A stretch of 64,000 nt of DNA, from positions 912-64,911 of the forward strand of contig DASWKK010000066.1 in assembly GCA_036396655.1 (NCBI GenBank), written 5' to 3'. The translations under genes were made by a program, and so were the position numbers. Each line of letters begins with the position of its first letter. Within the stretch, counting starts at the first letter, position 1. The DNA is from Acidimicrobiia bacterium (GTDB taxonomy: Bacteria; Actinomycetota; Acidimicrobiia; Spongiisociales; ZC4RG35). The notes under the pieces were generated by a model. The model did not search any database, was not told where the DNA came from, and saw only the letters and a list, made by a program, of their open reading frames with translations. Positions 1 to 64,000 of the stretch are shown here, one piece after another.

Positions 1-245
1 TCCATGTCGATGTTGTCGAGGCCCACCCCGAGACGGCCCACCACCCGAAGACTCGGCGACGCATCCAGCAGTTCCTGGTCGATTCGGGTGCGGTTCCGGA
101 TGAAGACTGCAGCCGCGTCCCCGATCTCGATGAGGAGCCGGGCGCGGTCGGCGTAGAGATCCGGTTCGTAGACCACCTCGAAGCTCTGGCGGAGACGGTC
201 GAGGTGGTTCTCGGGTAGGAACTCGGAGACTACGACCCTGGTCAC
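1..245 (-). CDS. D-isomer-specific 2-hydroxyacid dehydrogenase family protein, N-terminal part (gene continues beyond window start)
   Basis: Reverse-complement translation from GTG at 245-243 gives VTRVVVSEFLPENHLDRLRQSFEVVYEPD...RVVGRLGVGLDNIDM, typical N-terminus of PGDH/GyaR-like dehydrogenases; start overlaps stop of upstream gene as GTGA. Confidence 0.6.
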   Translation of the reverse strand, partial: MTRVVVSEFLPENHLDRLRQSFEVVYEPDLYADRARLLIEIGDAAAVFIRNRTRIDQELLDASPSLRVVGRLGVGLDNIDM

Positions 246-1135
246 GGGTTGGTACGGAGCGCCAGCCCGATGATCTCCCGGGCCTCGGCCGCTGACGCTA
301 TCTCCCGGCCCTGCTCGGTGGCGATACGGACGATCTTGTCCACAAGCCGTGCGTTGGTTCCGGCGAGCTCACCCGGGGAGAGATAGGGGTTGTCCTCCGA
401 GCCGACCCTGACGTGCCCGCCGAGACCGATGACCATCGAGAGCAGCTTCCACTGCTCGGTGGGGCTCATAACACTCACGTTGTAGTTGACGAAGTCGGGG
501 AGGAGCCCGGTCATGTAGAGAAGCGCCGCCTCGGTCGGCGGGGTCCACGAACCCCCCGCCCAGTCGAGGAAGACCGTGGCCCAAAGCGGTTCCTCGAGCA
601 GTCCTTCGCCATGGAGTTTGCTCAGGTTCCACACCGCTCCGGAATGGAACACCTCTATTTCGGGCTTGACCCCGTGTCGGGGAAGCTCGCGGGCATAGTC
701 ACGGAGCTCCTCCAAGGGATGCAACGAGTAGATGGCGTTGGGTGGGTACTCGGGATCGGGCTGGAAGTACTCGTCGTGGGCGTTGAAGGCGACTGACATC
801 ATCTCCGGCCCCAGCTCGAGCAACGGGACCCGGTCCTCGAAGCGAGCCCCGGCGATGCCATATTGGATTATGGTGTCCCGCTCGGAACGGATCCCTGCGG
901 TGATCTCGGCCCAGCCCTCCACGTCGATCCGGCTCAGCTTGCGCCCGTCGTCCTGTAGCTCCGCCTCCAGCTTGCGCACGCCGTGGAGATGAGAGACGGC
1001 CGCACCTGCGTCTATACATTTGATGTACTCCGCGGCGATGACTTCGGTGTTCTCCCGGGTCGGCGCCGGGCAGTGGGGGTTCGACGGGTACGACACCGAC
1101 GAGTCGCAGGCGGCGGTGATGATCAGCTTCTCCAT
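242..1135 (-). CDS. beta-keto acid cleavage enzyme (BKACE/DUF849, 3-keto-5-aminohexanoate cleavage enzyme-like)
   Basis: 297-aa ORF with MEKLIITAACD...HLH...PEIEVFHSGAVWN pattern characteristic of the Kce/DUF849 TIM-barrel family. Confidence 0.7.
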   Translation of the reverse strand: MEKLIITAACDSSVSYPSNPHCPAPTRENTEVIAAEYIKCIDAGAAVSHLHGVRKLEAELQDDGRKLSRIDVEGWAEITAGIRSERDTIIQYGIAGARFEDRVPLLELGPEMMSVAFNAHDEYFQPDPEYPPNAIYSLHPLEELRDYARELPRHGVKPEIEVFHSGAVWNLSKLHGEGLLEEPLWATVFLDWAGGSWTPPTEAALLYMTGLLPDFVNYNVSVMSPTEQWKLLSMVIGLGGHVRVGSEDNPYLSPGELAGTNARLVDKIVRIATEQGREIASAAEAREIIGLALRTNP

Positions 1136-1154
1136 GTGGTGCCCCCGTCTTCTG

Positions 1155-2090
1155 TTACTTGCCGGAGCCGGTGACCAGACCGGCCACCACGTACTTCTCC
1201 ACCCGGGTGTAGACCAGGATGAAGGGAAGCACGGTGAGCAAGGTGAACGCGGCCTCGCCGGGGAAGTTGGCTATGCCTTCGATGCCCTGCATGAGATAGA
1301 GCTCGAAGGGGAGGGTGCGTTTGCCAGGTGAGCTGGTCAGGACCAGCACCAGGGTGAACTCGTTCCACGCCTCGCGGAAGGCAAGGACGCCGATGGTGAT
1401 CATCGCCGGTGAAGCCAGAGGGGCGACGATGTAACGGAGACGACCCCACAAAGAGGCACCATCGACGTTGGCCGCCTCTTCGATCTCACGCGGGATCTGT
1501 TGGAAGAACCCAACCATCAACCACACCGCAAGTGGGAGCAGCATGCCGGTGTAGACGATGATCAGGGTGAACCGCTTGTCGAGCAGGCCGGCGGCGACCG
1601 CGAGCCGATACAGCGGGACCATGAGCCCGAGGCTCGGCACCAGTCTGGGGAGCAAGGTGAACAGCAGCAGCAGATGGCGACCCCGGAACCTGAACCTGGC
1701 GAAGGCGTAGGCGGCGGGCACGCCGATCAGGATGGTGAGGGCGGTGGTTCCCACCCCGACGATGAGGCTATTGAGAAACGATGCGGTGAAGCTCTCACTG
1801 GAAAGGACCTCGCGATAGGCGTCGAGGTTGGGGTTGGTGGGTATGAGGCCCGGGTCGGCAAACACCGCGGCGCGCTGTTTGAAGGAGACCGACATGGTCA
1901 CCAGGAACGGAGTGACCGTCCAGAGGACGAGGGCGACGAGGGGGAGGGCGAGCAGCACCTGCTTCAACCCGCGTCTCAGCCTCCCGCCGACCAGCCGACG
2001 TGGTTCGGGCGGAGGACCGGTGACCGCCGCCGCGGCCCTGGCGGTCTCCTCTGCGAAGGCGGGCTCGTCGCCGTGCCGTACGTCGGTCAT
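1155..2090 (-). CDS. carbohydrate ABC transporter permease (MalG/UgpE-like)
   Basis: C-terminal 312 aa of the 616-aa track ORF are a 6-TM permease with EAA-like loop (IEEAANVDGASLWGRLRYIVAPL); true start ATG at 2090-2088 (MTDVRHG), ATGA overlap with upstream permease. Confidence 0.85.
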   Translation of the reverse strand: MTDVRHGDEPAFAEETARAAAAVTGPPPEPRRLVGGRLRRGLKQVLLALPLVALVLWTVTPFLVTMSVSFKQRAAVFADPGLIPTNPNLDAYREVLSSESFTASFLNSLIVGVGTTALTILIGVPAAYAFARFRFRGRHLLLLFTLLPRLVPSLGLMVPLYRLAVAAGLLDKRFTLIIVYTGMLLPLAVWLMVGFFQQIPREIEEAANVDGASLWGRLRYIVAPLASPAMITIGVLAFREAWNEFTLVLVLTSSPGKRTLPFELYLMQGIEGIANFPGEAAFTLLTVLPFILVYTRVEKYVVAGLVTGSGK

Positions 2091-3046
2091 TGCTGGTACT
2101 CGTATCGACGGCCGATGGCCACGTAGGCCAGCGTGAGAACGGCGTTGAGGACGAGGATGAACGCGGCGATGGCCAATGCCGATTCGAACTCGAGATTGCG
2201 GAAGGCGACGGTGTACATCTCCATGGCCAGGGTCTGGGTCGCCTTGAGCGGGCCACCCCCGGTGAGGGCGAGCACGACGCCGAGACCGGTGAGGGTCGAG
2301 TAGGACAGCCAAACCGTGCTGATGAGGAGTTGTGGGGCGAGGAGGGGGATGGTCAGATGCCGGGCCCGGGTCCATCCGGTGGCCCCGTCGACCAGGGCGG
2401 CATCCAGATAGGACTTGTCCACGGTCATCAAGCCCCCGAGCAGAACCAGGATGGTGAGCGGCAGGTCGGTCCACACCTGGGTGACGATGACGACGAACAT
2501 GGCCAACCCGGGGTCGGCCAGCCATGACGGGCCGTCGACCCCGAACCACTCGATCACCTGGTTGAGCACGCCGAACTGGCTGTTGAAAAGGATGCGAAAC
2601 ATCACCGCGGCGGCGACGTTGGAGATGATGTAGGGGGCCACGGTGACCGCCCGGAGAAAGCGCAACTTCGACACCACCCGAAACAGGGCGAAGGCGAAGA
2701 AGAGCCCGAGCCCGGTCCCCAGGATCAGGGAGCCAAAGGTGAAGATGGCGGTCCGGTTCATGGCATGCCAGAAGGCAGGGGCATCGAACATGCCGGCGTA
2801 GTTGGCGAAACCCACCCACTCCAGGGGCGACCCGAGCGTCTCCCTGGTGTAGAGGCTCTGCCACACCCCGTAGAGGACCGGAAAACCGAGGATGGCCGCA
2901 ACCAGGAGGATGGCGGGCAGGCTGAACAGGTAGGGCGTCGCCTTGTTGTGCCCCAGAACCACGTTCTGGTCCGGGCCGCGTTTCTCCTCGCGTCGACGCC
3001 ACCATCGTCTTTGCGGCTTCTTAGTTGTGACCGTGGTGGCTGTCAT
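2087..3046 (-). CDS. carbohydrate ABC transporter permease (MalF/UgpA-like)
   Basis: 319-aa multi-TM protein, typical sugar permease; 4-nt overlap with downstream permease. Confidence 0.85.
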   Translation of the reverse strand: MTATTVTTKKPQRRWWRRREEKRGPDQNVVLGHNKATPYLFSLPAILLVAAILGFPVLYGVWQSLYTRETLGSPLEWVGFANYAGMFDAPAFWHAMNRTAIFTFGSLILGTGLGLFFAFALFRVVSKLRFLRAVTVAPYIISNVAAAVMFRILFNSQFGVLNQVIEWFGVDGPSWLADPGLAMFVVIVTQVWTDLPLTILVLLGGLMTVDKSYLDAALVDGATGWTRARHLTIPLLAPQLLISTVWLSYSTLTGLGVVLALTGGGPLKATQTLAMEMYTVAFRNLEFESALAIAAFILVLNAVLTLAYVAIGRRYEYQQ

Positions 3047-3157
3047 CTGTCGAGCCCTGCATGCTCTCCCCCAAGGAAGAGCACACCCGTGACGGTGTCA
3101 CGGGTGTGCCTCGTTTCTTTGGGTGCTCGTCTCAACGTAGCACCACTGGGTTTTCCT

Positions 3158-4564
3158 CTAGATCCCGTCGAGCAGCGCCTGGTATTCGGTGGCCAACTCC
3201 TCGGCGGTCTTGTCGGTCCCGACGACGATCTCGCCGAACATCTGCTCGAGTATCACCTCGACGTCGCCGGCCTTGGGGCCCGCCGGTGTCGGCGAGCTCC
3301 CCAGATAGGCCGCCTTGAGATCCTCGTTGAAGAACGGCCAGATCTCCTGCAGCCTGGGATCGTCGATCGCCTCCGTCTGCCTCATCGGGACCGAGCCGTT
3401 GCCAGCCGCGTCGATCAGGTTGTCAGTCTCGGCGATGTACCTGAGGACCAATGCAGCCTCATCGGGATGTTCGGACCCTGCCACCACGGCCCATGCCCGC
3501 GCCGCGGAGAGGGCGACGCCGTCTTGGCCACCGCCGGACTGGGAGAGCGGGACCGGGGTCAGGCTCCACTGGTCGGGGTAGGCAAAGCCCTCCGCTGCGC
3601 CGAAGTCGGCGGCGGTGGTGAACCCGTCCAGGATCAATCCGGCGTCCCCGGACACGAAGGCGCCACGGGACTCGTCTTCACCCCAGGCAATCGCCTCAGG
3701 GGGAAGCAGCTCCTCTTGTGCGGCCTGGAGGAACCAGTTGATGGTGTAGATCCCGGCGTCGGACATGAGGTCGGGGACTGCCTCGGTGTACTCAACCCCG
3801 GCAGCAGCCAACATCGTCTTGAGCGTGGTGACGCCCTGGCCTGCCTGCGCCTGGACCGTCATCGGGATGCTGTCGGGTCGCGCCGTCTTCATCGCTCTCA
3901 TGGCGTCGAGCACGGCGTCGAGGGAGTCGAAGGGCACGGTGACCCCTGCCTCCTCGAACCATTCGGCGTTGTAATAGAGGACGTCGAAGTTGGCGGTGAT
4001 CGATGCCCCGTACTTCACGCCGTCGAGGGCGGTCTCATCCCAAACCAGGGGGAGAAGCTGGCCGTACTGATCCGGAGCCTCGGCTTCCCAGGTTGCCGCT
4101 AGCTCGTCGTGGGACTCGAGCAACCCTGCCTCGACATAGCTGGCGATCAGGAACGAGTCCTCGGCGCCGAGCACGTCAGGCAACGGCTGACCGGCGTCCC
4201 GCATCCGGAGGAACTGCTGCAGGATGTCGTCATTGGCCTGGACGTCCCAGGTGACGTTGATGTTCGGGTGCTCAGCCATGAAGCTCTCGAACCCGTCGGG
4301 TGGGATGTAGTAGTCCCGGGTCACCCAGATGACGATGTCGACCTCCTCCATTTCCTCGCCGCCGGCGGTGGTGTCGGTGTCACCTCCGTCTGCGGTGGTC
4401 TCGGTGTCGCCACCCGCTGTGGTGGTCGTGTCGTCTGCGTCGTCGCCGGCACAGGCTGCAATCACCAGCCCCAGAGCCAGCAGTAGGGCAAGTAGTCGAT
4501 GGTTCGTTGATTGGATCTGGCCTCGTGAGTCGGATCCAGCGCGCCGTTTCCGTCTGAAGATCAC
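3158..4564 (-). CDS. ABC transporter extracellular solute-binding lipoprotein (sugar-binding family 1)
   Basis: N-terminal signal peptide with lipobox LVIAAC, followed by acidic Thr/Asp/Gly low-complexity linker and SBP fold; first gene of the permease operon. Confidence 0.8.
   Translation of the reverse strand: MIFRRKRRAGSDSRGQIQSTNHRLLALLLALGLVIAACAGDDADDTTTTAGGDTETTADGGDTDTTAGGEEMEEVDIVIWVTRDYYIPPDGFESFMAEHPNINVTWDVQANDDILQQFLRMRDAGQPLPDVLGAEDSFLIASYVEAGLLESHDELAATWEAEAPDQYGQLLPLVWDETALDGVKYGASITANFDVLYYNAEWFEEAGVTVPFDSLDAVLDAMRAMKTARPDSIPMTVQAQAGQGVTTLKTMLAAAGVEYTEAVPDLMSDAGIYTINWFLQAAQEELLPPEAIAWGEDESRGAFVSGDAGLILDGFTTAADFGAAEGFAYPDQWSLTPVPLSQSGGGQDGVALSAARAWAVVAGSEHPDEAALVLRYIAETDNLIDAAGNGSVPMRQTEAIDDPRLQEIWPFFNEDLKAAYLGSSPTPAGPKAGDVEVILEQMFGEIVVGTDKTAEELATEYQALLDGI
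4361..4445. repeat. imperfect ~27-bp tandem repeat x3 encoding the TTAGGDT-type acidic linker of the solute-binding protein
   Basis: ggcggtggtgtcggtgtcacctccgtct / gcggtggtctcggtgtcgccacccgct / gtggtggtcgtgtcgtctgcgtcgtcg read on plus strand. Confidence 0.4.
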
Positions 4565-4693
4565 TGATTCTTCTCCTCCCGTATCGATGCCTGCGATGGG
4601 CCCCGAGCGCCGTATGCAGATGAGAAATCGCGGATCTTTCCTGCACTATGTAGAATACCGACTATTCGTAACACGGTCAAGCGGGCCCGTAGC

Positions 4694-5728
4694 ATGATCC
4701 GGGCCTCTTCCGAATCGTCGATTGGAGTTGACATGGAAGCGGTGAGAGTGGCCTCGATCGGACTCGGTTGGTGGGGTGGAAACCTGGCTGACAAGGCGCG
4801 TTTGGCCGGTCTCGAGGTGGTGGGAGCGTTCGCCCGGGGCCGGGAGCAGCGTGAGGAGTTTGCCCGTCTTCATGGAGGCCGGCCCGCGTCGTCCCTCGAG
4901 GATCTTCTCTCCGATACCGAGGTGGAGGCAGTGATGATCGCGACGCCCCACTCGACTCATGCCGATCTGGTGGTTGCCGCAGCGGAGGCGGGCAAGCACA
5001 TCTTTGTCGACAAGCCGTTCACGTTGAGCGTCGCCGAGGCAAAGCGGGCGAGTGCGGCGGCTGATCGAGCAGGCGTGGTGCTCCAGGTGGGTCACAACCG
5101 CCGGCGTCAGCCGGCGACGCGTCGGCTCAAGCAGTTGGTGGATGGCGGCGAGCTGGGGATGGTCCACTACGCGGAAGCCAATCTGTCCTACCCCAAAGGG
5201 CTCAACCCTCGAACCGGCTGGCGTGGTGATCCGGCCGAAAGCCCCGCAGGCGGGATGACCGGGCTGGGCGTCCACATGGCCGACAACCTCATCTATCTCC
5301 TCGGCCAGGTGGCAAGGGTTGTCGCCTTCAGCAAGAGAATCATCGGAGTCGGCCCTCTCGACGACGCCACGACCGCGACCTTGGAGTTCCACAGCGGTCC
5401 CCTCGCCGTTCTCGGCACGACGATGGTGATACCCGACATCGCCCGAACCGCCGTCTGGGGAACTGAAGCCGCCGCGTGGAATGAGGTCGATGGCGAGCGC
5501 TTCTACCTTCAGCGGACCGGGGAGAAGTATCGCACAGAACAGCCAGTGGACACCCTGGACACCGTCAAGGACGAATTGGAGGAGTTCGCCACCAACGTGC
5601 GCACCGGCACCCGACCCGAGACCGGCGGCCCCGAGGCGCTCGAAGTGATCGCGGTCCTCGAGGGCATCGTCGAGAGCGTGCAAACCGGGAGCGTGGTGGA
5701 TCTGGACGTGGTGCGAGCGCGGGAGTAG
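4694..5728 (+). CDS. Gfo/Idh/MocA family NAD(P)-dependent oxidoreductase
   Basis: Rossmann N-terminus VRVASIGLGWWG..., EVEAVMIATPHSTHADL..., HIFVDKPF; start may be the internal ATG at 4733 (MEAVRV). Confidence 0.8.
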   Translation: MIRASSESSIGVDMEAVRVASIGLGWWGGNLADKARLAGLEVVGAFARGREQREEFARLHGGRPASSLEDLLSDTEVEAVMIATPHSTHADLVVAAAEAGKHIFVDKPFTLSVAEAKRASAAADRAGVVLQVGHNRRRQPATRRLKQLVDGGELGMVHYAEANLSYPKGLNPRTGWRGDPAESPAGGMTGLGVHMADNLIYLLGQVARVVAFSKRIIGVGPLDDATTATLEFHSGPLAVLGTTMVIPDIARTAVWGTEAAAWNEVDGERFYLQRTGEKYRTEQPVDTLDTVKDELEEFATNVRTGTRPETGGPEALEVIAVLEGIVESVQTGSVVDLDVVRARE

Positions 5729-5795
5729 CGGGCGGCGCGCGGCGCGTGCCGGTCAGTCCTTCTCCTTGGGTAATCTCACTGTTGGCTTCCACCTT

Positions 5796-5862
5796 TGGGG
5801 GGTGGTGCAACCGGTAGCACCGTTGGTTGCGGGGTCCTGTAAGAGCGGGTCAGTCCTGGCCG
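5796..5862 (+). pseudogene. decayed tRNA-Gln copy (pseudo-tRNA)
   Basis: Intact acceptor 5' arm and D-arm (TGGGGGG TG GTGC AACCGGTA GCAC) but anticodon arm does not pair and T-arm carries deletions (GGGTCAGTCCTGG instead of GGGTTCGAGTCCTGC). Confidence 0.6.
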
Positions 5863-5892
5863 CTGGGTAATCTCACTGTTGGCTTCCACCTT

Positions 5893-5964
5893 TGGGGGGT
5901 GGTGTAACCGGTAGCACGGCAGGTTTTGGTCCTGTAAGAGCGGGTTCGAGTCCTGCCCCCCCAG
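5893..5964 (+). tRNA. tRNA-Gln (anticodon TTG)
   Basis: Manual fold: acceptor TGGGGGG/CCCCCCA with U1-A72 (hallmark of bacterial tRNA-Gln), D stem GTGT/GCAC, anticodon stem GCAGG/CCTGT, loop TTTTGGT giving anticodon UUG, T-arm GCGGG-TTCGAGT-CCTGC, discriminator G; CCA not encoded. Confidence 0.8.
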
Positions 5965-5987
5965 CGTCAGCCACCGAGAGGTACGTC

Positions 5988-7376
5988 TTGCCAGTTCATG
6001 TGGTGATCCTCGCTGCCGGCGAGGGCAAGAGAATGAGGTCCGATCTGCCCAAGGTGGCCCACATGGCGGCGGGACGGTCCCTGATCGGTTGGGTGCTGGA
6101 GGCGGTTCGCCCGTTGGAGGCGGCGAGCACCGTTGTTGTCGTCGGTCATGGAGCCGAAATGGTCGACCCGCATCTTCCCCAAGGGGTTCTCTCCGCAGTT
6201 CAGAGTGAACAGCTCGGAACCGGGCACGCCACCCAAGTGGGCCTCGACGCACTCGACGAAGTGGAACCCGATGACACGATCATGGTCCTCTACGGGGACA
6301 TGCCGTTGCTCAGTGACGGTCTGCTGAGAAGACTGGCTGATCGATCTCCCGACGTGGCGGCTCGTCTGGTGACCTCAACTTTCGATGACCCCACCGGCTA
6401 TGGCCGTGTCATCAGGGACGGTCGTGGGTTGGTGGAGAAGATCGTGGAGGAGCGGGATTGTGACGATGCCCAGCGGGCGGTGAGGGAAATCAACGCCGGC
6501 TCGTACGCCTTTCGGGCCAGGGACCTGATCGATGCTCTCAGCCTCGTTTCCAACGACAATGCCCAGGGCGAGTATTACCTGACCGACGTGGTTGGGATCC
6601 TGGTGGGGAGAGGGGAGCGTCTGGAACCGGTGGAGACGACACCCGAGGAGGTGGTCGGTATCAATTCTCAGAGCCAATTGTCGGAGGCGACTCGACTCTT
6701 GCACAAGCGCACCAATCAGAGGCTGCTCGAATCGGGAGTGTGGATTCTCGATCCCGACCGGACCTACATCGACGACACAGTGTCGGTCGAGCCGGGGGCC
6801 AGGATCTATCCGGGGGTCCATCTCGAGGGAGAAACCAGGGTCGGAGCGGGAGCCCAAGTCGGGCCCGATGTCTTTGCTGTCGATTCCACCATTGGTGCCG
6901 GGTCGACCGTGTGGTACGCGGTGCTGCGTGGCGCGATGATCGGGGAGGATTGCCAGGTCGGCCCATACGCCTCCCTGCGTCAGGGCACGGTTCTGGAGAA
7001 GGGTGCCAAGGTCGGGACTTTTGTGGAGACCAAGAACACCACGCTCGGTGAGAATGCCAAAGCACCTCATCTGTCGTATCTGGGCGACGCAACCATCGGC
7101 GCCCGATCCAACATCGGCGCCGGGTCGATCACCTGCAACTATGACGGCTATCAGAAACACCGAACCGAGATCGGTGAAGAGGTCTTCATCGGATCGGACA
7201 CCATGCTGGTTGCCCCGGTGAGGATCGGAGACCGCGCTGTCACCGGCGCCGGTTCGGTGATAACGCAGGACGTCGACGAAGGCGCTCTTGCCGTTGAGCG
7301 GAGCGAGCAGCGTCTGATCGACGGCTACTCTGAAAGGCGAGCCAAGAGACATGCCGCCAACGAAACAGAGGACTGA
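5988..7376 (+). CDS. glmU: bifunctional UDP-N-acetylglucosamine pyrophosphorylase / glucosamine-1-phosphate N-acetyltransferase
   Basis: N-terminal nucleotidyltransferase motif VVILAAGEGKRMRSDLPKV and C-terminal left-handed beta-helix hexapeptide repeats; TTG at 5988 preceded by GAGAGG; the track ORF start at 5892 overlaps the tRNA and is rejected. Confidence 0.85.
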   Translation: MPVHVVILAAGEGKRMRSDLPKVAHMAAGRSLIGWVLEAVRPLEAASTVVVVGHGAEMVDPHLPQGVLSAVQSEQLGTGHATQVGLDALDEVEPDDTIMVLYGDMPLLSDGLLRRLADRSPDVAARLVTSTFDDPTGYGRVIRDGRGLVEKIVEERDCDDAQRAVREINAGSYAFRARDLIDALSLVSNDNAQGEYYLTDVVGILVGRGERLEPVETTPEEVVGINSQSQLSEATRLLHKRTNQRLLESGVWILDPDRTYIDDTVSVEPGARIYPGVHLEGETRVGAGAQVGPDVFAVDSTIGAGSTVWYAVLRGAMIGEDCQVGPYASLRQGTVLEKGAKVGTFVETKNTTLGENAKAPHLSYLGDATIGARSNIGAGSITCNYDGYQKHRTEIGEEVFIGSDTMLVAPVRIGDRAVTGAGSVITQDVDEGALAVERSEQRLIDGYSERRAKRHAANETED

Positions 7377-8349
7377 GTTGGACATTGTTTCCCGCAACCG
7401 AATGATGCTGTTCACCGGGGGCGCCAATATCCCCCTCGCTGAAGAGGTGGCGGAGGTCCTGGGCGTGGCGCTGGGTGACCTCGAGCGGTCGCGATTCGCC
7501 AATGGCGAGCTCTACATTCGACCCGGTGAGAGTGTCCGTGGGGCGGACTGCTACGTGATGCAGTCTCATTGCGAGCCCATGAATGACAACATCATGGAGC
7601 AGCTGATAACGATCGATGCGCTGAAGAGGGCGTCCGCGCGTCGCATCACCGCGGTGATGCCCTACTTCGGATACTCGAGGCAGGACAAGAAGGTCAGGCC
7701 GCGGGAGCCGATCACCGCTCGGCTGGTCGGGGACCTCTTCATGACGGCGGGCGCCGACCGGTTGGTCTCGGTGGACCTGCACACCGGCCAGTTGCAGGGA
7801 TTCATCCACAAGCCGTTCGACTCGCTGACAGCGCTTCCCATCATCACCGAGTATCTGTCCGAGCGGCTCGATGGCCCGACCACTGTCCTCTCCCCGGACG
7901 CTGGTGGGGTGAAGCGGGCCGAGCGGTATGCCAGATTTCTCGATGCCTCCGTCGCCTTCGTGTACAAACGGCGCGATCCGACCGAGCACAACGTCTCTTC
8001 GGCGTTGGCGATGGCGGGATCGGTCAAGGACCGGCATGTCGTGATCGTCGATGACATCATCGACACGGCGGGGACGGTCACCAACGCCGCCGAGATGGTC
8101 CATGCCCAGGGCGCCCTCAGCGTGCGCATCGCGGCCACCCACGGTGTGTTCTCCGATCCTGCGGTTGACCGGATCAAGAACGCACCGGTAGAGGAAGTGA
8201 TCGTTACCAATACCCTGCCGGTGTCACCCGAGGCACTGGAGTTGGACAAGGTCCAAGTCCTGTCGATAGCGCCGATCCTGGCCGAGACCCTGCAGGCGAT
8301 CTTCATGGATTCTTCGGTCTCGGAGATCTTCCTCGGCGAGAACGCCTAG
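7351..8349 (+). CDS. prs: ribose-phosphate pyrophosphokinase
   Basis: LFTGGANIPLAEEVA..., PYFGYSRQDKK, VVIVDDIIDTAGT motifs; N-terminal extension as in mycobacterial PrsA; alternative start at 7402. Confidence 0.85.
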   Translation: MPPTKQRTELDIVSRNRMMLFTGGANIPLAEEVAEVLGVALGDLERSRFANGELYIRPGESVRGADCYVMQSHCEPMNDNIMEQLITIDALKRASARRITAVMPYFGYSRQDKKVRPREPITARLVGDLFMTAGADRLVSVDLHTGQLQGFIHKPFDSLTALPIITEYLSERLDGPTTVLSPDAGGVKRAERYARFLDASVAFVYKRRDPTEHNVSSALAMAGSVKDRHVVIVDDIIDTAGTVTNAAEMVHAQGALSVRIAATHGVFSDPAVDRIKNAPVEEVIVTNTLPVSPEALELDKVQVLSIAPILAETLQAIFMDSSVSEIFLGENA

Positions 8350-8404
8350 TGGCCGACCACTAGAATCCCCGTTCCGCCCCGGCACTTCCTACACTCCCGG
8401 CTTC

Positions 8405-9733
8405 GTGAGTGCGCGTCACCGCCAGCCAGCCTCCCCGACCCAAGCACGGTTCCGCGCCCTCATAATCAGCTTGGTCGCAGTCTTCCTGATTGCCTTCTTC
8501 TTCCTGCGCGGGTCGGGTGAGGGCGGTCCGAGCGACACCACCGTTCCCGAGGACGGTGGGGCCACCACCTCGACGCCGGACGTCACGGTCACCACCAACC
8601 CCGACACGACTTCTACCACCATCGCCGGCAGTGCCGGGGCCACCGGCGATCTCCCCGCCTTGCAGGGAGTCGAGCTCCAGACCGTGGCCGAGGGCTTGCG
8701 CCAACCCACGGTGCTGACCTCCCCGGTCGGGGACGAACGGCTTTTCGTGGTGGAGAGGGTGGGTGTGATCCGGATCCTCGACCCCGATCGCCGGCTCTTG
8801 GATGCGGCGTTCCTCGATATCTCGGACCGGGTCCTGGCCAACGGCATCGAGCAAGGCCTCCTCGGGCTCACCTTCCACCCGGACTATGCGAACAACGGCC
8901 GCTTCTTTGTCTACTACACCGACAGGGACGGCCGCCGGCAGCTCTCCGAGTTCCAGGTTTCGGTCTCCGACCCGAATCTCAGCTCGCCCGACACCGAGAA
9001 AGTGCTGATCGAGCGCGAGCAGCCACCCGCCGCCACCGACATCCGTCACTATGCGGGCCAGCTGGGGTTCGGGCCCGAGGGGTATCTATGGGTCTCATTG
9101 GGCGACGGCGCCGACTCGAGGGCTCAGGGCCAGGATCCGAACACTTTGTTCGGCACGGTGTCCCGCATCGATGTGGACAGCGGCGACCCCTATGCGATCC
9201 CACCGGAGAACCCATTCGTGGAGAGCGGGGGGGCGCCCGAGGTTTGGGCCTACGGGTTGAGGAACCCGTGGCGGTTCTCCATCGACCCGATCGACCGGCT
9301 GATCTACATCGCCGACGTCGGTCACGCCGACCAGGAGGAGATCAACGTCCTGCCGATCGACGAGGGTGGCTTCAATCTTGGTTGGTCCGACGTGGAGGGG
9401 ACACGTTGCTTTCACGTGCAGGACTGTGACCTGGAGGACTACACCGCTCCGGTCCTCACCTACAGCCACGACGAGGGGTGCTCGGTCACGGGCGGATTCG
9501 TCTATCGGGGGAGCGCGATTCCCGAGTTGACCGGCACCTACTTCTACAGCGACTGGTGCTCACAGTGGATCAAGTCTTTCAAGTATGCCGACGGTCAGTT
9601 GACCGAGGAACGAGATTGGACGGCCGACCTGGGACAGATCGGGCAGATCAACAGCTTCGGTCTGGGTGGCGACGGCGAGCTCTATGCCATCACCCATGAT
9701 GGCGTGGTCGCCCAGTTCGTAGCCAACCGTTAA
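8405..9733 (+). CDS. PQQ-dependent sugar dehydrogenase (soluble aldose/sorbosone dehydrogenase family), membrane-anchored with Thr-rich linker
   Basis: N-terminal TM segment, Thr-rich spacer, then GLTFHPDYANNGRFFVYYTD and GLRNPWRFSIDP beta-propeller motifs. Confidence 0.75.
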   Translation: MSARHRQPASPTQARFRALIISLVAVFLIAFFFLRGSGEGGPSDTTVPEDGGATTSTPDVTVTTNPDTTSTTIAGSAGATGDLPALQGVELQTVAEGLRQPTVLTSPVGDERLFVVERVGVIRILDPDRRLLDAAFLDISDRVLANGIEQGLLGLTFHPDYANNGRFFVYYTDRDGRRQLSEFQVSVSDPNLSSPDTEKVLIEREQPPAATDIRHYAGQLGFGPEGYLWVSLGDGADSRAQGQDPNTLFGTVSRIDVDSGDPYAIPPENPFVESGGAPEVWAYGLRNPWRFSIDPIDRLIYIADVGHADQEEINVLPIDEGGFNLGWSDVEGTRCFHVQDCDLEDYTAPVLTYSHDEGCSVTGGFVYRGSAIPELTGTYFYSDWCSQWIKSFKYADGQLTEERDWTADLGQIGQINSFGLGGDGELYAITHDGVVAQFVANR

Positions 9734-10062
9734 CCACCCGAGGGTAGATGCACCACTTCGCCCGGGTAAATGAGGTCGGGGTCCCCCGAGCGGAGCCGAT
9801 CTCGGTTGGCGTCGATCACCGTCCGCCAGAACGGAGCGACCTCGTCGTCGCTTGCGGTCCTCCCCAGCTCCTGGTCGAGGTGGACCTGACTGATCTGCCA
9901 CAGATGGTCACCCGGTTGCACGACAACCGACGTGGGGGCCGGTACCGAACCCCGTCCGACCGGCACGAAAGCCACCTCGCCGGCAGGCTCGGCCAGGGCA
10001 ACAGAGCTGACCGCTGACACGAGCATGACGAGAAGTATGGTTCCGACTCGTTTCCTCCCCAT
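9730..10062 (-). CDS. secreted LysM domain protein
   Basis: Signal peptide then VVQPGDHLWQISQ...IYPGEVVHLP, a LysM-like motif. Confidence 0.55.
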   Translation of the reverse strand: MGRKRVGTILLVMLVSAVSSVALAEPAGEVAFVPVGRGSVPAPTSVVVQPGDHLWQISQVHLDQELGRTASDDEVAPFWRTVIDANRDRLRSGDPDLIYPGEVVHLPSGG

Positions 10063-10136
10063 CCCTCCAAGGTATGCCGCAATTCGGCTCGAGAGAAGGG
10101 GGTTACGATGGCCGGGCCGGTAAGTCAGGAGCAGGA

Positions 10137-10364
10137 ATGAGAGTCCGTATCGGAATCACCGATACCAGCAAGGTCGTCGAGCTCGATGTCGACGACGTCG
10201 AAGAGTTTCAGCAAGAGTTGGAGCGGGCTGTCGCCGATGGCGGTCTCGCCTGGTTCAGCGATACCAAGGGCCGGACAGTGGGGATCCCGATCAGTGGGTT
10301 GGCCTTCGTCGAGATAGAGACCTCAGAGGGCGGTCCTGCGGTGGGATTCGCTCCGGCGGTATGA
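10137..10364 (+). CDS. DUF3107 family protein (actinobacterial conserved)
   Basis: MRVRIGITDTSKVVELDVDD...AWFSDTKGRTVGIPISGLAFVEIE; ATG 10137 preceded by AGGAG; the longer track ORF from 10074 is rejected. Confidence 0.7.
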   Translation: MRVRIGITDTSKVVELDVDDVEEFQQELERAVADGGLAWFSDTKGRTVGIPISGLAFVEIETSEGGPAVGFAPAV

Positions 10365-10408
10365 GAAGAGCGCACCGGAGTGCGCTCTCCCAACAGTCGA
10401 GCAGCCGG

Positions 10409-10687
10409 TCAGATCGAACGACGCCGACGCTCGGCCAGCCACCGCTTGCGGAGCCGACGTCGATCGTCCTCGGCGAACCCGCCCCAGACCCCGGACTCCT
10501 GATTGGTCTCGAGGGCATACTGGAGACAGGACTCCTGCACCGGGCAAGTCGAACAGATGGCGACGGCGGCCTCGATGTGATCGACGGCGGGCCCGGTGGT
10601 TCCTATCGGAAAGAACAGCGCAGGTTCGGAATCCCGGCACGCGGCCAGATCCCTCCAGTCTGTTGTGATGGTGGTTGTTGTGAGCAA
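10409..10687 (-). CDS. whiB: WhiB family transcriptional regulator (WhiB1/WblE-like, 4Fe-4S)
   Basis: Four Cys in the C-x(n)-C-x2-C-x5-C arrangement, GVWGG turn and basic C-terminal tail; high similarity in pattern to mycobacterial WhiB1. Confidence 0.85.
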   Translation of the reverse strand: MLTTTTITTDWRDLAACRDSEPALFFPIGTTGPAVDHIEAAVAICSTCPVQESCLQYALETNQESGVWGGFAEDDRRRLRKRWLAERRRRSI

Positions 10688-10704
10688 GAGCTTCTTCCTA
10701 CCTT

Positions 10705-10720
10705 TGTGATGTTTTTCACA
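10705..10720. promoter_or_regulatory. CRP/GlxR-type binding site TGTGA-N6-TCACA upstream of the whiB1-like gene
   Basis: tttgTGTGAtgttttTCACAagc, perfect match to the CRP half-sites, 18-33 nt upstream of the whiB start, in an AT-richer stretch. Confidence 0.5.
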
Positions 10721-10809
10721 AGCGTTCCCGGCAATTCAAGTCCGGGAACCGTGGATTTCCGCGTCTGACGATACTGTCCGGGACCTCCTGTGTAAACGGT
10801 TTTCTTTGA

Positions 10810-11514
10810 ATGATCAGCATCGACAACACCCCGATGGTGGTGGGTCACCGTGGCTGGCCGGCCCGGTTTCCCGACAACACGCTGGCCGGTTTCATGGCCG
10901 CCGCTTCGGTCGCCGATGCCGTCGAACTCGACGTTCGGCGCTCGGCAGACGGAAAACTCGTTCTATCCCACGACCCTTCTATCGGGGGGCTCCCGGTGTC
11001 CTCCCACCAGTGGCAAGAGCTCCTCGAACTCGATCTCGGTGACGGTCACCGCCCGGCGCTTCTCGACGAGGTGGTGGCTGCGGTCCCAAATCTCGCGATC
11101 CAGTTCGAGATCAAGAACTCCCCGCACGAGGCGGGGTTCGAGCCCGATCACCGTCTCGCGCTGGAGACCGCGGCCAGGGCTGGGCCCAAGGACATAGTCA
11201 TGTCGTTCAACTGGCAGTCGATGGCCGAGGTTCGGCATGAGTTCCCTGACGTTGTGACGGGGTTGTTGGTGGGGGGCGCAGGCGACGTTGACCTGGCCGT
11301 CGATGAATGCCTCACCTTGGGACATGCCGCGTTGTTCCCATCGGTCGACCTGCCGACTCTGGGGGTGATTCAGGGGCTGGAGAGCGGGCTGCGGGTGTTT
11401 CCCTGGGTGGTCAACGACGCCGAGCGGGTCGGGGAATTGGTCGGTGTCGGAGTGTCAGGCATCATTACAGACGATCCTGCCCGGGTCCGGGCAATAGTCG
11501 GGAGAGGCCGGTGA
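10810..11514 (+). CDS. glycerophosphodiester phosphodiesterase family protein
   Basis: VVGHRGWPARFPDNTLAGF...ELDVRRSADGKLVLSHD, GDPD catalytic motifs. Confidence 0.8.
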   Translation: MISIDNTPMVVGHRGWPARFPDNTLAGFMAAASVADAVELDVRRSADGKLVLSHDPSIGGLPVSSHQWQELLELDLGDGHRPALLDEVVAAVPNLAIQFEIKNSPHEAGFEPDHRLALETAARAGPKDIVMSFNWQSMAEVRHEFPDVVTGLLVGGAGDVDLAVDECLTLGHAALFPSVDLPTLGVIQGLESGLRVFPWVVNDAERVGELVGVGVSGIITDDPARVRAIVGRGR

Positions 11515-11975
11515 GCATCAGAGACGAGCTCGTCCACGAGCTTAGAGACGCCATGAGGGCAAAAGACAGGCCCCGCCGCGACGTCATCCGCCAAATCGAG
11601 ACCGAGGTGTCTCAGGCAAAGAGCGAGCCCGGGTTCACCGGTGAGCTCGACGACGACCTCTACCGGCGGGTAATCGCCTCTTACGTCAAGAAGATGGACA
11701 AGTCACGCCAGGAGTACCTGGACTTTGGCGAGCGGGGCCAAGCCATGGCCGACAAGCTCGGCTTCGAGGTCGAGTATCTGTCCCGCTGGTTGCCCTCGAA
11801 GCTGGACGAGACGGCCACTCGGGCATTGGTCTTGGCCGCGATCGCCGAACTGGGTGTCGCCGGAGACGGCAAGGCAGCGGGGCGAGTCACCGGGCACTTG
11901 ATGAAGAGCCACGGTGGAGATCTCGATGGTGGCCTTGTCAACCGCTTGGTCCGTGAGGAGCTGGCCTCCGATTGA
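11511..11975 (+). CDS. GatB/YqeY domain-containing protein
   Basis: 154-aa product IRDELVHELRDAMRAKDRPRRDVIRQIETEV...; GTG 11511 with GGGAGAGG Shine-Dalgarno, overlapping the GDPD stop; longer track ORF from 11307 rejected. Confidence 0.7.
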   Translation: MSIRDELVHELRDAMRAKDRPRRDVIRQIETEVSQAKSEPGFTGELDDDLYRRVIASYVKKMDKSRQEYLDFGERGQAMADKLGFEVEYLSRWLPSKLDETATRALVLAAIAELGVAGDGKAAGRVTGHLMKSHGGDLDGGLVNRLVREELASD

Positions 11976-12913
11976 CCGTGCCCGATTACCAGCCGATGCT
12001 GGCGACTTCGTGGCCGGCTGCGTTCGACGATCCCGGTTGGTGGTTCGAGGTCAAGTGGGACGGCTATCGAGCCATCGTCTCTGCCGATCGGGGGGAGGTT
12101 CGTGCCCGATCCCGGCGTGGGCTCGACCTGATCGGGCGGTTTCCCGAGTTGGCGAGTCTTGACGTTCCCGATGGTGTGGCCCTCGATGGGGAGGTCGTGG
12201 CGTTCGATGAGTACGGCCGCCCCTCGTTCTCCCACCTTCAGCGACGGTCAGGGTTCGCTGCTGGGGGCACCTGGGTCGATGTAGGTGTCAACCTCGTCGT
12301 CTTCGATGTCCTCTTTGCGGGAGAGGATCTCACTTCCGTCCCTTACGAAGCACGCCGGGCTCGGCTCGAATCACTCGAGCTGGCCACACCGATCATCGTG
12401 CCCGAGGCGACGCCCGAGATGGGGACCTCATTGTTCGAGGCGGCGCGGTCTCAGGGACTTGAGGGGGTGGTGGGCAAGCGACTCGGTTCGCCATATGTGC
12501 CTGGTCGCCGATCCTCCGACTGGCGCAAGGTGGCGGTGAAACGCCGGCTGCGCGCGGTGGTGGGCGGATATCTGCCCGGAGAGGGAGGGAGGGCCTCCAC
12601 TTTCGGCTCGATCCTCGTCGGGCTCAACGACGAGCATGGTTTGCGCTGGATCGCGGCGGTTGGGTCGGGTTTCGACGAGCCGGCTTTGCAGGCGTTCTCG
12701 GCGGCGCTGCGTCAGATGGAGCGCACTGTGAAGCCCTTCTACAACGATGTGATCACTCCCAAGCCGATCCGTCCGGTTTGGGTCGAGCCCGAGATCGTGG
12801 TCGAGGTGGAGTACAAGGAGTGGACCCACGACCTGCATCTGAGGGCACCGGTCTACAAGGGGATCCAAGTCGCCGACCAGGAGACGGTCACCTGGGCCGA
12901 AGAGGGGCCTTAG
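11972..12913 (+). CDS. ATP-dependent DNA ligase (ligase-domain-only, LigC-like)
   Basis: Adenylation motif EVKWDGYR (KxDG), nucleotidyltransferase plus OB fold, 313 aa; TTG start overlapping upstream stop. Confidence 0.8.
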   Translation: MTVPDYQPMLATSWPAAFDDPGWWFEVKWDGYRAIVSADRGEVRARSRRGLDLIGRFPELASLDVPDGVALDGEVVAFDEYGRPSFSHLQRRSGFAAGGTWVDVGVNLVVFDVLFAGEDLTSVPYEARRARLESLELATPIIVPEATPEMGTSLFEAARSQGLEGVVGKRLGSPYVPGRRSSDWRKVAVKRRLRAVVGGYLPGEGGRASTFGSILVGLNDEHGLRWIAAVGSGFDEPALQAFSAALRQMERTVKPFYNDVITPKPIRPVWVEPEIVVEVEYKEWTHDLHLRAPVYKGIQVADQETVTWAEEGP

Positions 12914-13079
12914 CTCCGTTCGAGGCGACCGTAGCCAGGCTGAGGCTGCATTCGTAGGCGCCCGTGGACCGCTCGCCTGTCGGCGGCTCGTCTCTCGCCC
13001 ACTCCGACCGGTTGTCGTTCGACCTCGCTCGGAGGTGCGGCCTGGGGCCGCCAACGGATGGCGGCCCCAGGTCGATCGG

Positions 13080-13895
13080 TCAGGGAATGAACGCCTGGAT
13101 CCAGTCGAGGACCTCCGGGATGTCCACCCGGCTCCCGTATCCGACACCCGCGCAGTTGCCGTTCGTGACATACGAGTTGACCGCGAGGACCGTGTCGGTG
13201 CCTCCGAGGAGATCGGGACCCCCAGAGTCCCCGAAGCAGGTTCCGCCGGTTCCGCCACCGGGATTCTGGCTGAGGCGGACGAACTCATCGGCATGGACGA
13301 AGTTGCCCGAGACGAACCTGGACTCGGCTTGGAGGCGCACCCTCAGACCGGCCCACACCGGTGGTCCGTTGCCAACGATCTGTTCCTGCACGCCGTACCC
13401 GACGATGTCGACTCCCGTCTTGTTCTTCAAGGTGTCGACGAGCCCCGCAGATGGCAGGGAGGCGTATTCCGACACCGCGCTCATCGGGACCGGCTCGCTC
13501 AGCACGATGACACCGACGTCGCGCAGGGCAAAGCCAGGAAGCCCGTTGCCGGCGCCAATGGCGAAGTCGGGATTGGTGTACGGGGTCCCGTCGTACGACG
13601 TGGCGCCGCTGAACGGGTATTCGGCATTGCTCTGCACGTCCTCGTCGAACCAGATCCGCGCCTGCACCGTGCCGTCGGTGCAGTGTCCAGCGGTCAGAAC
13701 CACCGTCGGCGTCAGCAGCGACGCGCTGCACCGGTGCGATGGCACCGGGCCATTAGGGGTCTGGACGTCGAATACGGCCAATCCGACGTACGGATGGTCG
13801 TTCCCATCCGGCTGACCGTTGGTGATAGCAGCAGCTGGCAGCGCCAGTGCGGCCAGCGCCAGCGCGGCCATGGCCATTCCAAGTCGTCTCCTCAT
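13080..13895 (-). CDS. secreted trypsin-like (S1 family) serine protease
   Basis: Signal peptide MRRRLGMAMAALALAALALPAAA, catalytic His in TAGHC and Ser in GDSGGP; ATG at 13895 preceded by GAGGAGGA; the 5' part of the 375-aa track ORF is rejected. Confidence 0.8.
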   Translation of the reverse strand: MRRRLGMAMAALALAALALPAAAITNGQPDGNDHPYVGLAVFDVQTPNGPVPSHRCSASLLTPTVVLTAGHCTDGTVQARIWFDEDVQSNAEYPFSGATSYDGTPYTNPDFAIGAGNGLPGFALRDVGVIVLSEPVPMSAVSEYASLPSAGLVDTLKNKTGVDIVGYGVQEQIVGNGPPVWAGLRVRLQAESRFVSGNFVHADEFVRLSQNPGGGTGGTCFGDSGGPDLLGGTDTVLAVNSYVTNGNCAGVGYGSRVDIPEVLDWIQAFIP

Positions 13896-14119
13896 GTGTC
13901 CTCCTCTGGTCGGACGTTGGTGCTGCTGGAGAGGCGGGTACCTCGCGGGACGAACGCGGCAAACATCACAACTTGACCTCCGCGAGCAGTCGAACACCCA
14001 TCTCCCATCTGTGCACGACGCTACACGTCGAGCGGTTTTCCGTGTCTTCGTGGCCGGGTCGCCGGGAATTACGACACCCGAGGTAGTTTTCCTGAGCTTC
14101 TGATCGGCTTGGAGGAAAC

Positions 14120-14518
14120 ATGGCGAGGTATGTCGTCGACTCGAGCGCAGTGCTGTATCTCCTGACCCACGAGATTGACGTGTCCGATGGGGTCGAGCTG
14201 CTCGCACCGACGCTGCTGCGCTCTCAGCTGCTGGCGATCTTGCACGAGACGGTGCACGCCGGCGAGATGGAGGCCGATGTCGCGCGGGCCTGGCTCGCCC
14301 GATTCGGGGGGATGAAGATGCGACTGCTCGGGGATGCCGTGCTTCGACGCCGAGCTTGGGAGGTTGCCGACCAGATGGGGTGGGCGTCGACCTTCGATGC
14401 CGAGTACGTCGCGCTCACCCAGCTTCAGGCGGATGCGTTCGTCACCGCCAACGCCGAGCTTCGTGACAGCGTGCAGGGTCTCGTACCGACGGCGCCAATC
14501 GACGACCTCCACCACTAG
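14120..14518 (+). CDS. PIN domain protein (VapC-like nuclease), no adjacent antitoxin ORF evident
   Basis: VVDSSAVLYLL... and DAEYVALTQLQADAFVTAN acidic PIN motifs. Confidence 0.65.
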   Translation: MARYVVDSSAVLYLLTHEIDVSDGVELLAPTLLRSQLLAILHETVHAGEMEADVARAWLARFGGMKMRLLGDAVLRRRAWEVADQMGWASTFDAEYVALTQLQADAFVTANAELRDSVQGLVPTAPIDDLHH

Positions 14519-14533
14519 TTGTGTTGTACACAA

Positions 14534-15331
14534 CTAGGAGACTTTTGCCTTTTTCTGCTCCTTGGTCTTGGTGGCCTCGACCGACGCCTTGAGAGCATCG
14601 AGTAGGTCGACGACTTTGGTCGGCTCCGGTGAAGTGGTGGCGACGATCTCCTCGCCCGCAACCTTCTTGGAGGCGAGATCCTCGATCACTTCCCGAGTGC
14701 GATCGACATATGCGTCCGCTACGAAGGGCTTGGTCAGATTGTCGATCAAGGAGGCGGCCATCTCCACTTCTTCGGGTCTGATCTCGACATTGGCCTCGAG
14801 CTCTTCGAACTCGGCGGCCCGCAGCTCGTCGGGCCAGTACATCGTCTCCATGACGATGACGCCTTCCTTGACCCGCAGCGTGGCCAGTTGCTGCTTCTCC
14901 CGGATCGAAACCTTGGCGATGGCGACCCGCCCTTTCTCCTCGAGCGCCTCGCCGAGGATCTTGTAGGCCTTGACTCCGGTCTTCTCGGGGATCAAGTAGT
15001 AGGAGGACTTGTAGAAGATCGGGTCGATCTCGCTTTCGTCGACGAATTGGACGACATCGACCAGCTTGTTGCCCTCCGGGTGGGCCGACTCGAGCTCTTC
15101 GTCGGTGAATACGACATAGCGGTCCTTCTCGAACTCGTATCCCTTGACGATGTCGTCCCACTCGACTTCGTTGCCGTCGGCTTCGGCCACCCGCTTGTAG
15201 CGGATGGGGGAGTGGTCGGTCTTTCGCAGCTGCTTGAACTTGGGCGTCTTGTTGTCGGTGGCGGTGTACAGACCCACCGGGATGGTGACCAGCCCAAAGT
15301 TGATGGCGCCTTTCCAGATCGCTCTTGGCAT
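14534..15331 (-). CDS. ku: Ku protein (non-homologous end joining)
   Basis: MPRAIWKGAINFGLVTIPV...YEFEKDRYVVFTDEE, canonical bacterial Ku; start taken at MPRAIWKG rather than 10 codons upstream. Confidence 0.85.
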   Translation of the reverse strand: MPRAIWKGAINFGLVTIPVGLYTATDNKTPKFKQLRKTDHSPIRYKRVAEADGNEVEWDDIVKGYEFEKDRYVVFTDEELESAHPEGNKLVDVVQFVDESEIDPIFYKSSYYLIPEKTGVKAYKILGEALEEKGRVAIAKVSIREKQQLATLRVKEGVIVMETMYWPDELRAAEFEELEANVEIRPEEVEMAASLIDNLTKPFVADAYVDRTREVIEDLASKKVAGEEIVATTSPEPTKVVDLLDALKASVEATKTKEQKKAKVS

Positions 15332-15388
15332 ACGGCCAAGTCTATGCCGCAAAGCCGACAAGAAAGCCGTCTTGACCGATCAACAGAG

Positions 15389-15460
15389 CGCTCCCGGCAG
15401 GATTCGAACCTGCGCACCCGGCTCCGGAGGCCGGTGCTCTATCCCCTGAGCTACGGGAGC
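15389..15460 (-). tRNA. tRNA-Arg (anticodon CCG)
   Basis: Reverse complement GCTCCCGTAGCTCAGGGGATAGAGCACCGGCCTCCGGAGCCGGGTGCGCAGGTTCGAATCCTGCCGGGAGCG folds as a cloverleaf; anticodon loop CTCCGGA. Confidence 0.85.
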
Positions 15461-15692
15461 GGACTGGGTCGAATGGTACGTCGTCGAGGGGGCAACCCGG
15501 CAACCCGGATTACCCTTGCCCCGATGTCAGAGCGAGCGCCCGACAAGCAGTCGGACGAGGAGAACCGACACCTCGCCTCCGCCGTGGGGAACGGCCCGGC
15601 CCTCGGGGTGGCGGTCGCGGCCGCGTTGGGCTCGGCGAGAAGTGACTGAGCCCCTTTTACTCCCCACCCTCGGATCCCGGCCAACACCGACG

Positions 15693-16910
15693 ATGAGATA
15701 CCTATCGACGAGAGGAGAGGCGGAGCCTCTCGACTTCCGTGGCGCCATGCTGACCGGGCTGGCCCCGGACGGCGGCCTCTACGTCCCCGAGGTGATCCCC
15801 TCGCTCCCCCAAGGTTGGGAGAAGTGGAGCTACCAACAGTCGGTCACGGTGGCGTTGACCCTCTTCGGTGCGGAGCGGGTGGGCCCGATGGTCCTGGAGG
15901 CAGCATCCCGGTTCAGGCACCCCGACGTCGCCCCTCTGGTCCCGGTAGGGGATCGTCACATCCTCGAGCTGTTTTGGGGCCCGACCCTGTCCTTCAAGGA
16001 CCATGCGCTTCAGATAATGGCCCGCATGCTCGACCGGGAGTTGGGAGAGCAGAGAACGATCCTGGGCGCCACTTCGGGAGACACCGGCTCGGCGGCAATC
16101 GAGGCCTGCAGAGGGAGGCCCAACCTTCGCATCGTTGTCCTCTTCCCGGAGGGCAAGGTCTCCGAGTTCCAGCGGCGACAGATGACCACCGTCGACGATC
16201 CCAACGTGTTCGCCGTGGCGGTCGACGGCACCTTCGACGACTGCCAGGCGATGGTCAAGGAAGCATTCGGCCGTCATGTCGGATTGCTCGCCTTCAACTC
16301 GATCAACTGGGCGCGCGTGGCGGCTCAGGTCGGCTACTACGTCTACCTCGCCGCCATGATGAAAGAGCCATTCGACGTTGTCGTACCCACCGGCAACTTC
16401 GGCAACGTCTTCTCCTGCTGGGTGGCGAAACGGATGGGGGCGCCGATAGAGACAATCACCATCGCCAACAACGCCAACCGTGGTCTCGCCACCCTGGTGG
16501 GGACGGGGTCGATGGACCAGTCGAACGTGCTCCCGACCCTGGCGCCGGCCATGGACGTTGGAGTTCCGTCGAATCTGGAGCGTTTCACAGGCGACGCCGG
16601 CCTGGAGTTCGAAGCCGGGTTCGCCGATGATGAGCAGATCAGGGCAACCATCGCCGAGGTCGACCGAAGACATGCCTATCTGCTCGACCCACATACGGCG
16701 ACCGCCTGGTTCGTCGGGGAGGAGAAGATGGGGAGCAGGCCCCAAGTGGTGGTGGGGACGGCACATCCGGCCAAGTTCGCCGAGGCCGTTCAGCGCTCGA
16801 TCGGCCGTGTGCCCGAGCCACCTCCTGGCTTTGAAGACCTGCTCAACAGACCGGAGCGAGTGGCTCGAATCGGCGTGGATCGGTCACAGCTCGACCGCCT
16901 CATCAGTTGA
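15693..16910 (+). CDS. thrC: threonine synthase
   Basis: MRYLSTRG...GPTLSFKDHALQ (PLP lysine)...GATSGDTGSAA; start moved to the ATG at 15693 inside the longer track ORF. Confidence 0.85.
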   Translation: MRYLSTRGEAEPLDFRGAMLTGLAPDGGLYVPEVIPSLPQGWEKWSYQQSVTVALTLFGAERVGPMVLEAASRFRHPDVAPLVPVGDRHILELFWGPTLSFKDHALQIMARMLDRELGEQRTILGATSGDTGSAAIEACRGRPNLRIVVLFPEGKVSEFQRRQMTTVDDPNVFAVAVDGTFDDCQAMVKEAFGRHVGLLAFNSINWARVAAQVGYYVYLAAMMKEPFDVVVPTGNFGNVFSCWVAKRMGAPIETITIANNANRGLATLVGTGSMDQSNVLPTLAPAMDVGVPSNLERFTGDAGLEFEAGFADDEQIRATIAEVDRRHAYLLDPHTATAWFVGEEKMGSRPQVVVGTAHPAKFAEAVQRSIGRVPEPPPGFEDLLNRPERVARIGVDRSQLDRLIS

Positions 16911-17091
16911 GGATCGCGCGATTGCTTTGCGCAATCACAACGAGCAGCTACGATATGTCCTGTTGGCGGCGCCAAGGGACGTCGCAACGACCCACTCAAA
17001 GCCCTCATTCGAGGCATGCCCCATTGTGAGGCAATGGTGCGTAAATCCCGGTCCGATTGAGCCCACCTAGGGACGAATCGCGAAGGATCCA

Positions 17092-18579
17092 ATGACTACA
17101 CGAGCTCAACTCCAGAGCAAGTCAATCGACGAACTCAGGCAAATCGCCGACGCCGTGGGCATCGAGACCGATGGTCTGCAGAAGTCCAAGCTGATCACTG
17201 CTCTCGTCGACGCAGGACAGGTAGCCGAGGCATCGCCGACCGAAGATGTCGAGCTGCCCCAAGCCACACCTCGCACCGAGCGGGTGGCACAGAACGGCGA
17301 GGAAGAGTCCGACTCATCCGAGACGGCCGAGACGCGCCCGGAGCCACGCCAGGGTGGCCGCAGTGATTACGGCGACGACCAGCGGCAGGGTGCCAATCGA
17401 AATCGCAACCGTCGCCGACGAGGCGGTGGGCGTGAGGACGAGTACATCCCCGAAGAAGATCTCGAAACCCGCGAGGGCCTCCTCGACACCTTGCCCGAAG
17501 GCTATGGATTTCTGAGGGTCACCGGGTACCTGCCCGGCGACAACGACGTGTACGTCTCGGCCAACCAGGTGCGCAAGTTCCGTCTGCGTAAGGGCGATAT
17601 CGTCTCCGGCCCGATCCGCCCCCCGCGTTCCAAGGAGAAGTTCCCCGCGATCGTTCGGATCGACAAGGTCAACGGAATGACTTCCGACGAGGCGATGAAA
17701 CGGCCGAAGTTCGAGTCGCTCACCCCGCTGTTCCCCGATCAGAGGCTTCGTCTCGAAATCGACGGGCGAGCCGAGGGGATCCTCACCCGGATCGTCGATC
17801 TGATCGCGCCGATCGGCAAGGGGCAGCGTGGGCTGATCGTCTCGCCACCCAAGGCGGGAAAGACCACCGTCCTCCAGGAGATCGCACAAGCCATCACCAC
17901 CAACAACCCCGAGTGCTACCTGATGGTGGTTCTGGTCGACGAGCGCCCCGAAGAGGTCACCGATATGCAGCGGTCGGTCAAAGGAGAGGTCATCTACTCA
18001 ACCTTTGATCGTCCTGCCGAAGAGCACACCCAGGTCTCCGAGCTCGCCCTGGAGCGGGCCAAGCGTCTCGTCGAGATGGGCACCGATGTAGTGATCCTGC
18101 TCGACTCGATCACTCGTCTGGCTCGTGCCCATAACCTGGCCACACCGGCGTCGGGACGAATCCTCTCCGGTGGTGTCGACTCACAGGCCCTTTACCCGCC
18201 AAAGCGATTCTTCGGCGCCGCCCGAAACATCGAAGAAGGAGGGTCGCTCACCATCCTCGGAACGGCCCTCGTCGAGACCGGCTCCAAGATGGACGAGGTC
18301 ATCTTCGAGGAGTTCAAGGGCACCGGCAACATGGAGCTCAGGCTCGATCGCAAGCTGGCCGACAAGCGGATCTACCCCGCCATCGACATCGAGGCGTCGG
18401 GAACAAGAAAAGAAGAGCTGTTGTTCGACCGTACGGAGCTGGCACAAGTTTGGAAACTGCGCCGGGTCCTCCTCGCCCTGGAGTCGGGTGCTGCGCTCGA
18501 ATTGCTCATCGATCGCTTGAAGACAACGAAGTCCAATGGCGAGTTCCTCGCCGAAGTCGCCAAGAGCAGCGGCAGCTGA
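17092..18579 (+). CDS. rho: transcription termination factor Rho (with Arg/Gly-rich N-terminal insertion typical of Actinobacteria)
   Basis: N-terminal [12 protein letters not shown]-rich insert, Walker [14 protein letters not shown]- and R-loops. Confidence 0.95.
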
Positions 18580-18595
18580 GAATTAGGAGACCGCG

Positions 18596-18862
18596 GTGCA
18601 GACCGATATTCATCCCACCTACGGCGAGACCAACGTCACCTGCTCGTGTGGAAACACTTTCGTCACCAACAGCACCAAGCCCGGTGACATGCACGTAGAG
18701 CTCTGCAACGAGTGCCACCCGTTCTTCACCGGCAAGCAGAAACTGGTCGACACCGGTGGCCGTGTCGAGCGTTTCCAGAAGCGCTACGGCAAGACCGTGT
18801 TCACCAAGGCCGGGGATCCGGTCCCCGAAGGCGCAGAGGCTGAAGCCGTCGAAGCAGAGTGA
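18596..18862 (+). CDS. rpmE: 50S ribosomal protein L31
   Basis: [22 protein letters not shown]...[10 protein letters not shown]; GTG start with AGGAGA Shine-Dalgarno. Confidence 0.9.
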
Positions 18863-18938
18863 GCCGCCCTTCCCCCCGACAACGAAATTGGGACGCACAG
18901 GTCCGGATTTGACCCCTGACCGTCCCCATCAAAAAGGG

Positions 18939-19901
18939 GTGAGCGTCGACCCCGCCAAAACGGTGGGAGGCCAGGCAGTGATCGAAGGCGTCATGATGCG
19001 CGCCCCGGGAGCCTGGTCGGTTGCGGTTCGTCAACCCGACGACTCGATCGTGGCTCGGCGCGACCAGCTGGAACGGCTCTCCCAACGCAACCGTGCCGCC
19101 CGGATTCCATTGGTGCGCGGGATCCTGGTTCTCTGGGAGTCGCTGAGCCTGGGGTTCAGGGCTCTTTCCTGGTCGGCCGAGAAGGCGGCAGGGGAAGAGG
19201 AGGAGCCGCTGACCAAAGTCCAGATCGGCTGGACCATGGCGTTGGCAATGACGCTGTTCGCCGGTTTGTTCATCCTCTTGCCCGCCCTTGCCGCAAGTGC
19301 GGTGTCGGGCGAATCGGGAATCCTGTTCAACGTCATCGAGGGCCTGATCCGTCTCGCCCTGTTCATCGGCTACATATGGGCGATCGGGCGCTCCAAGGAG
19401 ATCGGCAGGGTCTTCGAGTACCACGGTGCCGAGCACATGTCGATCCACGCCTATGAGGCGGGGGAGCCGCTGAGCATCGATTCTGTCCGGCGCTATCCAC
19501 CCGAGCACCCTCGCTGTGGCACCAGCTTCCTCTTGATCGTGGTGCTCGGCTCGATCATCCTCTTCTCGTTCTTCGGTCAGCCGGGCTGGGCATTCCTGGT
19601 GGTCTCCCGTCTTCTCGGCATCCCGATCATCGCTGGGCTCGCCTACGAGTTGCTCCGTTGGTCGGGAACCAGGAGCACCGGCGTGTTGGCACGAGTCCTC
19701 GCCGCTCCCGGGATATGGCTTCAGAAGCTCACCACCCGTGTTCCTGACAGATCACAGATCGAAGTTGCGATCTCGGCCCTGGTGGTGGCCTTGGACGACG
19801 AGATGCTGGAGAACGTGCTCGGGCGAGGCGGTGTGCCGGATTCGGCGCTGTCGGCTCGTCTCGCCGTGGTTGGAGCCTCGCCTCCACTCGCCGGCGAATG
19901 A
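18939..19901 (+). CDS. DUF1385 (YqhQ-like) membrane protein
   Basis: [11 protein letters not shown]...[14 protein letters not shown]...HPRCGTSF signature; start uncertain (GTG 18939 or downstream). Confidence 0.7.
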
Positions 19902-20959
19902 TGGACGAGTCGCTCGCGCGGAGGTTCGCCGAGATCGAGACGGCTTTCGAGGAGACCGAGGCCGCGCTGGGCAATCCTGAGATCCTGGCCGACTCGTCCC
20001 AGTTGGCCGAGCTGGGGAGACGTCATTCCGAGCTGCGGGAGGTCGTCGCCGACATTCGCCGTCTCCGGCAGCTCAACACCGATCTCCAAGAGGCCCGCGA
20101 GATGTCATCCGACGCCGACATGTCTCGACTCGCCGAGGATCTATCGGTGGAGATAGCGGAGCTCGAGCAACGCATCAGCGCCACCCTGGTCCCCAAGGAT
20201 CCGGCAGCCTCCCGAGATGTCATCGTCGAGATCCGCTCGGCGGCGGGCGGGGACGAAGCCGCGATCTGGGCCGGCGACCTGTTGCGCATGTATGAGCGCT
20301 ATGCCGAGCAAGGTGGGTTCAAGGTCGAGGCGATGGATTCCTCCCCTTCCGAAGCCGGTGGCTACGACAAGGTCACAGTCGCCATCAAAGGAAAGGGCGC
20401 TTACTCGAGGATGAAGTATGAGGCCGGGGTCCATCGGGTACAACGGGTGCCAAAGACCGAGTCACAGGGACGGATCCACACTTCGACCGCGACCGTCGCC
20501 GTCCTGCCTGAGGTTGAGGAGGTGGAGGTGGAGATCGACCCCAATGACGTGAAGGTCGACGTCTATCGATCGACCGGGCCGGGCGGCCAGTCGGTCAACA
20601 CCACCGACTCGGCAGTGCGTCTCACCCATCTGCCCACAAACTTGGTGGTGACCTGTCAGGACGAGAAGAGCCAGCTCCAGAACAAGGAGAAGGCCATGCG
20701 CATCCTGCGGGCCCGGCTCTATCAGATGGAGCTGGAGCGACAGCAGGCGGAGTTGGCCGGGGCGAGACGATCCCAGGTGGGATCGGGGGGCCGCTCGGAG
20801 AAAGTCCGCACCTACAACTACAAGGAGAACCGGGTGACTGACCATCGCATCGGTCTCACCCTCAAGCGGCTCGACCAGGTGCTGGAAGGGGATCTCGGCG
20901 AGCTCGTCGATGCACTTGCGGCTGACGAGCAGGCGACCCGGCTCGCGGCCGGCAACTGA
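19898..20959 (+). CDS. prfA: peptide chain release factor 1
   Basis: GGQ motif ([24 protein letters not shown]) and PxT-type domain. Confidence 0.95.
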
Positions 20960-20971
20960 GGGCTCTCGACT

Positions 20972-22381
20972 TCAGGCGCCGGCACCGAGGTTGGCCACGC
21001 CCTTGCGCTCCATGTTTCCCCAAGCGCGGGTCTCCTTGCCTCCGATGATCGCCCTGATCCGCCACGCAACCGTGATCTGGCGCAAGCCGAAGTTCTCGAT
21101 GAGCACCATGACGATGAGTCGGGCGGTGTCGGCCTTCGAGTTGAAATAGCCGTATGTCTCATCCAACAACAGGGCAATCAGAGAGTTGAGCAGTCCCACG
21201 CCGAAGGCGAGAGCCAGCAGTATCACCAGCGAGGTGGTGTTGAGAGCGCCGAGGATCAGAGCCACCGGGATGGTTATCCATCCCACGAACTCGACGATCG
21301 GAGCCACGTACTCGAAAAGGAACATCGCGGCCCAGGTGACCATCCCCACCTTGCCGTACTTGGGGTTGAACGTCATGGGCATGAAATCCTTGACCGCGGT
21401 CATCAGGCCACGGTGCCAGCGGATCCGCTGGCGCCTCAAGACACGGAGAGTTTCGGGGACTTCGGTCCAGATCACCGCCGAGGGCTCGTAAACGATCCGG
21501 TAGGGGATCGAGTTGTCGATGTGGTAGCGGTGGAGACGCATCGTCAGATCCATGTCCTCGCCCATGTGGCCACTGGTGAATCCGCCAACGGCGATAACGG
21601 CCGACCGTTTCCATACCCCGAAGGCACCCGAGACCAGGGGCAAAGCTTCCATGCCCGACCATGCCGGACGGGAAGCGAGAAAGGTGCGGACGTACTCCAG
21701 GACCTGCATGCGAGGCACCAGCTTCTTGGGGACCTCGGCCTTGATCAGGTGACCGAGTTGGACGCGGCTTCCGTTGAGTGGGCGAATGTTCCCTCCGACG
21801 GCGATTGTCCGAACCCGGTCCTCCACCACGCGCCGCATAGCTCCCACCAGGCAATTGGCGTCGAGAATCACGTCGGCGTCCGTGCAAAGGGCATACGGAT
21901 ATCGGGCGGCGTTGATTCCGGCGTTGAGCGCATCGGCTCGGCCCGCGTTCGCCTTGTCGATCACAGTTATGTCGACACTCCCATGGCCCCGGTATATCCC
22001 CCTGACCTCGGCCGTCGGGATATCCGGCCGATAGGGGATACGCACCTTCTCCAGATGGAAGGCATCGATCATGACTTGCAGCGTGTCGTCGGTCGATCCG
22101 TCGTTGGTGACGACGATCTCGAATCTCGGGTAGCCCACGATCGACATCGAACGGACCGAGTCGACGATGCCGGCCTCCTCGTTGTATGCGGGGATGACGA
22201 TTGAAACCGGGGGAGAGGTCTGGCTGGACAACATGTCCGAGACCCGCCCGAATCGGTCGAGATGGTGTACCCGTCTCATGACAGCTGCCGATCGCATTCC
22301 CAGCCATATGAGATAGGTCTGCATCAGGATGAAATAGACCAGAGTGGCGTAGCCGACCCAGCGAAGGGCATCGAAGATCAT
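20972..22381 (-). CDS. processive family-2 glycosyltransferase (cellulose/chitin/PNAG-synthase-like, membrane-embedded)
   Basis: GT-A core VSIVIPAYNEE...VVTNDGSTDDT, DxD region TDADV, Q(R)xRW motif LRRQRIRWHRG, N- and C-terminal TM helices. Confidence 0.8.
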   Translation of the reverse strand: MIFDALRWVGYATLVYFILMQTYLIWLGMRSAAVMRRVHHLDRFGRVSDMLSSQTSPPVSIVIPAYNEEAGIVDSVRSMSIVGYPRFEIVVTNDGSTDDTLQVMIDAFHLEKVRIPYRPDIPTAEVRGIYRGHGSVDITVIDKANAGRADALNAGINAARYPYALCTDADVILDANCLVGAMRRVVEDRVRTIAVGGNIRPLNGSRVQLGHLIKAEVPKKLVPRMQVLEYVRTFLASRPAWSGMEALPLVSGAFGVWKRSAVIAVGGFTSGHMGEDMDLTMRLHRYHIDNSIPYRIVYEPSAVIWTEVPETLRVLRRQRIRWHRGLMTAVKDFMPMTFNPKYGKVGMVTWAAMFLFEYVAPIVEFVGWITIPVALILGALNTTSLVILLALAFGVGLLNSLIALLLDETYGYFNSKADTARLIVMVLIENFGLRQITVAWRIRAIIGGKETRAWGNMERKGVANLGAGA

Positions 22382-23523
22382 TTGGGCACCGCTTCTTGGG
22401 CGGTGACATAACCGAGAAGGACCCGGTCACCGTGGTTGGCCTCGCCAGCCTCGAACCGAGCTCTGGCCGCGGCCAGCTCACCGGAGTCGGCCAGAGCTTC
22501 TGTGGCGGCGTCGGCGGCGAACGGCGCCTCGGACTCGATCGCCTTCAACAGCAAGTCGGTCCCGCCCGGCAGGATCGCTAGTGCCGCTGCACTGTTGCGC
22601 CGGACCCACCAGTTCTCGTCTTCCAGGCCCTCGGCCAGCACCGGATTGATCGACGGGTCTCCGATCTGAGCGAGGGCCGTGGCCGACTTCGCCCGGAGCC
22701 TCCAATCGGGGTGGCGGAAGGTGTACTTGAGCGGTCTTATCGCCAGCGGGCCGCCGACCACGCCCAAGGCGTCGATAGTGGCGATCGCTACCTCCGGGTC
22801 GCTGGCGACCCGCAGCACCCCGGCGAGTGTCGGGCCGACTTCTTGATCGCCGATCGTGCCCAGCACTCGAATTGCCTCGATCACGCCCTGGTTCTGGTCG
22901 TGGCCGAGATTGACCCTTATGTAGGCGACTAGGGGCCAGGTGGCCTTGGTCCCGAACCCGACGAGCGTGTCGGCGAAGCGGGCCCGCACCCAAGGCTGTT
23001 CGAATCCGAACCTCTCCAGGATGGGGTCGATGGCGGAGGTGTGTTGTATCCGCCCCAGTCCACGGGCACATTGGATTCGTATCTCAGGCTCCCGGTCGTC
23101 GAGATGCTCGATCAGGACCGGCGCCGACGACTCGTCTCCCATCTCGGCGAGTGAGACGGCTGCTCGCAGCCGTCTCCCGAGTGGGAAGCGACTGCGGAGT
23201 CTTGCCTCCTGTCTCTTGGCCAGCCCACTTCTGTCGATGATCCCGGTGAGGTTGTCGATCTCCGTCCCGGAGACGATGTTTCGGAGGTCGATGACCGCGT
23301 CGAGAAACGCATCATCGTCGGCGATATTCGTCCCGAATGGATCGGTGTGGTGTTGGAAGGCGAGATGACGGCTGAGAACAGTCACGTACTCGGCGCGGCG
23401 CGCGGCGTGGATTCGCCTACGGCGGCGGTGCACCGCCTTCAGCGAAACCAGCCCCGTGAGGAGAATGACGTCGATGAAGAAGACAACCGCGACCGCGATC
23501 AAGCCGATCGTTGCTGGGTTCAT
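22378..23523 (-). CDS. HEAT-repeat (PBS-lyase-like) protein with N-terminal transmembrane anchor
   Basis: N-terminal TM helix IGLIAVAVVFFIDVILLTGLV followed by multiple ~30-aa helical repeats; ATGA overlap with the GT2 gene. Confidence 0.6.
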   Translation of the reverse strand: MNPATIGLIAVAVVFFIDVILLTGLVSLKAVHRRRRRIHAARRAEYVTVLSRHLAFQHHTDPFGTNIADDDAFLDAVIDLRNIVSGTEIDNLTGIIDRSGLAKRQEARLRSRFPLGRRLRAAVSLAEMGDESSAPVLIEHLDDREPEIRIQCARGLGRIQHTSAIDPILERFGFEQPWVRARFADTLVGFGTKATWPLVAYIRVNLGHDQNQGVIEAIRVLGTIGDQEVGPTLAGVLRVASDPEVAIATIDALGVVGGPLAIRPLKYTFRHPDWRLRAKSATALAQIGDPSINPVLAEGLEDENWWVRRNSAAALAILPGGTDLLLKAIESEAPFAADAATEALADSGELAAARARFEAGEANHGDRVLLGYVTAQEAVPK

Positions 23524-23578
23524 GAGATCTCTCGGGTTTATCGGCTGGCACGGTCACCGCATTGAGCGAATGCGCCCG

Positions 23579-23947
23579 TCAGCCAAGCAGACGCTGGCGA
23601 ATTCTGGCCATCAACTCGGGAAGATGAAACGGCTTGCGGACGAAGTCCACCGCCCCCAGGTCGAGGCTGCTCACCACTGTCCTGTCGTCGTCCACCCCTG
23701 AGAGCATGATGACCCGGTTCACATGCCCTTCTTGTTGCCACCGATCGATGACCTCCAAACCGAGCAATCCGGGCATCAGCTGATCCATGATCACCAGGTC
23801 GAACTCGCCCGTGATGCCCTTCTCGTATGCCTCTACGCCATTGATTGCGGTGTCGACCGCATAACCTTCCAACTCCAGAGCGGTCGCCAGGAGCGTCGTA
23901 ACGGTTGCGGAGTCGTCGGCAACCAGCACTCTCTTGACGTCGGGCAT
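23579..23947 (-). CDS. single-domain response regulator (CheY-like receiver only)
   Basis: VLVADDSATV...DLVIMDQLMPG...VDFVRKPF with conserved Asp and Lys; no output domain. Confidence 0.8.
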   Translation of the reverse strand: MPDVKRVLVADDSATVTTLLATALELEGYAVDTAINGVEAYEKGITGEFDLVIMDQLMPGLLGLEVIDRWQQEGHVNRVIMLSGVDDDRTVVSSLDLGAVDFVRKPFHLPELMARIRQRLLG

Positions 23948-24099
23948 GGGGGGGTCCCAGCTTCTCTTCGCTTTCGGATTCCTCGTTGATGATGGCAGAT
24001 TTCCCCATCGCGCCAGGTGCTTCCCTGACTTGGGGCCTGAGCGGCCTATCTTCTCAATTCTGTTCGTGCTCGTTCACGCGTGGGAGACTTGGTGCGCCG

Positions 24100-24825
24100 A
24101 TGGAGACCATTCCTGATCATGAGATGTCGAGACTCCAATCGCTCGCAGGGCGGGAAACGCCCCTGGAGGAGCTGATCGCTCGCCGTCTCGCCGGTGAACC
24201 GCTCCAGTACATCGAAGGGATCGCAGCCTTCGGCCCACTCGAGTTGGTGGTCGACGAAAGGGTGCTCATCCCGCGTCCCGAGACCGAGGGCTTGTTCGAG
24301 CTGGCGACCCGTCTGGTGCGGACACCCGAGGTGGTGGTCGACCTGTGCACCGGGTCGGGTGCGCTGGGGCTGGCCCTCAAGAGCTTCTTCCCCGGCGCCG
24401 CGGTGTTTGCCACTGATATCTCGGGGGATGCGATTGAGGTGGCGGCATCCAACCGAGATCGGACAGGTCTGCATGTCTATCTGGCAGAAGGCAATCTCTT
24501 CGACCCTCTGCCTGCCGCGATGTTGGGCACGGTCGACCTGATTGTGGCGAATCCGCCATACGTAGCCGAGGTGGACTTCCCCGGTCTGCCGCGGGACGTG
24601 CAGAGGGAGCCGCGTGTTGCACTTGTCTCGGGCCCGACCGGTCTCGAGATCATCCAGGAGATCGGTGCATCGGCGGCGGCCTGGCTTCGCCCGGGAGGGG
24701 TCGTCATCTGCGAGATCGGTGATCGTCAGGCTGTTTCGGCGTCGAGCTCCTTCCGCGATCTCCCCGCCGTCGTTCGTCAGGACCTCACCGGACGCGACCG
24801 CTATGTGGTCGCGGTCAAACCGTGA
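24100..24825 (+). CDS. prmC: release factor glutamine methyltransferase (PrmC/HemK)
   Basis: VLIPRPETE and VANPPYV (NPPY) motifs; start placed at ATG 24100 giving a short N-terminal domain; upstream part of track ORF (23986) does not look protein-like. Confidence 0.75.
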   Translation: METIPDHEMSRLQSLAGRETPLEELIARRLAGEPLQYIEGIAAFGPLELVVDERVLIPRPETEGLFELATRLVRTPEVVVDLCTGSGALGLALKSFFPGAAVFATDISGDAIEVAASNRDRTGLHVYLAEGNLFDPLPAAMLGTVDLIVANPPYVAEVDFPGLPRDVQREPRVALVSGPTGLEIIQEIGASAAAWLRPGGVVICEIGDRQAVSASSSFRDLPAVVRQDLTGRDRYVVAVKP

Positions 24826-25382
24826 TGATCGAGCGGGCCGTCGGATCGATCAGCGCCGGGGAGGTTGTCGGTCTTCCCACCGACACGGTCTATGGGCTTG
24901 GTGTCGATCCACTGAACCGGGCCGCGGTCGCCAAGCTCTATGAGTTGAAGGATCGGCCCGACCACAGGCCGGTAGGGCTCCTCGTCGCCTCGATCGAGCA
25001 GGCAAGAGATATCGGTGTGTTCGATCGGGTGGGCGAGGAACTTATGAAGACCCATTGGCCGGGGCCCCTGACCCTGGTGGTCGCTCCCAAGGTGATTCTG
25101 GCCGACTGGGTCGGCGACACCCAGACCCGCACCGTAGGGCTGCGGGTTCCGGACCTGGCGGTGACGATCGAGCTTCTCTCCGAGACCGGCCCTCTCGCCG
25201 TAACTTCGGCGAATCTCAGCGGTGGGCCCGAGATCATGGGGGACGCCGAAGCGCGAGCGCTGTTTGGCGATCGGGTGGCCTTCTACGTGGAGGGCAAGGC
25301 GCCCGGGGGAGTCTCATCGACGGTGGTCGACCTCACCGGCTCTCGTCCTGTGGTGTTGCGCGAGGGCCCGGTCCGCATCTAG
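24822..25382 (+). CDS. tsaC: L-threonylcarbamoyladenylate synthase (TsaC/YrdC/YwlC family)
   Basis: GEVVGLPTDTVYGLGVDP...LKDRPDHRPVGLLVAS signature. Confidence 0.85.
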   Translation: MMIERAVGSISAGEVVGLPTDTVYGLGVDPLNRAAVAKLYELKDRPDHRPVGLLVASIEQARDIGVFDRVGEELMKTHWPGPLTLVVAPKVILADWVGDTQTRTVGLRVPDLAVTIELLSETGPLAVTSANLSGGPEIMGDAEARALFGDRVAFYVEGKAPGGVSSTVVDLTGSRPVVLREGPVRI

Positions 25383-25426
25383 TGCTGTGTCCATGAACGT
25401 TGGCAGCACTAGTTACCCTCCGGGTC

Positions 25427-26698
25427 ATGATCTCAATGGACTCCCTGGAGCAGGTCGATCCCGCGATTGCGGATCTCATCCGGAAGGACTTGGAAAGACA
25501 GAACACGCACATCCACCTCATCGCATCGGAGAACTTCGCCTCCCCGGCGGTCATGGCGGCTTGCGGCTCGGTATTCACCAACAAGTATGCCGAGGGTTAC
25601 CCAGGCCGCCGCTACTACGAGGGTTGCCAGATCGTCGACGAGATGGAACAGCTCGCCATCGATCGAGCCAAGGAGCTGTTCGGGGCCGGGCACGCCAACG
25701 TTCAGGCCCATTCCGGTGCACAGGCCAACATGGGTGTCTACTTCTCCTTGCTCGAGCCCGGTGACCGGGTGCTGGGCATGCGTCTCGACCAGGGTGGGCA
25801 TCTCACTCATGGGTCCCCGGTCAATTTCTCCGGTCTCTATTACGACTTCGTCGCCTATGGGGTCGACCCCGAAACCGAGTTGATCGACATGGACCAGGTT
25901 CGCTCCTTGGCCCTGGAGCACAAACCCAAGATCGTCCTCGCCGGCTACTCCGCCTATTCGCGCACCCTCGATTACGAGGGCTTTCGTTCCATCGCCGACG
26001 AGATCGGCGCCATATTCATGGTTGACGCGGCGCATTTCATCGGGCTGGTCGCCGGTGGGTCATATCCCTCCCCGGTGGCTCACGCCGATGTGGTGACCGG
26101 CACCACGCACAAGGCACTCAGGGGTCCCCGAGGTGGTCTGATCCTGAGCACCGAGGAGTTTGCCAGGGACATCGACAAGGCCGTGTTTCCCAACGCTCAG
26201 GGTGGGCCTATCGAGTCGCAGATCGCGGCCAAGGCCGTGTCGTTCAAAGAGGCCAGCCAGCCCGAATTCCACCAGTACACCGAGCAGATCGTGGCCAACG
26301 CCCGAGCCATGGCGGGGAGCATCCAGGAGCAGGGAGTCCGGGTGGTCTCCGGTGGGACGGACAACCACCTGTTCCTCGTCGACCTGAGATCGATCGACGA
26401 GGACCTGACCGGAAAGGAGGCAGCCAGGTTGCTCGACGAGCTTGGGATCACGGTCAACTTCAACACCATCCCCTTCGATCCCCGGCCGCCGTTCCGCGCG
26501 TCGGGGTTGAGGATCGGCACACCTGCGATGACCACTCAGGGAATGAAGGAGGAACAGGCAAGGGAAGTGTCGATGCTGATCGCGCGCGCCCTCCAGAATC
26601 GTCACGACGCGTCGGTCCTCGATGGGGTGGCGGCCAGGGCAGGAGAGCTCGCCTCGAGCTTTTCCCCTTACCCGATCGATTTTGCCGGCCATGTGTAG
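25427..26698 (+). CDS. glyA: serine hydroxymethyltransferase
   Basis: [14 protein letters not shown]...[11 protein letters not shown]...[12 protein letters not shown] (PLP lysine) motifs; start ATG 25427 or 25436. Confidence 0.9.
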
Positions 26699-26753
26699 CG
26701 ATTCCAGAACGGCTAGCTTCGATTTGTCGGTCAAGAGAACCATCCCTAAACTT

Positions 26754-26769
26754 TGTGAATAGATTCACA
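26754..26769. promoter_or_regulatory. CRP/GlxR-type binding site TGTGA-N6-TCACA upstream of the ATP synthase operon
   Basis: ctttgTGTGAatagatTCACAagc, about 30 bp upstream of the first atp-operon gene; shares flanks TTGTGA...TTCACAAGC with the whiB site. Confidence 0.5.
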
Positions 26770-26796
26770 AGCCCGAGTCGATCGAACTGATACTCG

Positions 26797-27033
26797 ATGA
26801 AACACGAGACACCCCATCAACATGTCGGGCGCGCCGTTAGCGAAGGCTGGCTCCAGGGAGGCTCGTTCAGCGCTTCGATCCTCTCCGGGACCCTCCTCGG
26901 CTACCTCTCGGACATGTGGCTGGGTACGGCCCCTTGGCTCGTGGTTATCGGGATCCTGCTCGGCTCCTACTCGGGGTTCATGAACATGTGGCATTACTCG
27001 AAGCAGAGCGAGGAGGCCGGACGTGGATCTTGA
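26797..27033 (+). CDS. AtpZ/AtpI-family small membrane protein (ATP synthase operon gene 1)
   Basis: 78-aa two-TM protein at the head of the atp operon. Confidence 0.6.
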   Translation: MKHETPHQHVGRAVSEGWLQGGSFSASILSGTLLGYLSDMWLGTAPWLVVIGILLGSYSGFMNMWHYSKQSEEAGRGS

Positions 27034-27423
27034 GCACGGTCCGGCTATCGAGGTCAACCTCGCCCGAAGCACGGTGGCTCGCGGCATCTACGTTGGTCCG
27101 TCGATCATCCTCATCTTCGGTCTGCTTCGGGGATGGGACGGGGCATGGAGTGCAGCTCTCGGCATCGTCGTGGTGATCGCCAACTTCCTGCTCTCGGGGG
27201 CCATACTCTCGATTTCGGCAAGGGTCAGCCTCCAGGCTTATCATGCCGCCGCTCTGATCGGTTTCTTCCTACGTCTCGGCCTGTTCATCGGCGCGGTCTA
27301 CCTCATCGCCAACGTGGTGGAGGTGGATCGCCTGGCGTTCGGGATATCAGCGGTGGTGGCCTATTTCACGTTGTTGACATGGGAAGCGGTATCGATGTCC
27401 AGAAGTAGAGAAAGGGAGCCGAG

Positions 27424-27436
<13 letters not shown>
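27023..27436 (+). CDS. atpI: ATP synthase protein I
   Basis: 137-aa, 4-TM hydrophobic protein immediately upstream of atpB; GTG start after GAGGAGG. Confidence 0.6.
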
Positions 27437-28475
<1,039 letters not shown>

Positions 28476-28484
28476 GAGGCGGAG

Positions 28485-29039
28485 ATGCATCTGTTGACCG
28501 CCATGGCCGTCCTGGCCACCGAGGAAGGGGAGGAGGCGAGCTCCGGAGCCAGCCTCGTGCTACCCGAGCCCGCAGAGCTCATCGCAGGGGTTCTGGCTTT
28601 CGCCATCGTCTTCTTCTTCGTTTGGAAGTGGGCCTTGCCGACAATCAACAAGACCTTGGAGGCACGCCAGCAGGCGATCACCGGCCAGCTGAAGCACGCC
28701 GAGGAGACCAAGAACGAGGCCGAGAGCCTTCTCGCCGACTACAAGGCACAGCTTGCCGAGGCCAAGGCCGAGGGGAACCGGCTGATCGAAGAAGCGCGTC
28801 TGGCCGGGGAGCAGCTCAAGGCCGACATCGTGGCCAAGGCCGAGGAACAGGCGGCTCAGACCCTGGCCAAGGCACGCGAAGAGGCGCAAGCCGAGAAGTC
28901 GCGCGCCATGACCGAAGCTCGCCGGGAGGTGGGGGAGATCTCCGTTGAGCTGGCCGAGAGGATTGTGGGCGGCGCGCTCGACGACAAGATGCAGAAGGAC
29001 CTCATCGAGCGATACCTGACCGAGCTGGAGACGCTCTAG
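28485..29039 (+). CDS. atpF: F0F1 ATP synthase subunit b
   Basis: Single N-terminal TM followed by long charged coiled coil. Confidence 0.85.
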   Translation: MHLLTAMAVLATEEGEEASSGASLVLPEPAELIAGVLAFAIVFFFVWKWALPTINKTLEARQQAITGQLKHAEETKNEAESLLADYKAQLAEAKAEGNRLIEEARLAGEQLKADIVAKAEEQAAQTLAKAREEAQAEKSRAMTEARREVGEISVELAERIVGGALDDKMQKDLIERYLTELETL

Positions 29040-29573
29040 ATGGACGACCGGGTCACCGGATACGCACAGGCGATCTTGGACCTCGCGACCGCCGAGGGCG
29101 AGATGGAACGAGTCGAAACCGAATTCCTGGCAATCAGCCAGGCATTCGACAAGTCCGAGGAGTTGAGATCGGCGCTGACTAATCCCAGCCTCCCGCTGGA
29201 GAGGAAGCGCGCCATCATCGACGACCTGATCGGGGGGCGGGCCTCCGCGCTCACCGTCGGCCTGGTCCAGTTCATTGCCGGGCAGGGCCGCTCGTCAGAG
29301 ATCCCTGCCATCGCCAAGGCCTTTGTCGAGAAGGCGGTCGAGTCTCGCGACAAGGCGGTCGCCGAGGTTCGCTCGGCGGTGCCGCTCGACGAGCAAACCA
29401 TCGAGCGTCTCGCCGTCGCGCTGGGCAAGGCGACTGGAAAGAGCGTCGAAGTGAAGGTCGTCGTAGATGACTCGGTCATCGGAGGGATCGTTGCCCGGGT
29501 CGGTGACGTCGTCATCGACGGATCGCTCGCCAACGCGATCGCGGAGCTGCGCCAGGCCGTGTTGAGCCGATGA
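29040..29573 (+). CDS. atpH: F0F1 ATP synthase subunit delta
   Basis: OSCP/delta family, TAGATG junction with atpF. Confidence 0.85.
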
Positions 29574-29583
29574 GGAGTTACAG

Positions 29584-31125
29584 ATGACCGACTTGACCAT
29601 TACCGCCGATCAGATCACCAAGTCACTCCGAGACCAGCTCTCGGGGTGGGAGCCCGAGGTCGAGAAGGAAACCGTTGGCTACGTGACATCGATCGCCGAC
29701 GGGGTGGCCCGGGTCGACGGTCTGCCCAATGTGATGGCCTCGGAGCTGCTCGAGTTCCCCGGTGGGCTGATTGGCGTCACGCTGAACATCGACGAGGACG
29801 ACCTTGGTGTCGTGCTCCTCGGTGAGGCGAGCCACATCCAGCAGGGTGACTCGGTCAAGCAAACCGGGACCGTTCTCTCAGTCCCGGTCGGGGATGGCCT
29901 GTTGGGGCGTGTCATCGACCCGTTGGGGAACCCGGTCGACGGGAAAGGTCCGATCGAAACCACCGAGCGACGTCTCATGGAGACTCAGGCCCCATCCGTC
30001 GTGCAGAGACAGCCGGTTAGTGAGCCGCTGCAGACCGGGATCAAGGCCATCGACGCCATGACCCCGATCGGGCGTGGCCAACGTCAGCTGATCATCGGTG
30101 ACCGGCAGACGGGAAAGACCGCGATCGTGGTCGACACCATCATCAACCAGAAGGTCAATCAGGGGACCAAAGACGAGGTCAAGTGCATCTACGTCGCCAT
30201 CGGCCAGAAGGCGTCGACGGTGGCAGAGGTCGTCGCCACCCTTGAGGCCGCCGGTGCCATGGACTACACGGTGGTGGTCAACGCTGCCGCCTCCGCCGCG
30301 CCCGCCCTTCAGATGTACGCCCCCTATGCCGGGTCGGCGATCGGCCAGCACTGGATGTACAACGGCCAGCACGCACTTGTGATATTCGACGACCTGTCCA
30401 AGCAGGCGGTGGCCTATCGCGAGATCTCGTTGCTGCTACGCCGCCCACCGGGCCGTGAGGCGTACCCCGGCGATGTCTTCTACCTGCACAGCCGTCTCCT
30501 CGAGCGATGCGCCAAGCTGTCCGACGATCTGGGGGGTGGCTCGTTGACCGGTCTGCCCGTGATCGAGACCAAGGCCAACGACATCTCGGCCTACATCCCG
30601 ACCAACGTGATCTCGATCACCGACGGCCAGTGCTATCTGCTCTCCGACCTGTTCTACCAGGGGATTCGCCCCGCACTCGACGCCGGCATCTCGGTGTCCC
30701 GGGTTGGAGGCGCCGCCCAGATCGCGGCAATGAGGAAGATCGCCGGCCCACTCCGACTCAACCTGGCCCAGTTCCGGGAGTTGGCTGCATTCGCCGAGTT
30801 CGGGTCTGAGCTCGACGCGACTTCGCTCGCCCAGCTTGAGCGGGGCCGCAGGGTCGTCGAAGTGTTGAAGCAGCCACAGTTCTCTCCAATCCCGGTAGAA
30901 GAGCAGGTGATCGTCATCTACGCCGTCACCGAGGGCCTCATGGATCAGGTCGCTCTCGGCGACATTCGGCGTTATGACGAGGAGTTGCGCCAGTTCTTCC
31001 GGAGTCGACACCCTGGTCTGCTCTCCGAGATCCGCGACACCGGAAAGCTTCCCGAGGTCGAGACGGTCAATGCCGCCATTGGCGAGTTCAATGAGTCCTT
31101 CGAGGGCTCCAAGGTAGAAGAGTAG
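29584..31125 (+). CDS. atpA: F0F1 ATP synthase subunit alpha
   Basis: Walker [10 protein letters not shown] and conserved alpha-subunit blocks. Confidence 0.95.
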
Positions 31126-31135
31126 GCAGCAGAGG

Positions 31136-32023
31136 ATGGCCTCAGCCCAGCTCCGGGACACCCGGCGTCGCATCAAGAGCGTCGAGGCGATCAAGAAGAT
31201 AACCCGCGCCATGGAGTTGATCGCCACCAGCCGTATCCCCAAGGCGCAGGCAAGGGTCAACGCTTCCAAGCCTTACACGGCCAAGCTCATCGAGGTGATC
31301 CGGAATGTCAGTGCCGGTGGCGCCGGGGCCTCTCACAGGCTTCTCGAGCGCCGGGAGATCAAGACAGTTGGCCTGTTGATTGTCTCATCCGACCGGGGTT
31401 TGGCCGGGTCGTACGCCTCCAATGTCATCCGTCTCACTGAGGCCCGGATCCGTGAGCTCGATCGGGAGGGCAAGGACGTCACCCTGTACACGGTCGGTAA
31501 GAAGGCCCAGGCCTACTTCCGGTACCGGGGCTATCGGATCGAGAGCGCATACCTCGGAGTCACGGACACACCTGGATACGGGGACGCCCGGGCTGTCGCC
31601 AACACCGTGCTCGCCGCATTTGCCCTGGCTCAGGTCGACTCTCTCGAGCTGTTCTACACCCGGTACCAGTCGGCTTTCGTCCAGGTCCCGATCCGTCTCG
31701 AGCTTCTCCCGATCACACCACCGGAAGCCGAGGAGGATGAACGGGCCCACGATGTCTCGTACGAGTTCGAGCCCTCACCGGATGAGATCCTGAACCGGTT
31801 GCTTCCCCGGTACGTGGAAGCAACCATCTTCAACGTGCTGCTCGAAGCCTCGGCTTCGGAGCACAGTGCCCGGCGACGGGCGATGAAGGCTGCCACCGAC
31901 AACGCCGAAGACCTGATACGAGTTCTCAGCGTCCAAGCCAACCGGGCCCGCCAAGCCGAGATCACCACCGCCATCTCCGAAATCGTGGGTGGCGCCGAAG
32001 CCCTGGCCGAAGGCCGGAGATGA
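31136..32023 (+). CDS. atpG: F0F1 ATP synthase subunit gamma
   Basis: MASAQLRDTRRRIKSVEAIKKITRAMELIATSRI N-terminus and conserved C-terminal helix. Confidence 0.9.
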   Translation: MASAQLRDTRRRIKSVEAIKKITRAMELIATSRIPKAQARVNASKPYTAKLIEVIRNVSAGGAGASHRLLERREIKTVGLLIVSSDRGLAGSYASNVIRLTEARIRELDREGKDVTLYTVGKKAQAYFRYRGYRIESAYLGVTDTPGYGDARAVANTVLAAFALAQVDSLELFYTRYQSAFVQVPIRLELLPITPPEAEEDERAHDVSYEFEPSPDEILNRLLPRYVEATIFNVLLEASASEHSARRRAMKAATDNAEDLIRVLSVQANRARQAEITTAISEIVGGAEALAEGRR

Positions 32024-32044
32024 GAATTCAGATGAACGACATGA

Positions 32045-33813
<1,769 letters not shown>

Positions 33814-33831
33814 CCGGAGCCGCGACTGCCT

Positions 33832-34278
33832 CTACTCGGGTGGCGATTCGAAGCCGCGCACGAAGTCTTCGACGGTGCCGGTGAAACCATTCCCGATGGC
33901 GGCGGCGATCACCGGGAAGAACAGCGAGCCCAACACCCCGATGCCTTCAATGCGGAGGTCCACGAAGATCCTGGTCCCGATGTCCACCGGGCTGAGCCCC
34001 ACTGTCACCCGACCGTTGATCTCGGAGGTCCTGATGTCCCAGGCGATCAGTCTCTGGTCCTCGCGCCCCGCCGGAGCGGCCTGACCGAGGTACTTCCTTC
34101 CCCCAACGACGGTCTCGAACGAGAACCCTCTGAGTCGTCCGGAAGCGTCGAAGATGGGGTTCACGACCCGGTCCACTCCAGGGACGGCCTCCCAGGTCTG
34201 CGGCTCGTCGAGCGCAGACCAAACCGAAGGGATGGGTGTCGGTGTCGTGGCTGCATGCTGGAAGCTCTGCTCGGGCAC
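33832..34278 (-). CDS. SRPBCC-family (CoxG-like) protein
   Basis: IPSVWSALDEPQTWEAVPGV... pattern resembling CoxG/polyketide-cyclase-like fold; assignment tentative. Confidence 0.4.
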   Translation of the reverse strand: MPEQSFQHAATTPTPIPSVWSALDEPQTWEAVPGVDRVVNPIFDASGRLRGFSFETVVGGRKYLGQAAPAGREDQRLIAWDIRTSEINGRVTVGLSPVDIGTRIFVDLRIEGIGVLGSLFFPVIAAAIGNGFTGTVEDFVRGFESPPE

Positions 34279-34452
34279 GCCGGCAACCTAACCGAGTCTG
34301 CTCTTGCATCCGGAATCAAGCCAGGGCTTCACGTGTCGGGACGTGGAAGGGCGAAGTCCCCCTCCGGCCGTTCGGGCCACCTCCACCAACGTCGCTTCGC
34401 TCCTGGGGGAGGAAACGGGACCAGAGCGGCCCGCGCTCGTTGGCTCCACGAA

Positions 34453-34480
34453 ATCGGGGCGACGTTTCCGTCGCCCCGAT
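34453..34480 (-). terminator. perfect 12-bp stem hairpin downstream of the channel gene
   Basis: atcggggcgacg-tttc-cgtcgccccgat; on the minus strand followed by a short T-containing tract. Confidence 0.45.
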
Positions 34481-34629
34481 GCCCCTGGGAGGAGGGATCT
34501 GTTGTGGGCTCGGACCTCTCCGAGGCCGTTGCCATGGAGAGTTGTAACGGCGGCGGGTTTCCTGATGGTGAACACCGCCCATCGAGTGGCCAAACACTTG
34601 GGGTGGACAGGGCACCAGGTCGCTGACCG

Positions 34630-35712
34630 TCAGGGCAGGGCAGAGGCCTCGCGCAATGGGCGCAGCGCTCCCAGTGACTCGGCGACCACCACCAGGTCGT
34701 CGTCGAGTGAAAGGGTGAAGTCGAATCCCGGGTTGGTGTGGGTGATGCCCTGGCGGGTGATCGCTAGGAGGGTGGCCTGATGGTCACGACGGAGCTTGGC
34801 CGCGAGCTCGTCGATGGTCATCCCTACACAGTCGTCGGGCAAGATCACTCGATACAGCTCCGAGCCTTCGCCTCCGGCGACAATGTCGGACACCAGTGAG
34901 GACAGCCCCGGATACATGGCGGTTCGGGCGAGCAGATGGGCAGCCAGCTTGGAGGTGACCATGACCTCGTCGACGTTGGCCCTCCTGAAGTGAGCCACAT
35001 GATCGGGATTGTTGACCTCGACAACGGTGCGCACTTGGGGCGCCAGGGACTCGATGGCGAGAACAGTGAGAATCGACGACATGTCGGCCTCATTCGAGCC
35101 GTCACGAGGGCAGATGATCGCCGAGACGGCGTTCTCGATCCCGGCCCGCTTCAGATCGCTTTCGGTGGTGGTGTCCCCGCGGACGAAGTAGGCGACGTCG
35201 TCGGTCGGGTTCCTCTCGCTGTCATGCAACAGGACGATTTTGGTTCCGTACTCGTCTTTGGCCAGCTCGCCGATCAGATCCCTTGCCGTCGAGTTCCACC
35301 CACAGACCACGATGTGGTCGCGATAGCCGGCTGCTCCCATCCCTTGTCCCTCCTTCAACAGAAAGTCGATCACGAACCCCACCAATGCCCCGGTGAGGGT
35401 CGCCACTATGGCCACTCCGAACAGACCGAGTATCCAGCCCACGATCCAGCCGATCGGCCCGGTCACGAATCCACCTTCACCCAGACCGAGAACGGTCGCT
35501 CCTGCCCAATAGAACGACTGGCCCAGCTGGCCCATTGAGCGGTCTGTCTCGGCCAGCCAGATCACGACTGCGGCCGAGGCGAGGAACAGGACGAGGCCGA
35601 GGATCAGCGAGGTGAAGAACCGCCGGTCGATCTTCTCGCCCACCCTCTTCACATGCCAGCTGACCCGGCGCAGGAACGGCGAGTCGAACAACGAGCGAAA
35701 GCGCAACAACAT
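34630..35712 (-). CDS. ion channel protein with cytoplasmic RCK/TrkA-N NAD-binding domain
   Basis: Two-TM pore region with selectivity-filter-like TVLGLGEG, then Rossmann HIVVCGWNSTARDLIGEL. Confidence 0.65.
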   Translation of the reverse strand: MLLRFRSLFDSPFLRRVSWHVKRVGEKIDRRFFTSLILGLVLFLASAAVVIWLAETDRSMGQLGQSFYWAGATVLGLGEGGFVTGPIGWIVGWILGLFGVAIVATLTGALVGFVIDFLLKEGQGMGAAGYRDHIVVCGWNSTARDLIGELAKDEYGTKIVLLHDSERNPTDDVAYFVRGDTTTESDLKRAGIENAVSAIICPRDGSNEADMSSILTVLAIESLAPQVRTVVEVNNPDHVAHFRRANVDEVMVTSKLAAHLLARTAMYPGLSSLVSDIVAGGEGSELYRVILPDDCVGMTIDELAAKLRRDHQATLLAITRQGITHTNPGFDFTLSLDDDLVVVAESLGALRPLREASALP

Positions 35713-35820
35713 CGGCAGCGAAGATAGTCACATGTGTTCCCGCGGGCCCTGGCAGGCAACCCTTATTCGCCCCGATAGGAAGCGGGCAGCTCCTAACGTC
35801 AGGCAAACGCTGTTTCACTG

Positions 35821-37419
35821 ATGCTGATAGCACGCGACCTCCAAATCGATGTCGGTCACCGCACGCTGCTCGCGGGGGCCTCGTTCAGCGTGCAAGCAGG
35901 TGATCGGATCGGTCTCGTCGGGCGCAACGGGGCAGGGAAGACCACCCTGATGAAGACGTTGATAGGAACCCAGCTTCCGGCGGACGGCACCGTCCTGAGA
36001 TCGGGCCAGATCGGGTACTTCTCTCAGGAAGCGGCCCTTCCCGACCTCGAGCATCCCGATGCCACCGCCCTCGAGCGGATACTCATGGCCCGTGAGATCG
36101 GAGCACTCCAGCGGCGGATCGAAGAGGCGCGTCGCCGGTTGCACCACCTGACCGGCTCGGAGCGGGATCGTGGGATCGAGCGCTTCGGGCGTCTGCACGA
36201 TGAATTCGAAGCCAAAGGTGGCTTCGTCGCCGAGGCTGAGGCGAAACGTATGGCCGCTGCCCTTGGAATCGGCAATGACGAGCTGACTCAGTCGGTGCTG
36301 ACGATGTCGGGTGGTCAGAGACGCCGGGTAGAGCTGGCCCGCATCCTCTTTGCCGAGACCGACATCATCCTGCTCGACGAGCCGACCAACCATCTCGACC
36401 TCGACGCCAAGAGCTGGCTGATGGAGTGGCTCATGTCGTACAAGGGTGGAATGCTGGTGGTGTCGCACGATCTGCCCCTTCTCGACGAGGCGATCACCTC
36501 GGTGCTTGCCCTGGAGCATGGGGAACTCGAGGCCTACCGGGGCAATTACTCGCATTTCCTGGTGGAGCGGGAACGGCGGCGGAAGCAGAAGGAGCGCGAG
36601 CGCCGGCACCAGGACGAAGCCATCGCCCGGCTCGAGGAGAACATCAGGCGCTTCAAGGGAACCACCGAGAAGATGGCCAAGGCGGCGAGATCATGGGAGA
36701 CCCGTGTCGACCGGATGAAGCGAGACCTCGTCGAAGTGCAGAGGAGCGGGAAGAAGGTACGGGTCGCGTTTCCCCAGCCGGAGAAGTCGGGAAGGGTGCC
36801 GCTCTCAGCGTTCGGCTTGGCCAAGTCCTATGGAGACAACCTCGTCTTCGTGGATGTCGAGTTTGCCGTGGAGCGCGAGGAGCGGATGCTACTGATAGGG
36901 CTCAACGGTGCCGGCAAGACCACCTTGCTCCGAATTCTCGCCGGCGTCGAATCGGCGGATCTCGGTGAGGTGTCGTTGGGGCACAAAGCGAGCGTCGGTT
37001 ACTACGCCCAGGAGCACGAGCAGATTCGGGACGGCGTTTCGGTGCTCGATCACATGCCCACGGGAAGCGGGCTGACCGACCAGGCCCTGAGATCGCTACT
37101 CGGGCACTTCCTGCTGGCAGACAAGATCGATCAGGATGCCTCGACCCTCTCCGGTGGCGAGAAGACCAAGCTGGCCCTGGCCATGCTGGTCGCGTCGAGA
37201 CCCAACGTCCTCCTCCTCGACGAACCGACCAACAACCTCGACCCTCAGGCGAAGGAGGCGCTGCTCGATGCTCTCACCATTTACGAGGGGACGGTGGTGC
37301 TGGTGAGTCACGACACCGACTTCGTCGCGCAACTCATGCCCGACCGTGCGGTGTTGATGCCGGAAGGCGAGATGAGATTCTTCGACGAGAACTTGCTCGA
37401 CCTGGTTGCCCTCGCCTGA
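35821..37419 (+). CDS. ABC-F family ATPase (EttA/Uup-like translation factor, two ABC domains)
   Basis: Two Walker A motifs (GRNGAGKTT, GLNGAGKTT), two LSGG signatures, no TM domain, inter-domain linker with basic coiled coil. Confidence 0.85.
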   Translation: MLIARDLQIDVGHRTLLAGASFSVQAGDRIGLVGRNGAGKTTLMKTLIGTQLPADGTVLRSGQIGYFSQEAALPDLEHPDATALERILMAREIGALQRRIEEARRRLHHLTGSERDRGIERFGRLHDEFEAKGGFVAEAEAKRMAAALGIGNDELTQSVLTMSGGQRRRVELARILFAETDIILLDEPTNHLDLDAKSWLMEWLMSYKGGMLVVSHDLPLLDEAITSVLALEHGELEAYRGNYSHFLVERERRRKQKERERRHQDEAIARLEENIRRFKGTTEKMAKAARSWETRVDRMKRDLVEVQRSGKKVRVAFPQPEKSGRVPLSAFGLAKSYGDNLVFVDVEFAVEREERMLLIGLNGAGKTTLLRILAGVESADLGEVSLGHKASVGYYAQEHEQIRDGVSVLDHMPTGSGLTDQALRSLLGHFLLADKIDQDASTLSGGEKTKLALAMLVASRPNVLLLDEPTNNLDPQAKEALLDALTIYEGTVVLVSHDTDFVAQLMPDRAVLMPEGEMRFFDENLLDLVALA

Positions 37420-37464
37420 AGCACCGACCGGAACCATTTCGGCCGGGTCGGCATCCAAACCGGC

Positions 37465-37962
37465 ATGAGAAAGCCCATCCTGTTGTTGGCGACGATCGTG
37501 GCACTGGTGGCATGTGGTGTGCCCCAACAGCCCGGTGCCGGGAACGGTGGTACCACGACCACCACTGTCGACCCCGACCAACCGGTCGACTCCGGAGACG
37601 ACGAGCCGATCTCCGACCCTGCCCCCGTAGGGTCGGTTCCCGAGCCACGTCTCCCCATCGACGGGAACATCGACGGCGAGGTCTGGGTGACGTCCGCCGA
37701 CCTGAGGGTGATGGAGAGCTTCCCGATTCAGGTCATGCTCGATGTGACCGGCGACAAGCCCACACCGTGCCACGAGATCTTTTGGACCGCGGATGACGTC
37801 GGGGAAGCCATTGAGATCGAGATGATCTCCCAGGTTGCAAGTGATCAGGCCTGTGCCCAGGTGGTCGAGCAGTTCAGTGTTGCGGTTCCGTTGGGAAGCT
37901 GGGCCGATGAGGGACGCGAGGTTTACCTCAACGGAGAGCTCGTCGGTTCGTTCCAAGGCTGA
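37465..37962 (+). CDS. hypothetical lipoprotein
   Basis: Signal peptide with lipobox LVACG, Thr-rich spacer. Confidence 0.55.
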   Translation: MRKPILLLATIVALVACGVPQQPGAGNGGTTTTTVDPDQPVDSGDDEPISDPAPVGSVPEPRLPIDGNIDGEVWVTSADLRVMESFPIQVMLDVTGDKPTPCHEIFWTADDVGEAIEIEMISQVASDQACAQVVEQFSVAVPLGSWADEGREVYLNGELVGSFQG

Positions 37963-37988
37963 GCACTGAATGCAGGTGCGACCTTGAG

Positions 37989-38019
37989 GGGAGAGCCTTG
38001 AAGGAAGAGGCTCTCCCCT
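37989..38019 (+). terminator. 10-bp perfect stem hairpin after the lipoprotein gene
   Basis: ggggagagcc-ttgaaggaaga-ggctctcccc. Confidence 0.35.
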
Positions 38020-38268
38020 CGGGTGATCGGTTACAACTGCACACGTCGGCGCTGGTCGGACGGGGATTGCTGTCAGGATCTCTCATGCAAGCCAAGCCAA
38101 GATGCCAAAGATCGAGCCCCCAAACGGCAATCCCCGTCGCGCTCTCTCCCAGCCCCGCCCACACTCTCGCCCGCCCGGGCGATACCTCCATGACCATTGT
38201 CAGATTCATCCCATGTGTCTAGTCCCTGGTCAACCCAACGAACGTTTGTTTGCGATAGACTGCCTGGC

Positions 38269-39213
38269 ATGACCCCCGAGGAACACTTCGAAGCCATCGT
38301 CGCCGCCGAGGACAAGATCGAGCCCACCGACTGGATGCCGGAGGCCTACCGCAGCACTTTGATCCGCCAGATTGCGCAACATGCGCATTCCGAGGTGATC
38401 GGGATGCAGCCCGAGGGCAACTGGATCAGCCGGGCCCCGACCCTCCATCGCAAGGCGATCCTCATGGCCAAAGTCCAGGACGAGGCCGGCCACGGTCTCT
38501 ATCTCTACTCCGCGGCCGAGACTCTCGGGGTCAGACGCGACGAGTTGCAGGAACTGCTCCATCAGGGCAAGCACAAGTATTCGTCGATCTTCAATTACCC
38601 GACTTTGAGCTGGGCCGACATCGGCGCCATCGGCTGGCTGGTCGATGGCGCGGCGATCACCAATCAGGTGATGCTCACCCGCTGCTCATATGGGCCCTAC
38701 GCCCGGGGCATGGTGAGAATCTGCAAGGAGGAGTCATTCCACCAGCGTCAGGGATACGAGATACTGATTCGCCTTTGCCAGGGCTCTCCTGAACAGAATG
38801 CAATGGCCCAGGACGCCCTCGATCGCTGGTGGTGGCCATCACTGATGATGTTCGGGCCTCATGACACCGACTCCACTCACACCGAGCAGTCGATGCAATG
38901 GAAGATCAAACGAGTTTCCAATGACGAGTTGCGTCAGCAATTCGTCGACATGACGGTTCCCCAAGCCGACTACCTCGGGTTGACCATGCCCGATCCGGCC
39001 CTGAAGTGGAATGAGGAACGCGGGCACTACGACTTCGGGGAGATCGATTGGGACGAGTTCTGGACTGTGGTCAAAGGGAACGGCCCCATGAATCGGGATC
39101 GGATCGAGCACAAAGCGAGGGCTTGGGACGACGGCGCTTGGGTGAGAGCGGCCGCGGCCGCCCACGCCGCCAGGAAGTCGGCGGCTGCCGCAAGTCTCAC
39201 CGGTGCGGCCTGA
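38269..39213 (+). CDS. paaA: 1,2-phenylacetyl-CoA epoxidase subunit A
   Basis: Di-iron ferritin-like PaaA sequence (EAGHGLYLY..., ESFHQRQG...); start at ATG 38269 within the longer track ORF. Confidence 0.85.
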
Positions 39214-39225
39214 GGGAGCTGGAAG

Positions 39226-39570
39226 ATGACTTACGACGTCCCCCTCCTCCCCGGCGAGAGCCCTGAAATCGAGGAGACCACCGCTACCGCCGGCGAGGGG
39301 TGGCCCTTGTGGGAGGTCTTCGTCAGGGCGCGAAGGGGCATCTCGCATGTGCACATCGGAAGTCTGCATGCCCCGGATCCGGAGTCGGCGCTCCAGAACG
39401 CTCGGGATGTCTACACCCGGCGCGGCGAAGGAGTCAGCCTGTGGGTGGTGCCGAGCTCGGAGATCCATGCATTCGAGCCCGAGGATCTCGTCGACTACGT
39501 AGAGGCGAACGAGAAGGTCTACCGCCACGCCACCACCTATGACATCCCGGACGAAGTGGGTCACATGTGA
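39226..39570 (+). CDS. paaB: 1,2-phenylacetyl-CoA epoxidase subunit B
   Basis: WPLWEVFVRARRGISHVHIGSLHAPD, canonical PaaB. Confidence 0.85.
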   Translation: MTYDVPLLPGESPEIEETTATAGEGWPLWEVFVRARRGISHVHIGSLHAPDPESALQNARDVYTRRGEGVSLWVVPSSEIHAFEPEDLVDYVEANEKVYRHATTYDIPDEVGHM

Positions 39571-40322
39571 TCGAGCCGAACCTGCCTTCGATGCCGCCAG
39601 TTCTCCCATCAGCGAACGGTGACCGGCTCGTCTTCCTTCTCGCCTGTGCCGACGACAACCTGGTCCTGGCCCAGCGTCTCGGGGAGTGGATCTCCAACGC
39701 GCCGGAGCTGGAAGAGGACATCGCCCTGGGCAACATCGCACTCGACCATCTAGGTGTGGCCCGGGCCCTCTACACGCACGCTGGTGAAGTCGAGGGTCTG
39801 GGGCGGACAGAGGACGATCTGGCGATGAGGCGTTCCGAGCGTGACTTCATGAGCGCATTGCTGGTGGAGCAACCCAATGGCGACTTCGCCCAGACCATGG
39901 TGCGATCGCTGTTCTTCGATACCCACCAGGTCGAGCTGTGGTCCGATCTCTCCGACTCCGATGACGCCACGTTGGCCGGAATCGCGGCGCGGGCGCTCAA
40001 GGAGGCCCGCTATCACCTTCGGCACTCCTCCGCCTGGGTGATTCGACTCGGGGACGGGACCGAAGAATCACATCGACGGGCTCAGGAAGCGGTGGATGCC
40101 CTGTGGCGGTACACCGCCGACCTCTTCGAGGGCGGCGCCGACGGCCATCGAGACCAGTGGCAGAAGACGATCGAAGAGGTGTTGGACGAGGCTCGCCTCA
40201 CGATTCCGGAAGACCCGTATCAACGAAGTGGCGGCCGGAGGGGATTTCACTCGGAGCATTTGGGTCATCTGCTCGCCGAGATGCAATGGATGCAACGCAG
40301 CTACCCGGGGCTGGAGTGGTGA
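39567..40322 (+). CDS. paaC: 1,2-phenylacetyl-CoA epoxidase subunit C
   Basis: PaaC/PaaI family ferritin-like protein; GTG start overlapping paaB stop. Confidence 0.8.
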   Translation: MIEPNLPSMPPVLPSANGDRLVFLLACADDNLVLAQRLGEWISNAPELEEDIALGNIALDHLGVARALYTHAGEVEGLGRTEDDLAMRRSERDFMSALLVEQPNGDFAQTMVRSLFFDTHQVELWSDLSDSDDATLAGIAARALKEARYHLRHSSAWVIRLGDGTEESHRRAQEAVDALWRYTADLFEGGADGHRDQWQKTIEEVLDEARLTIPEDPYQRSGGRRGFHSEHLGHLLAEMQWMQRSYPGLEW

Positions 40323-40786
40323 CGGCAACAGCCGAGACCGACCTGATTCGCGCTCGCGACATCGCATCTACCGTGGTCGATCCCGAGATCCCGGTGCTGA
40401 GTGTCGCCGACCTGGGCATCCTTCGTGACGTCGAGGTGAGGGACGGCCGGGTGACGGTGACCATCACGCCCACCTACTCGGGTTGTCCCGCGATGCGCCA
40501 GATCGAGCATGACCTCAAGACCGCCCTGGGCGACGCCGGGTTCGCCGATGTTGAGGTCCGGATGGTCCATAGCCCGGCGTGGAGCAGCGAGTGGATCACC
40601 CCGGAGGGTCGTCGCCGGCTGGCCTCATTCGGCATCGCCCCGCCAGGTCCGTTGGGCGAGGTCCTGTGCCCGCGGTGCGCGTCCGGCTCCCCGCGGATGG
40701 TGGCCAGGTTCGGGTCGACCGCATGCAAGGCGCTGATGGTCTGCACGGCCTGCGGTGAGCCATTCGACTTCTTCAAAGAGTTCTGA
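40319..40786 (+). CDS. paaD: phenylacetate-CoA oxygenase subunit PaaD (PaaJ-like, DUF59)
   Basis: DPEIPVLSVADLGILRDV... and C-terminal CxxC...CxxC; GTG start overlapping paaC stop; N-terminal part of track ORF 40103 rejected. Confidence 0.8.
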   Translation: MTATAETDLIRARDIASTVVDPEIPVLSVADLGILRDVEVRDGRVTVTITPTYSGCPAMRQIEHDLKTALGDAGFADVEVRMVHSPAWSSEWITPEGRRRLASFGIAPPGPLGEVLCPRCASGSPRMVARFGSTACKALMVCTACGEPFDFFKEF

Positions 40787-40866
40787 GTGAGCCTCGTCTT
40801 TCACCCTCTGCGGTTGTCCCCCTGCTTTGCGGGGGGACCGCCCGTAGGGCGAGGGGGGTGTAGCCA
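40787..40866 (+). repeat. structured intergenic insert between paaD and paaE: 26-bp duplicate of the paaE 5' end plus two hairpins
   Basis: gtgagcctcgtctttcaccctct (40787-) nearly identical to the paaE start gtgagcctcgactttcaccgtct (40867-); between them gtccccc-tgctttgcg-gggggac and cgccc-gta-gggcg stem-loops. Confidence 0.6.
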
Positions 40867-41934
40867 GTGAGCCTCGACTTTCACCGTCTCCGAGTCTCGG
40901 AGGTCTCGCCTCTCACTGACGATGCCGTGGCCGTCACCTTCGATGTTCCTCCCGAGCTGGCGGAGGCGTTTCGCTACCTGCCGGGCCAACACATGACGTT
41001 ACGTGCCCTCATCGACGGAAGGGACGTGCGACGGTCCTACTCGATCTGCTCCAACGCCAACGAAGGAAAGCTACGGGTCGGGATCAAACGGCTCCCCGGC
41101 GGAGCGTTCAGCAGCTATGCCACGAGTGTGCTCGCGGCGGGTGATGTCATCGACGCGATGCCTCCTGTGGGTGAGTTCAGCATCGTTCCCGACCCGACGA
41201 CCGCCCGGCATCGGGTGGCGATCGCGGCCGGGTCGGGCATCACACCCGTCCTCTCGCTCATCTCAACCACACTCGAGAGTGAGCTCCGATCGTCGTGGAC
41301 GCTCCTCTTCGGCAATCGCACGGCCAACACCGTGATGTTCCTCGAGGAGTTGGAAGGGTTGAAGGACCGGTATCCGGACCGCTTCCAGATGTTTCACCTG
41401 TTCAGCCGTGAGGCGGCAGACCTGCCCCTGCTCGTCGGGCGGATCGACGACGAGAAGCTCCGGGCGGTGAACCGTCTTCTCGGGGGCCGACCGGTGCGAG
41501 GCTGGTACCTGTGCGGCCCCTACGACATGGTGATGACCGCCCGGGAGACACTGTCCTCGTTGGGGGTCGAACCGGACCTGATCCACGACGAATTGTTCTT
41601 CGCCGGTCCCGTAGATCCCTCATCGCTGCCTCCGGAGCCGTCACCCGGCGAGGGCTCGGTCGAGCTGAGGGTGATCCTCGACGGGAGGGCAGTCGAGACC
41701 CGGATGACCGCCGACACCTCGATCCTCGACGCCGCCCTGCGGGTCCGCTCCGAATTGCCGTTTTCGTGCAAGGGCGGGATGTGTGCCTCGTGCAAGGGTC
41801 GGATAGAGGAGGGTGAGGTCCGGATGGACAAGAATTACGCCCTCATCGACTCGGAGGTGGACGCTGGTTACGTGCTCACCTGTCAGTCACATCCGGTCTC
41901 GGATCGAGTCGTCGTTCGCTACGACCACCGCTGA
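40867..41934 (+). CDS. paaE: phenylacetate-CoA oxygenase/reductase subunit PaaE (FNR-like with 2Fe-2S ferredoxin domain)
   Basis: FAD-binding RSYSICS, NAD-binding domain, C-terminal CKGGMCASCKG ferredoxin cysteines. Confidence 0.85.
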   Translation: MSLDFHRLRVSEVSPLTDDAVAVTFDVPPELAEAFRYLPGQHMTLRALIDGRDVRRSYSICSNANEGKLRVGIKRLPGGAFSSYATSVLAAGDVIDAMPPVGEFSIVPDPTTARHRVAIAAGSGITPVLSLISTTLESELRSSWTLLFGNRTANTVMFLEELEGLKDRYPDRFQMFHLFSREAADLPLLVGRIDDEKLRAVNRLLGGRPVRGWYLCGPYDMVMTARETLSSLGVEPDLIHDELFFAGPVDPSSLPPEPSPGEGSVELRVILDGRAVETRMTADTSILDAALRVRSELPFSCKGGMCASCKGRIEEGEVRMDKNYALIDSEVDAGYVLTCQSHPVSDRVVVRYDHR

Positions 41935-42509
41935 TGGTCACTACCCGCAACACACGGGCCGACGTCGTCGCCGCGGCCGGGCGTTTGTTCGCCTACAAGG
42001 GCTACCACGGCACCTCGATGCGCGATTTGGGAAAGGAGTTGGGTCTTCTCGGCTCATCGCTCTACGCCCACATCGAATCAAAGCAGGACCTCCTGGTCGC
42101 CGTGGTGGAAGAAGGGGCCCGTCTCTTCCAGGAGTCGGCACAGACCGCCCTGACGGTGGAGGGGTCGGCCGCTGACCGGTTGCGGGCGCTGGTAGCCGGG
42201 CACATCGATGTAGTTCTCGACAACCACGACGTCGTTGGGACCTTCCTCAACGAGGCGCGCGTGCTCGACGATGCTCACCGGGCGCGGGTGATCGCGGCCA
42301 GGGACGCATACGAGGGTGCGTTTCGATCGGTTATCGCCGATGGGATCAGCGATGGGTCTTTCCGGTCCGACGTCGACCCCAAGCTGGCCTCGATCTTCAT
42401 CCTCTCGATTCTCAACGCGGTTCAGCGGTGGTATCGGGTAGATGGGGAGCTCGATCCGGGTCAGCTCGCCGATCGCATCGATCGGTTCGTCGCCGACTCA
42501 TTGCGCTGA
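41934..42509 (+). CDS. TetR/AcrR family transcriptional regulator (likely paa repressor PaaR)
   Basis: N-terminal HTH VAAAGRLFAYKGYHGTSMRDLGKELGL; ATGA overlap with paaE. Confidence 0.8.
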   Translation: MVTTRNTRADVVAAAGRLFAYKGYHGTSMRDLGKELGLLGSSLYAHIESKQDLLVAVVEEGARLFQESAQTALTVEGSAADRLRALVAGHIDVVLDNHDVVGTFLNEARVLDDAHRARVIAARDAYEGAFRSVIADGISDGSFRSDVDPKLASIFILSILNAVQRWYRVDGELDPGQLADRIDRFVADSLR

Positions 42510-42594
42510 GCGGTCGACGCGGTGAGCGTCGATTTGCCCCCGACCGGAATTGTCGCTCAGGAACCACCACCGACCGGCCGACGTTGCAGGTGAG

Positions 42595-44976
42595 ATGCTC
42601 TCGTCGCGTCAGGCTGCCGGGTCCGTGATTGTCGCCGTCCTCTTGCTCGCCGCCGTCCCGTGGGGTTCGGTCCGAGCCGAGGAGGCCGGGTCGTTCGTCG
42701 ACGACGACCGGAGTCGATTCGAGCCGTACATCGAGACCGCCCGCTCGGAGGGCCTGGTCTCCGGCTGCAACCCTCCCGCCAACGACAGGTTCTGCCCGCA
42801 TCGGATCGTTACCCGAGGCGAGATGGCCGTGATGCTGGTTCGGTCTCTCAACATGCCTTCCGACAGTGGAGACTTCTTCAATGACGACAATGGCCATCCG
42901 GCGGAGCAAGCGATCAACTCCCTGGCCGCTGCAGGTGTCACCAGTGGCTGCGGGGAGGGACGATTCTGCCCGGATCGCAGCTTGACCCGAGGCGAGATGT
43001 CGTCGCTGATCGCCGCGGCCATGAGATGGACCCTCCCGGGTAACACTTACCCGTATGTCGACCTCGACGACTCCCCCTACGGGCGATCGACCAAGTCCTT
43101 GGCGAGACGGGGGGCCTTGGAGCCGTGCAACTCTCCGATCGGCACCCGTCTCTGCCCGGAGCGAACCGTGGCGCGAGACGAGGCGGTGTTCTCCCTGACC
43201 TCTGCCCTCGACTTAGGCCCGGCGCGTTCCGTCGAGCCAGTCGCCGCCGGTTCCGGTGGGCTCGGCTTCGCAGATGCCTTCGAAGCCCTCGATCTCTGGG
43301 ATGGCCACGTCCCGTCGGCCCGAAATCGGGTCGAACTGACCGATTCGGGGTTCCGGGGGACCGCTCTGAGGGTGACCATCCCCAAAGGGTCCCACTACGG
43401 CGCCGACTTCAAGCTCGATCTGAGCAAGGCGGTGGGAGAGGAGCCCGAGCATCTCTTCTTTCGCTACTACCTCCGCCTCGATCCGGACTGGTCGCCACAG
43501 ACGAACGGCAAGCTGCCCGGGTTCTCCGGGGTGTACAGCCGCACCGGTAAAGGTGGGTATCAGAGCACCGAGTCGGCTCCGGGATGGTCGGCGCGCATGG
43601 AGTTCTTCGCCAGCAGGGACAACGACCATCGAGCCCGGCTCGGCTACTACGTCTATCACCTCGGTCAGGAAGGGCGTTATGGAGACGGCATGTCCTGGAA
43701 TGAGGCGGGCAAGCTCAACCCGGGGGAGTGGTACTGCCTCGAAGGGGAGGTGGCGCTCAACCGACCGGACATCGCCGACGGCGCGCTCCGAGCATGGGTC
43801 GACGGAACACCCGTCTTCGACGTGTCCGGGGTTCAGTTCCGCCGGGCCGATGAGCCGAACATAAAGATCGAGTCCTTCTGGTTCAACGTCTACTACGGCG
43901 GCAAGCAGCGCGCCGAGCGTGAATTCGGCATGGTGGTCGACGAGGTGGTCGTGGACAGCAGCCGGATCGGGTGCGGAAACGGGGACGGTCTTTCCCGCAC
44001 TGTGACCGCAGATCTCACCGGTGACGGGTTCGACGAGCAGCTCACTTGGGGCGAATGCCCCGGCGGCACCTGTTTCCGGGCCAGCAGCCTCTCGGCCTCG
44101 GAGACTATGCGTATGGGTGATGGGGCGTGGTTCAGCTTGAAGACCAATCGGCTTGGGATGGCAGCGGGGGACTTCAACGGCGACGGACGAGCGGACATCG
44201 CCTACCACGGTCGATGCGAGATGTCAGTCTCCTGCTGGCGGGTTCATCTCTCCGAGGGAACGAATCTGGCCACGCCGCAGAACTGGGGCGACGGTGCCCG
44301 CTTTGCCCCATTGGCCGAGTCTCTGGTGGTCGGAGATTGGAATGGTGACGGCTTCGACGACCTCGTGTACCAAGGAGTCTGCGGTGACGGGGGAGCACTG
44401 TGCTGGAGAGCGCACATCAGCGACAACGGCCGTTTCGTGGCCGCAGACTGGGGTCCTCTTCCCGGGTTGGCCGGAGAGGCGAAGGCACGGGCGGCCGACC
44501 TCGACGGCGATGGGCGTGACGATCTCCTCTACCCGGCCGGGTGCGAGTCGGGTGTCTGCTGGCATGGCCAGCTTTCGACCGGCAGCTCATTCTCCGACCC
44601 GATGAACCTCGGCATGGCGCAACCCGAAGAGCTGGCGTCGAGCGAGCTATTCGACTGGGACGGTGACGGCGACGATGACCTCCTGACCGGGCGCGAGGCG
44701 GAGGGAGGGGCTCACGATCTGGACGTCAGGCGGATGGGGCCCGACGGGCTCGGCGATGTGACCACCCTGACTCAGTTTGGAGCACCCTTGACCGGAGTGA
44801 CCCTTCGCCGGCTCGGCCCGGGACGACCAGTCGAGGCCCTGGTGAGTCGAGCATGCGAGCCGGCTCCATGTGTCGACCACCTGTTGTCACTGTCGGGGCG
44901 CATGATGCCCGTCGACGAGTACACGAGGGCGGTCGAGCTCCCACCCCGAAGAAGCATCGGGTTCTATCCCGGCTGA
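42595..44976 (+). CDS. large secreted cell-wall-associated protein: signal peptide, three S-layer-homology (SLH) repeats, central lectin/lyase-like beta domain, five FG-GAP-like repeats
   Basis: SLH-like repeats GLVSGCNPPANDRFCPHRIVTRGEMAVML x3; C-terminal DxDGDGxDD motifs (DLTGDGFDE, GDFNGDGRADI, GDWNGDGFDDL, ADLDGDGRDDL, FDWDGDGDDDL); start ATG 42595 or TTG 42550. Confidence 0.7.
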   Translation: MLSSRQAAGSVIVAVLLLAAVPWGSVRAEEAGSFVDDDRSRFEPYIETARSEGLVSGCNPPANDRFCPHRIVTRGEMAVMLVRSLNMPSDSGDFFNDDNGHPAEQAINSLAAAGVTSGCGEGRFCPDRSLTRGEMSSLIAAAMRWTLPGNTYPYVDLDDSPYGRSTKSLARRGALEPCNSPIGTRLCPERTVARDEAVFSLTSALDLGPARSVEPVAAGSGGLGFADAFEALDLWDGHVPSARNRVELTDSGFRGTALRVTIPKGSHYGADFKLDLSKAVGEEPEHLFFRYYLRLDPDWSPQTNGKLPGFSGVYSRTGKGGYQSTESAPGWSARMEFFASRDNDHRARLGYYVYHLGQEGRYGDGMSWNEAGKLNPGEWYCLEGEVALNRPDIADGALRAWVDGTPVFDVSGVQFRRADEPNIKIESFWFNVYYGGKQRAEREFGMVVDEVVVDSSRIGCGNGDGLSRTVTADLTGDGFDEQLTWGECPGGTCFRASSLSASETMRMGDGAWFSLKTNRLGMAAGDFNGDGRADIAYHGRCEMSVSCWRVHLSEGTNLATPQNWGDGARFAPLAESLVVGDWNGDGFDDLVYQGVCGDGGALCWRAHISDNGRFVAADWGPLPGLAGEAKARAADLDGDGRDDLLYPAGCESGVCWHGQLSTGSSFSDPMNLGMAQPEELASSELFDWDGDGDDDLLTGREAEGGAHDLDVRRMGPDGLGDVTTLTQFGAPLTGVTLRRLGPGRPVEALVSRACEPAPCVDHLLSLSGRMMPVDEYTRAVELPPRRSIGFYPG

Positions 44977-44993
44977 GCCGGGACCTGGGGGTT

Positions 44994-46022
44994 TCAGCCC
45001 CCGTTGGATGAGGTCTCTTTGACCGTCCACGTGCCCTGACTGGTAATCAGGGTGGACAGGTCGCCATCACCCAGCTTCTCCTTGGCCGCCTCGATCTGGG
45101 CGTTCATCTGCGACTCATATGTCGGCCGATGGACGTTACGGAAGATGCCAAGTGGGGTCGGTCCATAGGGCCCGTGAGACAGCCTGCTCAACGCGAATGC
45201 GACCGCCGGGTCGGGTCGGGTCGGGTCATGGACCAGGATCGCTCCCGGATCGACCGTGGACGAGTCCACGATCGTGGCCGAGCCGTCGCGAAGGACGATC
45301 GCCTTGGCTCCCTCGTCGAAGACGACCGGCTTTCCGATCTCGAGGTCGATCCGGTTGTGTACCCGCTCTTCCTTGCCGGTCAGCTGGATGAATGCCTTGT
45401 CGTTGAACACGTTGCAGTTCTGGTAGATCTCGATGAAGGCCGAGCCTTCGTGCTCGTAGGCCGCCTTGAGCAGCTCCTGGGTGTGGCCGCGATCCATGTC
45501 CAGGGTGCGGGCCACGAAGGTGGCCTCGGCGCCGAGGGCCAGGGAAACCGGGTTGAACGGGTAGTCGATCGACCCGTAGGGCGAGGACTTGGTGGTTTTG
45601 CCCGGCTCCGAGGTAGGGGAGTACTGGCCCTTGGTCAGCCCATAGATCTGATTGTTGAACAGCAGGATCTTGAGGTTCACATTGCGACGAAGGGCATGGA
45701 TGAGATGGTTCCCGCCAATGGAGAGGGCATCTCCGTCGCCGGTGATCACCCAGACCGAAAGCTCCGGCCTGGTGGAGGCGATCCCCGACGCGATCGCCGG
45801 GGCACGCCCGTGGATCGAGTGCATGCCGTAGGTGTTCATGTAATACGGGAACCTCGCGGCGCAACCGATGCCCGATACGAAGACGAACTCCTCTCGGGGC
45901 CGTCCGAGACCGGCCAGAAACTGTTGGACCGAGGCCAGGATGGTGTAGTCGCCGCATCCCGGGCACCAACGCACTTCCTGATCTGTCTGAAAGTCGGCGC
46001 GGGTATAGCTCGGGGCGGTCAC
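44994..46022 (-). CDS. korB: 2-oxoglutarate/2-oxoacid:ferredoxin oxidoreductase subunit beta
   Basis: TPP-binding WCPGCGDY...GIGC...ITGDGD motifs. Confidence 0.9.
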   Translation of the reverse strand: MTAPSYTRADFQTDQEVRWCPGCGDYTILASVQQFLAGLGRPREEFVFVSGIGCAARFPYYMNTYGMHSIHGRAPAIASGIASTRPELSVWVITGDGDALSIGGNHLIHALRRNVNLKILLFNNQIYGLTKGQYSPTSEPGKTTKSSPYGSIDYPFNPVSLALGAEATFVARTLDMDRGHTQELLKAAYEHEGSAFIEIYQNCNVFNDKAFIQLTGKEERVHNRIDLEIGKPVVFDEGAKAIVLRDGSATIVDSSTVDPGAILVHDPTRPDPAVAFALSRLSHGPYGPTPLGIFRNVHRPTYESQMNAQIEAAKEKLGDGDLSTLITSQGTWTVKETSSNGG

Positions 46023-47899
46023 TTGATCATCTCCAGGATCTTCTCGGTTATCTCCGAGATCTTGAACGGCTCGCCTGCGATCTTGTTGAGACCCTTGGCG
46101 TCGACCAGGTACTCGGCCCTGATCACTTTGCGCAGCTGACCGGTGTTCAGCTCTGGGATCAGGATTTTGTCGTATCGGTTCAGGATGTCACCCAGGTTCC
46201 GTGGCATCGGGTTGAGGTACCGGAGATGAGTGGTGGCCACCTTCTCTCCGGCCAGTCTCACTCTCCGGGCTGCAGCGCGGATCGAGCCAAACGTCGAGCC
46301 CCAGCCGAGGACCAGGATGTCGGCGTCCTCGTCGCCGTTGACCTCCAGATCGGGGACGTCGTTGACGATGTTGGCCACCTTCCAGGCCCGGGTATCGGTC
46401 ATCAACTGATGATTGGCCGGGTCGTAGGACACGTTCCCGGTTATGGCCTCCTTCTCGAGACCGCCGATCCTGTGCTCCAGACCCGGGGTCCCAGGTACCG
46501 CCCAAGGGCGGGCGAAGGTGTCGATGTCCCGCATGTAGGGCAGGAATGTCGAGTTGGGCCCGTTGGGGTGTCGAGCGAATTCGGTTTCGATCGGTGCAAT
46601 CGCATCGACATCAGGCAACATCCATGGCTCGGACCCGTTGGCGACCTGGTTGTCGCTGAGGAGAAGGACCGGAGTCATGTACTTGATCGCGATCCGGGCC
46701 GCTTCGATCGTCAGCTCGAAGGCATCAGATGGCGAGGCGATGGCCAGGACCGGGATCGGGGACTCACCGTGACGCCCGTAGAGCGAGAAGAGGAGGTCCG
46801 ACTGCTCGGGCTTGGTCGGCAGACCGGTCGACGGCCCACCACGCTGCACGTTGATCACGATCAGCGGCAGTTCCATCATGAAGGCAAGCGAGATGCCCTC
46901 ACTCTTCAGTGCGATTCCCGGCCCTGATGAGCCAGTGACCGCGAGGCTCCCGGCAAAGGCAGCCCCGATGGCAGTGCCAACCCCGGCGATCTCGTCCTCG
47001 GCCTGGAAGGTTCGCACCCCGAAGTTCTTGTGACGGGCCAGCTCATGAAGGATGTCCGATGCCGGTGTGATGGGGTAGGTCCCGTAGAAAAGCGGCAGCC
47101 CGGACAACTTGGAGGCGGCGATCAGGCCCCAGGCGAGGGCCGTGTTGCCATTGACGTTGGTGTAGGTGCCGGGGCGAAGGGCCGCCGGCTTGATCTCGAA
47201 GGTGATCTTGGCCGCCTCGGTGGCCACGCCGAAGGTGTATCCGGCCTGGAAAGCCGCCACGTTGGCCGCGGCGACTTCGGGAGTTCGGGAGAACTTCTTC
47301 TGCGCCCATTCGATTGTGGGCTCGGTCGGTCGGTGGAACAGCCATGCGAGCAACCCGAGAGCGAAGAAGTTCTTGGAGCGGAGCACGCTTCGACCCGAGA
47401 CCCCGGTGTCTTTCACGGCTTCCTTGGTCAGCTCGTCCATTGGCACCTTGATCACCCGGTATCCGTCCAGGGTTCCGTCCTCCAACGGGTCCTTGTCATA
47501 ACCAGCTTTCGCCAGGTTCCGCTCATCGAAGGTGTCGGTGTTGACCACCAGGGTGCCGCCCTGACGGAGGTCCCTGAAGTTCTTCTTCAACGCGGCCGGG
47601 TTCATCGCCACGAGGCAATCTGGCTGGTCGCCCGCGGTGAGGATGTCGAAGTCGGCGATCTGAACCTGGAAGCTGGAAACGCCGGGAAGGGTCCCCGCCG
47701 GCGCCCGGATCTCCGCCGGGAACGAAGGCAGGGTCGCCAGGTCGTTGCCGAAGAGTGCGCTTGCGTCGGTGAATCTCGATCCGGCTACTTGCATTCCATC
47801 GCCGGAGTCGCCGGCGAAACGGATCACAACCCGGTCCAGGGTCTCGCTGGGGGTGGTGGAGGGTTCAGCTGTGGCGATCTGGTCGGCCACTTTGGTCAC
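46019..47899 (-). CDS. korA: 2-oxoglutarate/2-oxoacid:ferredoxin oxidoreductase subunit alpha
   Basis: 626-aa fused alpha/gamma domain protein, overlapping korB. Confidence 0.9.
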   Translation of the reverse strand: MTKVADQIATAEPSTTPSETLDRVVIRFAGDSGDGMQVAGSRFTDASALFGNDLATLPSFPAEIRAPAGTLPGVSSFQVQIADFDILTAGDQPDCLVAMNPAALKKNFRDLRQGGTLVVNTDTFDERNLAKAGYDKDPLEDGTLDGYRVIKVPMDELTKEAVKDTGVSGRSVLRSKNFFALGLLAWLFHRPTEPTIEWAQKKFSRTPEVAAANVAAFQAGYTFGVATEAAKITFEIKPAALRPGTYTNVNGNTALAWGLIAASKLSGLPLFYGTYPITPASDILHELARHKNFGVRTFQAEDEIAGVGTAIGAAFAGSLAVTGSSGPGIALKSEGISLAFMMELPLIVINVQRGGPSTGLPTKPEQSDLLFSLYGRHGESPIPVLAIASPSDAFELTIEAARIAIKYMTPVLLLSDNQVANGSEPWMLPDVDAIAPIETEFARHPNGPNSTFLPYMRDIDTFARPWAVPGTPGLEHRIGGLEKEAITGNVSYDPANHQLMTDTRAWKVANIVNDVPDLEVNGDEDADILVLGWGSTFGSIRAAARRVRLAGEKVATTHLRYLNPMPRNLGDILNRYDKILIPELNTGQLRKVIRAEYLVDAKGLNKIAGEPFKISEITEKILEMIK

Positions 47900-48001
47900 A
47901 TCCTTGCTATGTCTAATCGGCGCGCGTGGGCCAGGAATCGAACTCGGGGTTCTGGTGAGAAGACCGCATCCCGGTTGCCGCGCGGTTCCAGTTTATCTTT
48001 G

Positions 48002-49303
48002 TCATGCACTACTCAAGCCCAATGGAGCAGGGGTGAATCCGACCACTCCCGCATTCTCCAGAGATCTACCGAAGGCGATGAGACCTGTCTCTGAGCCGAG
48101 CGACCCAATGGCCTGAAGCGAGACCGCGGGTTCACCTGAGCCGGGGACGGGCATGGCGATCGCCGGATGAAGCGAATGGTTGACAACAGCAGAGAACCAG
48201 GAGAGAACAGCTCGATAATGGCGGTCGCCGATCATGTCGTTTCCAATCTCCTTACGCATCGCAGGTGAGGTCGGCGTGATCAACAGGTCGACACGCCGGA
48301 AGGCCTCGGCGAATCGGTCGCGGATCATCCGTTGCCAGTCGATCCCGGCCTCGATCTCCTCGGAGGTGACCCGGGCGCAGTCATCGAGCCTCCTGGCCAC
48401 GTCGTCACCGTACGGCAATTCCTTCGCCCTGAACCCCGCGTGCACCTCGTTTATCTCCCCGGCGATGGCATGGATCAACTGGGGTGCGGGCAAGACGTCC
48501 GGCATCTCGATCTCGCTGACCGAGTGACCCAGGCCACGGAGTGTCTCGATCGCGGCATCGAACCCGACAGCAACCCTTTCTTCCATCGGAGCCCCATCGA
48601 ACCACGGCTGGGGAACCCCCAGCCGGAGCCCGTTCGGGAGCGGCTCGTCCGTCTCGTCGTCGGACATCACCCGGTAGGCGGCGTCGAGGCTCTCGATGGA
48701 GTCGGCGAGCGGGCCTACGGTGTCGATCGAGGCGGCGAGCGGGAAGACTCCGGTCAGCGGAATCCGTCCGTGGGTCACCTTGAGCCCGAAACAGGCGCAG
48801 AGCGCCGCCGGCACCCTGACCGAGCCACCGGTGTCGGTTCCGATGCTCACCGGCGTGATCCCGGCGGCAACCGCGGCAGCCGACCCACCCGACGAGCCAC
48901 CAGGCGAGGTGTTGGGGTCCCACGGGTTGCGCACCGGCCCGTAGTGGGGGTTCTCCGATGAGAAGCCAAAGGCAAACTCGTGCAAACCGGTTCGGCCGAT
49001 GATGACGGCACCGGCGGCCTCGAGCCGGTCGACAACCGGAGCGGACTCGGTGGCCTGCTTGCGGTAGAACGCCGAGCCGGCGGTCGTGGTGCGGTCCGCG
49101 TGATCGATCAGGTCTTTGAGACCGATCGGCATCCCGGCCAGAGGCCCCGCGTACCCACCCGCGGCAATGATGGAATCGAGGTCCAGGGCCCGGGCCAGGG
49201 CACGCTCGTCATCCAGGTAGGTGAATGCGTTCAGGTTGCCCTGAGTGGCGTGGGCTGCATCGAGGGCATCTTGAACTCGGTTGACGGCTGATGCACCGGA
49301 CAC
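48002..49303 (-). CDS. amidase (amidase-signature family)
   Basis: GGSSGGSAAAVAAG signature with Ser-cisSer-Lys triad region. Confidence 0.8.
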   Translation of the reverse strand: MSGASAVNRVQDALDAAHATQGNLNAFTYLDDERALARALDLDSIIAAGGYAGPLAGMPIGLKDLIDHADRTTTAGSAFYRKQATESAPVVDRLEAAGAVIIGRTGLHEFAFGFSSENPHYGPVRNPWDPNTSPGGSSGGSAAAVAAGITPVSIGTDTGGSVRVPAALCACFGLKVTHGRIPLTGVFPLAASIDTVGPLADSIESLDAAYRVMSDDETDEPLPNGLRLGVPQPWFDGAPMEERVAVGFDAAIETLRGLGHSVSEIEMPDVLPAPQLIHAIAGEINEVHAGFRAKELPYGDDVARRLDDCARVTSEEIEAGIDWQRMIRDRFAEAFRRVDLLITPTSPAMRKEIGNDMIGDRHYRAVLSWFSAVVNHSLHPAIAMPVPGSGEPAVSLQAIGSLGSETGLIAFGRSLENAGVVGFTPAPLGLSSA

Positions 49304-49374
49304 GAGAGGCGACCATAGCCAGGACGGCCGGGGTTCTTCGGTTTACCGGTCGTCGCCCAGGCGAGGAAGGCCGG

Positions 49375-50484
49375 TCACTCGAAGGTGAGACCGTTGCCGT
49401 CGGGCACCAGCGAGATCCAGGCCTGACCGGGGGGAACCGGTATCACGTTGCCCGAGTCGTCGGTGAGTACGAACCAATCCTGCTCGGTTTCCCGTTGCCA
49501 GGTCCCGCTCATCACCTTGCCGTCGGCGAAGACGAAGGCCTGTCCGGACCCGGTCGTCTTGCTGCTCGGCAGGCTCTTGCCCCGTCCCGGTGGGGAGTGG
49601 TTGTACTGCTCGGTATAGAGGGCCACCAGGACCGGGAAGGCGATGCGACCTTCTTCACCATCCATGGTTCGCCAGTTCGACTCCTGTCCATCCGCGCTGC
49701 GCAGCCAGGTCTCGGTGGCGGGGTCCCAGTCCCAGTTCACGATGTTGCCGACGAAGTCGATCTCGACGGTGGTCGCCGGCACCGCGGTGGAGGGCAGCTC
49801 GCCAAACTCCCAGATCGGAGCTATCGGAGGCTCGTCGGGATACTCGAGACTGTCGGCGTACTCACGGAGCAGGATCGTGTTGGCGTACAGGTTGTGAGGG
49901 GCGAATCGCCCCGATACCCGGAACGTTTGAGGCCGGACCTCGCCGACCAGGTTCACGTCCATCGACCGGATCAATTGCTGGACCCAGGTCTGAGCGCCGG
50001 AGATGACAAACGTGGGCTGGTTGAGAGCGGTCAGGATGTGGGGGTCGGTCGGTCGGCCGGAACGCATCGGGCCGAAGTACTCGGTGTCGCTCTGCTGCCA
50101 AAGGGTCATGAAGCGGGTGATCCCTTCGACCACGATCTCGAAGACGACGTCGGCTTCCTGGACGCCTGACTGGGGTCGGGCATTCGGATGGTTGTCCATC
50201 TTCACTGCCAGCACTCTCCGGTCGAGTAGCGCCGGGTCATCCACGGGCAAGCCATTGAGAGGGGAGACCGCTTCAGGAATGGTGCTGGATGTTGTTGTTG
50301 AGGTGGTCTCGGCGGAGGTCGTCGTTGTCTCGACAATCGTGGTTGTCGTGGTCTCGAGGGCTTCGGGTGGGTCCTCGGTGGCGAGTGCCATCACCACCCC
50401 CACCGCGGCGACAAGGATGACGCCGATCGTGACCAGCTGTGCGCGTCTCGACTGCCGTAGCAGCTGGATGAATCTCGAAAGCAT
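49375..50484 (-). CDS. DUF3048 domain lipoprotein/secreted protein
   Basis: N-terminal TM/signal, Thr-rich linker, then LAVKMDNHPNARPQSGVQEADVVFE block typical of DUF3048. Confidence 0.6.
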   Translation of the reverse strand: MLSRFIQLLRQSRRAQLVTIGVILVAAVGVVMALATEDPPEALETTTTTIVETTTTSAETTSTTTSSTIPEAVSPLNGLPVDDPALLDRRVLAVKMDNHPNARPQSGVQEADVVFEIVVEGITRFMTLWQQSDTEYFGPMRSGRPTDPHILTALNQPTFVISGAQTWVQQLIRSMDVNLVGEVRPQTFRVSGRFAPHNLYANTILLREYADSLEYPDEPPIAPIWEFGELPSTAVPATTVEIDFVGNIVNWDWDPATETWLRSADGQESNWRTMDGEEGRIAFPVLVALYTEQYNHSPPGRGKSLPSSKTTGSGQAFVFADGKVMSGTWQRETEQDWFVLTDDSGNVIPVPPGQAWISLVPDGNGLTFE

Positions 50485-50551
50485 CGGCGGCAGAGTATCC
50501 GTCCGCTGTTGCTACACCACCTCACGGGTTGTCATGAGGAACCCCGAAGAC

Positions 50552-50953
50552 TCAAACCGAGAGGACCCCGCCCCTGATCGGCAGGTCACTCAGCGCTGAT
50601 TCCGGTTGGTCGATCGAAATGGCGAGCTCGATCCCTTCGGCGTTGGACCGGAGGACGTAGAGGGCGTCGATGTTGACCCCGGCATCGGCCAGCACCCTGG
50701 TCAACCGCGCCAGCTCCCCGGGGACGTGGGGCAGGACCGCGGTGAGCACAGTGTTCTCTTCGCTGTGCAGCGCCGCCTCTTCCAGGACCCGCCTGGTGGT
50801 CGGAGCGTCGTCGACGATGAGGCGAACCGTCCCTTCCCCGTCGTGACCGTAGGCGGCAAGCGCTTCGATGTTGACCCCGAAGGCGGCCAGTGCTTCGGTC
50901 AGTGACGCGAGCCTGCCCGGACGGTTCTCCATCTGGACGACGAACTCGGTCAT
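50552..50953 (-). CDS. ACT domain pair protein (small amino-acid-binding regulator)
   Basis: Two ACT-like halves (FVVQMENRPGRLASLTEALA..., LTAVLPHVPGELARLTRVLA...). Confidence 0.65.
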   Translation of the reverse strand: MTEFVVQMENRPGRLASLTEALAAFGVNIEALAAYGHDGEGTVRLIVDDAPTTRRVLEEAALHSEENTVLTAVLPHVPGELARLTRVLADAGVNIDALYVLRSNAEGIELAISIDQPESALSDLPIRGGVLSV

Positions 50954-50987
50954 GGAGATGACTCTACGCCGCCGGCCGTGTTCCGTG

Positions 50988-51929
50988 TCAGGTGCTCGGA
51001 TCGGCCGGCTCGACCCTTCCCCGCCTCATGAGATAGGAGTGCCAGATCACCCGTGCCGCGGCTGCTCGGATGGGTCGCCAGGGCGCGGACAGGAGCTCGA
51101 GCTCTTCCTCGTCCGGCACCGACGACATGCCGAGAACCTCGGCGGCCCCTACCTGGAGGGCGCGATCTCCCACCGGGAAGACATCGGGCAGCCCGAGCGC
51201 CGACAGCAGGTAGGCATCTGCGGTCCACGGCCCGATCCCCTTGATCGCCAGCAGTGCCTGACGTGCTTCGTGGGGTGCCTGCCCTGCCAATCCCGCCAGA
51301 TCCAGCTCGCCGGATCTCACCGCCCGTGCCAACTCCATCAGATAGCCGGCCTTCTGCCGAGTGACGCCGATGCCGCGGAGATCGGCTTCGGTGACCTCAC
51401 TCATCCTCTCGGGATTGATCGTACCGAGAAGGCCGTGAAGTCGTCGGTACATCGCCGCGCCCGACTCGAGAGAGACCTGTTGCTCCAGGATCAACCAGAC
51501 CAGTGTCGGAAATCCCGCCGGCCTGCGCCAGAAGGTGGGTACGCCAAACTCGTCGACTACATCGCGAAATGCCGGTTCCTCCCCAATCAGGAAATGCGCT
51601 GACTCGATGAAGGTGGATTCGTCGAGTCGCTCGACTCGAGGCTCGAGGCTGCCCATCGGAACCGGGCCAAAGGAGGCCGAGTCCTCGACGCCCGCCACAT
51701 GATTGTCGGAAACGACCCAGGCCTGGCCTTCGCCCATGGTGCCCTGCCCGTCGACCCGATCCCCGGGCCCCGCCGCCAGCCGCTTCACCAACCAGAAGTT
51801 GTCGCGTCCCGGGTGGGGGAGAGCCACGACCTCACCTACGAGTGGTGACCGCGACCCGGTGGTGACGAACTCCTCACCGGGGACGAGGGTCGGCCTCATA
51901 GAGTCTTCGACAACACGGAACCTGCGCAT
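50988..51929 (-). CDS. sodX: fusion protein: N-terminal S26-type peptidase domain (NiSOD maturation protease SodX-like) + C-terminal HhH-GPD DNA glycosylase (AlkA-like)
   Basis: N-terminal ~105 aa with SMRPTL (Ser) and WLVKRLAAGPGD (Lys) of signal-peptidase-like fold; C-terminal ~200 aa with HhH motif LLAIKGIGPWTADAYL and catalytic Asp in VFPVGD; single uninterrupted ORF divergent from sodN. Confidence 0.65.
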   Translation of the reverse strand: MRRFRVVEDSMRPTLVPGEEFVTTGSRSPLVGEVVALPHPGRDNFWLVKRLAAGPGDRVDGQGTMGEGQAWVVSDNHVAGVEDSASFGPVPMGSLEPRVERLDESTFIESAHFLIGEEPAFRDVVDEFGVPTFWRRPAGFPTLVWLILEQQVSLESGAAMYRRLHGLLGTINPERMSEVTEADLRGIGVTRQKAGYLMELARAVRSGELDLAGLAGQAPHEARQALLAIKGIGPWTADAYLLSALGLPDVFPVGDRALQVGAAEVLGMSSVPDEEELELLSAPWRPIRAAAARVIWHSYLMRRGRVEPADPST

Positions 51930-51990
51930 GGAAATCGTCCCCGGAGGGTATGGTCGGATGAGTAAATCGACAAAGAACGAAGGAGTGCAA

Positions 51991-52398
51991 ATGCGACAGG
52001 TGATTGTTGCCCATGCCCACTGCGATCTCTTCTGCGGGGTCTACGACCCGGCCCAGGCCAAGATCGAGGCGATGTCGGTGCTCAAGTCGGCCGAGAAGTA
52101 CCAGGGCTCGGACGATGAGGTATTCAGGAGCCGGGCGATCACCATCAAGGAGGAACGCGCCGAACTGGTCAAGCACCACCTGATGGTGCTCTGGGTCGAC
52201 TTCTTCACGGCCGACCATCGCAAGGAGTTCCCCAACCTCGACGATCTCTTCTGGCGTGCCATCCTCCAAGCCGGGAATGCCAAGAAGTCAGTCGATCCCG
52301 AGGACGGGAAGAAGCTGGTTGCCCTGATCGACGAAATCGCCGAGATCTTCTGGCAGACGGAGAAGGCCCAGGGGGCGGGGGTCTACCCGCCTAACTAG
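51991..52398 (+). CDS. sodN: nickel superoxide dismutase precursor
   Basis: Leader MRQVIVAHA followed by Ni-hook HCDLFCGVYDPAQA and conserved NiSOD helices; ATG 51991 with AGGAG upstream; an in-frame ATG at 51958 also possible. Confidence 0.8.
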   Translation: MRQVIVAHAHCDLFCGVYDPAQAKIEAMSVLKSAEKYQGSDDEVFRSRAITIKEERAELVKHHLMVLWVDFFTADHRKEFPNLDDLFWRAILQAGNAKKSVDPEDGKKLVALIDEIAEIFWQTEKAQGAGVYPPN

Positions 52399-52432
52399 TG
52401 GTCTGACGCGACGGGCCACTGGTGGCCGACGA

Positions 52433-52621
52433 CTAGCGGGGTTTCCTGCTCGTCTTCGCCTTGAGTTGGTCGGTGAGACGCTGAGCCCAGAGCAGATCGC
52501 GCGACAAGACGGTGAGACCACCCAAGATGGTGAGGATCCCGGGGCCGGGCAGCACGAGCATGGCGGTGCCTGCACCGAGAAGGGTGAATCCACCCGCCAG
52601 CCGCACCACTCGACTCATCAC
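52433..52621 (-). CDS. PGPGW-motif small transmembrane protein
   Basis: 62 aa, two TM segments with LPGPG motif. Confidence 0.45.
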   Translation of the reverse strand: MMSRVVRLAGGFTLLGAGTAMLVLPGPGILTILGGLTVLSRDLLWAQRLTDQLKAKTSRKPR

Positions 52622-52674
52622 CTTGATGATATCGGCAACCGTTGGGCAAAGCGGAGGAGAAGCTGCCCGGCGGC

Positions 52675-54315
52675 TCAGTCGTCCAGAACGTCAGGCTCCA
52701 GCTTGGCAAAGAGCGGCGTCACCGTGCCCAGATGAGCTCCTCCCGGGACCGGAACACGTTCCCAGCTGGTCACATCGCGCTCGATGCCGAGCATCTCACC
52801 GAGCGGGCCTGTGGTCCAGGGCAGGTAAGGGGAGAGGGCGACCCTGATCCCGGAGATGGCCTGAATGGCAGTCCACAGGATGGTGCCGGCTCGCACGGGG
52901 TCCTGTTTCAGAACGTGCCATGGCTCCTCGGAGTTGAGGTAGGCGTTGACTTCGGAGGCGGCGTCCATCGCAGTTCGTAATCCGGCACGGAGCTCGACCG
53001 CTTCGATATGGCCCGCGGTGGACTGCAACGCCGTGTCCACCGACGCGATCAATGCCTCGTCGGTGGCGGTGAGCGGCCCCGGGGAAGGCACCTGTCCCCC
53101 GTAGTGGCGCTCCGTGATCGAGAGGACACGATTGACCAGATTGCCCCAGGTGGCCACCAGCTCCTCGTTGACACGTCGGATGAGCTCGTCGTCACTGAGA
53201 TCGGTGTCGTTCTGCTCGGGGAGAACCGAGGCGATGGCATAACGAATGGCGTCGGGCTCGAGACGCTCGGCATACCAGCCGATGGGCAATCCAACACCCT
53301 GAGATCTCGACGCCTTCATCCCCTTGAAGGTGATGTACTGGTTGGCGGGGACGTCGGTCGGCAGGTTGAGCCCACCGTATCCCATCAGCATCGCCGGCCA
53401 GATCACTGCGTGAAACGGAATGTTGTCTTTGCCCACGAAGTAGTAGGACTCGGCTTCGGGATCCTCCCACCATCGCTTCCAGGCGTCGCGATCCCCGGTT
53501 GAGGCGGCCCACTCCTTGGCCGCGCTCAGATAGCCAATGACGGCGTCGAACCACACGTAGATGCGCTTTCCCGGCCCGAGGTCGTCCACCGGGAGTTCCA
53601 CTCCCCACTCGATGTCTCTGGTGATCGCCCGCTCCGGCATCCCCTCGTCGATCATTCCCAGTGCCCAGTTCTTCACGTGACGACGCCAGGTGGTCTTAGA
53701 TTCGAGCCAATTGCGGAGATCGTCCGCGAATGCGGGCAGCTTGAAGAAGTAGTGCTCGGTCTCCCTGAGCACCGGTGTGGCGCCGGTGAGACGGGACCGG
53801 GGGTCGATCAGGTCGATGGCGTCGAGAGTCCGCCCGCAGTTCTCGCACTGATCCCCCCTGGCCTGGGTGTACCCGCAGTGGGGGCAGGTCCCCTCCACGT
53901 AGCGGTCGGGGAGAAAACGCTCCGCCTCCGGGTCGAAGTACTGGGGGGTGGTCGACTTCACCAGGTACCCCTTCTCCAGGAGCCGGAGGAAGACATCCTG
54001 TGTCACCGCGGCGTGGTTCCCGGTCATGGTGGTGGTGAAAAGGTCGAACGAGATGCCGAGCGAGTTCCAATAACCGAGGATCTCGGGGTGGTACTTCTCG
54101 ACCACGTTGCGGGGACTGATCCCCTCTTCGTCGGCCTTGACCGTTATCGGAGTCCCATGGGCGTCGGATCCGGAGACCATGAGTACGTCATTGCCGGCGA
54201 TGCGGTGGTAGCGGGCGAAGATGTCGGCGGGCAGATAGGCCCCGCCCAGGTGCCCGAGATGGAGCGAGCCCGACGCATAGGGCCAGGCCACCGCGACCAG
54301 TATTCGACGACTCAT
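52675..54315 (-). CDS. metG: methionine--tRNA ligase
   Basis: HIGH-type motif YASGSLHLGHL and KMSKS-like FKGMKASRSQG; zinc knuckle CPHCGY...CENCG. Confidence 0.9.
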   Translation of the reverse strand: MSRRILVAVAWPYASGSLHLGHLGGAYLPADIFARYHRIAGNDVLMVSGSDAHGTPITVKADEEGISPRNVVEKYHPEILGYWNSLGISFDLFTTTMTGNHAAVTQDVFLRLLEKGYLVKSTTPQYFDPEAERFLPDRYVEGTCPHCGYTQARGDQCENCGRTLDAIDLIDPRSRLTGATPVLRETEHYFFKLPAFADDLRNWLESKTTWRRHVKNWALGMIDEGMPERAITRDIEWGVELPVDDLGPGKRIYVWFDAVIGYLSAAKEWAASTGDRDAWKRWWEDPEAESYYFVGKDNIPFHAVIWPAMLMGYGGLNLPTDVPANQYITFKGMKASRSQGVGLPIGWYAERLEPDAIRYAIASVLPEQNDTDLSDDELIRRVNEELVATWGNLVNRVLSITERHYGGQVPSPGPLTATDEALIASVDTALQSTAGHIEAVELRAGLRTAMDAASEVNAYLNSEEPWHVLKQDPVRAGTILWTAIQAISGIRVALSPYLPWTTGPLGEMLGIERDVTSWERVPVPGGAHLGTVTPLFAKLEPDVLDD

Positions 54316-54345
54316 AGCCCCACGAGAGTAAACCTCAAGCTGGGC

Positions 54346-55272
54346 TCATCGGGCCGTATTGACCCCGGCGACAGGCACATGGCGGCTGGAACGCTCGATC
54401 AGGACCACTCCACCGATGATGAGCACCGCACCGACGACGATGGCGACCGTCAGTCGCTCTCCCAGGAAGATCAAGGCCAGCGTCACCGCGATGACCGGGA
54501 CCACGTAGCCCGCAACGGCGAGCCGGGAGGCGAGGTTTACCTGGGCTGCGATCAGAAAGGCAGTGAACGGAACGGCGGTGGCCAGGACCCCAAGGGCGAT
54601 GAGGAGGGCCCACTGCGATGTGTCGATCGATGAGAGTGCGGTGGTGTCGAGGAAGGGCATCGCCAGCAGGCCGAGGCCAGTGGCGCTGGCAAACTGGGGG
54701 ATCACCAAACCGTCGCCTCCGACATCGAGGGCGAAGCGGCGGCTCAGAGCCCCTCCGACACCGGCGAAGCAGACGGCGATCAACGACAGGCCGACACCCC
54801 GCCACAAGTTGCCTACACCGTCCATGGATCCACCCCCCACCCCCACCAGGACCCCGGTGCCGACGAGAGCGACGAGCAGACCCGGCATCGACTGGGGGTT
54901 GAACCGCTCGTCAACGACCAAGAAGTGCGCTCCTCCCACCGTTGCCGCGGGAATCAGAGCCACCAGGAGCCCGCCCAGGCTCACCGGAAGATCCTCCAGC
55001 CCCATGGTGAACAGGGTGTTGGGCAGCGCCAGGGCCACTCCGCCGAGAATGAATCCCCTCACCCAGTGACGAGGATCGAGTCCCCGGAATCTCTTCCAGA
55101 ACCGGGAGACGAAAACAAGCACGACTAGAGCGATGCCGAAGCGCATCGGGACCACGGTGAACGTCGACACCCCGCTGCCGAGGAGAGCCCGGGTGAGGAC
55201 CGCCGCCGATCCCCACCCGAGGATGGCAGCCACGAGCGGGGTCCACGGATTCATGCCGGGGCGACGGTACAA
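54346..55272 (-). CDS. DMT superfamily transporter (EamA-like, 10 TM)
   Basis: Two EamA-like halves, uniformly hydrophobic. Confidence 0.7.
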   Translation of the reverse strand: MYRRPGMNPWTPLVAAILGWGSAAVLTRALLGSGVSTFTVVPMRFGIALVVLVFVSRFWKRFRGLDPRHWVRGFILGGVALALPNTLFTMGLEDLPVSLGGLLVALIPAATVGGAHFLVVDERFNPQSMPGLLVALVGTGVLVGVGGGSMDGVGNLWRGVGLSLIAVCFAGVGGALSRRFALDVGGDGLVIPQFASATGLGLLAMPFLDTTALSSIDTSQWALLIALGVLATAVPFTAFLIAAQVNLASRLAVAGYVVPVIAVTLALIFLGERLTVAIVVGAVLIIGGVVLIERSSRHVPVAGVNTAR

Positions 55273-55328
55273 GACGGCACCAAGTTGGGCCTAAAAGAAC
55301 AGCCGCGGAATGCCGATAACCTGACTCT

Positions 55329-56435
55329 ATGACCAATCGTCTGCTCTCCCTCACCGCTGCGCTGATGCTGATTGTGGCTGCCTGCGGTGGGACAACCGAA
55401 GGCACCACCACCACCGGATCCGACACCACCACCACCACCCAGACCGAGACCACGGTCGCGGCCGAGACTCCCCAAGGTGTCCTGCTCTCCTACTCCCTGG
55501 CCGCCGGCGACGAGTACAGCTACGAAGTGGACCTCGATCAGCACATCGAGGTGAGCGCGTCGGGTGACGCCTCGTTGATGGGAGACGAGGAGATGCCGGG
55601 CAATGCCGTGGTGGACCTGACCGGGTCCGCGACCTTCACCCACGTCGTGTCCGACGGGCCCGAGCCGGGCACATATGAGATTCACATAACCGGAGAATTC
55701 GCCGACGTGACGGTCACAGGCACCGTGGACGGCGAGCCCGTGGACTCCGACGAAGCACCCGACTTCGCCGCCCTGGATCCGATCGACCTGACCATCGTCG
55801 TCGACGAGCAAGGCAAACTCATCCAGGAGGAAGGCGACATCGATGATCCCCTTGGTGGGCTCTTTGGAGATCTGGGTGCCTTGGGTAGCACCAGTCCCGC
55901 TCCCGGTCTCGACCCGGGCCAGTTCTTCGGTCCGTTGCTGTCAGACGACGAGGTCACCGTTGGAGATACCTGGTCGGAAGACATCGAGACGCCCGGCTTG
56001 TCCGAAGACAGCTCGATCGTGACCAGCATCACCAGCACGGTCACGGATCTCGAGAACCTCGACGGGACTGAGGTGTTCGTCATCGAGAGCCAGACTTCGA
56101 CCTCGCGCATCGAGCTCGATTTGGGTGAGTTCTTCGCCGGCATGTTCGGGGCGTTCCTGCCCGAGGGGACCACTGAGGCAGAGTCGGCCGAGTTCGAGGA
56201 GATGCTCGCCCAACTCAAATTCGTGATGACCATCGACGACACCACATCCGACAGCAAGACCTGGTTCGACGCCGGGGCCGGAGTTGCCCGGCAATCGGAA
56301 GTCACCGCCGGCACCATCATCACCATGGAGTTGAACATGCCTGACGAAGACACCGGCGAGATGGTCGGCTTCGATATGGACATGGCCCTCGATCAGGTCA
56401 TCACTTATCGGTTGATCTCCGGGCCCACCGCCTGA
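55329..56435 (+). CDS. acidic hypothetical lipoprotein with Thr-rich linker
   Basis: Signal peptide with lipobox IVAACG, poly-Thr spacer, Asp/Glu-rich body. Confidence 0.55.
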   Translation: MTNRLLSLTAALMLIVAACGGTTEGTTTTGSDTTTTTQTETTVAAETPQGVLLSYSLAAGDEYSYEVDLDQHIEVSASGDASLMGDEEMPGNAVVDLTGSATFTHVVSDGPEPGTYEIHITGEFADVTVTGTVDGEPVDSDEAPDFAALDPIDLTIVVDEQGKLIQEEGDIDDPLGGLFGDLGALGSTSPAPGLDPGQFFGPLLSDDEVTVGDTWSEDIETPGLSEDSSIVTSITSTVTDLENLDGTEVFVIESQTSTSRIELDLGEFFAGMFGAFLPEGTTEAESAEFEEMLAQLKFVMTIDDTTSDSKTWFDAGAGVARQSEVTAGTIITMELNMPDEDTGEMVGFDMDMALDQVITYRLISGPTA

Positions 56436-56436
56436 G

Positions 56437-57174
56437 TCACTTCTTGCGGCGGAGACCGGAGAGGGCGCTCCGCCACAAGTAGGCGGTGAAGCTGGGGATC
56501 GCCTCTTGGTCCCGGTGGAACTGGTCGCCGACCGAAGCGGTCGTTTCGTCTCTCTGCGGTGCCTCGATCGAGTGTTCCCCCGCGGCGCGCATCTCAGCCA
56601 ATCGCTCTCTGAGGAAGACCGCCTCGGTCTCGGCCCGCGCCGCCCTCTCACGGGCCTCAGCCAGCTGCTGACCTGCCTCGTGGAGGTTGCCCAGTTGGAG
56701 CAGCATCTTGTCCCAGGCAGCGATGGGAACGATCATCGTGCCGGGAGGGGGAGTCATCTCGGAGGCTGGCTTCGATGTGACCACGCCGCGCGCCGAGGCC
56801 GTCTCGCGTGGCGGCCCTGCTGGCACGCTCTCCCGTCCCACCTGCGTGGCCCGCGCCCGCACTCCATCCAGGGTGACCAGCCGGCGAGACCCGGTCGGTG
56901 TCTCGTCCAGGATGCTTGGGATGCGGTCTTTGCTGGCCCACTTTCGCAGTGTGGCAATGGGGATCCCGGTTGCCGCACTCGCTTGGCGAAGAGTCAGCCA
57001 ATCCTGGCCCGAAACATGGAGGTCCCCGGCTTGGTCTGGACCGCTGGCGTTCGAGGATGGCTGGCGGGCGGGTGGTGGCGTTGTCGGGGTGCGAAGCGCC
57101 TCGGTCTCCCATAGAAACGCAGCATCCTGATCAGCCATGTCGTCATCATAAGAACTCTCTGCCGGCGAGATCAT
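56437..57174 (-). CDS. helix-turn-helix (MerR/excisionase-like HTH_17) DNA-binding protein with C-terminal coiled coil
   Basis: WLTLRQASAATGIPIATLRKWASKDRIP HTH; divergent from the BMC locus. Confidence 0.5.
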   Translation of the reverse strand: MISPAESSYDDDMADQDAAFLWETEALRTPTTPPPARQPSSNASGPDQAGDLHVSGQDWLTLRQASAATGIPIATLRKWASKDRIPSILDETPTGSRRLVTLDGVRARATQVGRESVPAGPPRETASARGVVTSKPASEMTPPPGTMIVPIAAWDKMLLQLGNLHEAGQQLAEARERAARAETEAVFLRERLAEMRAAGEHSIEAPQRDETTASVGDQFHRDQEAIPSFTAYLWRSALSGLRRKK

Positions 57175-57229
57175 GGGCCGTCACCCATGTTCCTAGGATG
57201 GGCCGGGTGAGGAGGCCGCAACCAGCCAC

Positions 57230-57859
57230 ATGACATCGCCCGTCGGCCCGACATCCCCGACCGAACAAGAAGTCCGAACACTGGTCGAGAGTGTGCTCGA
57301 CGGAGTCCTGGGCTCCGACTCCGACCGGCCCGGGCCGGATCCCGCCCCGCCGACCCCGGCCGGGGCCGACGAGGGAGTGCCGAAGGCAACTATCGCGGTG
57401 GGATCCGACCACGGCGGCTACCCGCTCAAGGAGAGGCTGGCATTCAAGCTCCGAGAGACCGGCTACGAGATCGTCGATTGCGGGACGGACTCACACGACG
57501 CAGTCGACTATCCCGACTTTGCCCACGCAGTAGCCCGAGAGGTCAGCTCCGGGTCCTGTCGTTACGGCATCGTGGTGGACGGAGCCGGAATCGGTTCGGC
57601 CATGGTGGCCAATAAGGTGCCGGGAGTGCGCGCCGCCTTGTGTTACGACCTGTCGTCGGCCCGTAACAGCCGAGAGCACAACCATGCCAACGTGTTGACT
57701 CTGGGGGCCGGGTTGATCGGGGAGGCTCTCGCATGGCAGATCGTCGAGGAGTGGCTCTCTGTCGATTGGGGTGGTGGTCGACACGCTCGCCGGGTTGCCA
57801 AGATCGACGAGGTGGAACGGCAATACTCCGGATCCGGCGTGAGTCAGGATCACCGATGA
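57230..57859 (+). CDS. rpiB: ribose-5-phosphate isomerase B family sugar-phosphate isomerase with ~55-aa N-terminal extension (amphipathic helix plus Pro-rich linker; putative encapsulation peptide)
   Basis: Core [17 protein letters not shown]...[17 protein letters not shown]...; extension [17 protein letters not shown] followed by [21 protein letters not shown]. Confidence 0.8.
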
Positions 57860-58689
57860 ATCGCGATGCGTTGGTCGAGGCGGTGACTCGGGAGGTGATC
57901 GCTGCTCTCTCGACTCGCTACGACGTGTGTGACACCGGCGAGAAGGTGCGCGAGGTCGTGGCCAACGGGGTCGACCGCGTCGCCTTTCACGGCGAGGCGG
58001 CCGAGGTGCCCCTGGACATGGCTCGATACATCGATCACACCCTGCTCAAGCCCGAGGCAACGGCCGCCGAGATCGACCAGCTTTGTCGCGAGGCCGCGCA
58101 GTACCGCTTCGCCTCGGTTTGCATCAATCCGACATGGGTCAAGCGCGCGGCGGAGAATCTTCGGGGCACAGCGGTCCCGGTATGCACCGTGATCGGCTTT
58201 CCCCTCGGTGCCGGCACATCGGAGATCAAAGCGATGGAAGCGCGGAGGGCACTCCGTGACGGCGCACGGGAAGTCGACATGGTGCTCAACATCGGGGCGT
58301 TGAAGTCGGGTGACCATGACCTGGTGCTGAAGGACATCGAGAAGGTGGTCGATGCCGCCCACGAGGTAGGTGCATTGTGCAAAGTCATCCTCGAGACCGC
58401 CCTGCTCACCGACGAGGAGAAAGTGGTCGCGTCGGCTCTCGCCAAGAAGGCCAAAGCGGACTTCGTCAAGACGTCGACCGGGTTCGGCCCGGGAGGCGCA
58501 ACCGTCTATGACGTGGCCCTGATGCGGGAGACGGTCGGGCCCGAGATGGGAGTGAAAGCCTCGGGTGGGGTTCGCACCACCGATGACGCGGAGGACATGA
58601 TCGCTGCCGGTGCTACCAGAATCGGTGCATCGGCCGGGATCGAGATCGTAGGCGGCAAGGATGGAGGACAAGGTGACGAGAGGTATTGA
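57856..58689 (+). CDS. deoC: deoxyribose-phosphate aldolase with N-terminal amphipathic extension (putative encapsulation peptide)
   Basis: [20 protein letters not shown], Schiff-base lysine block [10 protein letters not shown]; N-terminus [19 protein letters not shown] precedes the aldolase core; ATGA overlap with rpiB. Confidence 0.85.
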
Positions 58690-59302
58690 GCTGAGGTCGT
58701 TTGCGTTCCTGGACAGCCTCCAGCCGCAATACGCAGCGTTTCTCGGGACGGTGGCCCAGGGATTCCTCCCGCTGGCCAGCGACTCGTCCCTCTGGGTGGA
58801 AGTGGCTCCAGGTATCGAGATCAACCGTCTGACAGACGTGGCTCTGAAGGCGACGTCGGTCAAGCCGGGTCTTCAGATCATCGAGCGCTTCTACGGCGTG
58901 CTCGAGGTTCACTCACCGGATCAGGCCGAGACCAGAGCCGCTGGGGCGGCCATCCTCGACGGCATCGAGCTGACCGAGCACGACCGGATCAAGCCGCGGA
59001 TCTTGTCGTCCCAGATCATTCGCAGACTCGACGACCATCACGCTCAGCTCATCAACCGGACGCGACACGGTCAAATGATCATCCCGGGTCAGACCCTGTA
59101 TGTCCTCGAATGCGAGCCGGCCGCATATGCGTCACTTGCTGCCAACGAGGCGGAGAAGGCAGCTGAGATCAATGTCCTCGAGGTGCGAAGCTTCGGCTCG
59201 ATGGGCCGGGTGTATCTGGGCGGGGAGGAGCAGGACATCGATGTCGGGTGGCAGGCAGCGGTGGGCGCCCTGGAAGGGCTCACCGGCCGTGATGCCGGCT
59301 GA
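58661..59302 (+). CDS. BMC shell protein, tandem permuted BMC domains (BMC-T, EutL/PduB-like)
   Basis: Two ~100-aa halves each with a permuted-BMC pattern ([31 protein letters not shown]; second half [26 protein letters not shown]); start ATG 58661 or GTG 58676 (GGAGGA upstream). Confidence 0.6.
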
Positions 59303-59351
59303 GAGAGGATCTGCTTGAGTCAACGACTAAGACAACGAAAGGAGGAGCTTC

Positions 59352-59654
59352 ATGGCTGAGGCTCTTGGCATGATCGAAACTCGAAGCTTCTCGGCGATGG
59401 TCGAGGCGGCAGATGCGATGGTGAAAGCCGCCAAGGTGGAGCTAGTGGGCATGGAGAAGACCGGTGGTGGATATGTGACCGCCGTCGTGCGTGGCGATGT
59501 GGCCGCGGTCAAGGCTGCCGTCGACGCCGGTGTCCGGGGAGCGGAGAAGGTGGGTGAGGTCGTCTCGACCCATGTCATCGCACGCCCACACGTCAACATC
59601 GACCTGGTTCTGCCGCTCGGTCGCCAGGATCAGGCGCAAGACGATCTCGGTTGA
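59352..59654 (+). CDS. BMC shell hexamer protein (BMC-H, PduA/EutM/CcmK-like)
   Basis: [55 protein letters not shown], canonical PF00936 sequence; strong AGGAGG Shine-Dalgarno. Confidence 0.9.
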
Positions 59655-59690
59655 CCCACCCATCCGTCGTGGGAGACAGGAGATAGGACC

Positions 59691-60002
59691 GTGCATCTAG
59701 GCAGGGTCGCCGGGACGCTTGTCGCCAGTCGCAAGGAACCCCTCATGGAGGGGATGGTGTTCCTCGTCGTGCGCCAACTCGACTCAGAGAACGCCGAGAC
59801 GGGGAGCTATGTGGTGGCGGTCGACACGGTCGGTGCCGGTGTCGGCGAAGTGGTGCTCTACGCCTCGGGCAGCTCGGCGCGTCAAACGGAATCGACGCGC
59901 GACCGACCGGTGGATGCGGTGATCATGGCCATCGTCGACTCCTGGGATGTCGGGGGAGAGGTCCGGTACCACAAGGGTGACGAAGAGGCGTCGAGCAGGT
60001 AG
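59691..60002 (+). CDS. BMC vertex pentamer protein (BMC-P, EutN/CcmL family) paralog 1
   Basis: [31 protein letters not shown]...[17 protein letters not shown] pattern of EutN/CcmL; GTG start with AGGAGA. Confidence 0.8.
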
Positions 60003-60004
60003 CG

Positions 60005-61462
60005 ATGCTGAGCGACACAGATATCCAGGCCATAATCGAGCGGGTCAGGGGCCGGGTCGCCGCAGCCGAGACGAACCGACGGGCGGCTCCGGCTTTGCGT
60101 GCCTCCGACGACCTCGCCGTGTCCGATGTCCAACTCGGCGACGGCATCCACCCTTCCATCGACGATGCGGTGGCGGCGGCTCGCACTGCCTTTCTCGAAT
60201 ACCGCGAGATGGGGCTCGAATCGCGCAAGTCGATCGTCGAGGCCATGCGAGCCGCGATGTTGCGGGAGGGGGAGCGACTCGGGTACATGGCGGCTGAGGA
60301 GACCGGGATCGGGAGGGGTGAGGACAAGGCGATCAAGAACCGCCTGGTAACCACCAAGACCCCGGGGCCCGAAGACCTCGAGCCACAGGTGGTAACCGGT
60401 GACGCCGGCATGATGGTCACCGAATACGCCCCTTACGGAGTGATCGGTTCGATCACTCCGACCACAAATCCCACATCCACGATCATCAACAATTCGATCG
60501 CCATCGTGTCGGCGGGCAACGCAGTGGTCTTCAACGTCCATCCCAACGCCCGGTTGGTATCGGTCGAGAATGTCCAGCTTCTCAACCGGGCCATCGTCGG
60601 GGCCGGCGGCCCGCCGGATCTGGTGACTGCGATACCCCAGCCGACACTGGAGTCCGCGCGCCAGTTGATGCAACATCCCGAGGTTCGCGTGCTCCTGGTC
60701 ACCGGCGGCCCCGGTGTAGTCAAAGAGGCGCTCAAGACCAGCAAAAAAGCGATAACCGCCGGGCCCGGCAACCCGCCTTCGGTGGTCGACCAAACCGCCG
60801 ACATCGACAACGCGGGCCGCGCCATCGTCAGGGGAGCGTCCTTCGACAACAACGTCATCTGCACCGACGAGAAAACCACGATCGTGGTCGACACCGTCGC
60901 CGACCGTCTAGTGCAGGCGATGGTCGCCGCCGGCGCCTACCGGCTCAAGGAGCACGAGCTGAAGCGTCTGGAGCGGGTGATATTCAAGGAGATGGGGCCC
61001 CCCGGCAAACCGGGGATGATCAACACCGACTGGATAGGCAAGGACGCGGCGAGGATCCTCTCCGAGATCGGGGTGACAGTGGGGGACGAGGTGAGACTGG
61101 TCGTGGCCGAGGTCCGACGCGAGCACAACCTGGTCTGGACCGAACAGATGATGCCGGTGATGCCGGTGGTCCGGGTGAGCAACGTCGAGGATGCCATCGA
61201 TCTCGCGGTTCGCTCCGAGCACGGGTTCCGACACACCGCTTCGATCCACAGCACCAATGTGGAGACGATCACACGCATGGCCCGCGCGATGAACTGCAGC
61301 ATTTTCGTGGCCAATGGGTCCAACTTCAACGGCCTCGGAGAAGGAGGCGAAGGATTCACCTCGTTCTCGATCGCCAGCCCTACCGGGGAGGGATTGACCC
61401 GGCCGCGCACTTTCTCCAGGGTGCGCCGGGTGACGGTGGTCGGAGCCCTGCGAATTGTCTGA
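60005..61462 (+). CDS. CoA-acylating aldehyde dehydrogenase (EutE/PduP-like) with N-terminal amphipathic extension (putative encapsulation peptide)
   Basis: SITPTTNPTSTIINN, catalytic Cys region ASFDNNVICTDEK, C-terminal SPTGEGLTRPRTFSRVRR as in EutE; N-terminus DTDIQAIIERVRGRVAAA. Confidence 0.85.
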   Translation: MLSDTDIQAIIERVRGRVAAAETNRRAAPALRASDDLAVSDVQLGDGIHPSIDDAVAAARTAFLEYREMGLESRKSIVEAMRAAMLREGERLGYMAAEETGIGRGEDKAIKNRLVTTKTPGPEDLEPQVVTGDAGMMVTEYAPYGVIGSITPTTNPTSTIINNSIAIVSAGNAVVFNVHPNARLVSVENVQLLNRAIVGAGGPPDLVTAIPQPTLESARQLMQHPEVRVLLVTGGPGVVKEALKTSKKAITAGPGNPPSVVDQTADIDNAGRAIVRGASFDNNVICTDEKTTIVVDTVADRLVQAMVAAGAYRLKEHELKRLERVIFKEMGPPGKPGMINTDWIGKDAARILSEIGVTVGDEVRLVVAEVRREHNLVWTEQMMPVMPVVRVSNVEDAIDLAVRSEHGFRHTASIHSTNVETITRMARAMNCSIFVANGSNFNGLGEGGEGFTSFSIASPTGEGLTRPRTFSRVRRVTVVGALRIV

Positions 61463-62057
61463 CGGAGCGCAAGCGGTCGCCCTATTCGAGTTTGGCTCGA
61501 TCAGCGCGGGAATCGTCGCCGGTGATGCCATGGTCAAGGCCTCTCCGCTGGGAGCCATCTATGCCGGCACCGTGCACCCAGGCAAGTACCTCGTGTTGGT
61601 CACCGGAGACACGGCCAGTGTCGCCTTGGCTGTCGATGTCGGGAACGAGGTGGGGCGGGAGACAGTAAGCGACGTTGTGTTCCTCGCCGATATCCACCCG
61701 TCCGTTCCCCAGGCGATTCGGGGTAATAGCGCCCGGGCGGCAGTGGGTGACGAGGCCCTCGGCATCCTGGAGACCTCTTCGGTGGCCGCGGCTGTGGACG
61801 CCGCCGACGCAGGGGTCAAAGCTGCCGACGCCCGGCTCGCCGCTATCAGACTGGGCGACGGTTTGGGGGGTAAGGGCTATGTCCTGTTCACCGGGATAGT
61901 GGCGGAGGTCGAGGCGTCGTTGGAGGCGGCGGTGGCCCGCGCCGAAGGTCACGGGACACTGGTGCGCTCCGATCTCATCGCGCAGCTTCACGAGGAGATG
62001 GCTGACAACCTTCGCGCTGACCTCAGTTTCATGAACCGGGTCGCCGGGAGTCGATGA
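61455..62057 (+). CDS. BMC shell protein with tandem canonical BMC domains (BMC-T, PduT-like, no Cys)
   Basis: Domain 1 ALFEFGSISAGIVAGDAMVKASPL..., domain 2 ALGILETSSVAAAVDAADAGVKAADARL...; TTG start overlapping the AldDH stop, start uncertain. Confidence 0.7.
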   Translation: MSDGAQAVALFEFGSISAGIVAGDAMVKASPLGAIYAGTVHPGKYLVLVTGDTASVALAVDVGNEVGRETVSDVVFLADIHPSVPQAIRGNSARAAVGDEALGILETSSVAAAVDAADAGVKAADARLAAIRLGDGLGGKGYVLFTGIVAEVEASLEAAVARAEGHGTLVRSDLIAQLHEEMADNLRADLSFMNRVAGSR

Positions 62058-62058
62058 G

Positions 62059-62337
62059 ATGCAACTGGGCCGTGTCTTAGGAAGCGTCGTCGCCACCAAG
62101 AAGTCCCCCGGTCTGGAGGGAGTCCGGCTTCTCATCGTCCAGCCTCTCGACAAGACCCAGCAACCAAAGGGCGAGAGCGTGGTTGCTGCCGACGCGGTGT
62201 CCATGGCCGGCCCCGGCGAACTGGTGTACTTCGTTGCCTCCCGGGAGGCGGCCGAGGCTCTGCCCGAGCGGTTCGTGCCGGTCGACCACGCTGTGGTGGG
62301 CATTGTCGACCAGATTCACCTGGAATCCAGCCGATGA
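62059..62337 (+). CDS. BMC vertex pentamer protein (BMC-P) paralog 2
   Basis: MQLGRVLGSVVATKKSPGLEGVRLLIVQPLD... EutN/CcmL family. Confidence 0.8.
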   Translation: MQLGRVLGSVVATKKSPGLEGVRLLIVQPLDKTQQPKGESVVAADAVSMAGPGELVYFVASREAAEALPERFVPVDHAVVGIVDQIHLESSR

Positions 62338-62609
62338 AGGTGGGCCGGGTTGCGGGGACTGTCGTGTCCACGATCAAGGTTCCGGTTCTCGACCACCACC
62401 GGCTCCTTCTCTGCGATATCGAGGATCTGAAGGGAAGGTCGTTGGGCTACACCATCGCCGTAGACGTGGTCGATGCCGGCGTGGGCGACAAGGTGCTGAT
62501 CCTCGACGAGGGCAGCTCGGCCCGTCAGATCCTCGGTCTCGAATGGGGTGCGATCCGGGCAGTGGTGGTGGGCATCGTGGATCAGTTGGTGGTGGACGGC
62601 GCGGTGTAG
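62334..62609 (+). CDS. BMC vertex pentamer protein (BMC-P) paralog 3
   Basis: MKVGRVAGTVVSTIKVPVLDHHRLLLCDIEDL...DAGVGDKVLILDEGSSAR; ATGA overlap with paralog 2. Confidence 0.8.
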   Translation: MKVGRVAGTVVSTIKVPVLDHHRLLLCDIEDLKGRSLGYTIAVDVVDAGVGDKVLILDEGSSARQILGLEWGAIRAVVVGIVDQLVVDGAV

Positions 62610-62779
62610 CCGAAGGTACTTCGCCCAGCGCGGAGCTTCGGTTTGAAATCCGAAATAGCGGGTAAGGGCGCTGACCCGATCAACACACACCTTGAATTGA
62701 CATCGATCAACATTGCCGGGGCGGATCAGGGAGAAGCTCCTCCCTCCATCAGTGAGCTACGAGCCCTCACGCCGCCCGA

Positions 62780-62812
62780 TCCGCCCCGGCGATCAACATC
62801 GGATCGGGCCAG
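62780..62812. promoter_or_regulatory. 9-bp perfect inverted repeat with 15-bp spacer immediately upstream of the ECF sigma gene
   Basis: cccgatccg-ccccggcgatcaaca-tcggatcggg. Confidence 0.3.
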
Positions 62813-62814
62813 GC

Positions 62815-63357
62815 ATGCAGGACCATGACTTCCGCGCCCATCTCCGTGCCGCCCGTGCCGGGGATGAGCCTGCCTGGTGGGCCCTCTATCACTGGCTCGC
62901 TCCTCAGGTTCTCGGGTTTCTCCGCGTCAGCCGGGTTCCCGACCCCGAAGACGTCCTCGGTGATGTCTTCCTCGAGGTGGCTCGCCGGATCGATCGATTT
63001 CGGGGCGACGCGCGGGGGTTCAGGGCTTGGGTGTTCACCATTGCACGGGCGCGTCGCGTCGACGAGATTCGGCGCCGTGCCCGGCGTCGGGAAGACCCAC
63101 TCGACACCGGAATTCACGAGCTGTTGCCCTCTCCCCACGATGTCGAGACCGAGGCGCTCGCCATGGTCGGGCTGGACGAGTTGATCGGCCTTCTCGACCA
63201 ACTCACCGACGATCAGAGCGAAGTGCTGGTATTGCGGGCTATCGGTGGTTGGACAGCTCGTGAGGTGGGAGACATCACCGGTCGTACCACCGGATCCGTG
63301 GAGCAACTGCAACACCGGGCGACCAGGGCGCTGAGACAGCTTCTCGATGAGGCGTAA
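62815..63357 (+). CDS. ECF (sigma-70 family, group 4) RNA polymerase sigma factor
   Basis: Region 2 VFLEVARRIDRFRG...FRAWVFTIARARRVDEIRRR and region 4 HTH LTDDQSEVLVLRAIGGWTAREVGDITGRTTGSVEQLQHRA. Confidence 0.8.
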   Translation: MQDHDFRAHLRAARAGDEPAWWALYHWLAPQVLGFLRVSRVPDPEDVLGDVFLEVARRIDRFRGDARGFRAWVFTIARARRVDEIRRRARRREDPLDTGIHELLPSPHDVETEALAMVGLDELIGLLDQLTDDQSEVLVLRAIGGWTAREVGDITGRTTGSVEQLQHRATRALRQLLDEA

Positions 63358-63387
63358 GGAAATCGTCGGCTGGATCGATCCCTTCTC

Positions 63388-64000
63388 ATGCGTCAGCCAG
63401 GGCCGAGCCGCGACTCCGAAGCCTTCCTATCGGCTCTGGCTGACGAGCTGTTTGCATCCCCTGACCAATTGACCGCTCAGCGCCACGTAAAAGCTGCTGC
63501 CCGTGCTGCTGAAACAGAGCGGCAGATGAGACACTCTCGGCTCACTCGTTGGGCGGCTGCCATGGTGGCGATCACCACGTTGTTCGGCACCGGAGGCATT
63601 GCCGTCGCCGGGGGGCTTCCTCGCCCGATCCAGTCCGTGGTGGCCGACATGGCCAGGGCCCTGCCCCTTCCCATCGATGTTCCTTACCCCGCGGAGGTTG
63701 ATCGCCCGGTCGTCACCGGGGCAGCTGCCGCGCGCGATCGCAATCCCGAGGACGCCGAAGTCGAAATCGACTCCTATCAACCCGCGCCAGACGCGCTGGT
63801 CGCCCCATCTGTCCCGCCTGTCGATGGCGAGGCCATGTCGGCGGCAAGCAGCGGAGACGGCGACCTCGATCAGCATCCCATCAGGGTGCGAGAAGGTGAT
63901 CGCTGTGACTTGTCGGAGATCGAGAAGGATCGGGGCCGGCTCGACCGCGACGAGATCAAGGAGCTTCGTTTCGAGCTGCGCCTGCTGTGCGGGCTCGAGC
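63388..64000 (+). CDS. putative membrane anti-sigma factor (partial, continues past window end)
   Basis: Open frame directly downstream of the ECF sigma gene; ~55-aa cytoplasmic N-terminus, TM helix WAAAMVAITTLFGTGGIAVAGG, Pro/Ala-rich extracytoplasmic part. Confidence 0.45.
   Translation, partial: MRQPGPSRDSEAFLSALADELFASPDQLTAQRHVKAAARAAETERQMRHSRLTRWAAAMVAITTLFGTGGIAVAGGLPRPIQSVVADMARALPLPIDVPYPAEVDRPVVTGAAAARDRNPEDAEVEIDSYQPAPDALVAPSVPPVDGEAMSAASSGDGDLDQHPIRVREGDRCDLSEIEKDRGRLDRDEIKELRFELRLLCGLE

Follow-up and report, generated by a model that had tools for sequence, protein, structure and literature searches.

A putative exopolysaccharide synthase module of receiver, HEAT-repeat and family-2 glycosyltransferase genes between prfA and prmC in an Acidimicrobiia lineage

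Introduction

Systems for the synthase-dependent formation of polysaccharides, amongst them cellulose, poly-beta-1,6-GlcNAc (PNAG), alginate, Pel and hyaluronan, have a central place in biofilms and cell envelopes and have so far been described as gated mainly by c-di-GMP. The closest characterised sequence relatives of the family-2 glycosyltransferase (GT2) considered here, which is encoded within a 64-kb stretch of Acidimicrobiia DNA (the window), are found in the PgaCD and IcaAD systems. PgaC/IcaA and the window GT2 have the same size and topology, with an N-terminal transmembrane (TM) helix, a GT-A domain and C-terminal TM helices. In both cases a membrane-anchored partner is encoded next door and control is exerted through post-translational signalling, which for the window is a prediction. 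Whereas PgaD is small (~137 aa by annotated coordinates), its alternative being IcaD, the partner in the window is a 381-aa HEAT solenoid. Moreover, the adjacent regulator is a phospho-receiver, in place of the c-di-GMP of PgaCD/IcaAD, and the window operon is without a deacetylase.

The best full-length structural matches to the GT2 model are provided by class I hyaluronan synthases (HAS), those of Chlorella virus and Xenopus HAS1 (7sp7, 8smm). These are single-polypeptide synthase-translocases of a size similar to the window GT2, but with a sequence identity of only 15–18%. HAS alternates two sugars and, to our knowledge, needs no protein partner or receiver.

The BcsA-BcsB system shares its catalytic core and the QxxRW motif with the window GT2. 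It also resembles the window system in having a membrane-embedded synthase, a TM-anchored partner and an allosteric cytosolic switch (predicted on the window side), and its TPR/beta-barrel outer-membrane porin is a further likeness to Gram-negative versions. Unlike BcsA-BcsB, the window GT2 has neither PilZ nor BcsB, and the accessory protein is cytosolic where BcsB is periplasmic. The E. coli NfrB-NfrA and yaiO-yaiP-yaiS systems are GT2-based and employ TPR or YaiO-type outer-membrane barrels, as do the Gram-negative relatives of the module. The window GT2, however, is not significantly similar to NfrB and shares 29% identity with YaiP over 233 aa only. Both systems are without a HEAT partner, and the annotation of NfrB is that of a glycosyltransferase activated by c-di-GMP.

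A precedent for a receiver-only regulator that controls exopolysaccharide synthesis by direct enzyme contact comes from Myxococcus xanthus, where the priming phosphoglycosyl transferase EpsZ is reported to be activated by EpsW, a single-domain response regulator (PMC12802240). That system differs in being Wzx/Wzy-dependent, in having a phosphoglycosyl transferase rather than a GT2 as its target, and in having no HEAT partner.

The locus between prfA and prmC

The gap between prfA and prmC is 3.1 kb long and is filled by three minus-strand genes, which encode a receiver, a HEAT-repeat protein and the GT2 (Table 1). The original prediction, of an opposite-strand three-gene cassette of ~3.1 kb separating prfA from prmC, holds in its coordinates and features. 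Its gene identities (a receiver-only regulator, a membrane-anchored HEAT protein and a GT2) are confirmed by profile matches and motifs, and the interruption of gene order that it described is real, with the cassette splitting an otherwise intact thrC-rho-rpmE-DUF1385-prfA / prmC-sua5-glyA-atp order. Strong domain matches, long open reading frames and a coding-type GC3 of 0.76–0.80 together rule out chance as an explanation for the cassette genes.

Table 1. Features of the prfA–prmC region, with positions counted from the first letter of the window
Feature	Position	Strand	Evidence
prfA (release factor 1), upstream flank	19898..20959	+	TIGR00019 492 bits (cut-off 423); Pfam PCRF and RF-1
GC-rich stem-loop across both convergent stop codons	20948..20985	.	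RNA fold of 20935-21000
Family-2 glycosyltransferase (GT2), membrane-embedded, 469 aa	20972..22381	-	Pfam GT2 families, motifs, AF2 model, Foldseek
HEAT-repeat protein, 381 aa	22378..23523	-	HEAT_2 112 bits in three stretches; also HEAT, HEAT_PBS
Stand-alone CheY-like receiver, 122 aa	23579..23947	-	Response_reg 88.7 bits, residues 7-117
Divergent intergenic region, 152 bp	23948..24099	.	Sequence read
prmC (release-factor glutamine methyltransferase), downstream flank	24100..24825	+	TIGR03534 208 bits (cut-off 199)

The stop codons of prfA (20957-20959) and of the GT2 gene are convergent with 12 nt between them, and the region around them folds with an energy of -34.2 kcal/mol (z = -2.3) on the plus strand and -30.4 kcal/mol (z = -1.1) on the minus strand. 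The stem-loop formed there may act as a bidirectional terminator; it went unflagged in a consensus terminator scan because it has no T-run. At the other end of the cassette the starts of the receiver gene and prmC diverge, and the 152 nt between them must accommodate two separate promoters, one for the REC-HEAT-GT2 operon and another for prmC. A sigma-70 consensus scan of this region gave no match, the consensus being poorly informative for this phylum. The prmC start is most likely the ATG at 24100, and on metagenome contigs with an identical GT2 the gene callers likewise arrive at this product of 241 aa. The prmC gene is uncoupled from prfA, and its 3' end overlaps the start of sua5.

The glycosyltransferase

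The GT2 protein is matched by the Pfam families Glyco_tranf_2_3, Glycos_transf_2 and Glyco_trans_2_3 and contains the motifs D94, D168-x-D170, E275-D276 and Q318RIRW322. The last of these forms part of LRRQRIRW at residues 315-322, the Q(R)xRW motif that had been anticipated. Seven positions (D94, D170, D276, Q318, R319, R321 and W322) show no variation across 66 relatives, and two more, D168 and E275, are nearly invariant (at least 90%).

Hydrophobic C-terminal helices are apparent in the sequence at residues 345-408. The AF2 model (pLDDT 92.5, pTM 0.92) places an N-terminal helix at 2-42 and further helices at 340-358, 360-377, 382-407, 416-428 and 433-446. Foldseek searches with this model return full-length matches, with hyaluronan synthases on top (TM 0.66-0.69, E ~1e-16), followed by BcsA, chitin synthases (Chs1/Chs2) and CesA. 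The model and its structural matches, both of them model evidence, bear out the membrane-embedded processive-synthase fold that had been predicted, with a GT-A core and flanking TM helices, and the GT2 is a putative processive polysaccharide synthase/translocase.

Two assignments to described families were rejected. As a BcsA cellulose synthase the protein lacks PilZ and BcsB, and scores 35 bits with TIGR03030 (cut-off 699) and 22 with PRK11498 (cut-off 992). As an NfrB type it fails in a BLASTP comparison with the E. coli protein, where the best alignment covers 70 aa at E = 0.011; the C-terminal domain of NfrB is a c-di-GMP-binding MshEN domain, and the GT2 has no extra C-terminal domain, ending at residue 469.

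A stricter assignment would make the GT2 a functional PgaC/IcaA that synthesises PNAG, with the HEAT protein replacing PgaD/IcaD. PgaC_IcaA (TIGR03937) is the best NCBIfam match (139.3 bits, E 1.6e-40), E. coli PgaC is 26% identical over 370 residues with all catalytic motifs aligned, and the automatic JGI name, ‘cellulose synthase/poly-beta-1,6-N-acetylglucosamine synthase-like glycosyltransferase’, mentions such an enzyme, albeit as a generic family label. The profile score, however, is one third of the cut-off (422.3 bits), and the protein was rejected as a PgaC/IcaA equivalog. The cassette consists of REC, HEAT and GT2 only, flanked by prfA and prmC, and contains neither a PgaB/IcaB deacetylase nor PgaD/IcaD; as had been foreseen, the locus has no BcsB/PgaD-type partner, with PgaD, BcsB and PilZ all absent. 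The GT2 family, moreover, is distinguished by a conserved C-terminal tail and by insertions, GT2 synthases this distant use different sugars, and the best structural matches are hyaluronan synthases. A strict PNAG synthase is considered rather unlikely. For the putative processive synthase that we prefer, the product sugar cannot be read from a 26% identity to PgaC.

The HEAT-repeat protein and its pairing with the GT2

The HEAT-repeat protein has a hydrophobic N-terminus (residues 1-32) and consists of a single N-terminal TM helix, a basic juxtamembrane stretch and a PBS-lyase-type HEAT solenoid, which is cytosolic. A cross-phylum alignment reveals a conserved arginine-rich stretch just after the TM helix, a feature that is equally expected from the positive-inside rule. 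The stop codon of the HEAT gene overlaps the start codon of the GT2 gene, the overlap being 4 nt as originally described, and the two genes are translationally coupled.

This pairing is widely conserved. In 80/80 assessable related loci the GT2 gene is immediately preceded by a homologous HEAT gene, often with overlapping stop and start codons, and the HEAT proteins are collinear across phyla, N-terminal TM helix included. The loci span at least eight phyla and come from Acidimicrobiia, Alpha- and Gammaproteobacteria, Gemmatimonadota, Acidobacteriota, Bacteroidota, Bacillota, Thermoleophilia and Chloroflexota; carriers include soil Acidimicrobiia, rhizobia, Stutzerimonas, Halomonas relatives, Bacillaceae, Clostridia and Gemmatimonadota. 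The two proteins are also found as natural fusions in the same HEAT to GT2 order; of the 150 best representatives of 50% clusters, at least 20 are of this kind. A model of such a fusion (pTM 0.86 over 953 aa) has an extra TM helix at 441-466, which is just what the joining of a cytosolic HEAT domain to the N-terminal helix of the GT2 requires.

The view that the arrangement is special to this locus has to be given up, as REC/HEAT/GT2 is conserved in many phyla. A literature search found no paper describing a REC/HEAT/GT2 system.

The receiver

Judged by its sequence, the receiver is a CheY-like single-domain response regulator. Residues D11, D12, D54, S83, F102 and K105 are intact, Pfam finds no output or other domain, and 55 nt separate the end of its gene from the HEAT gene downstream. 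Of 82 loci, 60 encode a same-strand receiver-domain protein upstream, which is stand-alone in 40 of the 60. The receiver is not obligatory, because the other 22, including one from a complete chromosome (L018), have no same-strand receiver within 3.5 kb upstream. In the multi-domain versions, where the GGDEF domain is often degenerate, the HEAT-adjacent receiver is the C-terminal one and is most like the window receiver (35-64 versus 11-33 bits), a similarity that marks the two as orthologous. Hybrid histidine kinases also occur in REC/HEAT/GT2 clusters.

It could be argued that the receiver makes no contact with the synthase and serves as a phosphate sink or relay, with transcription or c-di-GMP as the real output, and that the nucleotide receptor is either the HEAT protein or the tail of the GT2. 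The Hpt-REC-GGDEF(GGEEF)-REC proteins encoded by Bacillaceae and one actinobacterial cluster, and the hybrid kinases with extra receivers in several Gram-negative clusters, are phosphorelay-like, and the arginine-rich stretch behind the HEAT TM helix could be drawn upon in the same sense. The positive-inside rule predicts that stretch too, however, and the known c-di-GMP-binding domains PilZ, MshEN and I-site were undetected in the cassette proteins. Moreover, most clusters have a degenerate GGDEF domain or none, the conserved element being the HEAT-adjacent receiver, and the 64-kb window contains no GGDEF, kinase or second receiver. A sink or relay is considered rather unlikely. As the Bacillaceae versions have an intact GGEEF cyclase, c-di-GMP is possibly the proximate signal in some lineages.

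Export of the product

In each of the three sampled Gram-negative (diderm) clusters the receiver gene is separated from the HEAT gene by one for a YaiO beta-barrel, which in two cases includes TPR repeats, and sampled Gram-negative versions also add a hybrid histidine kinase. The barrel, with or without TPR, points to an exported polymer.

It also bears on a further alternative, in which the GT2 is a non-processive membrane glycosyltransferase that forms a glycolipid or lipid-linked sugar for the wall or for protein glycosylation, and the HEAT protein a scaffold. The mannosyltransferase PcManGT (6yv7), which has a minimal cellulose-synthase-like fold and is presumably not a polymer-exporting synthase, is among the best Foldseek matches (E ~1e-14). 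There are also weak Pfam matches to GT21 and polyprenyl-phosphate transferases, and the housekeeping-like conservation within Acidimicrobiia would fit a core envelope function. The QxxRW motif, the three to four C-terminal TM helices and the full-length alignment to HAS, BcsA and Chs, together with the outer-membrane barrel of the sampled Gram-negative operons, make this distinctly improbable.

A proposed mechanism

The reading favoured here, to which as a whole we assign a probability of roughly 0.55, is that the three genes form one operon for a phosphorylation-gated exopolysaccharide synthase complex. As part of that reading, the window cassette would represent the minimal, single-membrane (monoderm) form of a widespread synthase-dependent polysaccharide system, and its prfA–prmC location would go back to an old rearrangement, passed on vertically in this Acidimicrobiia lineage, and not to a recent island.

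In such a complex the cytosolic GT-A domain of the GT2 would polymerise a nucleotide-sugar, and the polymer would be threaded through the TM channel of the same protein. The HEAT protein is envisaged as an obligate co-subunit, its N-terminal helix lying alongside the synthase within the membrane and its solenoid meeting the GT2 catalytic domain from the cytosolic side. An unlinked histidine kinase would phosphorylate D54 of the receiver, and the phospho-receiver would then dock on the HEAT/GT2 complex to switch synthesis on or off post-translationally. An equivalent switch role is played by c-di-GMP receptors for cellulose, PNAG, alginate and Pel. The contacts between receiver, HEAT protein and GT2 we infer from linkage and fusions, and the physical complex, the phospho-gating and the export of polymer are predictions of the same kind. 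The product is most likely to be a secreted or wall-associated homopolymer.

More tentatively, REC/HEAT/GT2 may constitute an unrecognised, phylum-spanning class of synthase-dependent exopolysaccharide machines, in which a phospho-receiver, not c-di-GMP, directly gates a PgaC-like synthase via a HEAT co-subunit. In the present Acidimicrobiia lineage the module would then provide a vertically inherited envelope function, evolving at a housekeeping rate within a translation-termination/ATP-synthase block. A cytosolic, membrane-anchored HEAT co-subunit with an adjacent two-component receiver would add a new control logic to synthase-dependent systems, and several carriers of the module are culturable, thereby offering tractable organisms, with Stutzerimonas stutzeri 28a39, Mesorhizobium sp. 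WSM3859 and Anoxybacillus kestanbolensis as candidates. Acidimicrobiia are a major uncultured group of soil and freshwater, and the module suggests that they have an envelope or matrix polymer that is strongly conserved.

Age of the position

The original prediction took the cassette for a discrete recent insertion, which its flank-like composition, its lack of mobility genes, its housekeeping-like conservation and its fixation in one Acidimicrobiia clade contradict. The identical prfA/cassette/prmC arrangement is found throughout that clade (L001, L004-L008 and L087-L089), and HEAT-GT2 adjoins prfA in two deeper lineages (L016 and L018) as well. Presence at this position throughout the class, which according to the original prediction would speak against an insertion, is borne out in part: the arrangement is typical of a lineage but not class-wide, the same genes lying at other genomic positions in eleven further Acidimicrobiia loci.

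Inheritance of the cassette has been vertical. Amongst six species-level genomes the GT2 is 82-89% identical, as compared with 77-82% for PrfA, 83-88% for GlyA and 86-92% for Rho, and the Acidimicrobiia GT2s form one clade in the GT2 tree. No empty prfA–prmC junction was seen among the 23+ contigs carrying an identical GT2.

A recently acquired island or mobile insertion, for which one might cite the opposite strand of the cassette, the broken gene order, the other positions of the genes in other Acidimicrobiia and an imperfect 18-nt direct repeat (16/18; 20926-20943 and 24297-24314), was rejected and is hardly credible: the divergence of the cassette proteins keeps pace with that of the neighbouring housekeeping proteins, the class is monophyletic in the GT2 tree, the GC, GC3 and skew of the cassette are indistinguishable from those of its flanks, 20960-24099 contains no integrase, transposase or tRNA, and this single repeat is of chance quality and lies inside coding sequence, with no convincing flanking repeats at the cassette.

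The old rearrangement that we favour has a lesser implication for the flanking genes themselves. In E. coli K-12 prfA and prmC are adjacent, and in the complete Acidimicrobiia chromosome from which L018 comes they are not; the present locus shows that the two genes can stay transcriptionally uncoupled over long evolutionary time.

The cassette and its flanking genes

The cassette fills positions 20960-24099 of the window with three close-packed genes, encoding a receiver, a membrane-anchored HEAT-repeat protein and a family-2 glycosyltransferase (GT2), all on the strand opposite to prfA and prmC. The HEAT stop codon overlaps the GT2 start by 4 nt and 55 nt separate the receiver gene from the HEAT start. 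At the borders, the stop codons of prfA and GT2 converge 12 nt apart and the starts of the receiver and prmC genes diverge 152 nt apart. In these parts and this layout, including the overlap and the LRRQRIRW motif of the synthase, the original prediction is confirmed in every detail by domain scores and coordinates.

Coordinates and supporting scores of the cassette genes and adjacent features
Feature	Position	Strand	Evidence
DUF1385 gene	18756-19901		266 bits; between rpmE and prfA
prfA	19898-20959	+	TIGR00019, 492 bits (curated NCBIfam cut-off 423)
GC-rich stem-loop	20948-20985		-34.2 kcal/mol, z = -2.3 (+ strand); spans both convergent stop codons
GT2 (469 aa)	20972-22381	-	family-2 glycosyltransferase domain
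HEAT protein (381 aa)	22378-23523	-	HEAT_2, 112 bits in three stretches
Receiver (122 aa)	23579-23947	-	Response_reg, 88.7 bits; receiver domain alone
prmC	24100-24825	+	TIGR03534, 208 bits (curated cut-off 199); best start ATG 24100

The gene order runs thrC, rho, rpmE, DUF1385, prfA, cassette, prmC, sua5, glyA and the atp operon, which corresponds to a conserved actinobacterial block, for instance Rv1295-Rv1304 of M. tuberculosis. The two release-factor genes of E. coli, prfA and prmC, are direct neighbours that share 1 nt. The synteny of the block bears out the claim that the cassette interrupts an otherwise conserved gene order. The end of the DUF1385 gene overlaps the start of prfA by 4 nt, and this gene is found in the same place in all related loci that keep the block. 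The stem-loop at the convergent stop codons has no T-run and may serve as a bidirectional terminator. A promoter scan found no sigma-70 consensus match, a result of little weight in this phylum.

The N-terminus of the HEAT protein is strongly hydrophobic (residues 1-32). The receiver, as read from its sequence, keeps all of its phosphorylation residues, namely D11, D12, D54, S83, the aromatic switch F102 and K105. A phmmer search of the 64-kb window with kinase, GGDEF and receiver probes detected neither a histidine kinase nor a GGDEF domain nor another receiver, and the cassette receiver is a true orphan.

The glycosyltransferase

The GT2 carries D94, D168xD170 and E275-D276, with LRRQRIRW at residues 315-322. 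Among curated families PgaC/IcaA comes closest to it in sequence, but the score of 139 bits falls well short of the cut-off of 422, and it is 26% identical to E. coli PgaC over 370 residues. Two further E. coli proteins were rejected as relatives, NfrB because the similarity is not significant and YaiP because the match is weaker than that to PgaC. Searching the PDB by sequence gave only N-terminal GT-A matches for the GT2 (E about 1e-5), and only designed alphaRep proteins and generic HEAT repeats for the HEAT protein.

An AlphaFold2 model of the GT2, built on 66 relatives (pLDDT 92.5, pTM 0.92), shows a GT-A domain and interface helices, with a single long helix at the N-terminus and a helical bundle at the C-terminus. 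When compared with the PDB by Foldseek, the full-length model matches hyaluronan synthases first (TM-score 0.66-0.69, E about 1e-16), followed by BcsA, chitin synthases of yeast and Candida, and CesA of plants. A caveat is that PcManGT (6yv7), an archaeal mannosyltransferase that has a minimal cellulose-synthase-like fold and is not known to export a polymer, is also among the top matches. The confident model and its full-length matches uphold the assignment as a putative processive synthase, and at the level of the model the transmembrane channel is not seen to be missing.

Pairing of the HEAT protein and the glycosyltransferase

Among 1.84 billion 50%-cluster representatives, 17,015 relatives of the GT2 were recovered at E ≤ 0.001, the nearest of which outside the Acidimicrobiia are 35-45% identical. 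Among the best 150, 71 exceed 700 aa in length and at least 20 are fusions of a HEAT protein to the N-terminal side of a GT2, as detected with Pfam and an HMM built from the HEAT family of the window. The HEAT part of these fusions aligns collinearly with the window protein, beginning at the N-terminal helix. The model of one of them (P0335, 953 aa; pLDDT 89.3, pTM 0.86) contains a single added helix, residues 441-466, between the solenoid and the helix equivalent to the GT2 N-terminus; this is the additional membrane pass that would be required for solenoid and GT-A domain both to be cytosolic. Such Rosetta-stone fusions are the strongest evidence that the HEAT protein and GT2 of the window would act as one complex. 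Other architectures also occur among the close GT2 relatives, with HEAT, GT2 and TPR joined in P0252 (1389 aa) and GT2, FecR and TPR in P0257 (958 aa). In P0247 and P0249 the GT2 is followed by about 300 C-terminal residues that have no Pfam match.

The related loci were collected from one genome per GTDB species with a 10-sequence alignment as the query, which gave 80 loci among the matches listed. Eighteen of these are from Acidimicrobiia, with GT2 identities of 49-90%, and the others have identities of 36-44%. The proteobacterial carriers include Brevundimonas, Mesorhizobium and other Alphaproteobacteria, Halomonas/Vreelandella, Stutzerimonas, Luteimonas and Stenotrophomonas; the Bacillota include Paenibacillus, Clostridium and several Bacillaceae, and the remainder include Gemmatimonadota, Acidobacteriota, Bacteroidota, Thermoleophilia/Gaiella and one Chloroflexota genome.

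With two further loci added, scoring of open reading frames placed a HEAT-family gene directly upstream of the GT2 gene in 78 of 82 loci. Two of the 82 are cut by a contig end and cannot be assessed, and the pairing is present in all 80 that can, counting a HEAT gene at 6931-7998 of locus L033 and a diverged HEAT_2 protein at the HEAT position of L076. The stop and start codons of the pair overlap or abut in many loci. Across phyla the HEAT proteins align with a common architecture, in which the transmembrane helix is followed by a basic juxtamembrane stretch and then by a solenoid with the familiar PBS-type 'WWVR…AA.ALG' repeats. The original prediction had regarded the arrangement as special to this locus, a view that does not survive the presence of the HEAT-GT2 pair in every assessable locus across many phyla.

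Receivers and accessory genes in related loci

In 60 of the 82 loci the 3.5 kb upstream encode a receiver-containing protein on the same strand. It stands alone in 40, as in the window, and is fused in 20, in the forms Hpt-REC-GGDEF-REC, REC-GGDEF-REC, Hpt-REC-REC and X-REC. In the fused forms a receiver domain is always C-terminal, adjoining the HEAT gene, and it is always this domain that is closest to the receiver of the window, scoring 35-64 bits where the other receiver scores 11-33 bits. The GGEEF motif is intact in no more than five loci, four from Bacillaceae and one actinobacterial, so that c-di-GMP synthesis appears as an optional add-on to a constant receiver. The REC-GGDEF-REC proteins of Gemmatimonadota lack GG(D/E)EF (L024, 5616-6887; L030, 5614-6897; L038, 5051-6880), and from their sequences these GGDEF domains are probably degenerate and non-catalytic.

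Several clusters encode hybrid histidine kinases, of the types CHASE3-PAS-HisKA-HATPase-REC, 5TMR-LYT-PAS-kinase-REC and HAMP-GAF-PAS-kinase-REC. In all three proteobacterial clusters examined a YaiO beta-barrel gene separates the receiver gene from the HEAT gene, and in two of the three it comes with TPR repeats. The barrel is an analogue of PgaA, BcsC or NfrA, and it argues that the family would make an exported polymer. The window operon contains neither porin nor kinase and thus represents a minimal, monoderm form. Large open reading frames of 719-1075 aa without a Pfam match flank HEAT-GT2 in Bacillota clusters (L083, 9335-12562; L047, 4218-6377; L031, 1516-3726 and 3737-6787), and these could be extracellular components of the system that are specific to monoderms.

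Distribution and inheritance within the Acidimicrobiia

Close homologues of all three cassette proteins come from metagenome-assembled genomes labelled as Acidimicrobiia. The exact GT2 sequence of the window occurs in 53 blocks of the contig collection. Each of the 23 contigs read, which derive from metagenomes of ENA and JGI, carries it, with the same gene arrangement at the three places shown. The population represented by the window is abundant and uncultured.

The order prfA, GT2-HEAT-REC, prmC-sua5-glyA is exact in six loci (L001 and L004-L008) and partial in L009 and L010. The loci with this arrangement belong to different species-level genomes with GT2 identities of 82-90%, and the GT2 (82-89% identical) has diverged no faster than PrfA (77-82%), GlyA (83-88%) or Rho (86-92%) of the same genomes. 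HEAT (60-73%) and receiver (70-78%) identities resemble those of PrmC, Sua5 and ThrC. The GC and GC3 (0.76-0.80) of the cassette match the flanks, and no integrase, transposase or tRNA gene is present in the cassette region. This base composition, the lack of mobility genes and a divergence in step with housekeeping proteins speak against the discrete insertion event that had been proposed. An imperfect 18-nt direct repeat (16/18; 20926-20943 and 24297-24314), the only one of its kind, brackets the cassette; both copies lie within coding sequence, of prfA and prmC, and the repeat is probably due to chance.

The Acidimicrobiia GT2s form one clade in a neighbour-joining tree, and the prfA/prmC arrangement marks its crown group. 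HEAT-GT2 also abuts prfA in two deep branches, L016 and L018. In the latter (2700-6800; OZ244213.1, a complete Acidimicrobiia chromosome) the site has neither a receiver gene nor prmC nor sua5. The stretch from glyA to the HEAT gene is occupied instead by genes for an EEP-family protein, an SDR and an ABC ATPase, so that prfA does not have prmC as its neighbour in this lineage. Eleven Acidimicrobiia loci have the cassette elsewhere (L002, L003, L011-L015, L017 and L019-L021, with L003 a duplicate of L002), four of them in a second, shared context. The arrangement is typical of one clade and is not recent, and it does not extend to the whole class. Repeated insertion at the same prfA site is a possible explanation of this pattern; the simplest reading is that the module has been inherited vertically within the class, with an old association with prfA and later relocations. 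With so old an arrangement, prmC would long have been driven by its own promoter in the divergent spacer.

The assemblies of L004 and L005 are labelled 'uncultured Acidobacteriota bacterium'. Their GT2s are 86-89% identical to that of the window and they show the same actinobacterial synteny, and the label is probably a taxonomic error.

Proposed mechanism, product and relation to known systems

The HEAT protein is proposed to be an obligate co-subunit of the GT2. Its helix would pack in the membrane with the synthase, as PgaD, IcaD and BcsB do with theirs, and its solenoid would rest against the catalytic domain in the cytosol. The receiver, once phosphorylated, would bind the HEAT/GT2 assembly and switch polymerisation. 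A precedent is offered by EpsW/EpsZ of M. xanthus, where a receiver-only regulator is reported to act directly on a polysaccharide enzyme (PMC12802240).

As to the product, sequence makes poly-N-acetylglucosamine (PNAG) the best guess, but the family scores below the PgaC cut-off and there is no deacetylase. The housekeeping-like conservation of the module suggests that, in the lineage of the window, the polymer would be made constitutively for the envelope or matrix and would not be an accessory needed only at times for biofilms.

The locus is best read as a synthase-dependent polysaccharide system, in a variant that is widespread and not unique to the window. Targeted full-text searches of the literature did not turn up any account of a HEAT-GT2 or REC-HEAT-GT2 system. 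Xanthomonas xagABCD is an unsupported candidate for a characterised member of the module; its literature gives no domain architecture, and with the Stenotrophomonas terrae ortholog as query no Xanthomonas protein is among the best 120 matches, all at least 63% identical. The placement of the cassette between prfA and prmC is a curiosity, and the substantive lead is the REC/HEAT/GT2 module itself, which is conserved and uncharacterised, occurs in natural fusions and has carriers that can be cultured, such as Stutzerimonas stutzeri 28a39, Mesorhizobium sp. WSM3859, Vreelandella subterranea, Anoxybacillus kestanbolensis and Paenibacillus ferrarius. In E. coli K-12 (L086, 380069-384616) the outer-membrane barrel gene yaiO is near yaiP, a putative glucosyltransferase gene, and yaiS, a putative deacetylase gene, with an IS2-disrupted acyltransferase gene lying between them, and the region resembles the decayed remains of a polysaccharide cluster with a YaiO barrel, like those of the Gram-negative relatives.

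Follow-up and report, generated by a model that had tools for sequence, protein, structure and literature searches.

Does any functional reason exist for joining a protease that matures a metalloenzyme to a DNA repair enzyme? This question is raised by a gene of 313 codons plus a stop codon (positions 50988 to 51929, minus strand) in the window, which is the whole stretch of 64,000 nucleotides analyzed here. A preliminary description had presented the gene as a single ORF, divergent from sodN across a gap of 61 bp, that fuses in frame a peptidase resembling SodX, the maturation peptidase of nickel superoxide dismutase (NiSOD), with an AlkA-like DNA glycosylase; the coordinates and the gap were confirmed from the sequence. 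An upstream stop codon followed by the first start codon defines the 5΄ end of the ORF, and because the ORF opens at the first start codon after that stop, an N-terminal extension or a membrane anchor is impossible.

The occurrence of an S26 Ser/Lys peptidase and an HhH-GPD domain in one frame, as had been proposed, was supported by Pfam, NCBIfam, PDB, Foldseek and alignments, all of which agreed, as well as by full-length homologues and an AF2 model. Both domains are statistically significant in the 313-aa protein at the Pfam gathering cutoffs: residues 1–99 constitute a minimal SodX-type S26 Ser/Lys peptidase, and residues 100–313 a short HhH-GPD glycosylase of the AlkA type. There is no linker between them, and neither partner is missing any part. 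All the motifs quoted in the preliminary description were found, namely SMRPTL (aa 10–15), WLVKRLAAGPGD (aa 46–57), LLAIKGIGPWTADAYL (aa 226–241) and VFPVGD (aa 250–255), and no paralogue of either domain was detected in the 64,000-nt window. Judging from the sequence, this is probably a bifunctional two-domain protein of a clade of soil Acidimicrobiia, in which cleavage of the NiSOD leader and base excision are independent activities; it would be one rigid enzyme of two domains, found across the clade.

Conservation of the fusion

A database search with the whole protein yielded 1313 matches, and we examined the best 120 clusters (90% identity), which showed 60–92% identity to the query. Nearly all of these best 120 of 1313 are 303–334 aa long and carry precomputed matches to both Pfam domains; where a source is named, it is an Acidimicrobiia MAG. 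A search for the same domain pair had been suggested earlier as a check, and the pair is present in at least 120 clusters of like length. A scan using one genome per species detected a relative in 273 genomes; the best 80 loci were kept, and the fusion is encoded in every one of them (80/80), nearly all titled Acidimicrobiia MAGs. One of these loci, on DATKEA010000017.1 of a soil Acidimicrobiia MAG, hardly differs from the window.

The N-terminal domain diverges to ~40% identity among the loci, with the fusion still retained. Across the 75 full-length genes, Ser10, Lys49, Asp75, Asp83, Ser84, Gly231, Gly233, Trp235 and Asp255 are identical in all cases (75/75), and Trp296 is identical in 74. 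The median dN/dS values, calculated using the Nei-Gojobori method, were 0.31 for the N-terminal domain and 0.28 for the C-terminal domain, with values of 0.1–0.3 in most closely related pairs. Both halves are under purifying selection.

The preliminary description had also considered that a stop codon between two adjacent genes might have been lost or misread. A sequencing error, a recent stop loss or a pseudogene in this particular genome might seem to be favored by the short stand-alone versions that occur in databases (P0121, P0271, P0105 and P0328); however, these are explained by broken contigs or by a retained S26 tail. P0121 (145 aa) and P0271 (122 aa) were rejected as true stand-alone N-terminal domains, since their contigs also carry broken metG, ACT and DUF3048 genes, and P0105 (249 aa), P0328 (262 aa) and P0343 were rejected as glycosylase-only proteins, since each still holds the end of the S26 domain. 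These apparent split forms are frameshift or mis-start artefacts. With an uninterrupted fusion in the 80 independent loci kept and in at least 120 clusters, and with both halves under purifying selection, an artefactual origin is refuted and retains practically no credence. A 404-aa version at one further locus (L033) was likewise rejected as a distinct form, being the product of a frameshift.

The peptidase domain and its predicted substrate

The N-terminal domain (aa 1–99; positions 51633 to 51929, minus strand) was assigned to the minimal soluble S26 Ser/Lys peptidases of the SodX type on the basis of Pfam S26, TIGR02754, alignment and Foldseek. Pfam Peptidase_S26 matched aa 4–60 (E 9.3e-8; 32.6 bits versus a cutoff of 22.9). 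The top NCBIfam match was TIGR02754, the NiSOD maturation protease model, of which positions 2–88 of 90 were covered with a score of 32.2 bits, under the equivalog cutoff of 63.25. Other fused-clade members that were scanned against this model scored 38–52 bits, and none of six stand-alone relatives scanned (0/6), a set different from that whose context was checked for sodN, reached the cutoff. The predicted nucleophile is Ser10 in the SMRPTL box (codon at 51900 to 51902, minus strand) and the predicted general base is Lys49 in WLVKR (codon at 51783 to 51785, minus strand), neither of which varies among the 75 fusion genes (75/75). Ser10 is at least 90% conserved in the alignment of stand-alone SodX relatives, and Lys49 is invariant in two alignments, one of fusion proteins and the other of the N-terminal domain with stand-alone relatives.

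When the N-terminal domain alone was searched against 1.84 billion representatives, a few fused-clade proteins were followed mostly by proteins of ~95–170 aa and by some longer S26 signal peptidases. The domain aligns end to end with the stand-alone proteins of 95–170 aa, the common elements being RRFxVVEDSMRPTL, WLVKR and SDN...DSRxFGPVP. All six of the stand-alone relatives with readable context (P0279 of Mycobacterium sp. DL592, together with P0283, P0275, P0274 and P0306, the last at two places) are divergent to a Sod_Ni gene, a context that marks them as genuine sodX genes. In the NiSOD system, SodX acts as the cognate peptidase and activates the enzyme through cleavage of the preprotein (PMC8346466; PMC3919588). 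The present domain resembles the known SodX proteins (S. coelicolor SCO5255, Prochlorococcus MIT9313; TIGR02754) in being a minimal soluble S26 domain of ~90–100 residues without a membrane anchor, in having its gene beside sodN, and in the predicted removal of the leader of a SodN precursor to expose His1 (PMC3919588, PMC8346466). It differs from them in being only the N-terminal part of a 313-aa protein, in scoring under the TIGR02754 cutoff, and in facing a leader of only 9 residues. The domain is soluble, with Ser10 lying 9 residues from the N-terminus, and the whole protein is not small owing to the fusion.

The model of the N-terminal domain alone had a pLDDT of 92.6, and its best Foldseek matches were the type I signal peptidases SipA, SpsB and LepB (TMq 0.75–0.80), with the C-terminal domains of LexA at ~0.5. 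Because the match to the signal-peptidase fold is better than that to LexA, we assigned the domain to S26 rather than S24. The type I signal peptidases (MEROPS S26) have in common with it the core fold and the boxes SM.PTL, K-R and GDN...DSR; in contrast to them, the domain lacks a transmembrane anchor and domain II, and it would be cytoplasmic, apparently with a single substrate. No SodX structure was among the matches in the PDB sequence and fold searches, and signal peptidases were nearest to the N-terminal domain.

These comparisons also bear on the idea that the domain is an S24 regulator like LexA or UmuD, which would cleave itself upon DNA damage and so regulate the glycosylase, instead of serving as a SodN protease. 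S24 and S26 have a common Ser/Lys fold, weak Pfam S24 matches were seen in some relatives, and LexA C-terminal domains are in the Foldseek list. Nevertheless, such a role is very improbable given the higher TMq to S26 peptidases, the SodX model as the best family match and the near-universal linkage to sodN. Moreover, the 9 residues that precede Ser10 provide no upstream segment for cleavage, and no Ala-Gly or Ala-X-Ala site was found at the junction, either in the sequence or in the alignment.

The sodN gene (positions 51991 to 52398, plus strand) encodes a nickel superoxide dismutase precursor of 135 aa (Pfam Sod_Ni, E 1.3e-37; TIGR02753, 125 bits versus a cutoff of 90). It is the divergent neighbor of the fusion gene in 78 of the 80 best loci, and the contigs of the other two end inside the fusion gene. 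The precursor begins with the leader MRQVIVAHA (positions 51991 to 52017, plus strand), the predicted substrate of the peptidase, and cleavage after Ala-His-Ala would expose His1 of HCDLFCGVYDP. The free amine of His1 is needed for the nickel hook of NiSOD. Throughout the clade, SodN starts with MRQV(I/T)(V/I)AHA followed by HCDL(Y/F)CGVYDPAQA, so that His1 is immediately preceded by an Ala-X-Ala site; in every one of the 78 fused-clade loci with sodN (78/78), AHA closes the leader and HCD follows at once. No other protease gene lies beside sodN in the fused loci. These results are consistent with the N-terminal 99 residues acting as the cognate, soluble SodX, which would use Ser10 and Lys49 to remove the 9-residue leader of the neighboring SodN after Ala-X-Ala and expose His1.

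The two genes diverge from an intergenic region of 61 bp (positions 51930 to 51990). Its length is 52–70 bp, mostly 56–57 bp, across 56 loci, and usually ~55–90 bp over 78 loci. Invariant alignment columns within it define a motif at positions 51948 to 51955, which reads GACCATAC on the strand of the fusion gene and GTATGGTC on that of sodN. The GACCATAC motif was found in 76 of the 80 fused loci and in an outgroup locus (L086, described below), and mycobacterial and other sodN-sodX loci lack it. It is possible that TATGGT within GTATGGTC serves as the –10 box of sodN; the promoter and terminator scan around the locus, made with the sigma-70 consensus, was empty, with no full promoter. In the Rfam scan of the window, two tRNAs were the only matches, both far from the locus.

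The glycosylase domain

The C-terminal domain (aa 100–313; positions 50991 to 51632, minus strand) was identified by Pfam, PDB sequence match and Foldseek as a complete, short HhH-GPD DNA glycosylase of the AlkA type, which belongs with the 3-methyladenine glycosylase II proteins of COG0122. Pfam HhH-GPD matched aa 144–285 (E 5.7e-13; 49.6 bits versus a cutoff of 26.2), and the G-x-G of the HhH, the Gly/Pro-rich loop and the catalytic Asp are all present in the motif KGIGPWTADAYLLSALGLPDVFPVGD. The helix-hairpin-helix motif LLAIKGIGPWTADAYL (aa 226–241; positions 51207 to 51254, minus strand), in which G231, G233 and W235 are the invariant residues, aligns with GIGRWTAEMFLL of 2yg8 in the PDB sequence search. 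Asp255, the predicted catalytic residue in the GPD loop (PDVFPVGD), is encoded at positions 51165 to 51167 on the minus strand (atc on the plus strand, coding GAT), is conserved in each of the 75 genes, and aligns with the SGD Asp of 2yg8 and the VGD Asp of 2h56.

The best PDB sequence matches were AlkA2 of D. radiodurans (2yg8), at E 3e-24, and the 3-methyladenine glycosidase of B. halodurans (2h56), at E 4e-24, and the Foldseek alignment of the domain with 2yg8 (E 1.4e-11) spanned 214 columns against a target chain of 206 residues. In contrast, NF007641, the equivalog model of E. coli AlkA, gave 30.3 bits versus a cutoff of 229, and the Pfam scan detected no AlkA_N domain in the 313-aa protein. 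As the score lies far under the E. coli AlkA equivalog cutoff, the domain is best classed among the short enzymes of the AlkA2 type. The earlier label 'AlkA-like' therefore holds insofar as the domain is an AlkA-type HhH-GPD glycosylase, but the type is narrower, being that of D. radiodurans AlkA2, which is short and devoid of the N-terminal domain, and not that of E. coli AlkA. DrAlkA2 (DR_2584, 2yg8/2yg9) and 2h56 are, like the present domain, short HhH-GPD proteins of ~210–230 residues that lack the E. coli AlkA N-terminal domain, and they match it best in both sequence and structure, with the HhH and Asp aligned; they differ in that they are only ~30% identical to it and stand alone. In DrAlkA2, the N-terminal domain known from E. 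coli AlkA is naturally absent, and the protein is an active glycosylase on 3meA and 7meG, and also on 1meA and 3meC (PMC5128194).

In the present protein, Trp235 follows the GIGP hairpin, and 2yg8 has GIGRW at the same place. In Nth and OGG1, which are bifunctional HhH enzymes, this position is occupied by the catalytic Lys. Trp in place of Lys suggests a monofunctional glycosylase. The C-terminal 214 residues would then form a monofunctional 3-methyladenine-type glycosylase of the short DrAlkA2 kind, with Asp255 as the catalytic residue.

The structural neighbors found by Foldseek also include Mag2 of S. pombe (TMt 0.85–0.88, rmsd 1.7–2.0), a protein that binds abasic sites and is not known to have glycosylase activity. 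Given such a neighbor, the HhH-GPD fold together with the Asp is insufficient as proof of catalysis. One of the two halves might thus be non-enzymatic: the C-terminal half might merely bind DNA or abasic sites, as Mag2 does, or act as a stabilizing scaffold for the tiny protease, or the S26 domain might be a structural substitute for the N-terminal domain of AlkA. The latter notion would fit the location of S26, which sits where AlkA of the E. coli type has its N-terminal domain, absent in DrAlkA2, and both halves score under the respective equivalog cutoffs. We nevertheless regard this explanation as improbable, because every catalytic residue, in either half, is the same across the 75 genes (75/75) and the two halves have equally low dN/dS values; because the sequence match to DrAlkA2, an active enzyme, is far stronger (E 3e-24) than that to Mag2 (E 2e-12); and because the adjacent gene always encodes a SodN requiring cleavage, with no other protease gene beside sodN. 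Activity of both halves, as in the bifunctional reading, agrees better with these observations.

The junction, the unfused relatives and the possible role of the fusion

An AF2 model of the full fusion, generated from the alignment of fusion proteins, had a pLDDT of 92.2 and a pTM of 0.89, with a pLDDT of 95–97 over residues 91–130, which include the junction. In this model, the last strand of the S26 domain (residues 96–98) leads directly to the first helix of the glycosylase (residues 104–117), and V99, D103, F107 and E109 at the junction are invariant in the fusion alignment. With no linker, a rigid interface and a presence in at least 78 species-representative genomes, the halves could be functionally coupled, beyond co-expression. 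The glycosylase might tether SodX, and thus NiSOD maturation, to DNA, or the binding of DNA or a lesion might control cleavage allosterically, and active NiSOD would then arise where DNA is damaged or as a response to such damage. Such a coupling is favored by the absence of a linker, the confident arrangement of the domains, the invariant residues at the junction and the persistence of the fusion despite the divergence of the N-terminal domain; if true, it would link superoxide detoxification directly to the sensing of DNA damage. However, simple fusions of long standing are also commonly tightly packed.

The loci in which sodX is not fused provide a further argument. The outgroup locus L086 has the same gene order as the window: sodN (71% identity), sodX, an ACT-domain gene (62%) and a DUF3048 gene (47%). 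In the window, the ACT-domain gene (positions 50552 to 50953, minus strand; Pfam ACT) lies 34 bp downstream of the fusion gene, possibly in one operon with it, and occurs downstream in 76 of the 80 fused loci as well as in the outgroup; the DUF3048 gene lies further downstream (positions 49375 to 50484, minus strand; Pfam DUF3048 and DUF3048_C), and this synteny is conserved, including in L086. The sodX gene of L086 stands alone. The 239-aa gene that follows it was considered as an AlkA partner and rejected, being low-complexity and unrelated to AlkA. At the other loci with stand-alone sodX (L083–L085 and L087), the downstream genes are unrelated, and no adjacent pair of separate sodX and alkA genes was present in the genomes examined, including L083–L087.

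As L086 has the same synteny and a stand-alone sodX, the difference between the fused and unfused states lies in the glycosylase half, which was either added in the fused lineage or lost in the L086 lineage. In a database search with the C-terminal domain only, the top 120 matches were all fused-clade proteins, with no outgroup among them. That sodX stands alone in L086 also means that SodX does not need the glycosylase half: the stand-alone SodX of L086 and of mycobacteria serves SodN proteins that are 71% and 65% identical, respectively, with similar AHA leaders and no DNA-binding partner. We consequently consider functional coupling unlikely, and it is doubtful that the HhH-GPD domain brings SodX to DNA or gates leader cleavage on binding to a lesion or abasic site. 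The same locus also counts against the independent, bifunctional reading that we prefer, because it shows that SodX functions without the glycosylase.

Under the preferred reading, the two activities are most likely independent, and the fusion would amount to equal production of both enzymes from a promoter region held in common with sodN. NiSOD would then appear together with the protease that activates it and a base-excision enzyme, with superoxide defense and repair co-expressed. SodX is the least characterized part of the NiSOD system, and the fused form is predicted to fold well and occurs in many species. The natural fusion therefore offers an easy route to structure determination and to leader-recognition assays, and it is a clean, synapomorphy-like marker for this clade of uncultured soil Acidimicrobiia.

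Fusions of either kind of partner have precedents. An AlkA-type glycosylase with a foreign N-terminal domain is known from the AdaA-AlkA fusions, such as Rv1317c of M. tuberculosis and those of several Deinococcus species (PMC6300522). The partner there belongs to the same alkylation-repair pathway, whereas here it is a metalloenzyme maturation protease with no known link to DNA repair. In algae whose NiSOD is fused to ubiquitin, ubiquitin processing makes the NiSOD N-terminus. Such ubiquitin-NiSOD fusions represent another lineage-specific fusion around NiSOD (PMC6332867); SodN itself is fused there, whereas here SodN keeps its bacterial leader and the protease is joined to an unrelated enzyme.

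The full-text literature searches returned no paper on a SodX-glycosylase fusion. A 2008 survey of serine-protease architectures did not cover S26. The earlier remark that this is not a described architecture is thus borne out with respect to publications, but hundreds of such proteins are public with both Pfam domains precomputed. The fusion is real and conserved and has apparently escaped description, and it joins two well-understood modules, with no new mechanism demonstrated. In the databases, these proteins go by the name 'S26 family signal peptidase' or by 'DNA-3-methyladenine glycosylase II', each name referring to one half only. With such names, half of the function is lost, and the numbers of sodX and base-excision-repair genes counted in Acidimicrobiia are distorted.

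Intergenic 8-mer and genes downstream of the fusion

The divergent intergenic region of 61 bp between sodN (51991-52398, plus strand) and the gene fusing a SodX-type peptidase to an AlkA-type glycosylase (50988-51929, minus strand) contains an invariant 8-mer at 51948-51955, which reads GACCATAC along the strand of the fusion gene and GTATGGTC along that of sodN. This 8-mer was found in 76 of the 80 fused loci, as well as in the outgroup L086, which has the same synteny and a stand-alone sodX, and was not found in mycobacterial or other sodN-sodX loci. One possibility is that the element, with its TATGGT, is the –10 box of sodN; another is that it is an operator. A scan around the locus with the sigma-70 consensus gave no full promoter.

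On the same strand as the fusion and 3' of it lie the ACT-domain (50552-50953), DUF3048 (49375-50484) and amidase genes, which together span 48002-50953 (minus strand). The gaps from the fusion through to the amidase gene are 34-71 bp, and no terminator was predicted in this stretch of the window. Because synteny of the ACT-domain and DUF3048 genes with the fusion is kept in nearly all loci, and the outgroup likewise has both, these two genes may be co-transcribed with the fusion.

Nickel hook of SodN

The classical NiSOD motif, HCDLPCGVYDP, has Pro at position 5, whereas SodN of the window (52018-52050) and of L001-L084 has Phe or Tyr (HCDL[F/Y]CGVYDPAQA), with Met at a single locus among those compared. 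A residue other than Pro was observed at this position in all sodN-bearing fused-clade loci (78/78) and in both mycobacterial-type loci; SodN of L085, another locus with a stand-alone sodX, has Pro.

Protein names, gene calls and genome labels

Among the best 120 clusters of the 1313 matches to the whole fusion protein (P0001-P0120), the NCBI name is 'S26 family signal peptidase' and the JGI name is 'DNA-3-methyladenine glycosylase II', each of which misses the domain pair and the SodX role. Apparent stand-alone protease or glycosylase halves (loci L081, L082 and L033; proteins P0105, P0328 and P0343) were rejected as artefacts, arising either from frameshifts in the assembly or from wrongly called starts; on the same contigs metG, ACT-domain and DUF3048, the genes next to them, are broken up as well. 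The deposited sodX of L086 (L086:668-1141), whose called start directly adjoins that of sodN, is probably too long, since the family alignment agrees better with a start at the ATG of L086:722 (MRRFRV...), which has the GACCATAC motif before it.

Several metagenome-assembled genomes bearing the locus are titled Acidobacteriota or Gammaproteobacteria (L004, L008, L012, L013, L020, L030, L060 and others). Most loci kept are titled Acidimicrobiia, which suggests that these bin-level labels are wrong. In MFD09267.bin.1.163, two contigs (L013 and L033) each carry a whole sodN/fusion/ACT/DUF3048 locus, one copy being frameshifted, which suggests a strain mixture or a duplication in the bin.

Follow-up and report, generated by a model that had tools for sequence, protein, structure and literature searches.

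Gene content and organization of the locus

The window, i.e., the whole stretch of 64,000 nucleotides of DNA that was analysed, contains nine tightly packed genes at 57230-62609, all on the + strand. Their order is an RpiB-like protein, deoxyribose-5-phosphate aldolase (DERA/DeoC), a BMC-Tdp, a BMC-H, a BMC-P, a CoA-acylating aldehyde dehydrogenase (AldDH), a BMC-Ts and two further BMC-P. From the coordinates, RpiB/DeoC and P2/P3 overlap by 4 nt, AldDH/Ts by 8 nt and DeoC/Tdp by 17 or 29 nt, and the gaps within the operon are 49, 36, 2 and 1 nt. The sequence-only reading of this DNA had described nine co-directional, packed genes with several 4-nt overlaps; all the open reading frames were confirmed, and the 4-nt overlaps exist, being just the two named. 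It had also counted one BMC-H, two BMC-T and three BMC-P shell proteins, which is correct. Family scores were taken from Pfam and NCBIfam, and five of the six shell proteins pass the Pfam thresholds, the sixth being an unambiguous CcmP-type BMC-Tdp. The enzymes of the operon are limited to AldDH, DERA and the RpiB-like protein (RPI), with no further genes. A weak terminator-like hairpin (62619..62635, + strand) was found by pattern scan 10 nt 3' of the last shell gene; it matches the consensus only, has a poor T-tail and is a possible operon end.

The locus belongs to the core chromosome of its host, an Acidimicrobiia bacterium from soil. The proposed neighbours metG (52675-54315, - strand) and sodN (51991-52398, + strand) were confirmed, and the GC content is flat across the window (0.62-0.65). 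The exact proteins of the locus are present on dozens of metagenome contigs and thus belong to a real, abundant organism. Neither the PTAC (pfam06130) nor the PduS Pfam family occurs among the genes called between position ~7,000 and a point ~10 kb past the window end. Likewise, no deo genes (deoB, deoA/D, deoK or a nucleoside transporter) were found in the annotated window from about position 7,000 onward, nor adjoining the distant relatives examined; the source of deoxyribose-5-phosphate is therefore without support from gene context.

Cargo enzymes

The signature enzyme of the locus is the DERA (57856..58689, 277 aa), for which the DeoC call is borne out by a TIGR00126 score of 289 bits (cut-off 117) and by intact catalytic residues D141, K205 and K234, which 70-71 of 71 aligned sequences keep. 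These residues correspond to D102, K167 and K201 of E. coli. At the N-terminus the protein is extended by about 52 aa; the extension is kept in relatives, with a conserved motif in the alignment, and the DERA structure 8qps aligns with the protein from residue 53 on (E 8.8e-83). AF2 places a helix at residues 3-20 of the extension, with pLDDT below 50. Such an N-terminal extension is found on every SPU DERA (Dwyer 2024, PMC11585597).

The RpiB-fold protein (57230..57859, 209 aa), the "RPI" of SPU loci, scores 178 bits with PF02502. Residues ~12-27 form a predicted N-terminal encapsulation peptide (EP), followed by a Pro/Ala-rich linker, and the RpiB domain begins at residue 54; among aligned relatives the EP motif is conserved and the linker varies in length and sequence. 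In alignments with PDB structures, ...VVDGAGIG... stands against ...ICGTGLG..., so that Asp117 occupies the position of the catalytic Cys66 and Ala119 that of Thr68 (E. coli numbering). The relatives have D in 50 of 53 and A in 51 of 53 sequences at these columns, and the other RpiB active-site residues (D60, H61, H150, N151, R184 and R188) are invariant in the alignment. All SPU RPIs have Asp at the Cys66 position, and the sole SPU RPI assayed, from SPU6, had negligible activity as a ribose-5-phosphate isomerase and bound DERA in a 1:1 complex (Dwyer 2024, PMC11585597). Because of the Cys66-to-Asp replacement and the inactivity of the SPU6 protein, the RPI of this locus is probably a DERA-binding cargo partner; it is probably not a working ribose-5-phosphate isomerase. 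The original RpiB call is right for the fold; the catalytic Cys and Thr are missing and an isomerase role is improbable.

The AldDH (60005..61462, 485 aa) belongs to the EutE/PduP family, as had been proposed, with an NCBIfam PRK15398 score of 616 bits (cut-off 403) and a match to the aldehyde dehydrogenase structure 5jfl (E 2.9e-125). The catalytic residue Cys286 is present in 45/45 sequences. A predicted N-terminal EP spans residues ~5-22 (DTDIQAIIERVRGRVAAA); its motif is conserved and the linker variable in aligned relatives. The SPU AldDH other than that of SPU6 carry N-terminal EPs (Dwyer 2024, PMC11585597). All three cargo proteins have an N-terminal extension that is missing from non-BMC homologues. 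Because AF2 modelled the DERA extension with low pLDDT, the EPs were called from sequence pattern and conservation, and their targeting role is putative. The enzymes have SPU-specific features, namely the N-terminal extensions and the Asp replacing the RpiB catalytic Cys, which speaks against their membership in clades unconnected with BMCs.

Shell proteins

The BMC-Tdp (58661..59302) is a permuted tandem-domain, double-stacking gated trimer protein of the CcmP type. Translation from the ATG at 58661 gives 213 aa; the GTG at 58673, where the start lies in most relatives, gives 209 aa and is favoured. Its PF00936 score (22.0 bits) is under the gathering score of 24.5, as expected because the BMC domain is permuted, and it reaches 337.8 bits with the NCBIfam CcmP model (cut-off 340). 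The PDB matches are CcmP (4ht5, E 8.5e-84), an HO BMC-T (5v76, E 1e-71) and CsoS1D (3f56, E 4e-53), and public gene calls assign PF27545 (CsoS1D_N) to the protein. The higher score with CcmP than with CsoS1D suggests that it belongs to the CcmP-like major clade. Residues E75 and R76 are invariant in 47/47 sequences and align with the CcmP pore residues E69/R70.

The single canonical hexamer protein BMC-H (59352..59654, 100 aa; PF00936, 103.6 bits) is the only single-domain PF00936 protein of the locus. It has the edge motifs KAAK (K25-A-A-K28) and ARPH (A77-R-P-H80) and a TGGGY pore loop, all conserved across 49 sequences. The PduT-like BMC-Ts (61455..62057, 200 aa, TTG start), a tandem-domain pseudohexamer protein, matches PF00936 with two domains (100.9 bits) and eut_PduT at 94 bits, under the cut-off of that model. 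It has no cysteine, likewise in most close relatives, and therefore cannot bind an Fe-S cluster at the pore.

The three pentamer vertex proteins share 35-42% mutual identity, P2 and P3 being adjacent and P1 separate. BMC-P1 (59691..60002, 103 aa, GTG start; PF03319, 101.8 bits) aligns to the family model from residue 1 and is 40-42% identical to P2 (62059..62337, 92 aa; 93.8 bits) and P3 (62334..62609, 91 aa; 71.1 bits), which are 35% identical to each other and share one of the 4-nt overlaps.

Divergent HTH gene and putative promoter region

Upstream of the operon lies a gene on the - strand (56437..57138) for a winged-HTH protein that resembles MerR/BldC and has a long coiled-coil helix. It encodes 233 aa from a conserved ATG at 57138; the longest open reading frame (245 aa) reaches 57174, and alignments with homologues start at its residue 13. 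In Pfam it matches MerR and HTH_17 weakly (E about 0.002-0.006; MerR 18.7 bits, cut-off 28.2). In the AF2 model, residues 47-100 form a wHTH (pLDDT above 90) and residues 139-190 a 52-residue helix. The top Foldseek hits, with E values of just 0.04-0.2, are to the DNA-binding domains of BldC, CarH, Xis and SoxR. Unlike in classical MerR proteins, about 46 residues precede the HTH. Besides the wHTH, the family has a conserved AFLWETE motif at the N-terminus, a YLWR motif at the C-terminus and an invariant coiled coil. The gene is divergent from and adjacent to the locus in 26 fetched loci, and homologues found by a search with the HTH protein alone (P0159 and P0234) recovered the linkage in three places, in two distinct contexts. 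This consistent linkage in Acidimicrobiia is the one modestly new element of the locus, and the protein, as a candidate named from its position only, is probably the regulator of the operon in this class.

The intergenic region (57139..57229) was aligned at the DNA level for 27 loci. It has a conserved CTAGGATGG with TAGGAT at 57194-57199, a -10-like TAnnnT facing the operon, and a conserved SD-like GTGAGGAGG at 57207-57215. On the minus strand, TATGAT (57150 to 57145) ends just 6 nt ahead of the ATG of the HTH gene, which suggests a leaderless transcript. A consensus sigma-70 scan of 57139..57229 returned no site, and the promoter assignment is putative, from conservation and position.

Distribution and assignment to SPU3

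The same nine-gene order was found in about 40 Acidimicrobiia species-level genomes, with intact open reading frames and 45-100% protein identity, and alignments of 45-71 relatives show conserved catalytic residues and EP motifs. The order also occurs in Zixibacteria and Krumholzibacteria, there with an RPI-DERA fusion, which has been reported for SPU3 only (Sutter 2021; Dwyer 2024, PMC11585597).

DERA, RpiB-like protein and AldDH amid shell genes support the earlier interpretation of the locus as an SPU-type BMC, here in an actinobacterial chromosome of the class Acidimicrobiia. Comparison with the catalogued SPU types places it in SPU3, a subtype with actinobacterial members already on record (Sutter et al. 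2021, Nat Commun 12:3809, Supplementary Data 2). Feature by feature, the locus fits the published description (Sutter 2021; Dwyer 2024, Commun Biol 7:1562) in the set of AldDH, pfam01791 DERA and pfam02502 RPI with RPI before DERA; the N-terminal EPs on AldDH and DERA, here predicted; a single standard BMC-H; a triplet of BMC-P, two of them neighbours; a CcmP-like BMC-Tdp; a BMC-Ts without pore cysteine or PduS; and no PTAC. The defining features show no difference. The peculiarities are that Acidimicrobiia, mostly soil MAGs, are not named in the available part of the catalogue text, that the divergent MerR/BldC-like HTH gene lies outside the published locus description, and that RPI and DERA are encoded by separate genes and not as the fusion seen in 12-20 catalogued SPU3 loci. 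The locus is real but ordinary, an exemplary case of a type that the catalogue already contains.

The statement that the SPU class is poorly characterised is partly outdated, as the DERA and RPI of SPU6 were studied in vitro in 2024 (PMC11585597). That locus, from Chloroflexi bacterium GWB2_54_36, is the only SPU system with biochemical data. It resembles the present one in the N-terminal extension and D/K/K active site of DERA, in the EP and Cys66-to-Asp replacement of RPI, in the RPI-DERA order and in having one BMC-H, a Tdp and three BMC-P. It differs in an AldDH that falls on the EUT3 branch and has a C-terminal EP, a Tdp of another major clade, the lack of a BMC-Ts, a GntR/UTRA-type regulator and an occurrence limited to Chloroflexi. 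For the shell, the structural model is the HO BMC of Haliangium ochraceum, which has a BMC-P triplet, an AldDH with N-terminal EP and BMC-T2/T3 close to the Tdp of the locus (5v76 as above; 5v74, E 1.7e-69); however, its main locus is without DERA or RPI. Structurally, the Tdp is closest, over the full length, to the CcmP of the beta-carboxysome (4ht5/5lsr), whose Glu-Arg pore-gating pair is kept. The beta-carboxysome is an anabolic, CO2-fixing organelle, whereas the present locus would encode a catabolic, aldehyde-handling metabolosome.

Proposed function and alternatives

Here it is proposed, with good confidence and with the function drawn from the genes, that this soil Acidimicrobiia bacterium carries, on its chromosome, a complete and functional metabolosome operon of the SPU3 subtype. 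The sequence itself shows nine translationally coupled genes for all the shell components (BMC-H for the facets, a cysteine-free BMC-Ts, a gated BMC-Tdp and three distinct vertex proteins) and for the three cargo proteins. The organelle probably degrades deoxyribose phosphate from DNA, by analogy with the published SPU model; the steps below follow that model and knowledge of the enzyme families. Deoxyribose-5-phosphate from DNA or deoxynucleoside breakdown would enter the shell, where DERA (D141/K205/K234) would split it to glyceraldehyde-3-phosphate, which would exit to glycolysis, and acetaldehyde. The encapsulated AldDH (Cys286) would then convert the trapped acetaldehyde, with NAD+ and CoA, to acetyl-CoA and NADH. 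This chemistry, with DERA making acetaldehyde and the CoA-acylating AldDH consuming it, had already been put forward from the sequence and matches the published model. The RpiB-fold protein (D117, A119) would most likely act as an EP-bearing packaging partner of DERA. Because the locus is without PTAC, alcohol dehydrogenase and PduS, cofactors must cross the shell; the exchange of acetyl-CoA/CoA and NADH/NAD+, most plausibly via the gated BMC-Tdp pore, is the weakest step.

The same organelle could handle another or a second substrate, with the Asp-containing RpiB-fold protein as a true isomerase for another sugar phosphate and the BMC processing that compound or a pentose phosphate, either in addition to deoxyribose-5-phosphate or in its place. 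The strict conservation of the Cys66 and Thr68 substitutions and the invariance of the remaining active-site residues fit a retained ligand site better than a decayed one. Activity on further substrates was left possible by Dwyer 2024 (PMC11585597), and the CcmP-like Tdp suggests traffic of a larger sugar phosphate. However, the tested SPU6 RPI was nearly inactive on ribose-5-phosphate and bound DERA 1:1, no enzyme of the locus could join ribulose or ribose phosphate to an aldehyde, and the DERA matches the deoC equivalog with all its catalytic residues, so this reading is considered unlikely. Assignment to a different BMC type (SPU2, SPU5 or HO/MIC7-like) is less probable by a good measure. 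SPU2 shares the three enzymes and the CcmP-like type of Tdp; however, SPU2 loci typically contain a fourth BMC-P and come from Bacteroidetes/Spirochaetes, and 80% of their BMC-Ts have a cysteine at the pore, against exactly three BMC-P and a cysteine-free Ts here. Related AldDH and BMC-P triplets occur in HO, MIC7 and SPU5, but SPU5 is without RPI and has a CsoS1D-like Tdp, and the main loci of HO and MIC7 have neither DERA nor RPI. SPU6 is set apart by its C-terminal AldDH EP and its confinement to Chloroflexi. The RPI-DERA fusions among relatives of the same architecture also speak for SPU3, as does a catalogue entry (Sutter 2021) for an SPU3 locus in Actinobacteria whose CcmP-like Tdp has 210 aa.

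A decaying or silent remnant, or a shell without metabolic role, would agree with the lack of a cofactor-recycling enzyme in the locus and of deo genes nearby. It is hardly credible given the nine intact open reading frames and the conserved catalytic and pore residues; the order is kept across the ~40 species-level genomes at identities down to 45-60%, a pattern expected under purifying selection, and the conserved promoter-region motifs also point against decay.

For the SPU3 metabolosome in Acidimicrobiia, expression would probably be controlled by the divergent MerR/BldC-like HTH protein. A more speculative extension, offered tentatively, is that these SPU3 loci are under new lineage-specific MerR/BldC-like regulators sensing a deoxyribose- or aldehyde-derived signal and that whole cofactors are exchanged via the gated BMC-Tdp. 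Since such a minimal organelle has no PTAC, alcohol dehydrogenase or PduS, whole CoA/acetyl-CoA and NAD+/NADH would cross the BMC-Tdp, and, if true, the nine-gene organelle, at work in aerobic actinobacteria of soil, would be the simplest natural test case for the cofactor permeability of metabolosome shells. In favour of the proposed SPU3 function, a SorC/DeoR-type sugar-phosphate-sensing regulator lies directly upstream of a related locus (L046).

Operon structure and shell proteins

The ORF listing contains nine co-directional genes on the plus strand between 57230 and 62609, and profile searches, from which their identities were taken, bore out the nine-gene BMC cluster that the sequence-only reading had placed there. 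Six of the nine genes encode shell proteins and three encode cargo proteins, none of which is a cofactor-recycling enzyme. The cargo genes are those for an RpiB-fold protein, here RPI (57230-57859, +; PF02502, 178 bits), deoxyribose-phosphate aldolase, DeoC or DERA (57856-58689, +; TIGR00126, 289 bits against a cut-off of 117), and an EutE/PduP-type aldehyde dehydrogenase, AldDH (60005-61462, +; PRK15398, 616 bits). The shell genes, also on the plus strand, encode BMC-Tdp (58661-59302; NCBIfam CcmP, 337.8 bits), BMC-H (59352-59654; PF00936, 103.6 bits), BMC-P1 (59691-60002, with a GTG start; PF03319, 101.8 bits), BMC-Ts (61455-62057; PF00936, 100.9 bits, two domains), BMC-P2 (62059-62337; PF03319, 93.8 bits) and BMC-P3 (62334-62609; PF03319, 71.1 bits). 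Genes overlap by 4 nt at two junctions, by 8 nt at one and by 17 or 29 nt at another, and the remaining gaps are 1, 2, 36 and 49 nt.

The profile matches covered the shell, DeoC, RpiB and AldDH families that the earlier reading had named, and the only call under the Pfam gathering score was BMC-Tdp (PF00936, 22.0 against 24.5 bits), whose CcmP score is 337.8 bits against a cut-off of 340. Circularly permuted BMC domains usually score low on PF00936. Against crystal structures, BMC-Tdp matched CcmP (E 8.5e-84), HO BMC-T (E 1e-71) and CsoS1D (E 4e-53), and its Glu-Arg pair E75/R76, invariant in 47/47 sequences, occupies the pore-gating positions of CcmP, where the pair is numbered E69/R70. In BMC-H, the edge motifs are the standard KAAK and ARPH, and the pore loop reads TGGGY. 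BMC-Ts has no cysteine residue in the whole protein and therefore cannot hold a PduT-type pore Fe-S cluster. The three BMC-P proteins share 35-42% pairwise identity, the P2 and P3 genes being adjoining and overlapping. The shell gene set is complete. The JGI gene calls have a truncated BMC-P1 of 85 aa, without the conserved N-terminal MxLGRV encoded from the GTG at 59691.

Cargo enzymes

All three cargo proteins have N-terminal extensions of a BMC-specific kind; the active sites of DERA and AldDH are intact and that of the RPI-like protein is altered. The alignment of DERA with DERAs of known structure starts at residue 53, and the protein keeps the catalytic D141, K205 and K234 (70-71 of 71 relatives). 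Its 52-residue N-terminal extension has two sequence blocks highly conserved among the relatives, and matches the helix-plus-strands N-terminal extension described for every SPU DERA (Dwyer et al., PMC11585597). The AF2 model tentatively places a helix at residues 3-20, with a pLDDT below 50 for the extension. The catalytic residue of AldDH, Cys286, is conserved in 45/45 relatives, and the N-terminus consists of a conserved motif, DTDIQAIIERVRGRVAAA, followed by a variable linker, which is the layout of a putative encapsulation peptide. A hydrophobic-moment scan for encapsulation peptides did not set them apart from the remaining protein sequence.

In the N-terminal part of the RpiB-fold protein stands the conserved EQEVRxLVExVLDGV; a linker rich in Pro and Ala, which varies in length, separates it from the RpiB-fold domain that starts at residue 54. 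Asp117 stands at the position of the catalytic Cys66 of E. coli RpiB (D in 50/53 relatives) and Ala119 at that of Thr68 (A in 51/53 relatives). The Cys-to-Asp change is present in all SPU RPIs, and the SPU6 RPI has negligible R5P isomerase activity and forms a complex of ~1:1 with DERA (Dwyer et al., PMC11585597). Given these active-site changes and the SPU6 data, the RpiB of the sequence-only reading is most plausibly an RPI-like cargo partner of the SPU type and not a working isomerase.

Subtype assignment

By its gene content and motifs, the locus is classed here as a canonical SPU3 BMC operon. As catalogued, SPU3 has only AldDH, pfam01791 and pfam02502 as enzymes, with pfam02502 first, and N-terminal encapsulation peptides on AldDH and pfam01791; its shell comprises one standard BMC-H, a BMC-P triplet, a CcmP-like BMC-Tdp and a BMC-Ts with neither a co-occurring PduS nor a pore cysteine, and its host range includes Actinobacteria (Sutter et al. 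2021, Supplementary Data 2). Every testable feature of SPU3 was found in the locus, the encapsulation peptides being putative ones. In contrast, SPU2 usually has a fourth BMC-P, with a pore cysteine in 80% of its BMC-Ts; SPU5 lacks the RPI; in SPU6 the AldDH encapsulation peptide is C-terminal and the hosts are Chloroflexi only; and SPU1, SPU4 and SPU7 each have PTAC. The finding is real and its earlier interpretation as an SPU locus was right.

SPU3 is already catalogued (Sutter et al. 2021) and among the most prevalent BMC types, and the SPU signature enzymes were characterised in 2024 in SPU6, a sister subtype (Dwyer et al., PMC11585597). The main value of the locus lies in annotation and ecology and not in discovery, and the current picture of BMC biology is unchanged. 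The Sutter 2021 Tdp tree includes an actinobacterial SPU3 member, Actinobacteria bacterium RBG_16_68_12, with a 210-aa CcmP-like Tdp; as 'unclassified-Actinobacteria RBG_16_68_12' it is the sole actinobacterial SPU3 entry in the supplements of that study, where a search for Acidimicrobiia, Microthrix and Ilumatobacter gave no matches. Literature searches combining Acidimicrobiia and microcompartment returned only incidental reference-list matches.

Proposed pathway

Following the published SPU scheme and what is known of the enzyme families, deoxyribose-5-phosphate would enter the shell, where DERA would release glyceraldehyde-3-phosphate and acetaldehyde, the latter to be trapped as acetyl-CoA by AldDH. 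The locus has no PTAC, alcohol dehydrogenase or PduS, so the gated Tdp pore would have to let acetyl-CoA/CoA and NADH/NAD+ through, a passage that has been suggested for PTAC-less subtypes (Dwyer et al., PMC11585597). Gene context supports neither this cofactor passage nor a source of deoxyribose-5-phosphate: the gene calls at ~7-74 kb around the locus contain no deo or other nucleoside-catabolism genes, PTAC, PduS or alcohol dehydrogenase, and the flanks of nine distant relatives, which are heterogeneous and hold only lineage-specific regulators, contain no deo genes and no shared accessory genes. Being small and well defined, the nine-gene cassette would lend itself to heterologous reconstruction and to the study of CoA and NAD+ turnover in a minimal metabolosome.

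Distribution in other genomes

With DERA as query against species-representative genomes, 71 loci were found. The order RPI-DERA-Tdp-H-P-AldDH-Ts-P-P is identical in ~40 Acidimicrobiia genomes, shorter contigs carrying a prefix of it, with protein identities from 45% to 100%. The identical nine-gene order is also present in MAGs labelled Zixibacteria, Krumholzibacteria and Chloroflexia. That ORFs stay intact, and catalytic and pore residues conserved, across such divergence argues that the module is functional and under selection. Among species-level genomes the closest is DATKEA010000017 (SMAG_U14487), a MAG of a soil Acidimicrobiia bacterium, with 92-100% protein identity over the locus and its neighbours. 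Dozens of metagenome contigs encode AldDH and DERA proteins identical to those of the window. A predicted SPU3 organelle, compact and complete, is thus conserved on the chromosomes of many uncultured soil Acidimicrobiia; the breadth of this conservation, which the literature searched does not discuss, is modestly new, and it is compatible with the proposed SPU recycling of DNA-derived deoxyribose in detritus-rich habitats.

In seven loci (L048, L049, L050, L052, L053, L058 and L076), from MAGs labelled Zixibacteria, Krumholzibacteria and Ignavibacteria, RPI and DERA are fused into a protein of 443-480 aa from which the N-terminal RPI peptide is absent; this is the chimera reported for SPU3. 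The SPU3 host list has neither Zixibacteria nor Krumholzibacteria (Sutter et al. 2021, Supplementary Data 2).

Several related loci are 70-93% identical to the Acidimicrobiia locus under other labels: L009, L011, L013, L015 (labelled Acidobacteriota), L032, L044 (Gammaproteobacteria) and L036 (Saprospiraceae). L009, L013 and L015 share the flanking metG, and L009, L011 and L013 the lipoprotein gene next to it, at 62-86% identity. The taxonomic labels of these seven are probably wrong, or their contigs mis-binned. In L034, L040 and L045, a further RpiB homologue, with 43-46% identity to the BMC RpiB, is encoded a few kb downstream on the minus strand and may be the housekeeping isomerase. In L074, an Acidimicrobiales MAG, the DERA (10001-10833) has 79% identity yet a weaker match than expected (E 3e-99), with <50% coverage as a single tblastn segment; the other eight genes are intact, and a frameshift or assembly error may account for the anomaly.

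Divergent HTH gene and promoter region

A MerR/BldC-like HTH gene (56437-57138, -) lies head-to-head with the operon. Homologue alignments place its conserved start at the ATG at 57138, which is not that of the longest ORF; it is 99 aa in the JGI calls and 245 aa in the ENA calls, and the homologues support 233 aa. The protein has a weak MerR/HTH_17 Pfam signal, and its conserved blocks are an N-terminal AFLWETE, the HTH, a 50-residue helix that is nearly invariant and a C-terminal YLWR. A sequence search against the PDB gave no matches. In the AF2 model a winged HTH is predicted with confidence, together with a long helix, and Foldseek best matched the model, with marginal E-values, to the DNA-binding domains of BldC, CarH, Xis and SoxR. 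The gene stands beside the locus in 26 fetched loci, and two homologues found with the HTH protein only (48-53% identity) again adjoin RPI-DERA-Tdp-H-P-AldDH, with a different other flank. From its position, the protein is a candidate regulator of the operon. This linked gene is modestly new, and offers a concrete starting point for work on SPU regulation in Acidimicrobiia.

Alignment of the 91-bp intergenic DNA revealed two conserved -10-like elements. On the operon side, TAGGAT (57194-57199) precedes the SD-like GTGAGGAGG, and on the opposite strand TATGAT ends 6 nt ahead of the HTH ATG, which suggests a leaderless HTH transcript. A sigma-70 consensus scan detected no promoters in the intergenic region, and no riboswitch was found ahead of the operon with Rfam, whose sole matches in the whole window are two tRNAs.

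Elsewhere the cassette appears rewired to lineage-specific regulators. Directly upstream of the SPU3-like locus L046 is a SorC/DeoR-type regulator (8175-9260, +) with a PF04198 sugar-binding domain, which fits sugar-phosphate sensing; B. subtilis DeoR is a member of this family. Directly upstream of L058 is a small winged-helix (HTH_34) protein (8976-9422, +) whose stop overlaps the operon start.

Genomic setting

Public gene calls with Pfam labels on identical contigs cover ~7-74 kb, 10 kb past the window end. The neighbourhood is ordinary core chromosome, with glmU, prs, a Ku/ligase pair, rho, prfA and SHMT, as well as the ATP synthase operon, paaABCDE, 2-oxoacid:ferredoxin oxidoreductase, sodN and metG. 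An origin of the window copy as an island or by HGT was considered, and the copy is no obvious island: GC content is flat across the window (0.62-0.65), the nearest tRNA gene in the Rfam/tRNA scan of the window is more than 40 kb away, no integrase family is present among the called genes on either side, and synteny with metG and EamA is maintained in close relatives. The earlier description of an actinobacterial locus outside any obvious island was correct, and the cassette itself clearly occurs in more than one phylum. On the 3-Mb contig of one relative (L081), an IS-type transposase (rve; 6512-7462, -) is inserted between the HTH-side flank and EamA/metG, the genes next to the locus in the window.

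Just beyond the HTH gene, a 368-aa predicted lipoprotein with the N-terminus MTNRLLSLTAALMLIVAACGG is encoded at 55329-56435 (+); it has no Pfam match in the public calls and is kept there in closer relatives only, at 57-94% identity. Just downstream of the operon is an ECF sigma factor ORF (62713-63357, +; TIGR02937, 77 bits against a cut-off of 42.9), which was rejected as a component of the system because it adjoins the operon only in the closest relatives. The JGI/ENA calls on identical contigs have here an opposite-strand ORF of 182 aa (62767-63315, -) with no Pfam match, apparently called on the wrong strand in a genome of high GC content.

Farther away, coordinates inferred from the Pfam-labelled public gene calls on the identical contig place an NHEJ pair, an ATP-dependent DNA ligase (LigD-like; 11972-12913, +) and Ku (14534-15361, -), ~2 kb apart. 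The paaABCDE phenylacetyl-CoA oxygenase cluster with a TetR regulator (38197-41934, +) lies near a two-subunit 2-oxoacid:ferredoxin oxidoreductase (44994-47899, -), and the same organism has a Ni-SOD and a full ATP synthase operon.

Follow-up and report, generated by a model that had tools for sequence, protein, structure and literature searches.

Do the N-terminal extensions on the three enzymes of this locus mark them as cargo of a microcompartment (BMC)? The question arises in a window of 64,000 nucleotides from an Acidimicrobiia bacterium, the whole stretch of DNA analyzed here, where an RpiB-type isomerase, a deoxyribose-phosphate aldolase (DeoC, or DERA), and a CoA-acylating aldehyde dehydrogenase (AldDH) share one operon with six shell genes identified by Pfam (Table 1). 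An earlier note on this DNA had proposed that each enzyme begins with an amphipathic helix followed by a flexible linker, the architecture of encapsulation peptides (EPs); the term is used here as defined by Dwyer 2024, after Kinney 2012 and Aussignargues 2015. Judged by gene content and sequence comparison, positions 57230–62609 very likely constitute a nine-gene operon for a sugar-phosphate-utilizing (SPU) BMC of subtype SPU3, whose cargo enzymes bear EPs. The identical nine-gene order recurs in about 40 loci of Acidimicrobiia and Chloroflexia.

Table 1. Features of the locus, in window coordinates, with the basis for each assignment.
Feature	Position	Strand	Basis
Divergent 245-aa protein, weak helix-turn-helix, candidate locus regulator	56437..57174	-	Outside the cargo finding
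RpiB-type sugar-phosphate isomerase (SPU RPI), 209 aa	57230..57859	+	Pfam LacAB_rpiB, NCBIfam
RpiB putative EP helix, residues 12–27	57263..57310	+	Conservation, AlphaFold2 helix
RpiB linker, residues 28–53	57311..57388	+	Conservation, low pLDDT
Deoxyribose-phosphate aldolase (DeoC/DERA), 277 aa	57856..58689	+	TIGR00126 equivalog
DeoC predicted N-terminal helix, residues 3–20	57862..57915	+	AlphaFold2, conservation, motif
DeoC conserved second element, residues 21–53	57916..58014	+	Conservation
BMC-T double-stacking shell protein, CcmP-like	58661..59302	+	NCBIfam CcmP model
BMC-H hexamer shell protein	59352..59654	+	Pfam BMC domain, 103.6 bits
BMC-P pentamer shell protein, first of three	59691..60002	+	Pfam EutN_CcmL
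CoA-acylating aldehyde dehydrogenase, EutE/PduP family, 485 aa	60005..61462	+	NCBIfam PRK15398
AldDH putative EP helix, residues 4–21, DTDIQAIIERVRGRVAAA	60014..60067	+	Conservation, EutE alignment
AldDH linker, residues 22–46	60068..60142	+	Conservation
BMC-T single-layer tandem shell protein, PduT-like	61455..62057	+	Two Pfam BMC domains; PduT model
BMC-P pentamer shell protein, second of three	62059..62337	+	Pfam EutN_CcmL
BMC-P pentamer shell protein, third of three	62334..62609	+	Pfam EutN_CcmL
Terminator-like hairpin, directly 3' of the last operon gene	62619..62635	+	Consensus scan only

The shell genes carry several distinguishing features. The CcmP-like BMC-T scores 337.8 bits against the NCBIfam CcmP model (E = 2.4e-101), just below the equivalog cut-off of 340, and carries CsoS1D_N in public annotation; the BMC-H, the only one in the operon, has the KAAK and ARPH interface motifs; and the PduT-like BMC-T contains no cysteine residues. 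No gene for PTAC, PduS, or an alcohol dehydrogenase was found between about 7,000 and 64,000 in the window or in the 4 kb past its end. The divergent gene lies immediately 5' of rpiB in 29 syntenic loci; its product gives only sub-threshold Pfam matches to MerR and HTH_17 (residues 59–104) and no match in NCBIfam.

All three enzymes do carry N-terminal extensions. Measured against solved homologues from outside microcompartments, these span about 53 residues in RpiB, 52–54 in DeoC, and 46 in AldDH, with the cores starting at residues 54–55, 53–55, and about 47, respectively. For RpiB, where some 55 residues had been claimed, the Pfam LacAB_rpiB domain covers residues 55–192 and all 22 solved RpiB/LacAB chains begin to align at query residue 46–55; both peptide strings quoted for this extension are exact. 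The RpiB helix is preceded by an 11-residue Pro-rich cap, is gap-free across 43 orthologues, and is missing from the 22 solved RpiB chains and from RpiB-DeoC fusions. Among these orthologues, consensus frequency drops from 0.74 in the helix to 0.25 in the linker and is back at 0.83 over the core. The linker is hypervariable and Pro/Asp/Ala-rich, and its in-frame indels add 14 alignment columns. AlphaFold2 predicts a helix at residues 12–23 (pLDDT <50) and no secondary structure in the linker (pLDDT <50). Taken as a whole, the RpiB extension supports a textbook EP pattern—a conserved putative helix joined to a hypervariable linker.

The AldDH, which starts MLSDTDIQAIIERVRGRVAAA, follows this architecture roughly, with consensus frequencies of 0.79 in the helix, 0.60 in the linker, and 0.85 in the core. 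It matches PRK15398 at 616 bits (residues 5–485 on profile positions 4–465) and has Cys286; among solved structures, it matches aldehyde dehydrogenase chains 5jfl and 4c3s best. Residues I10, I11, V14, R17, and V18 of the putative helix are invariant. The helix is colinear with residues 2–17 of Escherichia coli EutE, in which the linker region is deleted. No C-terminal tail was found on this AldDH beyond ALRIV, which excludes the SPU6 pattern.

DeoC departs from the helix-and-linker description. Its longest ORF begins at 57733, and the start supported by orthologues is the ATG at 57856, which overlaps the rpiB stop codon as ATGA (4 nt) and matches the M/V/L-N-R-(D/E) start common to 42 orthologues. 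The core (residues 55–264) scores 289 bits against the TIGR00126 equivalog (cut-off 117). Within it, D141, K205, and K234 are invariant in the orthologue alignment; reading the motifs, we take them to correspond to E. coli D102, K167, and K201, and the protein reads as a class I deoxyribose-phosphate aldolase with its Schiff-base lysine and partner aspartate and lysine. Counted from the ATG at 57856, the extension is longer than the 35–40 residues first proposed: most of 37 solved DERA chains, including all of the closest, align from residue 53–59. AlphaFold2 predicts a helix at residues 3–20 (pLDDT 55–69), where 42/42 orthologues have LVEAVTREV or a motif equivalent to it. Along the extension, consensus frequency runs 0.76 (the helix), 0.67, 0.84, and 0.76, with 0.87 in the core; residues 21–53 hold the invariant or near-invariant C25, R32, G38, R41, H45, G46, and P52, and their NGA(D/E)R(V/I) core recurs in DeoC from Ignavibacteria, Zixibacteria, and Chloroflexia. 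By this conservation, the second part of the extension reads as an element of about 30 residues following a predicted helix, not as a flexible linker, and because conservation extends throughout, some part of the extension probably has a role other than tethering.

A stronger version of that idea, which we consider possible though doubtful, would make residues 21–53 no tether but a module with a structural or regulatory role in the enzyme, for instance a docking surface or a metal-binding element that has degenerated. Conservation approaching that of the catalytic core and the recurrence of the motif across phyla would suit such a module, as would the invariant Cys25 in the window's lineage, the two to four cysteines that sister lineages have at an insertion hotspot (for example, CX2CX3CX3C in relatives L040, P0378, and P0379), and the helix and two beta strands that Dwyer et al. 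model in this region. AlphaFold2, however, returns no confident fold here (confidence <50); the stretch matches no solved structure by sequence, a search of 1.84 billion representative sequences found it in no protein family but this one, and the microcompartment DeoC proteins of Oscillospiraceae dispense with the element, having only a 33-residue helix and spacer.

The amphipathic character ascribed to the helices gives a mixed picture. The best 11-residue hydrophobic moments of the three peptides (0.49–0.55; E. coli EutE, 0.55; EutC, 0.69) do not rise above chance, the median being 0.50 in a background of 40-residue slices from catalytic cores. The hydrophobic stripe, by contrast, is conserved: ΦΦxxΦxxxΦ (Φ, hydrophobic residue) occurs in 42/43 RpiB, 42/42 DeoC, and 35/35 AldDH orthologue N-termini versus 12% of background windows, and its acidic form ΦΦExVxxxV is present in all three window peptides and in 2.5% of the background. 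Because the hydrophobic moment fails to separate these peptides from globular sequence, the comparative pattern is the real evidence. Secondary-structure prediction with AlphaFold2 agreed with the proposed helices in DeoC and RpiB at moderate-to-low confidence.

The motif common to all three peptides suits helix–helix bundling as well as a shared docking site. The helices could thus be mainly cargo–cargo aggregation elements that nucleate an enzyme core, leaving shell contact to just one of them or to another surface—a reading we hold as a tentative minority view. It gains from the observation that full-length SPU6 DERA is insoluble and becomes soluble once its extension is deleted, and loses from the finding that the DERA-RPI complex forms even without the DERA extension (both Dwyer 2024). 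Published EPs, moreover, not only aggregate cargo but also bind the grooves that separate shell tiles, so that aggregation overlaps with the main explanation, cargo targeting.

The extensions exist, are conserved, and track shell genes. Among DeoC relatives at 71 loci—which are phylogenetically clustered, so that the counts are not independent events—extension and shell genes occur together at 51, neither occurs at 8, shell genes without the extension at none, and an extended DeoC with no shell gene in reach at 8. Shell genes thus accompany 51/59 extension-bearing loci and 0/8 extension-less ones; in the latter, an extension is impossible because a stop codon lies 6–27 codons upstream of the core. 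The eight extended loci with no shell gene in the available DNA comprise five of Ignavibacteria type, two from Myxococcales, and one on a contig ending 1.2 kb downstream. Most of them are explained by the scattered loci reported for related organisms: the lineages of the Ignavibacteria-type and Myxococcales loci are reported to scatter microcompartment genes, Melioribacter roseus, in which a BMC-domain gene lies 9.4 kb from deoC, has five BMC loci, and in Myxobacteria, EP-like DeoC genes were noted that lie away from HO-type loci (Sutter et al. 2021). The earlier note had named conservation of the extensions in orthologues from genomes lacking BMC genes as the observation that would count against it; run for DeoC, the comparison left its claim intact, with all eight extension-less loci shell-less and all 51 shell loci extended. 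This distribution supports a cargo-targeting reading of the extensions.

It is accordingly hard to credit that they are tails specific to a lineage and without connection to the microcompartment, serving as oligomerization, membrane-association, or export signals. Such tails would be compatible with an amphipathic moment that, by itself, does not exceed ordinary protein sequence, but wherever shell genes adjoin, unrelated phyla (Acidimicrobiia, Chloroflexia, Zixibacteria, Krumholzibacteria, and Oscillospiraceae) have the extensions, the 8 shell-less DeoC loci and all solved homologues lack them, and their mean hydrophobicity of about 0–0.1 is below that expected of a membrane or signal peptide. 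Least credible is that the extensions are untranslated artefacts of start-codon choice: although GGAGG lies 14 nt upstream of the rpiB ATG, long for a ribosome-binding site, and automated annotation is often inconsistent on the starts of these genes (Dwyer et al. 2024), amino-acid conservation of the helices stays at 0.74–0.79 with orthologues down to about 55–65% identity, all linker indels are in frame, the start position is kept despite ATG/GTG/TTG changes, and public gene calls agree on the 209-, 277-, and 485-residue products.

The observation of putative cargo tails in this operon is correct, ordinary, and already known, such tails being a published feature of SPU3. Sutter et al. 2021 and Dwyer et al. 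2024 described EPs on the aldehyde dehydrogenase, DERA, and RPI of SPU loci, the second paper (Commun Biol; Dwyer, Sutter, Kerfeld) giving N-terminal extensions or EPs for all SPU DERA, SPU RPI, and SPU AldDH. Every checkable SPU3 feature in Sutter 2021 (Nat Commun, Supplementary Data 2) fits the operon: AldDH, pfam02502 (RPI), and pfam01791 (DERA) as the only enzymes, with RPI ahead of DERA; N-terminal EPs on AldDH and DERA; a CcmP-like BMC-T(dp); a BMC-T(s) without pore cysteine or PduS partner, no PduS gene lying nearby; and host phyla that include Actinobacteria and Chloroflexi, the operon here being in Acidimicrobiia. Nothing substantive sets it apart, beyond its being the unfused form and coming from a class unnamed in the SPU3 texts of Sutter 2021 and Dwyer 2024. 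The RpiB spacer has about 26 residues versus "around 75" for the modelled SPU RPI, and the DERA extension about 53 versus 70 in SPU6 (Dwyer 2024).

The peptides also resemble those of the Eut and Pdu systems (EutC 1–19, EutE, PduP, and PduD), in which an N-terminal helix of about 15–18 residues with the ΦΦxxΦxxxΦ stripe is followed by a spacer; alongside the AldDH–EutE colinearity, the hydrophobic moments of the operon's peptides fall in the EutE range. They differ in the cap ahead of the RpiB helix and at the third motif position, where each of the operon's peptides has Glu, E. coli EutE has Lys, and EutC has Arg. EutC 1–19 is experimentally sufficient for targeting; for the SPU peptides, this function is a prediction. 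RPI-DERA fusions of SPU3 loci have been described in Marinimicrobia (Axen 2014) and Verrucomicrobia (Dwyer 2024). Their domain order equals the gene order of the operon, and ahead of the DERA core they carry the same helix and NGA(D/E)R element. In the fusions, however, the helix is internal, between the domains, and RpiB begins MKIAIGADHGG without a peptide of its own; in the operon, rpiB and deoC are separate genes with a 4-nt overlap, and RpiB and DeoC each bear a helix of their own.

From these comparisons, we infer a scheme of helix formation, shell binding, and metabolism. Following published models, deoxyribose 5-phosphate would enter the shell, inside which the acylating aldehyde dehydrogenase would turn acetaldehyde into acetyl-CoA. 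The EP helices of the three cargo proteins would bundle the cargo during assembly, and the same helices would dock it on the inner face of the shell. The RpiB and AldDH helices would be tethered by a poorly conserved spacer, and the DERA helix would lead into the conserved element of about 30 residues that forms part of the DERA extension in many phyla. The isomerase may have its main role in this packaging. In the window's RpiB, Asp117 stands at the position of the catalytic Cys, its VVDGAG aligning to ICGTG of chains 3ph3 and 3he8; all SPU RPIs have Asp in place of this Cys (E. coli Cys66), and the SPU RPI is described with a typical EP (Dwyer 2024). RpiB may therefore serve mainly as the packaging partner of DERA.

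RpiB (RPI), DeoC (DERA) and the acylating aldehyde dehydrogenase (AldDH) are encoded among nine closely packed plus-strand genes at 57230–62609, spaced or overlapping by 1–49 nt, with a terminator-like hairpin 3′ of the last gene. The locus agrees on every checkable point with SPU3, a published subtype of sugar-phosphate-utilising bacterial microcompartment (Sutter et al. 2021). Shared features include the enzyme set (AldDH, pfam02502 and pfam01791, with RPI before DERA), N-terminal encapsulation peptides (EPs) on AldDH and DERA, and a shell with a CcmP-like BMC-T(dp) and, by gene count, one standard BMC-H and three BMC-P; Actinobacteria are among the listed host phyla. The single-type BMC-T(s) likewise occurs without PduS and without cysteine: the PduT-like protein has zero Cys and thus cannot hold the pore iron–sulfur cluster of PduT.

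Features of the microcompartment locus and its flanks (window positions)
Feature	Position	Strand	Remark
Upstream protein	56437–57174	−	245 aa; divergent from rpiB, 55 nt apart
RpiB-type isomerase	57230–57859	+	209 aa
Deoxyribose-phosphate aldolase (DeoC)	57856–58689	+	277 aa; open frame from 57733
DeoC helix/second-element junction	57916–57936	+	DeoC residues 21–27
BMC-T, CcmP-like	58661–59302	+	double-stacking
BMC-H	59352–59654	+
BMC-P (first)	59691–60002	+
Acylating aldehyde dehydrogenase	60005–61462	+	EutE/PduP-type; 485 aa
BMC-T, PduT-like	61455–62057	+
BMC-P (second)	62059–62337	+
BMC-P (third)	62334–62609	+
ECF-type sigma-70 factor	62713–63357	+	Pfam regions 2 and 4
182-aa public gene call	62767–63315	−	no domains; probably wrong strand

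Alignments to solved homologues place N-terminal extensions on all three enzymes, as the earlier note had read from the sequence, and the peptide strings it quoted are all exact. RpiB aligns with 22 solved RpiB/LacAB chains from residue 46–55 in every case, the best from 54–55, and its Pfam domain spans residues 55–192, leaving an extension of ~53 residues. DeoC aligns with most of 37 solved DERA chains, including all the closest, from residue 53–59, and its TIGR00126 core covers residues 55–264; counted from the ATG at 57856, its extension is therefore 52–54 residues rather than the 35–40 proposed earlier. This ATG overlaps the rpiB stop as ATGA, and a start of the form M/V/L-N-R-(D/E), in some cases with GTG or TTG codons, is common to all DeoC orthologues. 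The longer frame from 57733 was rejected: its upstream part overlaps rpiB and is unconserved as protein, and orthologues start at MNR(D/E). The AldDH core alignment begins at about residue 47; AldDH and E. coli EutE, the latter taken from the annotated K-12 record, are colinear at their N-termini.

Each extension had been described as an amphipathic helix followed by a flexible linker. Hydrophobic moments (Eisenberg and Fauchere–Pliska scales, with shuffles and sliding windows) were uninformative: the best 11-residue values of the three peptides (0.49–0.55) are level with E. coli EutE (0.55) and lower than EutC (0.69), but the median of 40-residue slices from the three catalytic cores is 0.50, and shuffle z-scores range from −0.6 to 1.7. 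Because the moment does not discriminate peptides from core slices, we dropped it as evidence. AlphaFold2 with family alignments predicts helices at DeoC residues 3–20 (pLDDT 55–69) and RpiB residues 12–23 (pLDDT below 50), and models the RpiB spacer as unstructured. Searched by sequence against the PDB, the AldDH and DeoC extensions gave no significant match.

The hydrophobic stripe ΦΦxxΦxxxΦ (Φ, hydrophobic residue), by contrast with the moment, is conserved: it occurs in 42/43 RpiB, 42/42 DeoC and 35/35 AldDH orthologue N-termini vs. 12% of background windows. Its acidic form, ΦΦExVxxxV, is present in all three window peptides (IIERVRGRV in AldDH) vs. 2.5% of background; motif position 3 is basic in E. 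coli EutE and EutC. At the sequence level, this comparative signal across orthologues is convincing evidence, whereas amphipathicity alone is not above chance. The linker half of the description holds in part. Consensus frequencies over 35–43 orthologues are 0.74 in the RpiB helix, 0.25 in its spacer, which carries in-frame indels, and 0.83 in its core; the AldDH values are 0.79, 0.60 and 0.85. DeoC differs: its helix (0.76) is followed by sequence conserved throughout (0.67–0.84), with a core at 0.87.

Extended DeoC without shell genes would count against a targeting role, and we scanned DeoC across 185,579 species genomes, searching each of the resulting 71 loci for the nine window proteins and reconstructing DeoC N-termini. 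Extension and shell genes coincide in 51 loci, ~40 of them from Acidimicrobiia or Chloroflexia with identical nine-gene order; those from Zixibacteria, Krumholzibacteria and relatives encode RpiB–DeoC fusions, and those from Oscillospiraceae carry a short, 33-residue DeoC extension. Eight loci have neither, with an in-frame stop 6–27 codons upstream of the DeoC core, and none of the 71 has shell genes without the extension. For DeoC, the targeting claim thus survives. The loci are phylogenetically clustered, so the counts stand for a few lineages and should not be read as 71 separate events.

A further 8 loci have an extended DeoC and no shell gene within the available DNA (5 Ignavibacteria-type, 2 Myxococcales and 1 on a contig that ends 1.2 kb downstream). 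We do not take the Ignavibacteria-type or Myxococcales cases as refuting. In Melioribacter roseus the nearest BMC-domain gene lies 9.4 kb from the deoC orthologue, and Axen et al. describe five loci with BMC genes in that genome, of which four are satellite or satellite-like; for Myxobacteria, Sutter et al. report DeoC genes that bear EP-like extensions and lie apart from HO-type loci. The Ignavibacteria-type proteins (loci L048–L051 and L054; L072 and L073, from M. roseus P3M-2) have a 72-residue extension ordered as helix, YCxxxTCxGWERN and an NGA(D/E)RIAAG element, and their genes have housekeeping neighbours (folD, SpoU methylase, aroA).

In unfused microcompartment loci, RpiB carries the helix. 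RpiB–DeoC fusions begin at MKIAIGADHGG and place an amphipathic helix between the two domains. Such single reading frames occur in Zixibacteria, Krumholzibacteria and relatives (L043, L044, L046, L047, L052 and L070; also L042), with an NGA(D/E)R-like element beside the inter-domain helix and the other seven genes ordered as in the window. RpiB residue 117 (57578–57580) is Asp at the catalytic Cys position (VVDGAG vs. ICGTG), a substitution found in all SPU RPIs (Dwyer et al. 2024), whose reported ribose-5-phosphate isomerase activity is low or absent. Asp117 fits that low or absent activity and suggests a scaffolding role for RpiB.

The DeoC extension, searched as 55 residues, has 23 matches among 1.84 billion representative proteins, none in another enzyme family: DeoC proteins or N-terminal pieces of them account for most, and the three long ones are repeat proteins that match by chance. 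The junction between its helix and second element is an insertion hotspot that holds 2–4 Cys in sister lineages (L040 at 10001–10861, the metagenomic proteins P0378 and P0379, L043, L059 and L060), for example GGCATCRLACATSCPDRVR, CIDCKGACAAHCSDKVR and CAGCLQSCAAQCATKVR. A CX2CX3CX3C pattern occurs in the Chloroflexia locus (L040) and both metagenomic proteins; the window lineage keeps one invariant junction Cys, C25. The text of Dwyer et al. (2024) available to us makes no mention of these cysteines, which may be a vestigial metal-binding motif. On a further reading, which we think rather improbable, the DERA extension would be more than a simple targeting peptide: a module of two parts, an encapsulation helix joined to a conserved element of ~30 residues, whose CX2CX3CX3C-type junction cluster in Chloroflexia and several other lineages has decayed to C25 here. 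Should that cluster bind a metal or an iron–sulfur centre, redox state or metal supply could control how DERA is packaged, or how active it is, in some SPU microcompartments.

In the published model, DERA splits deoxyribose 5-phosphate within the shell, and the acetaldehyde goes to acetyl-CoA through AldDH; the presumed catalytic residues are kept (DERA D141, K205 and K234; AldDH Cys286). The role of the N-terminal helices would be to gather the cargo enzymes into a bundle and attach it to the shell. DERA becomes soluble once its extension is deleted, and DERA and RPI form a complex (Dwyer et al. 2024). Neither the operon nor the annotated window (from ~7,000) encodes a phosphotransacylase, PduS or alcohol dehydrogenase, and the locus offers no evident means of recycling CoA and NAD+ in this minimal shell. 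The annotated remainder is housekeeping (Rho, RF1, ATP synthase, paa genes, PFOR, MetRS).

The 245-aa protein divergent from rpiB is a candidate dedicated regulator: across 29 syntenic SPU loci, with identities as low as 41%, it keeps its position directly upstream of rpiB, and it has a weak helix-turn-helix, with sub-threshold Pfam matches to MerR and HTH_17 at residues 59–104. SPU6, by contrast, is described with a GntR/UTRA regulator, a different protein. The ECF sigma factor was rejected as locus regulator; just 5 syntenic loci have it next to the operon, so it is probably a mere neighbour. Public gene calls on identical contigs replace its reading frame with the 182-aa minus-strand call.

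EPs on SPU enzymes are already known. Sutter et al. (2021) list them on SPU3 AldDH and DERA, and Dwyer et al. (2024) describe an amphipathic helix plus two strands on all SPU DERA, a typical EP and linker on SPU RPI, and an N-terminal EP on AldDH in all subtypes but SPU6. Cargo-targeting peptides are recognisable here from raw sequence alone; the wider consequence is limited. With three cargo peptides sharing one motif, ΦΦExVxxxV, the nine-gene operon is a compact, handy engineering test bed. What the window contributes is a well-conserved Acidimicrobiia member of this type of microcompartment, in which deoxyribose 5-phosphate derived from DNA detritus is broken down.
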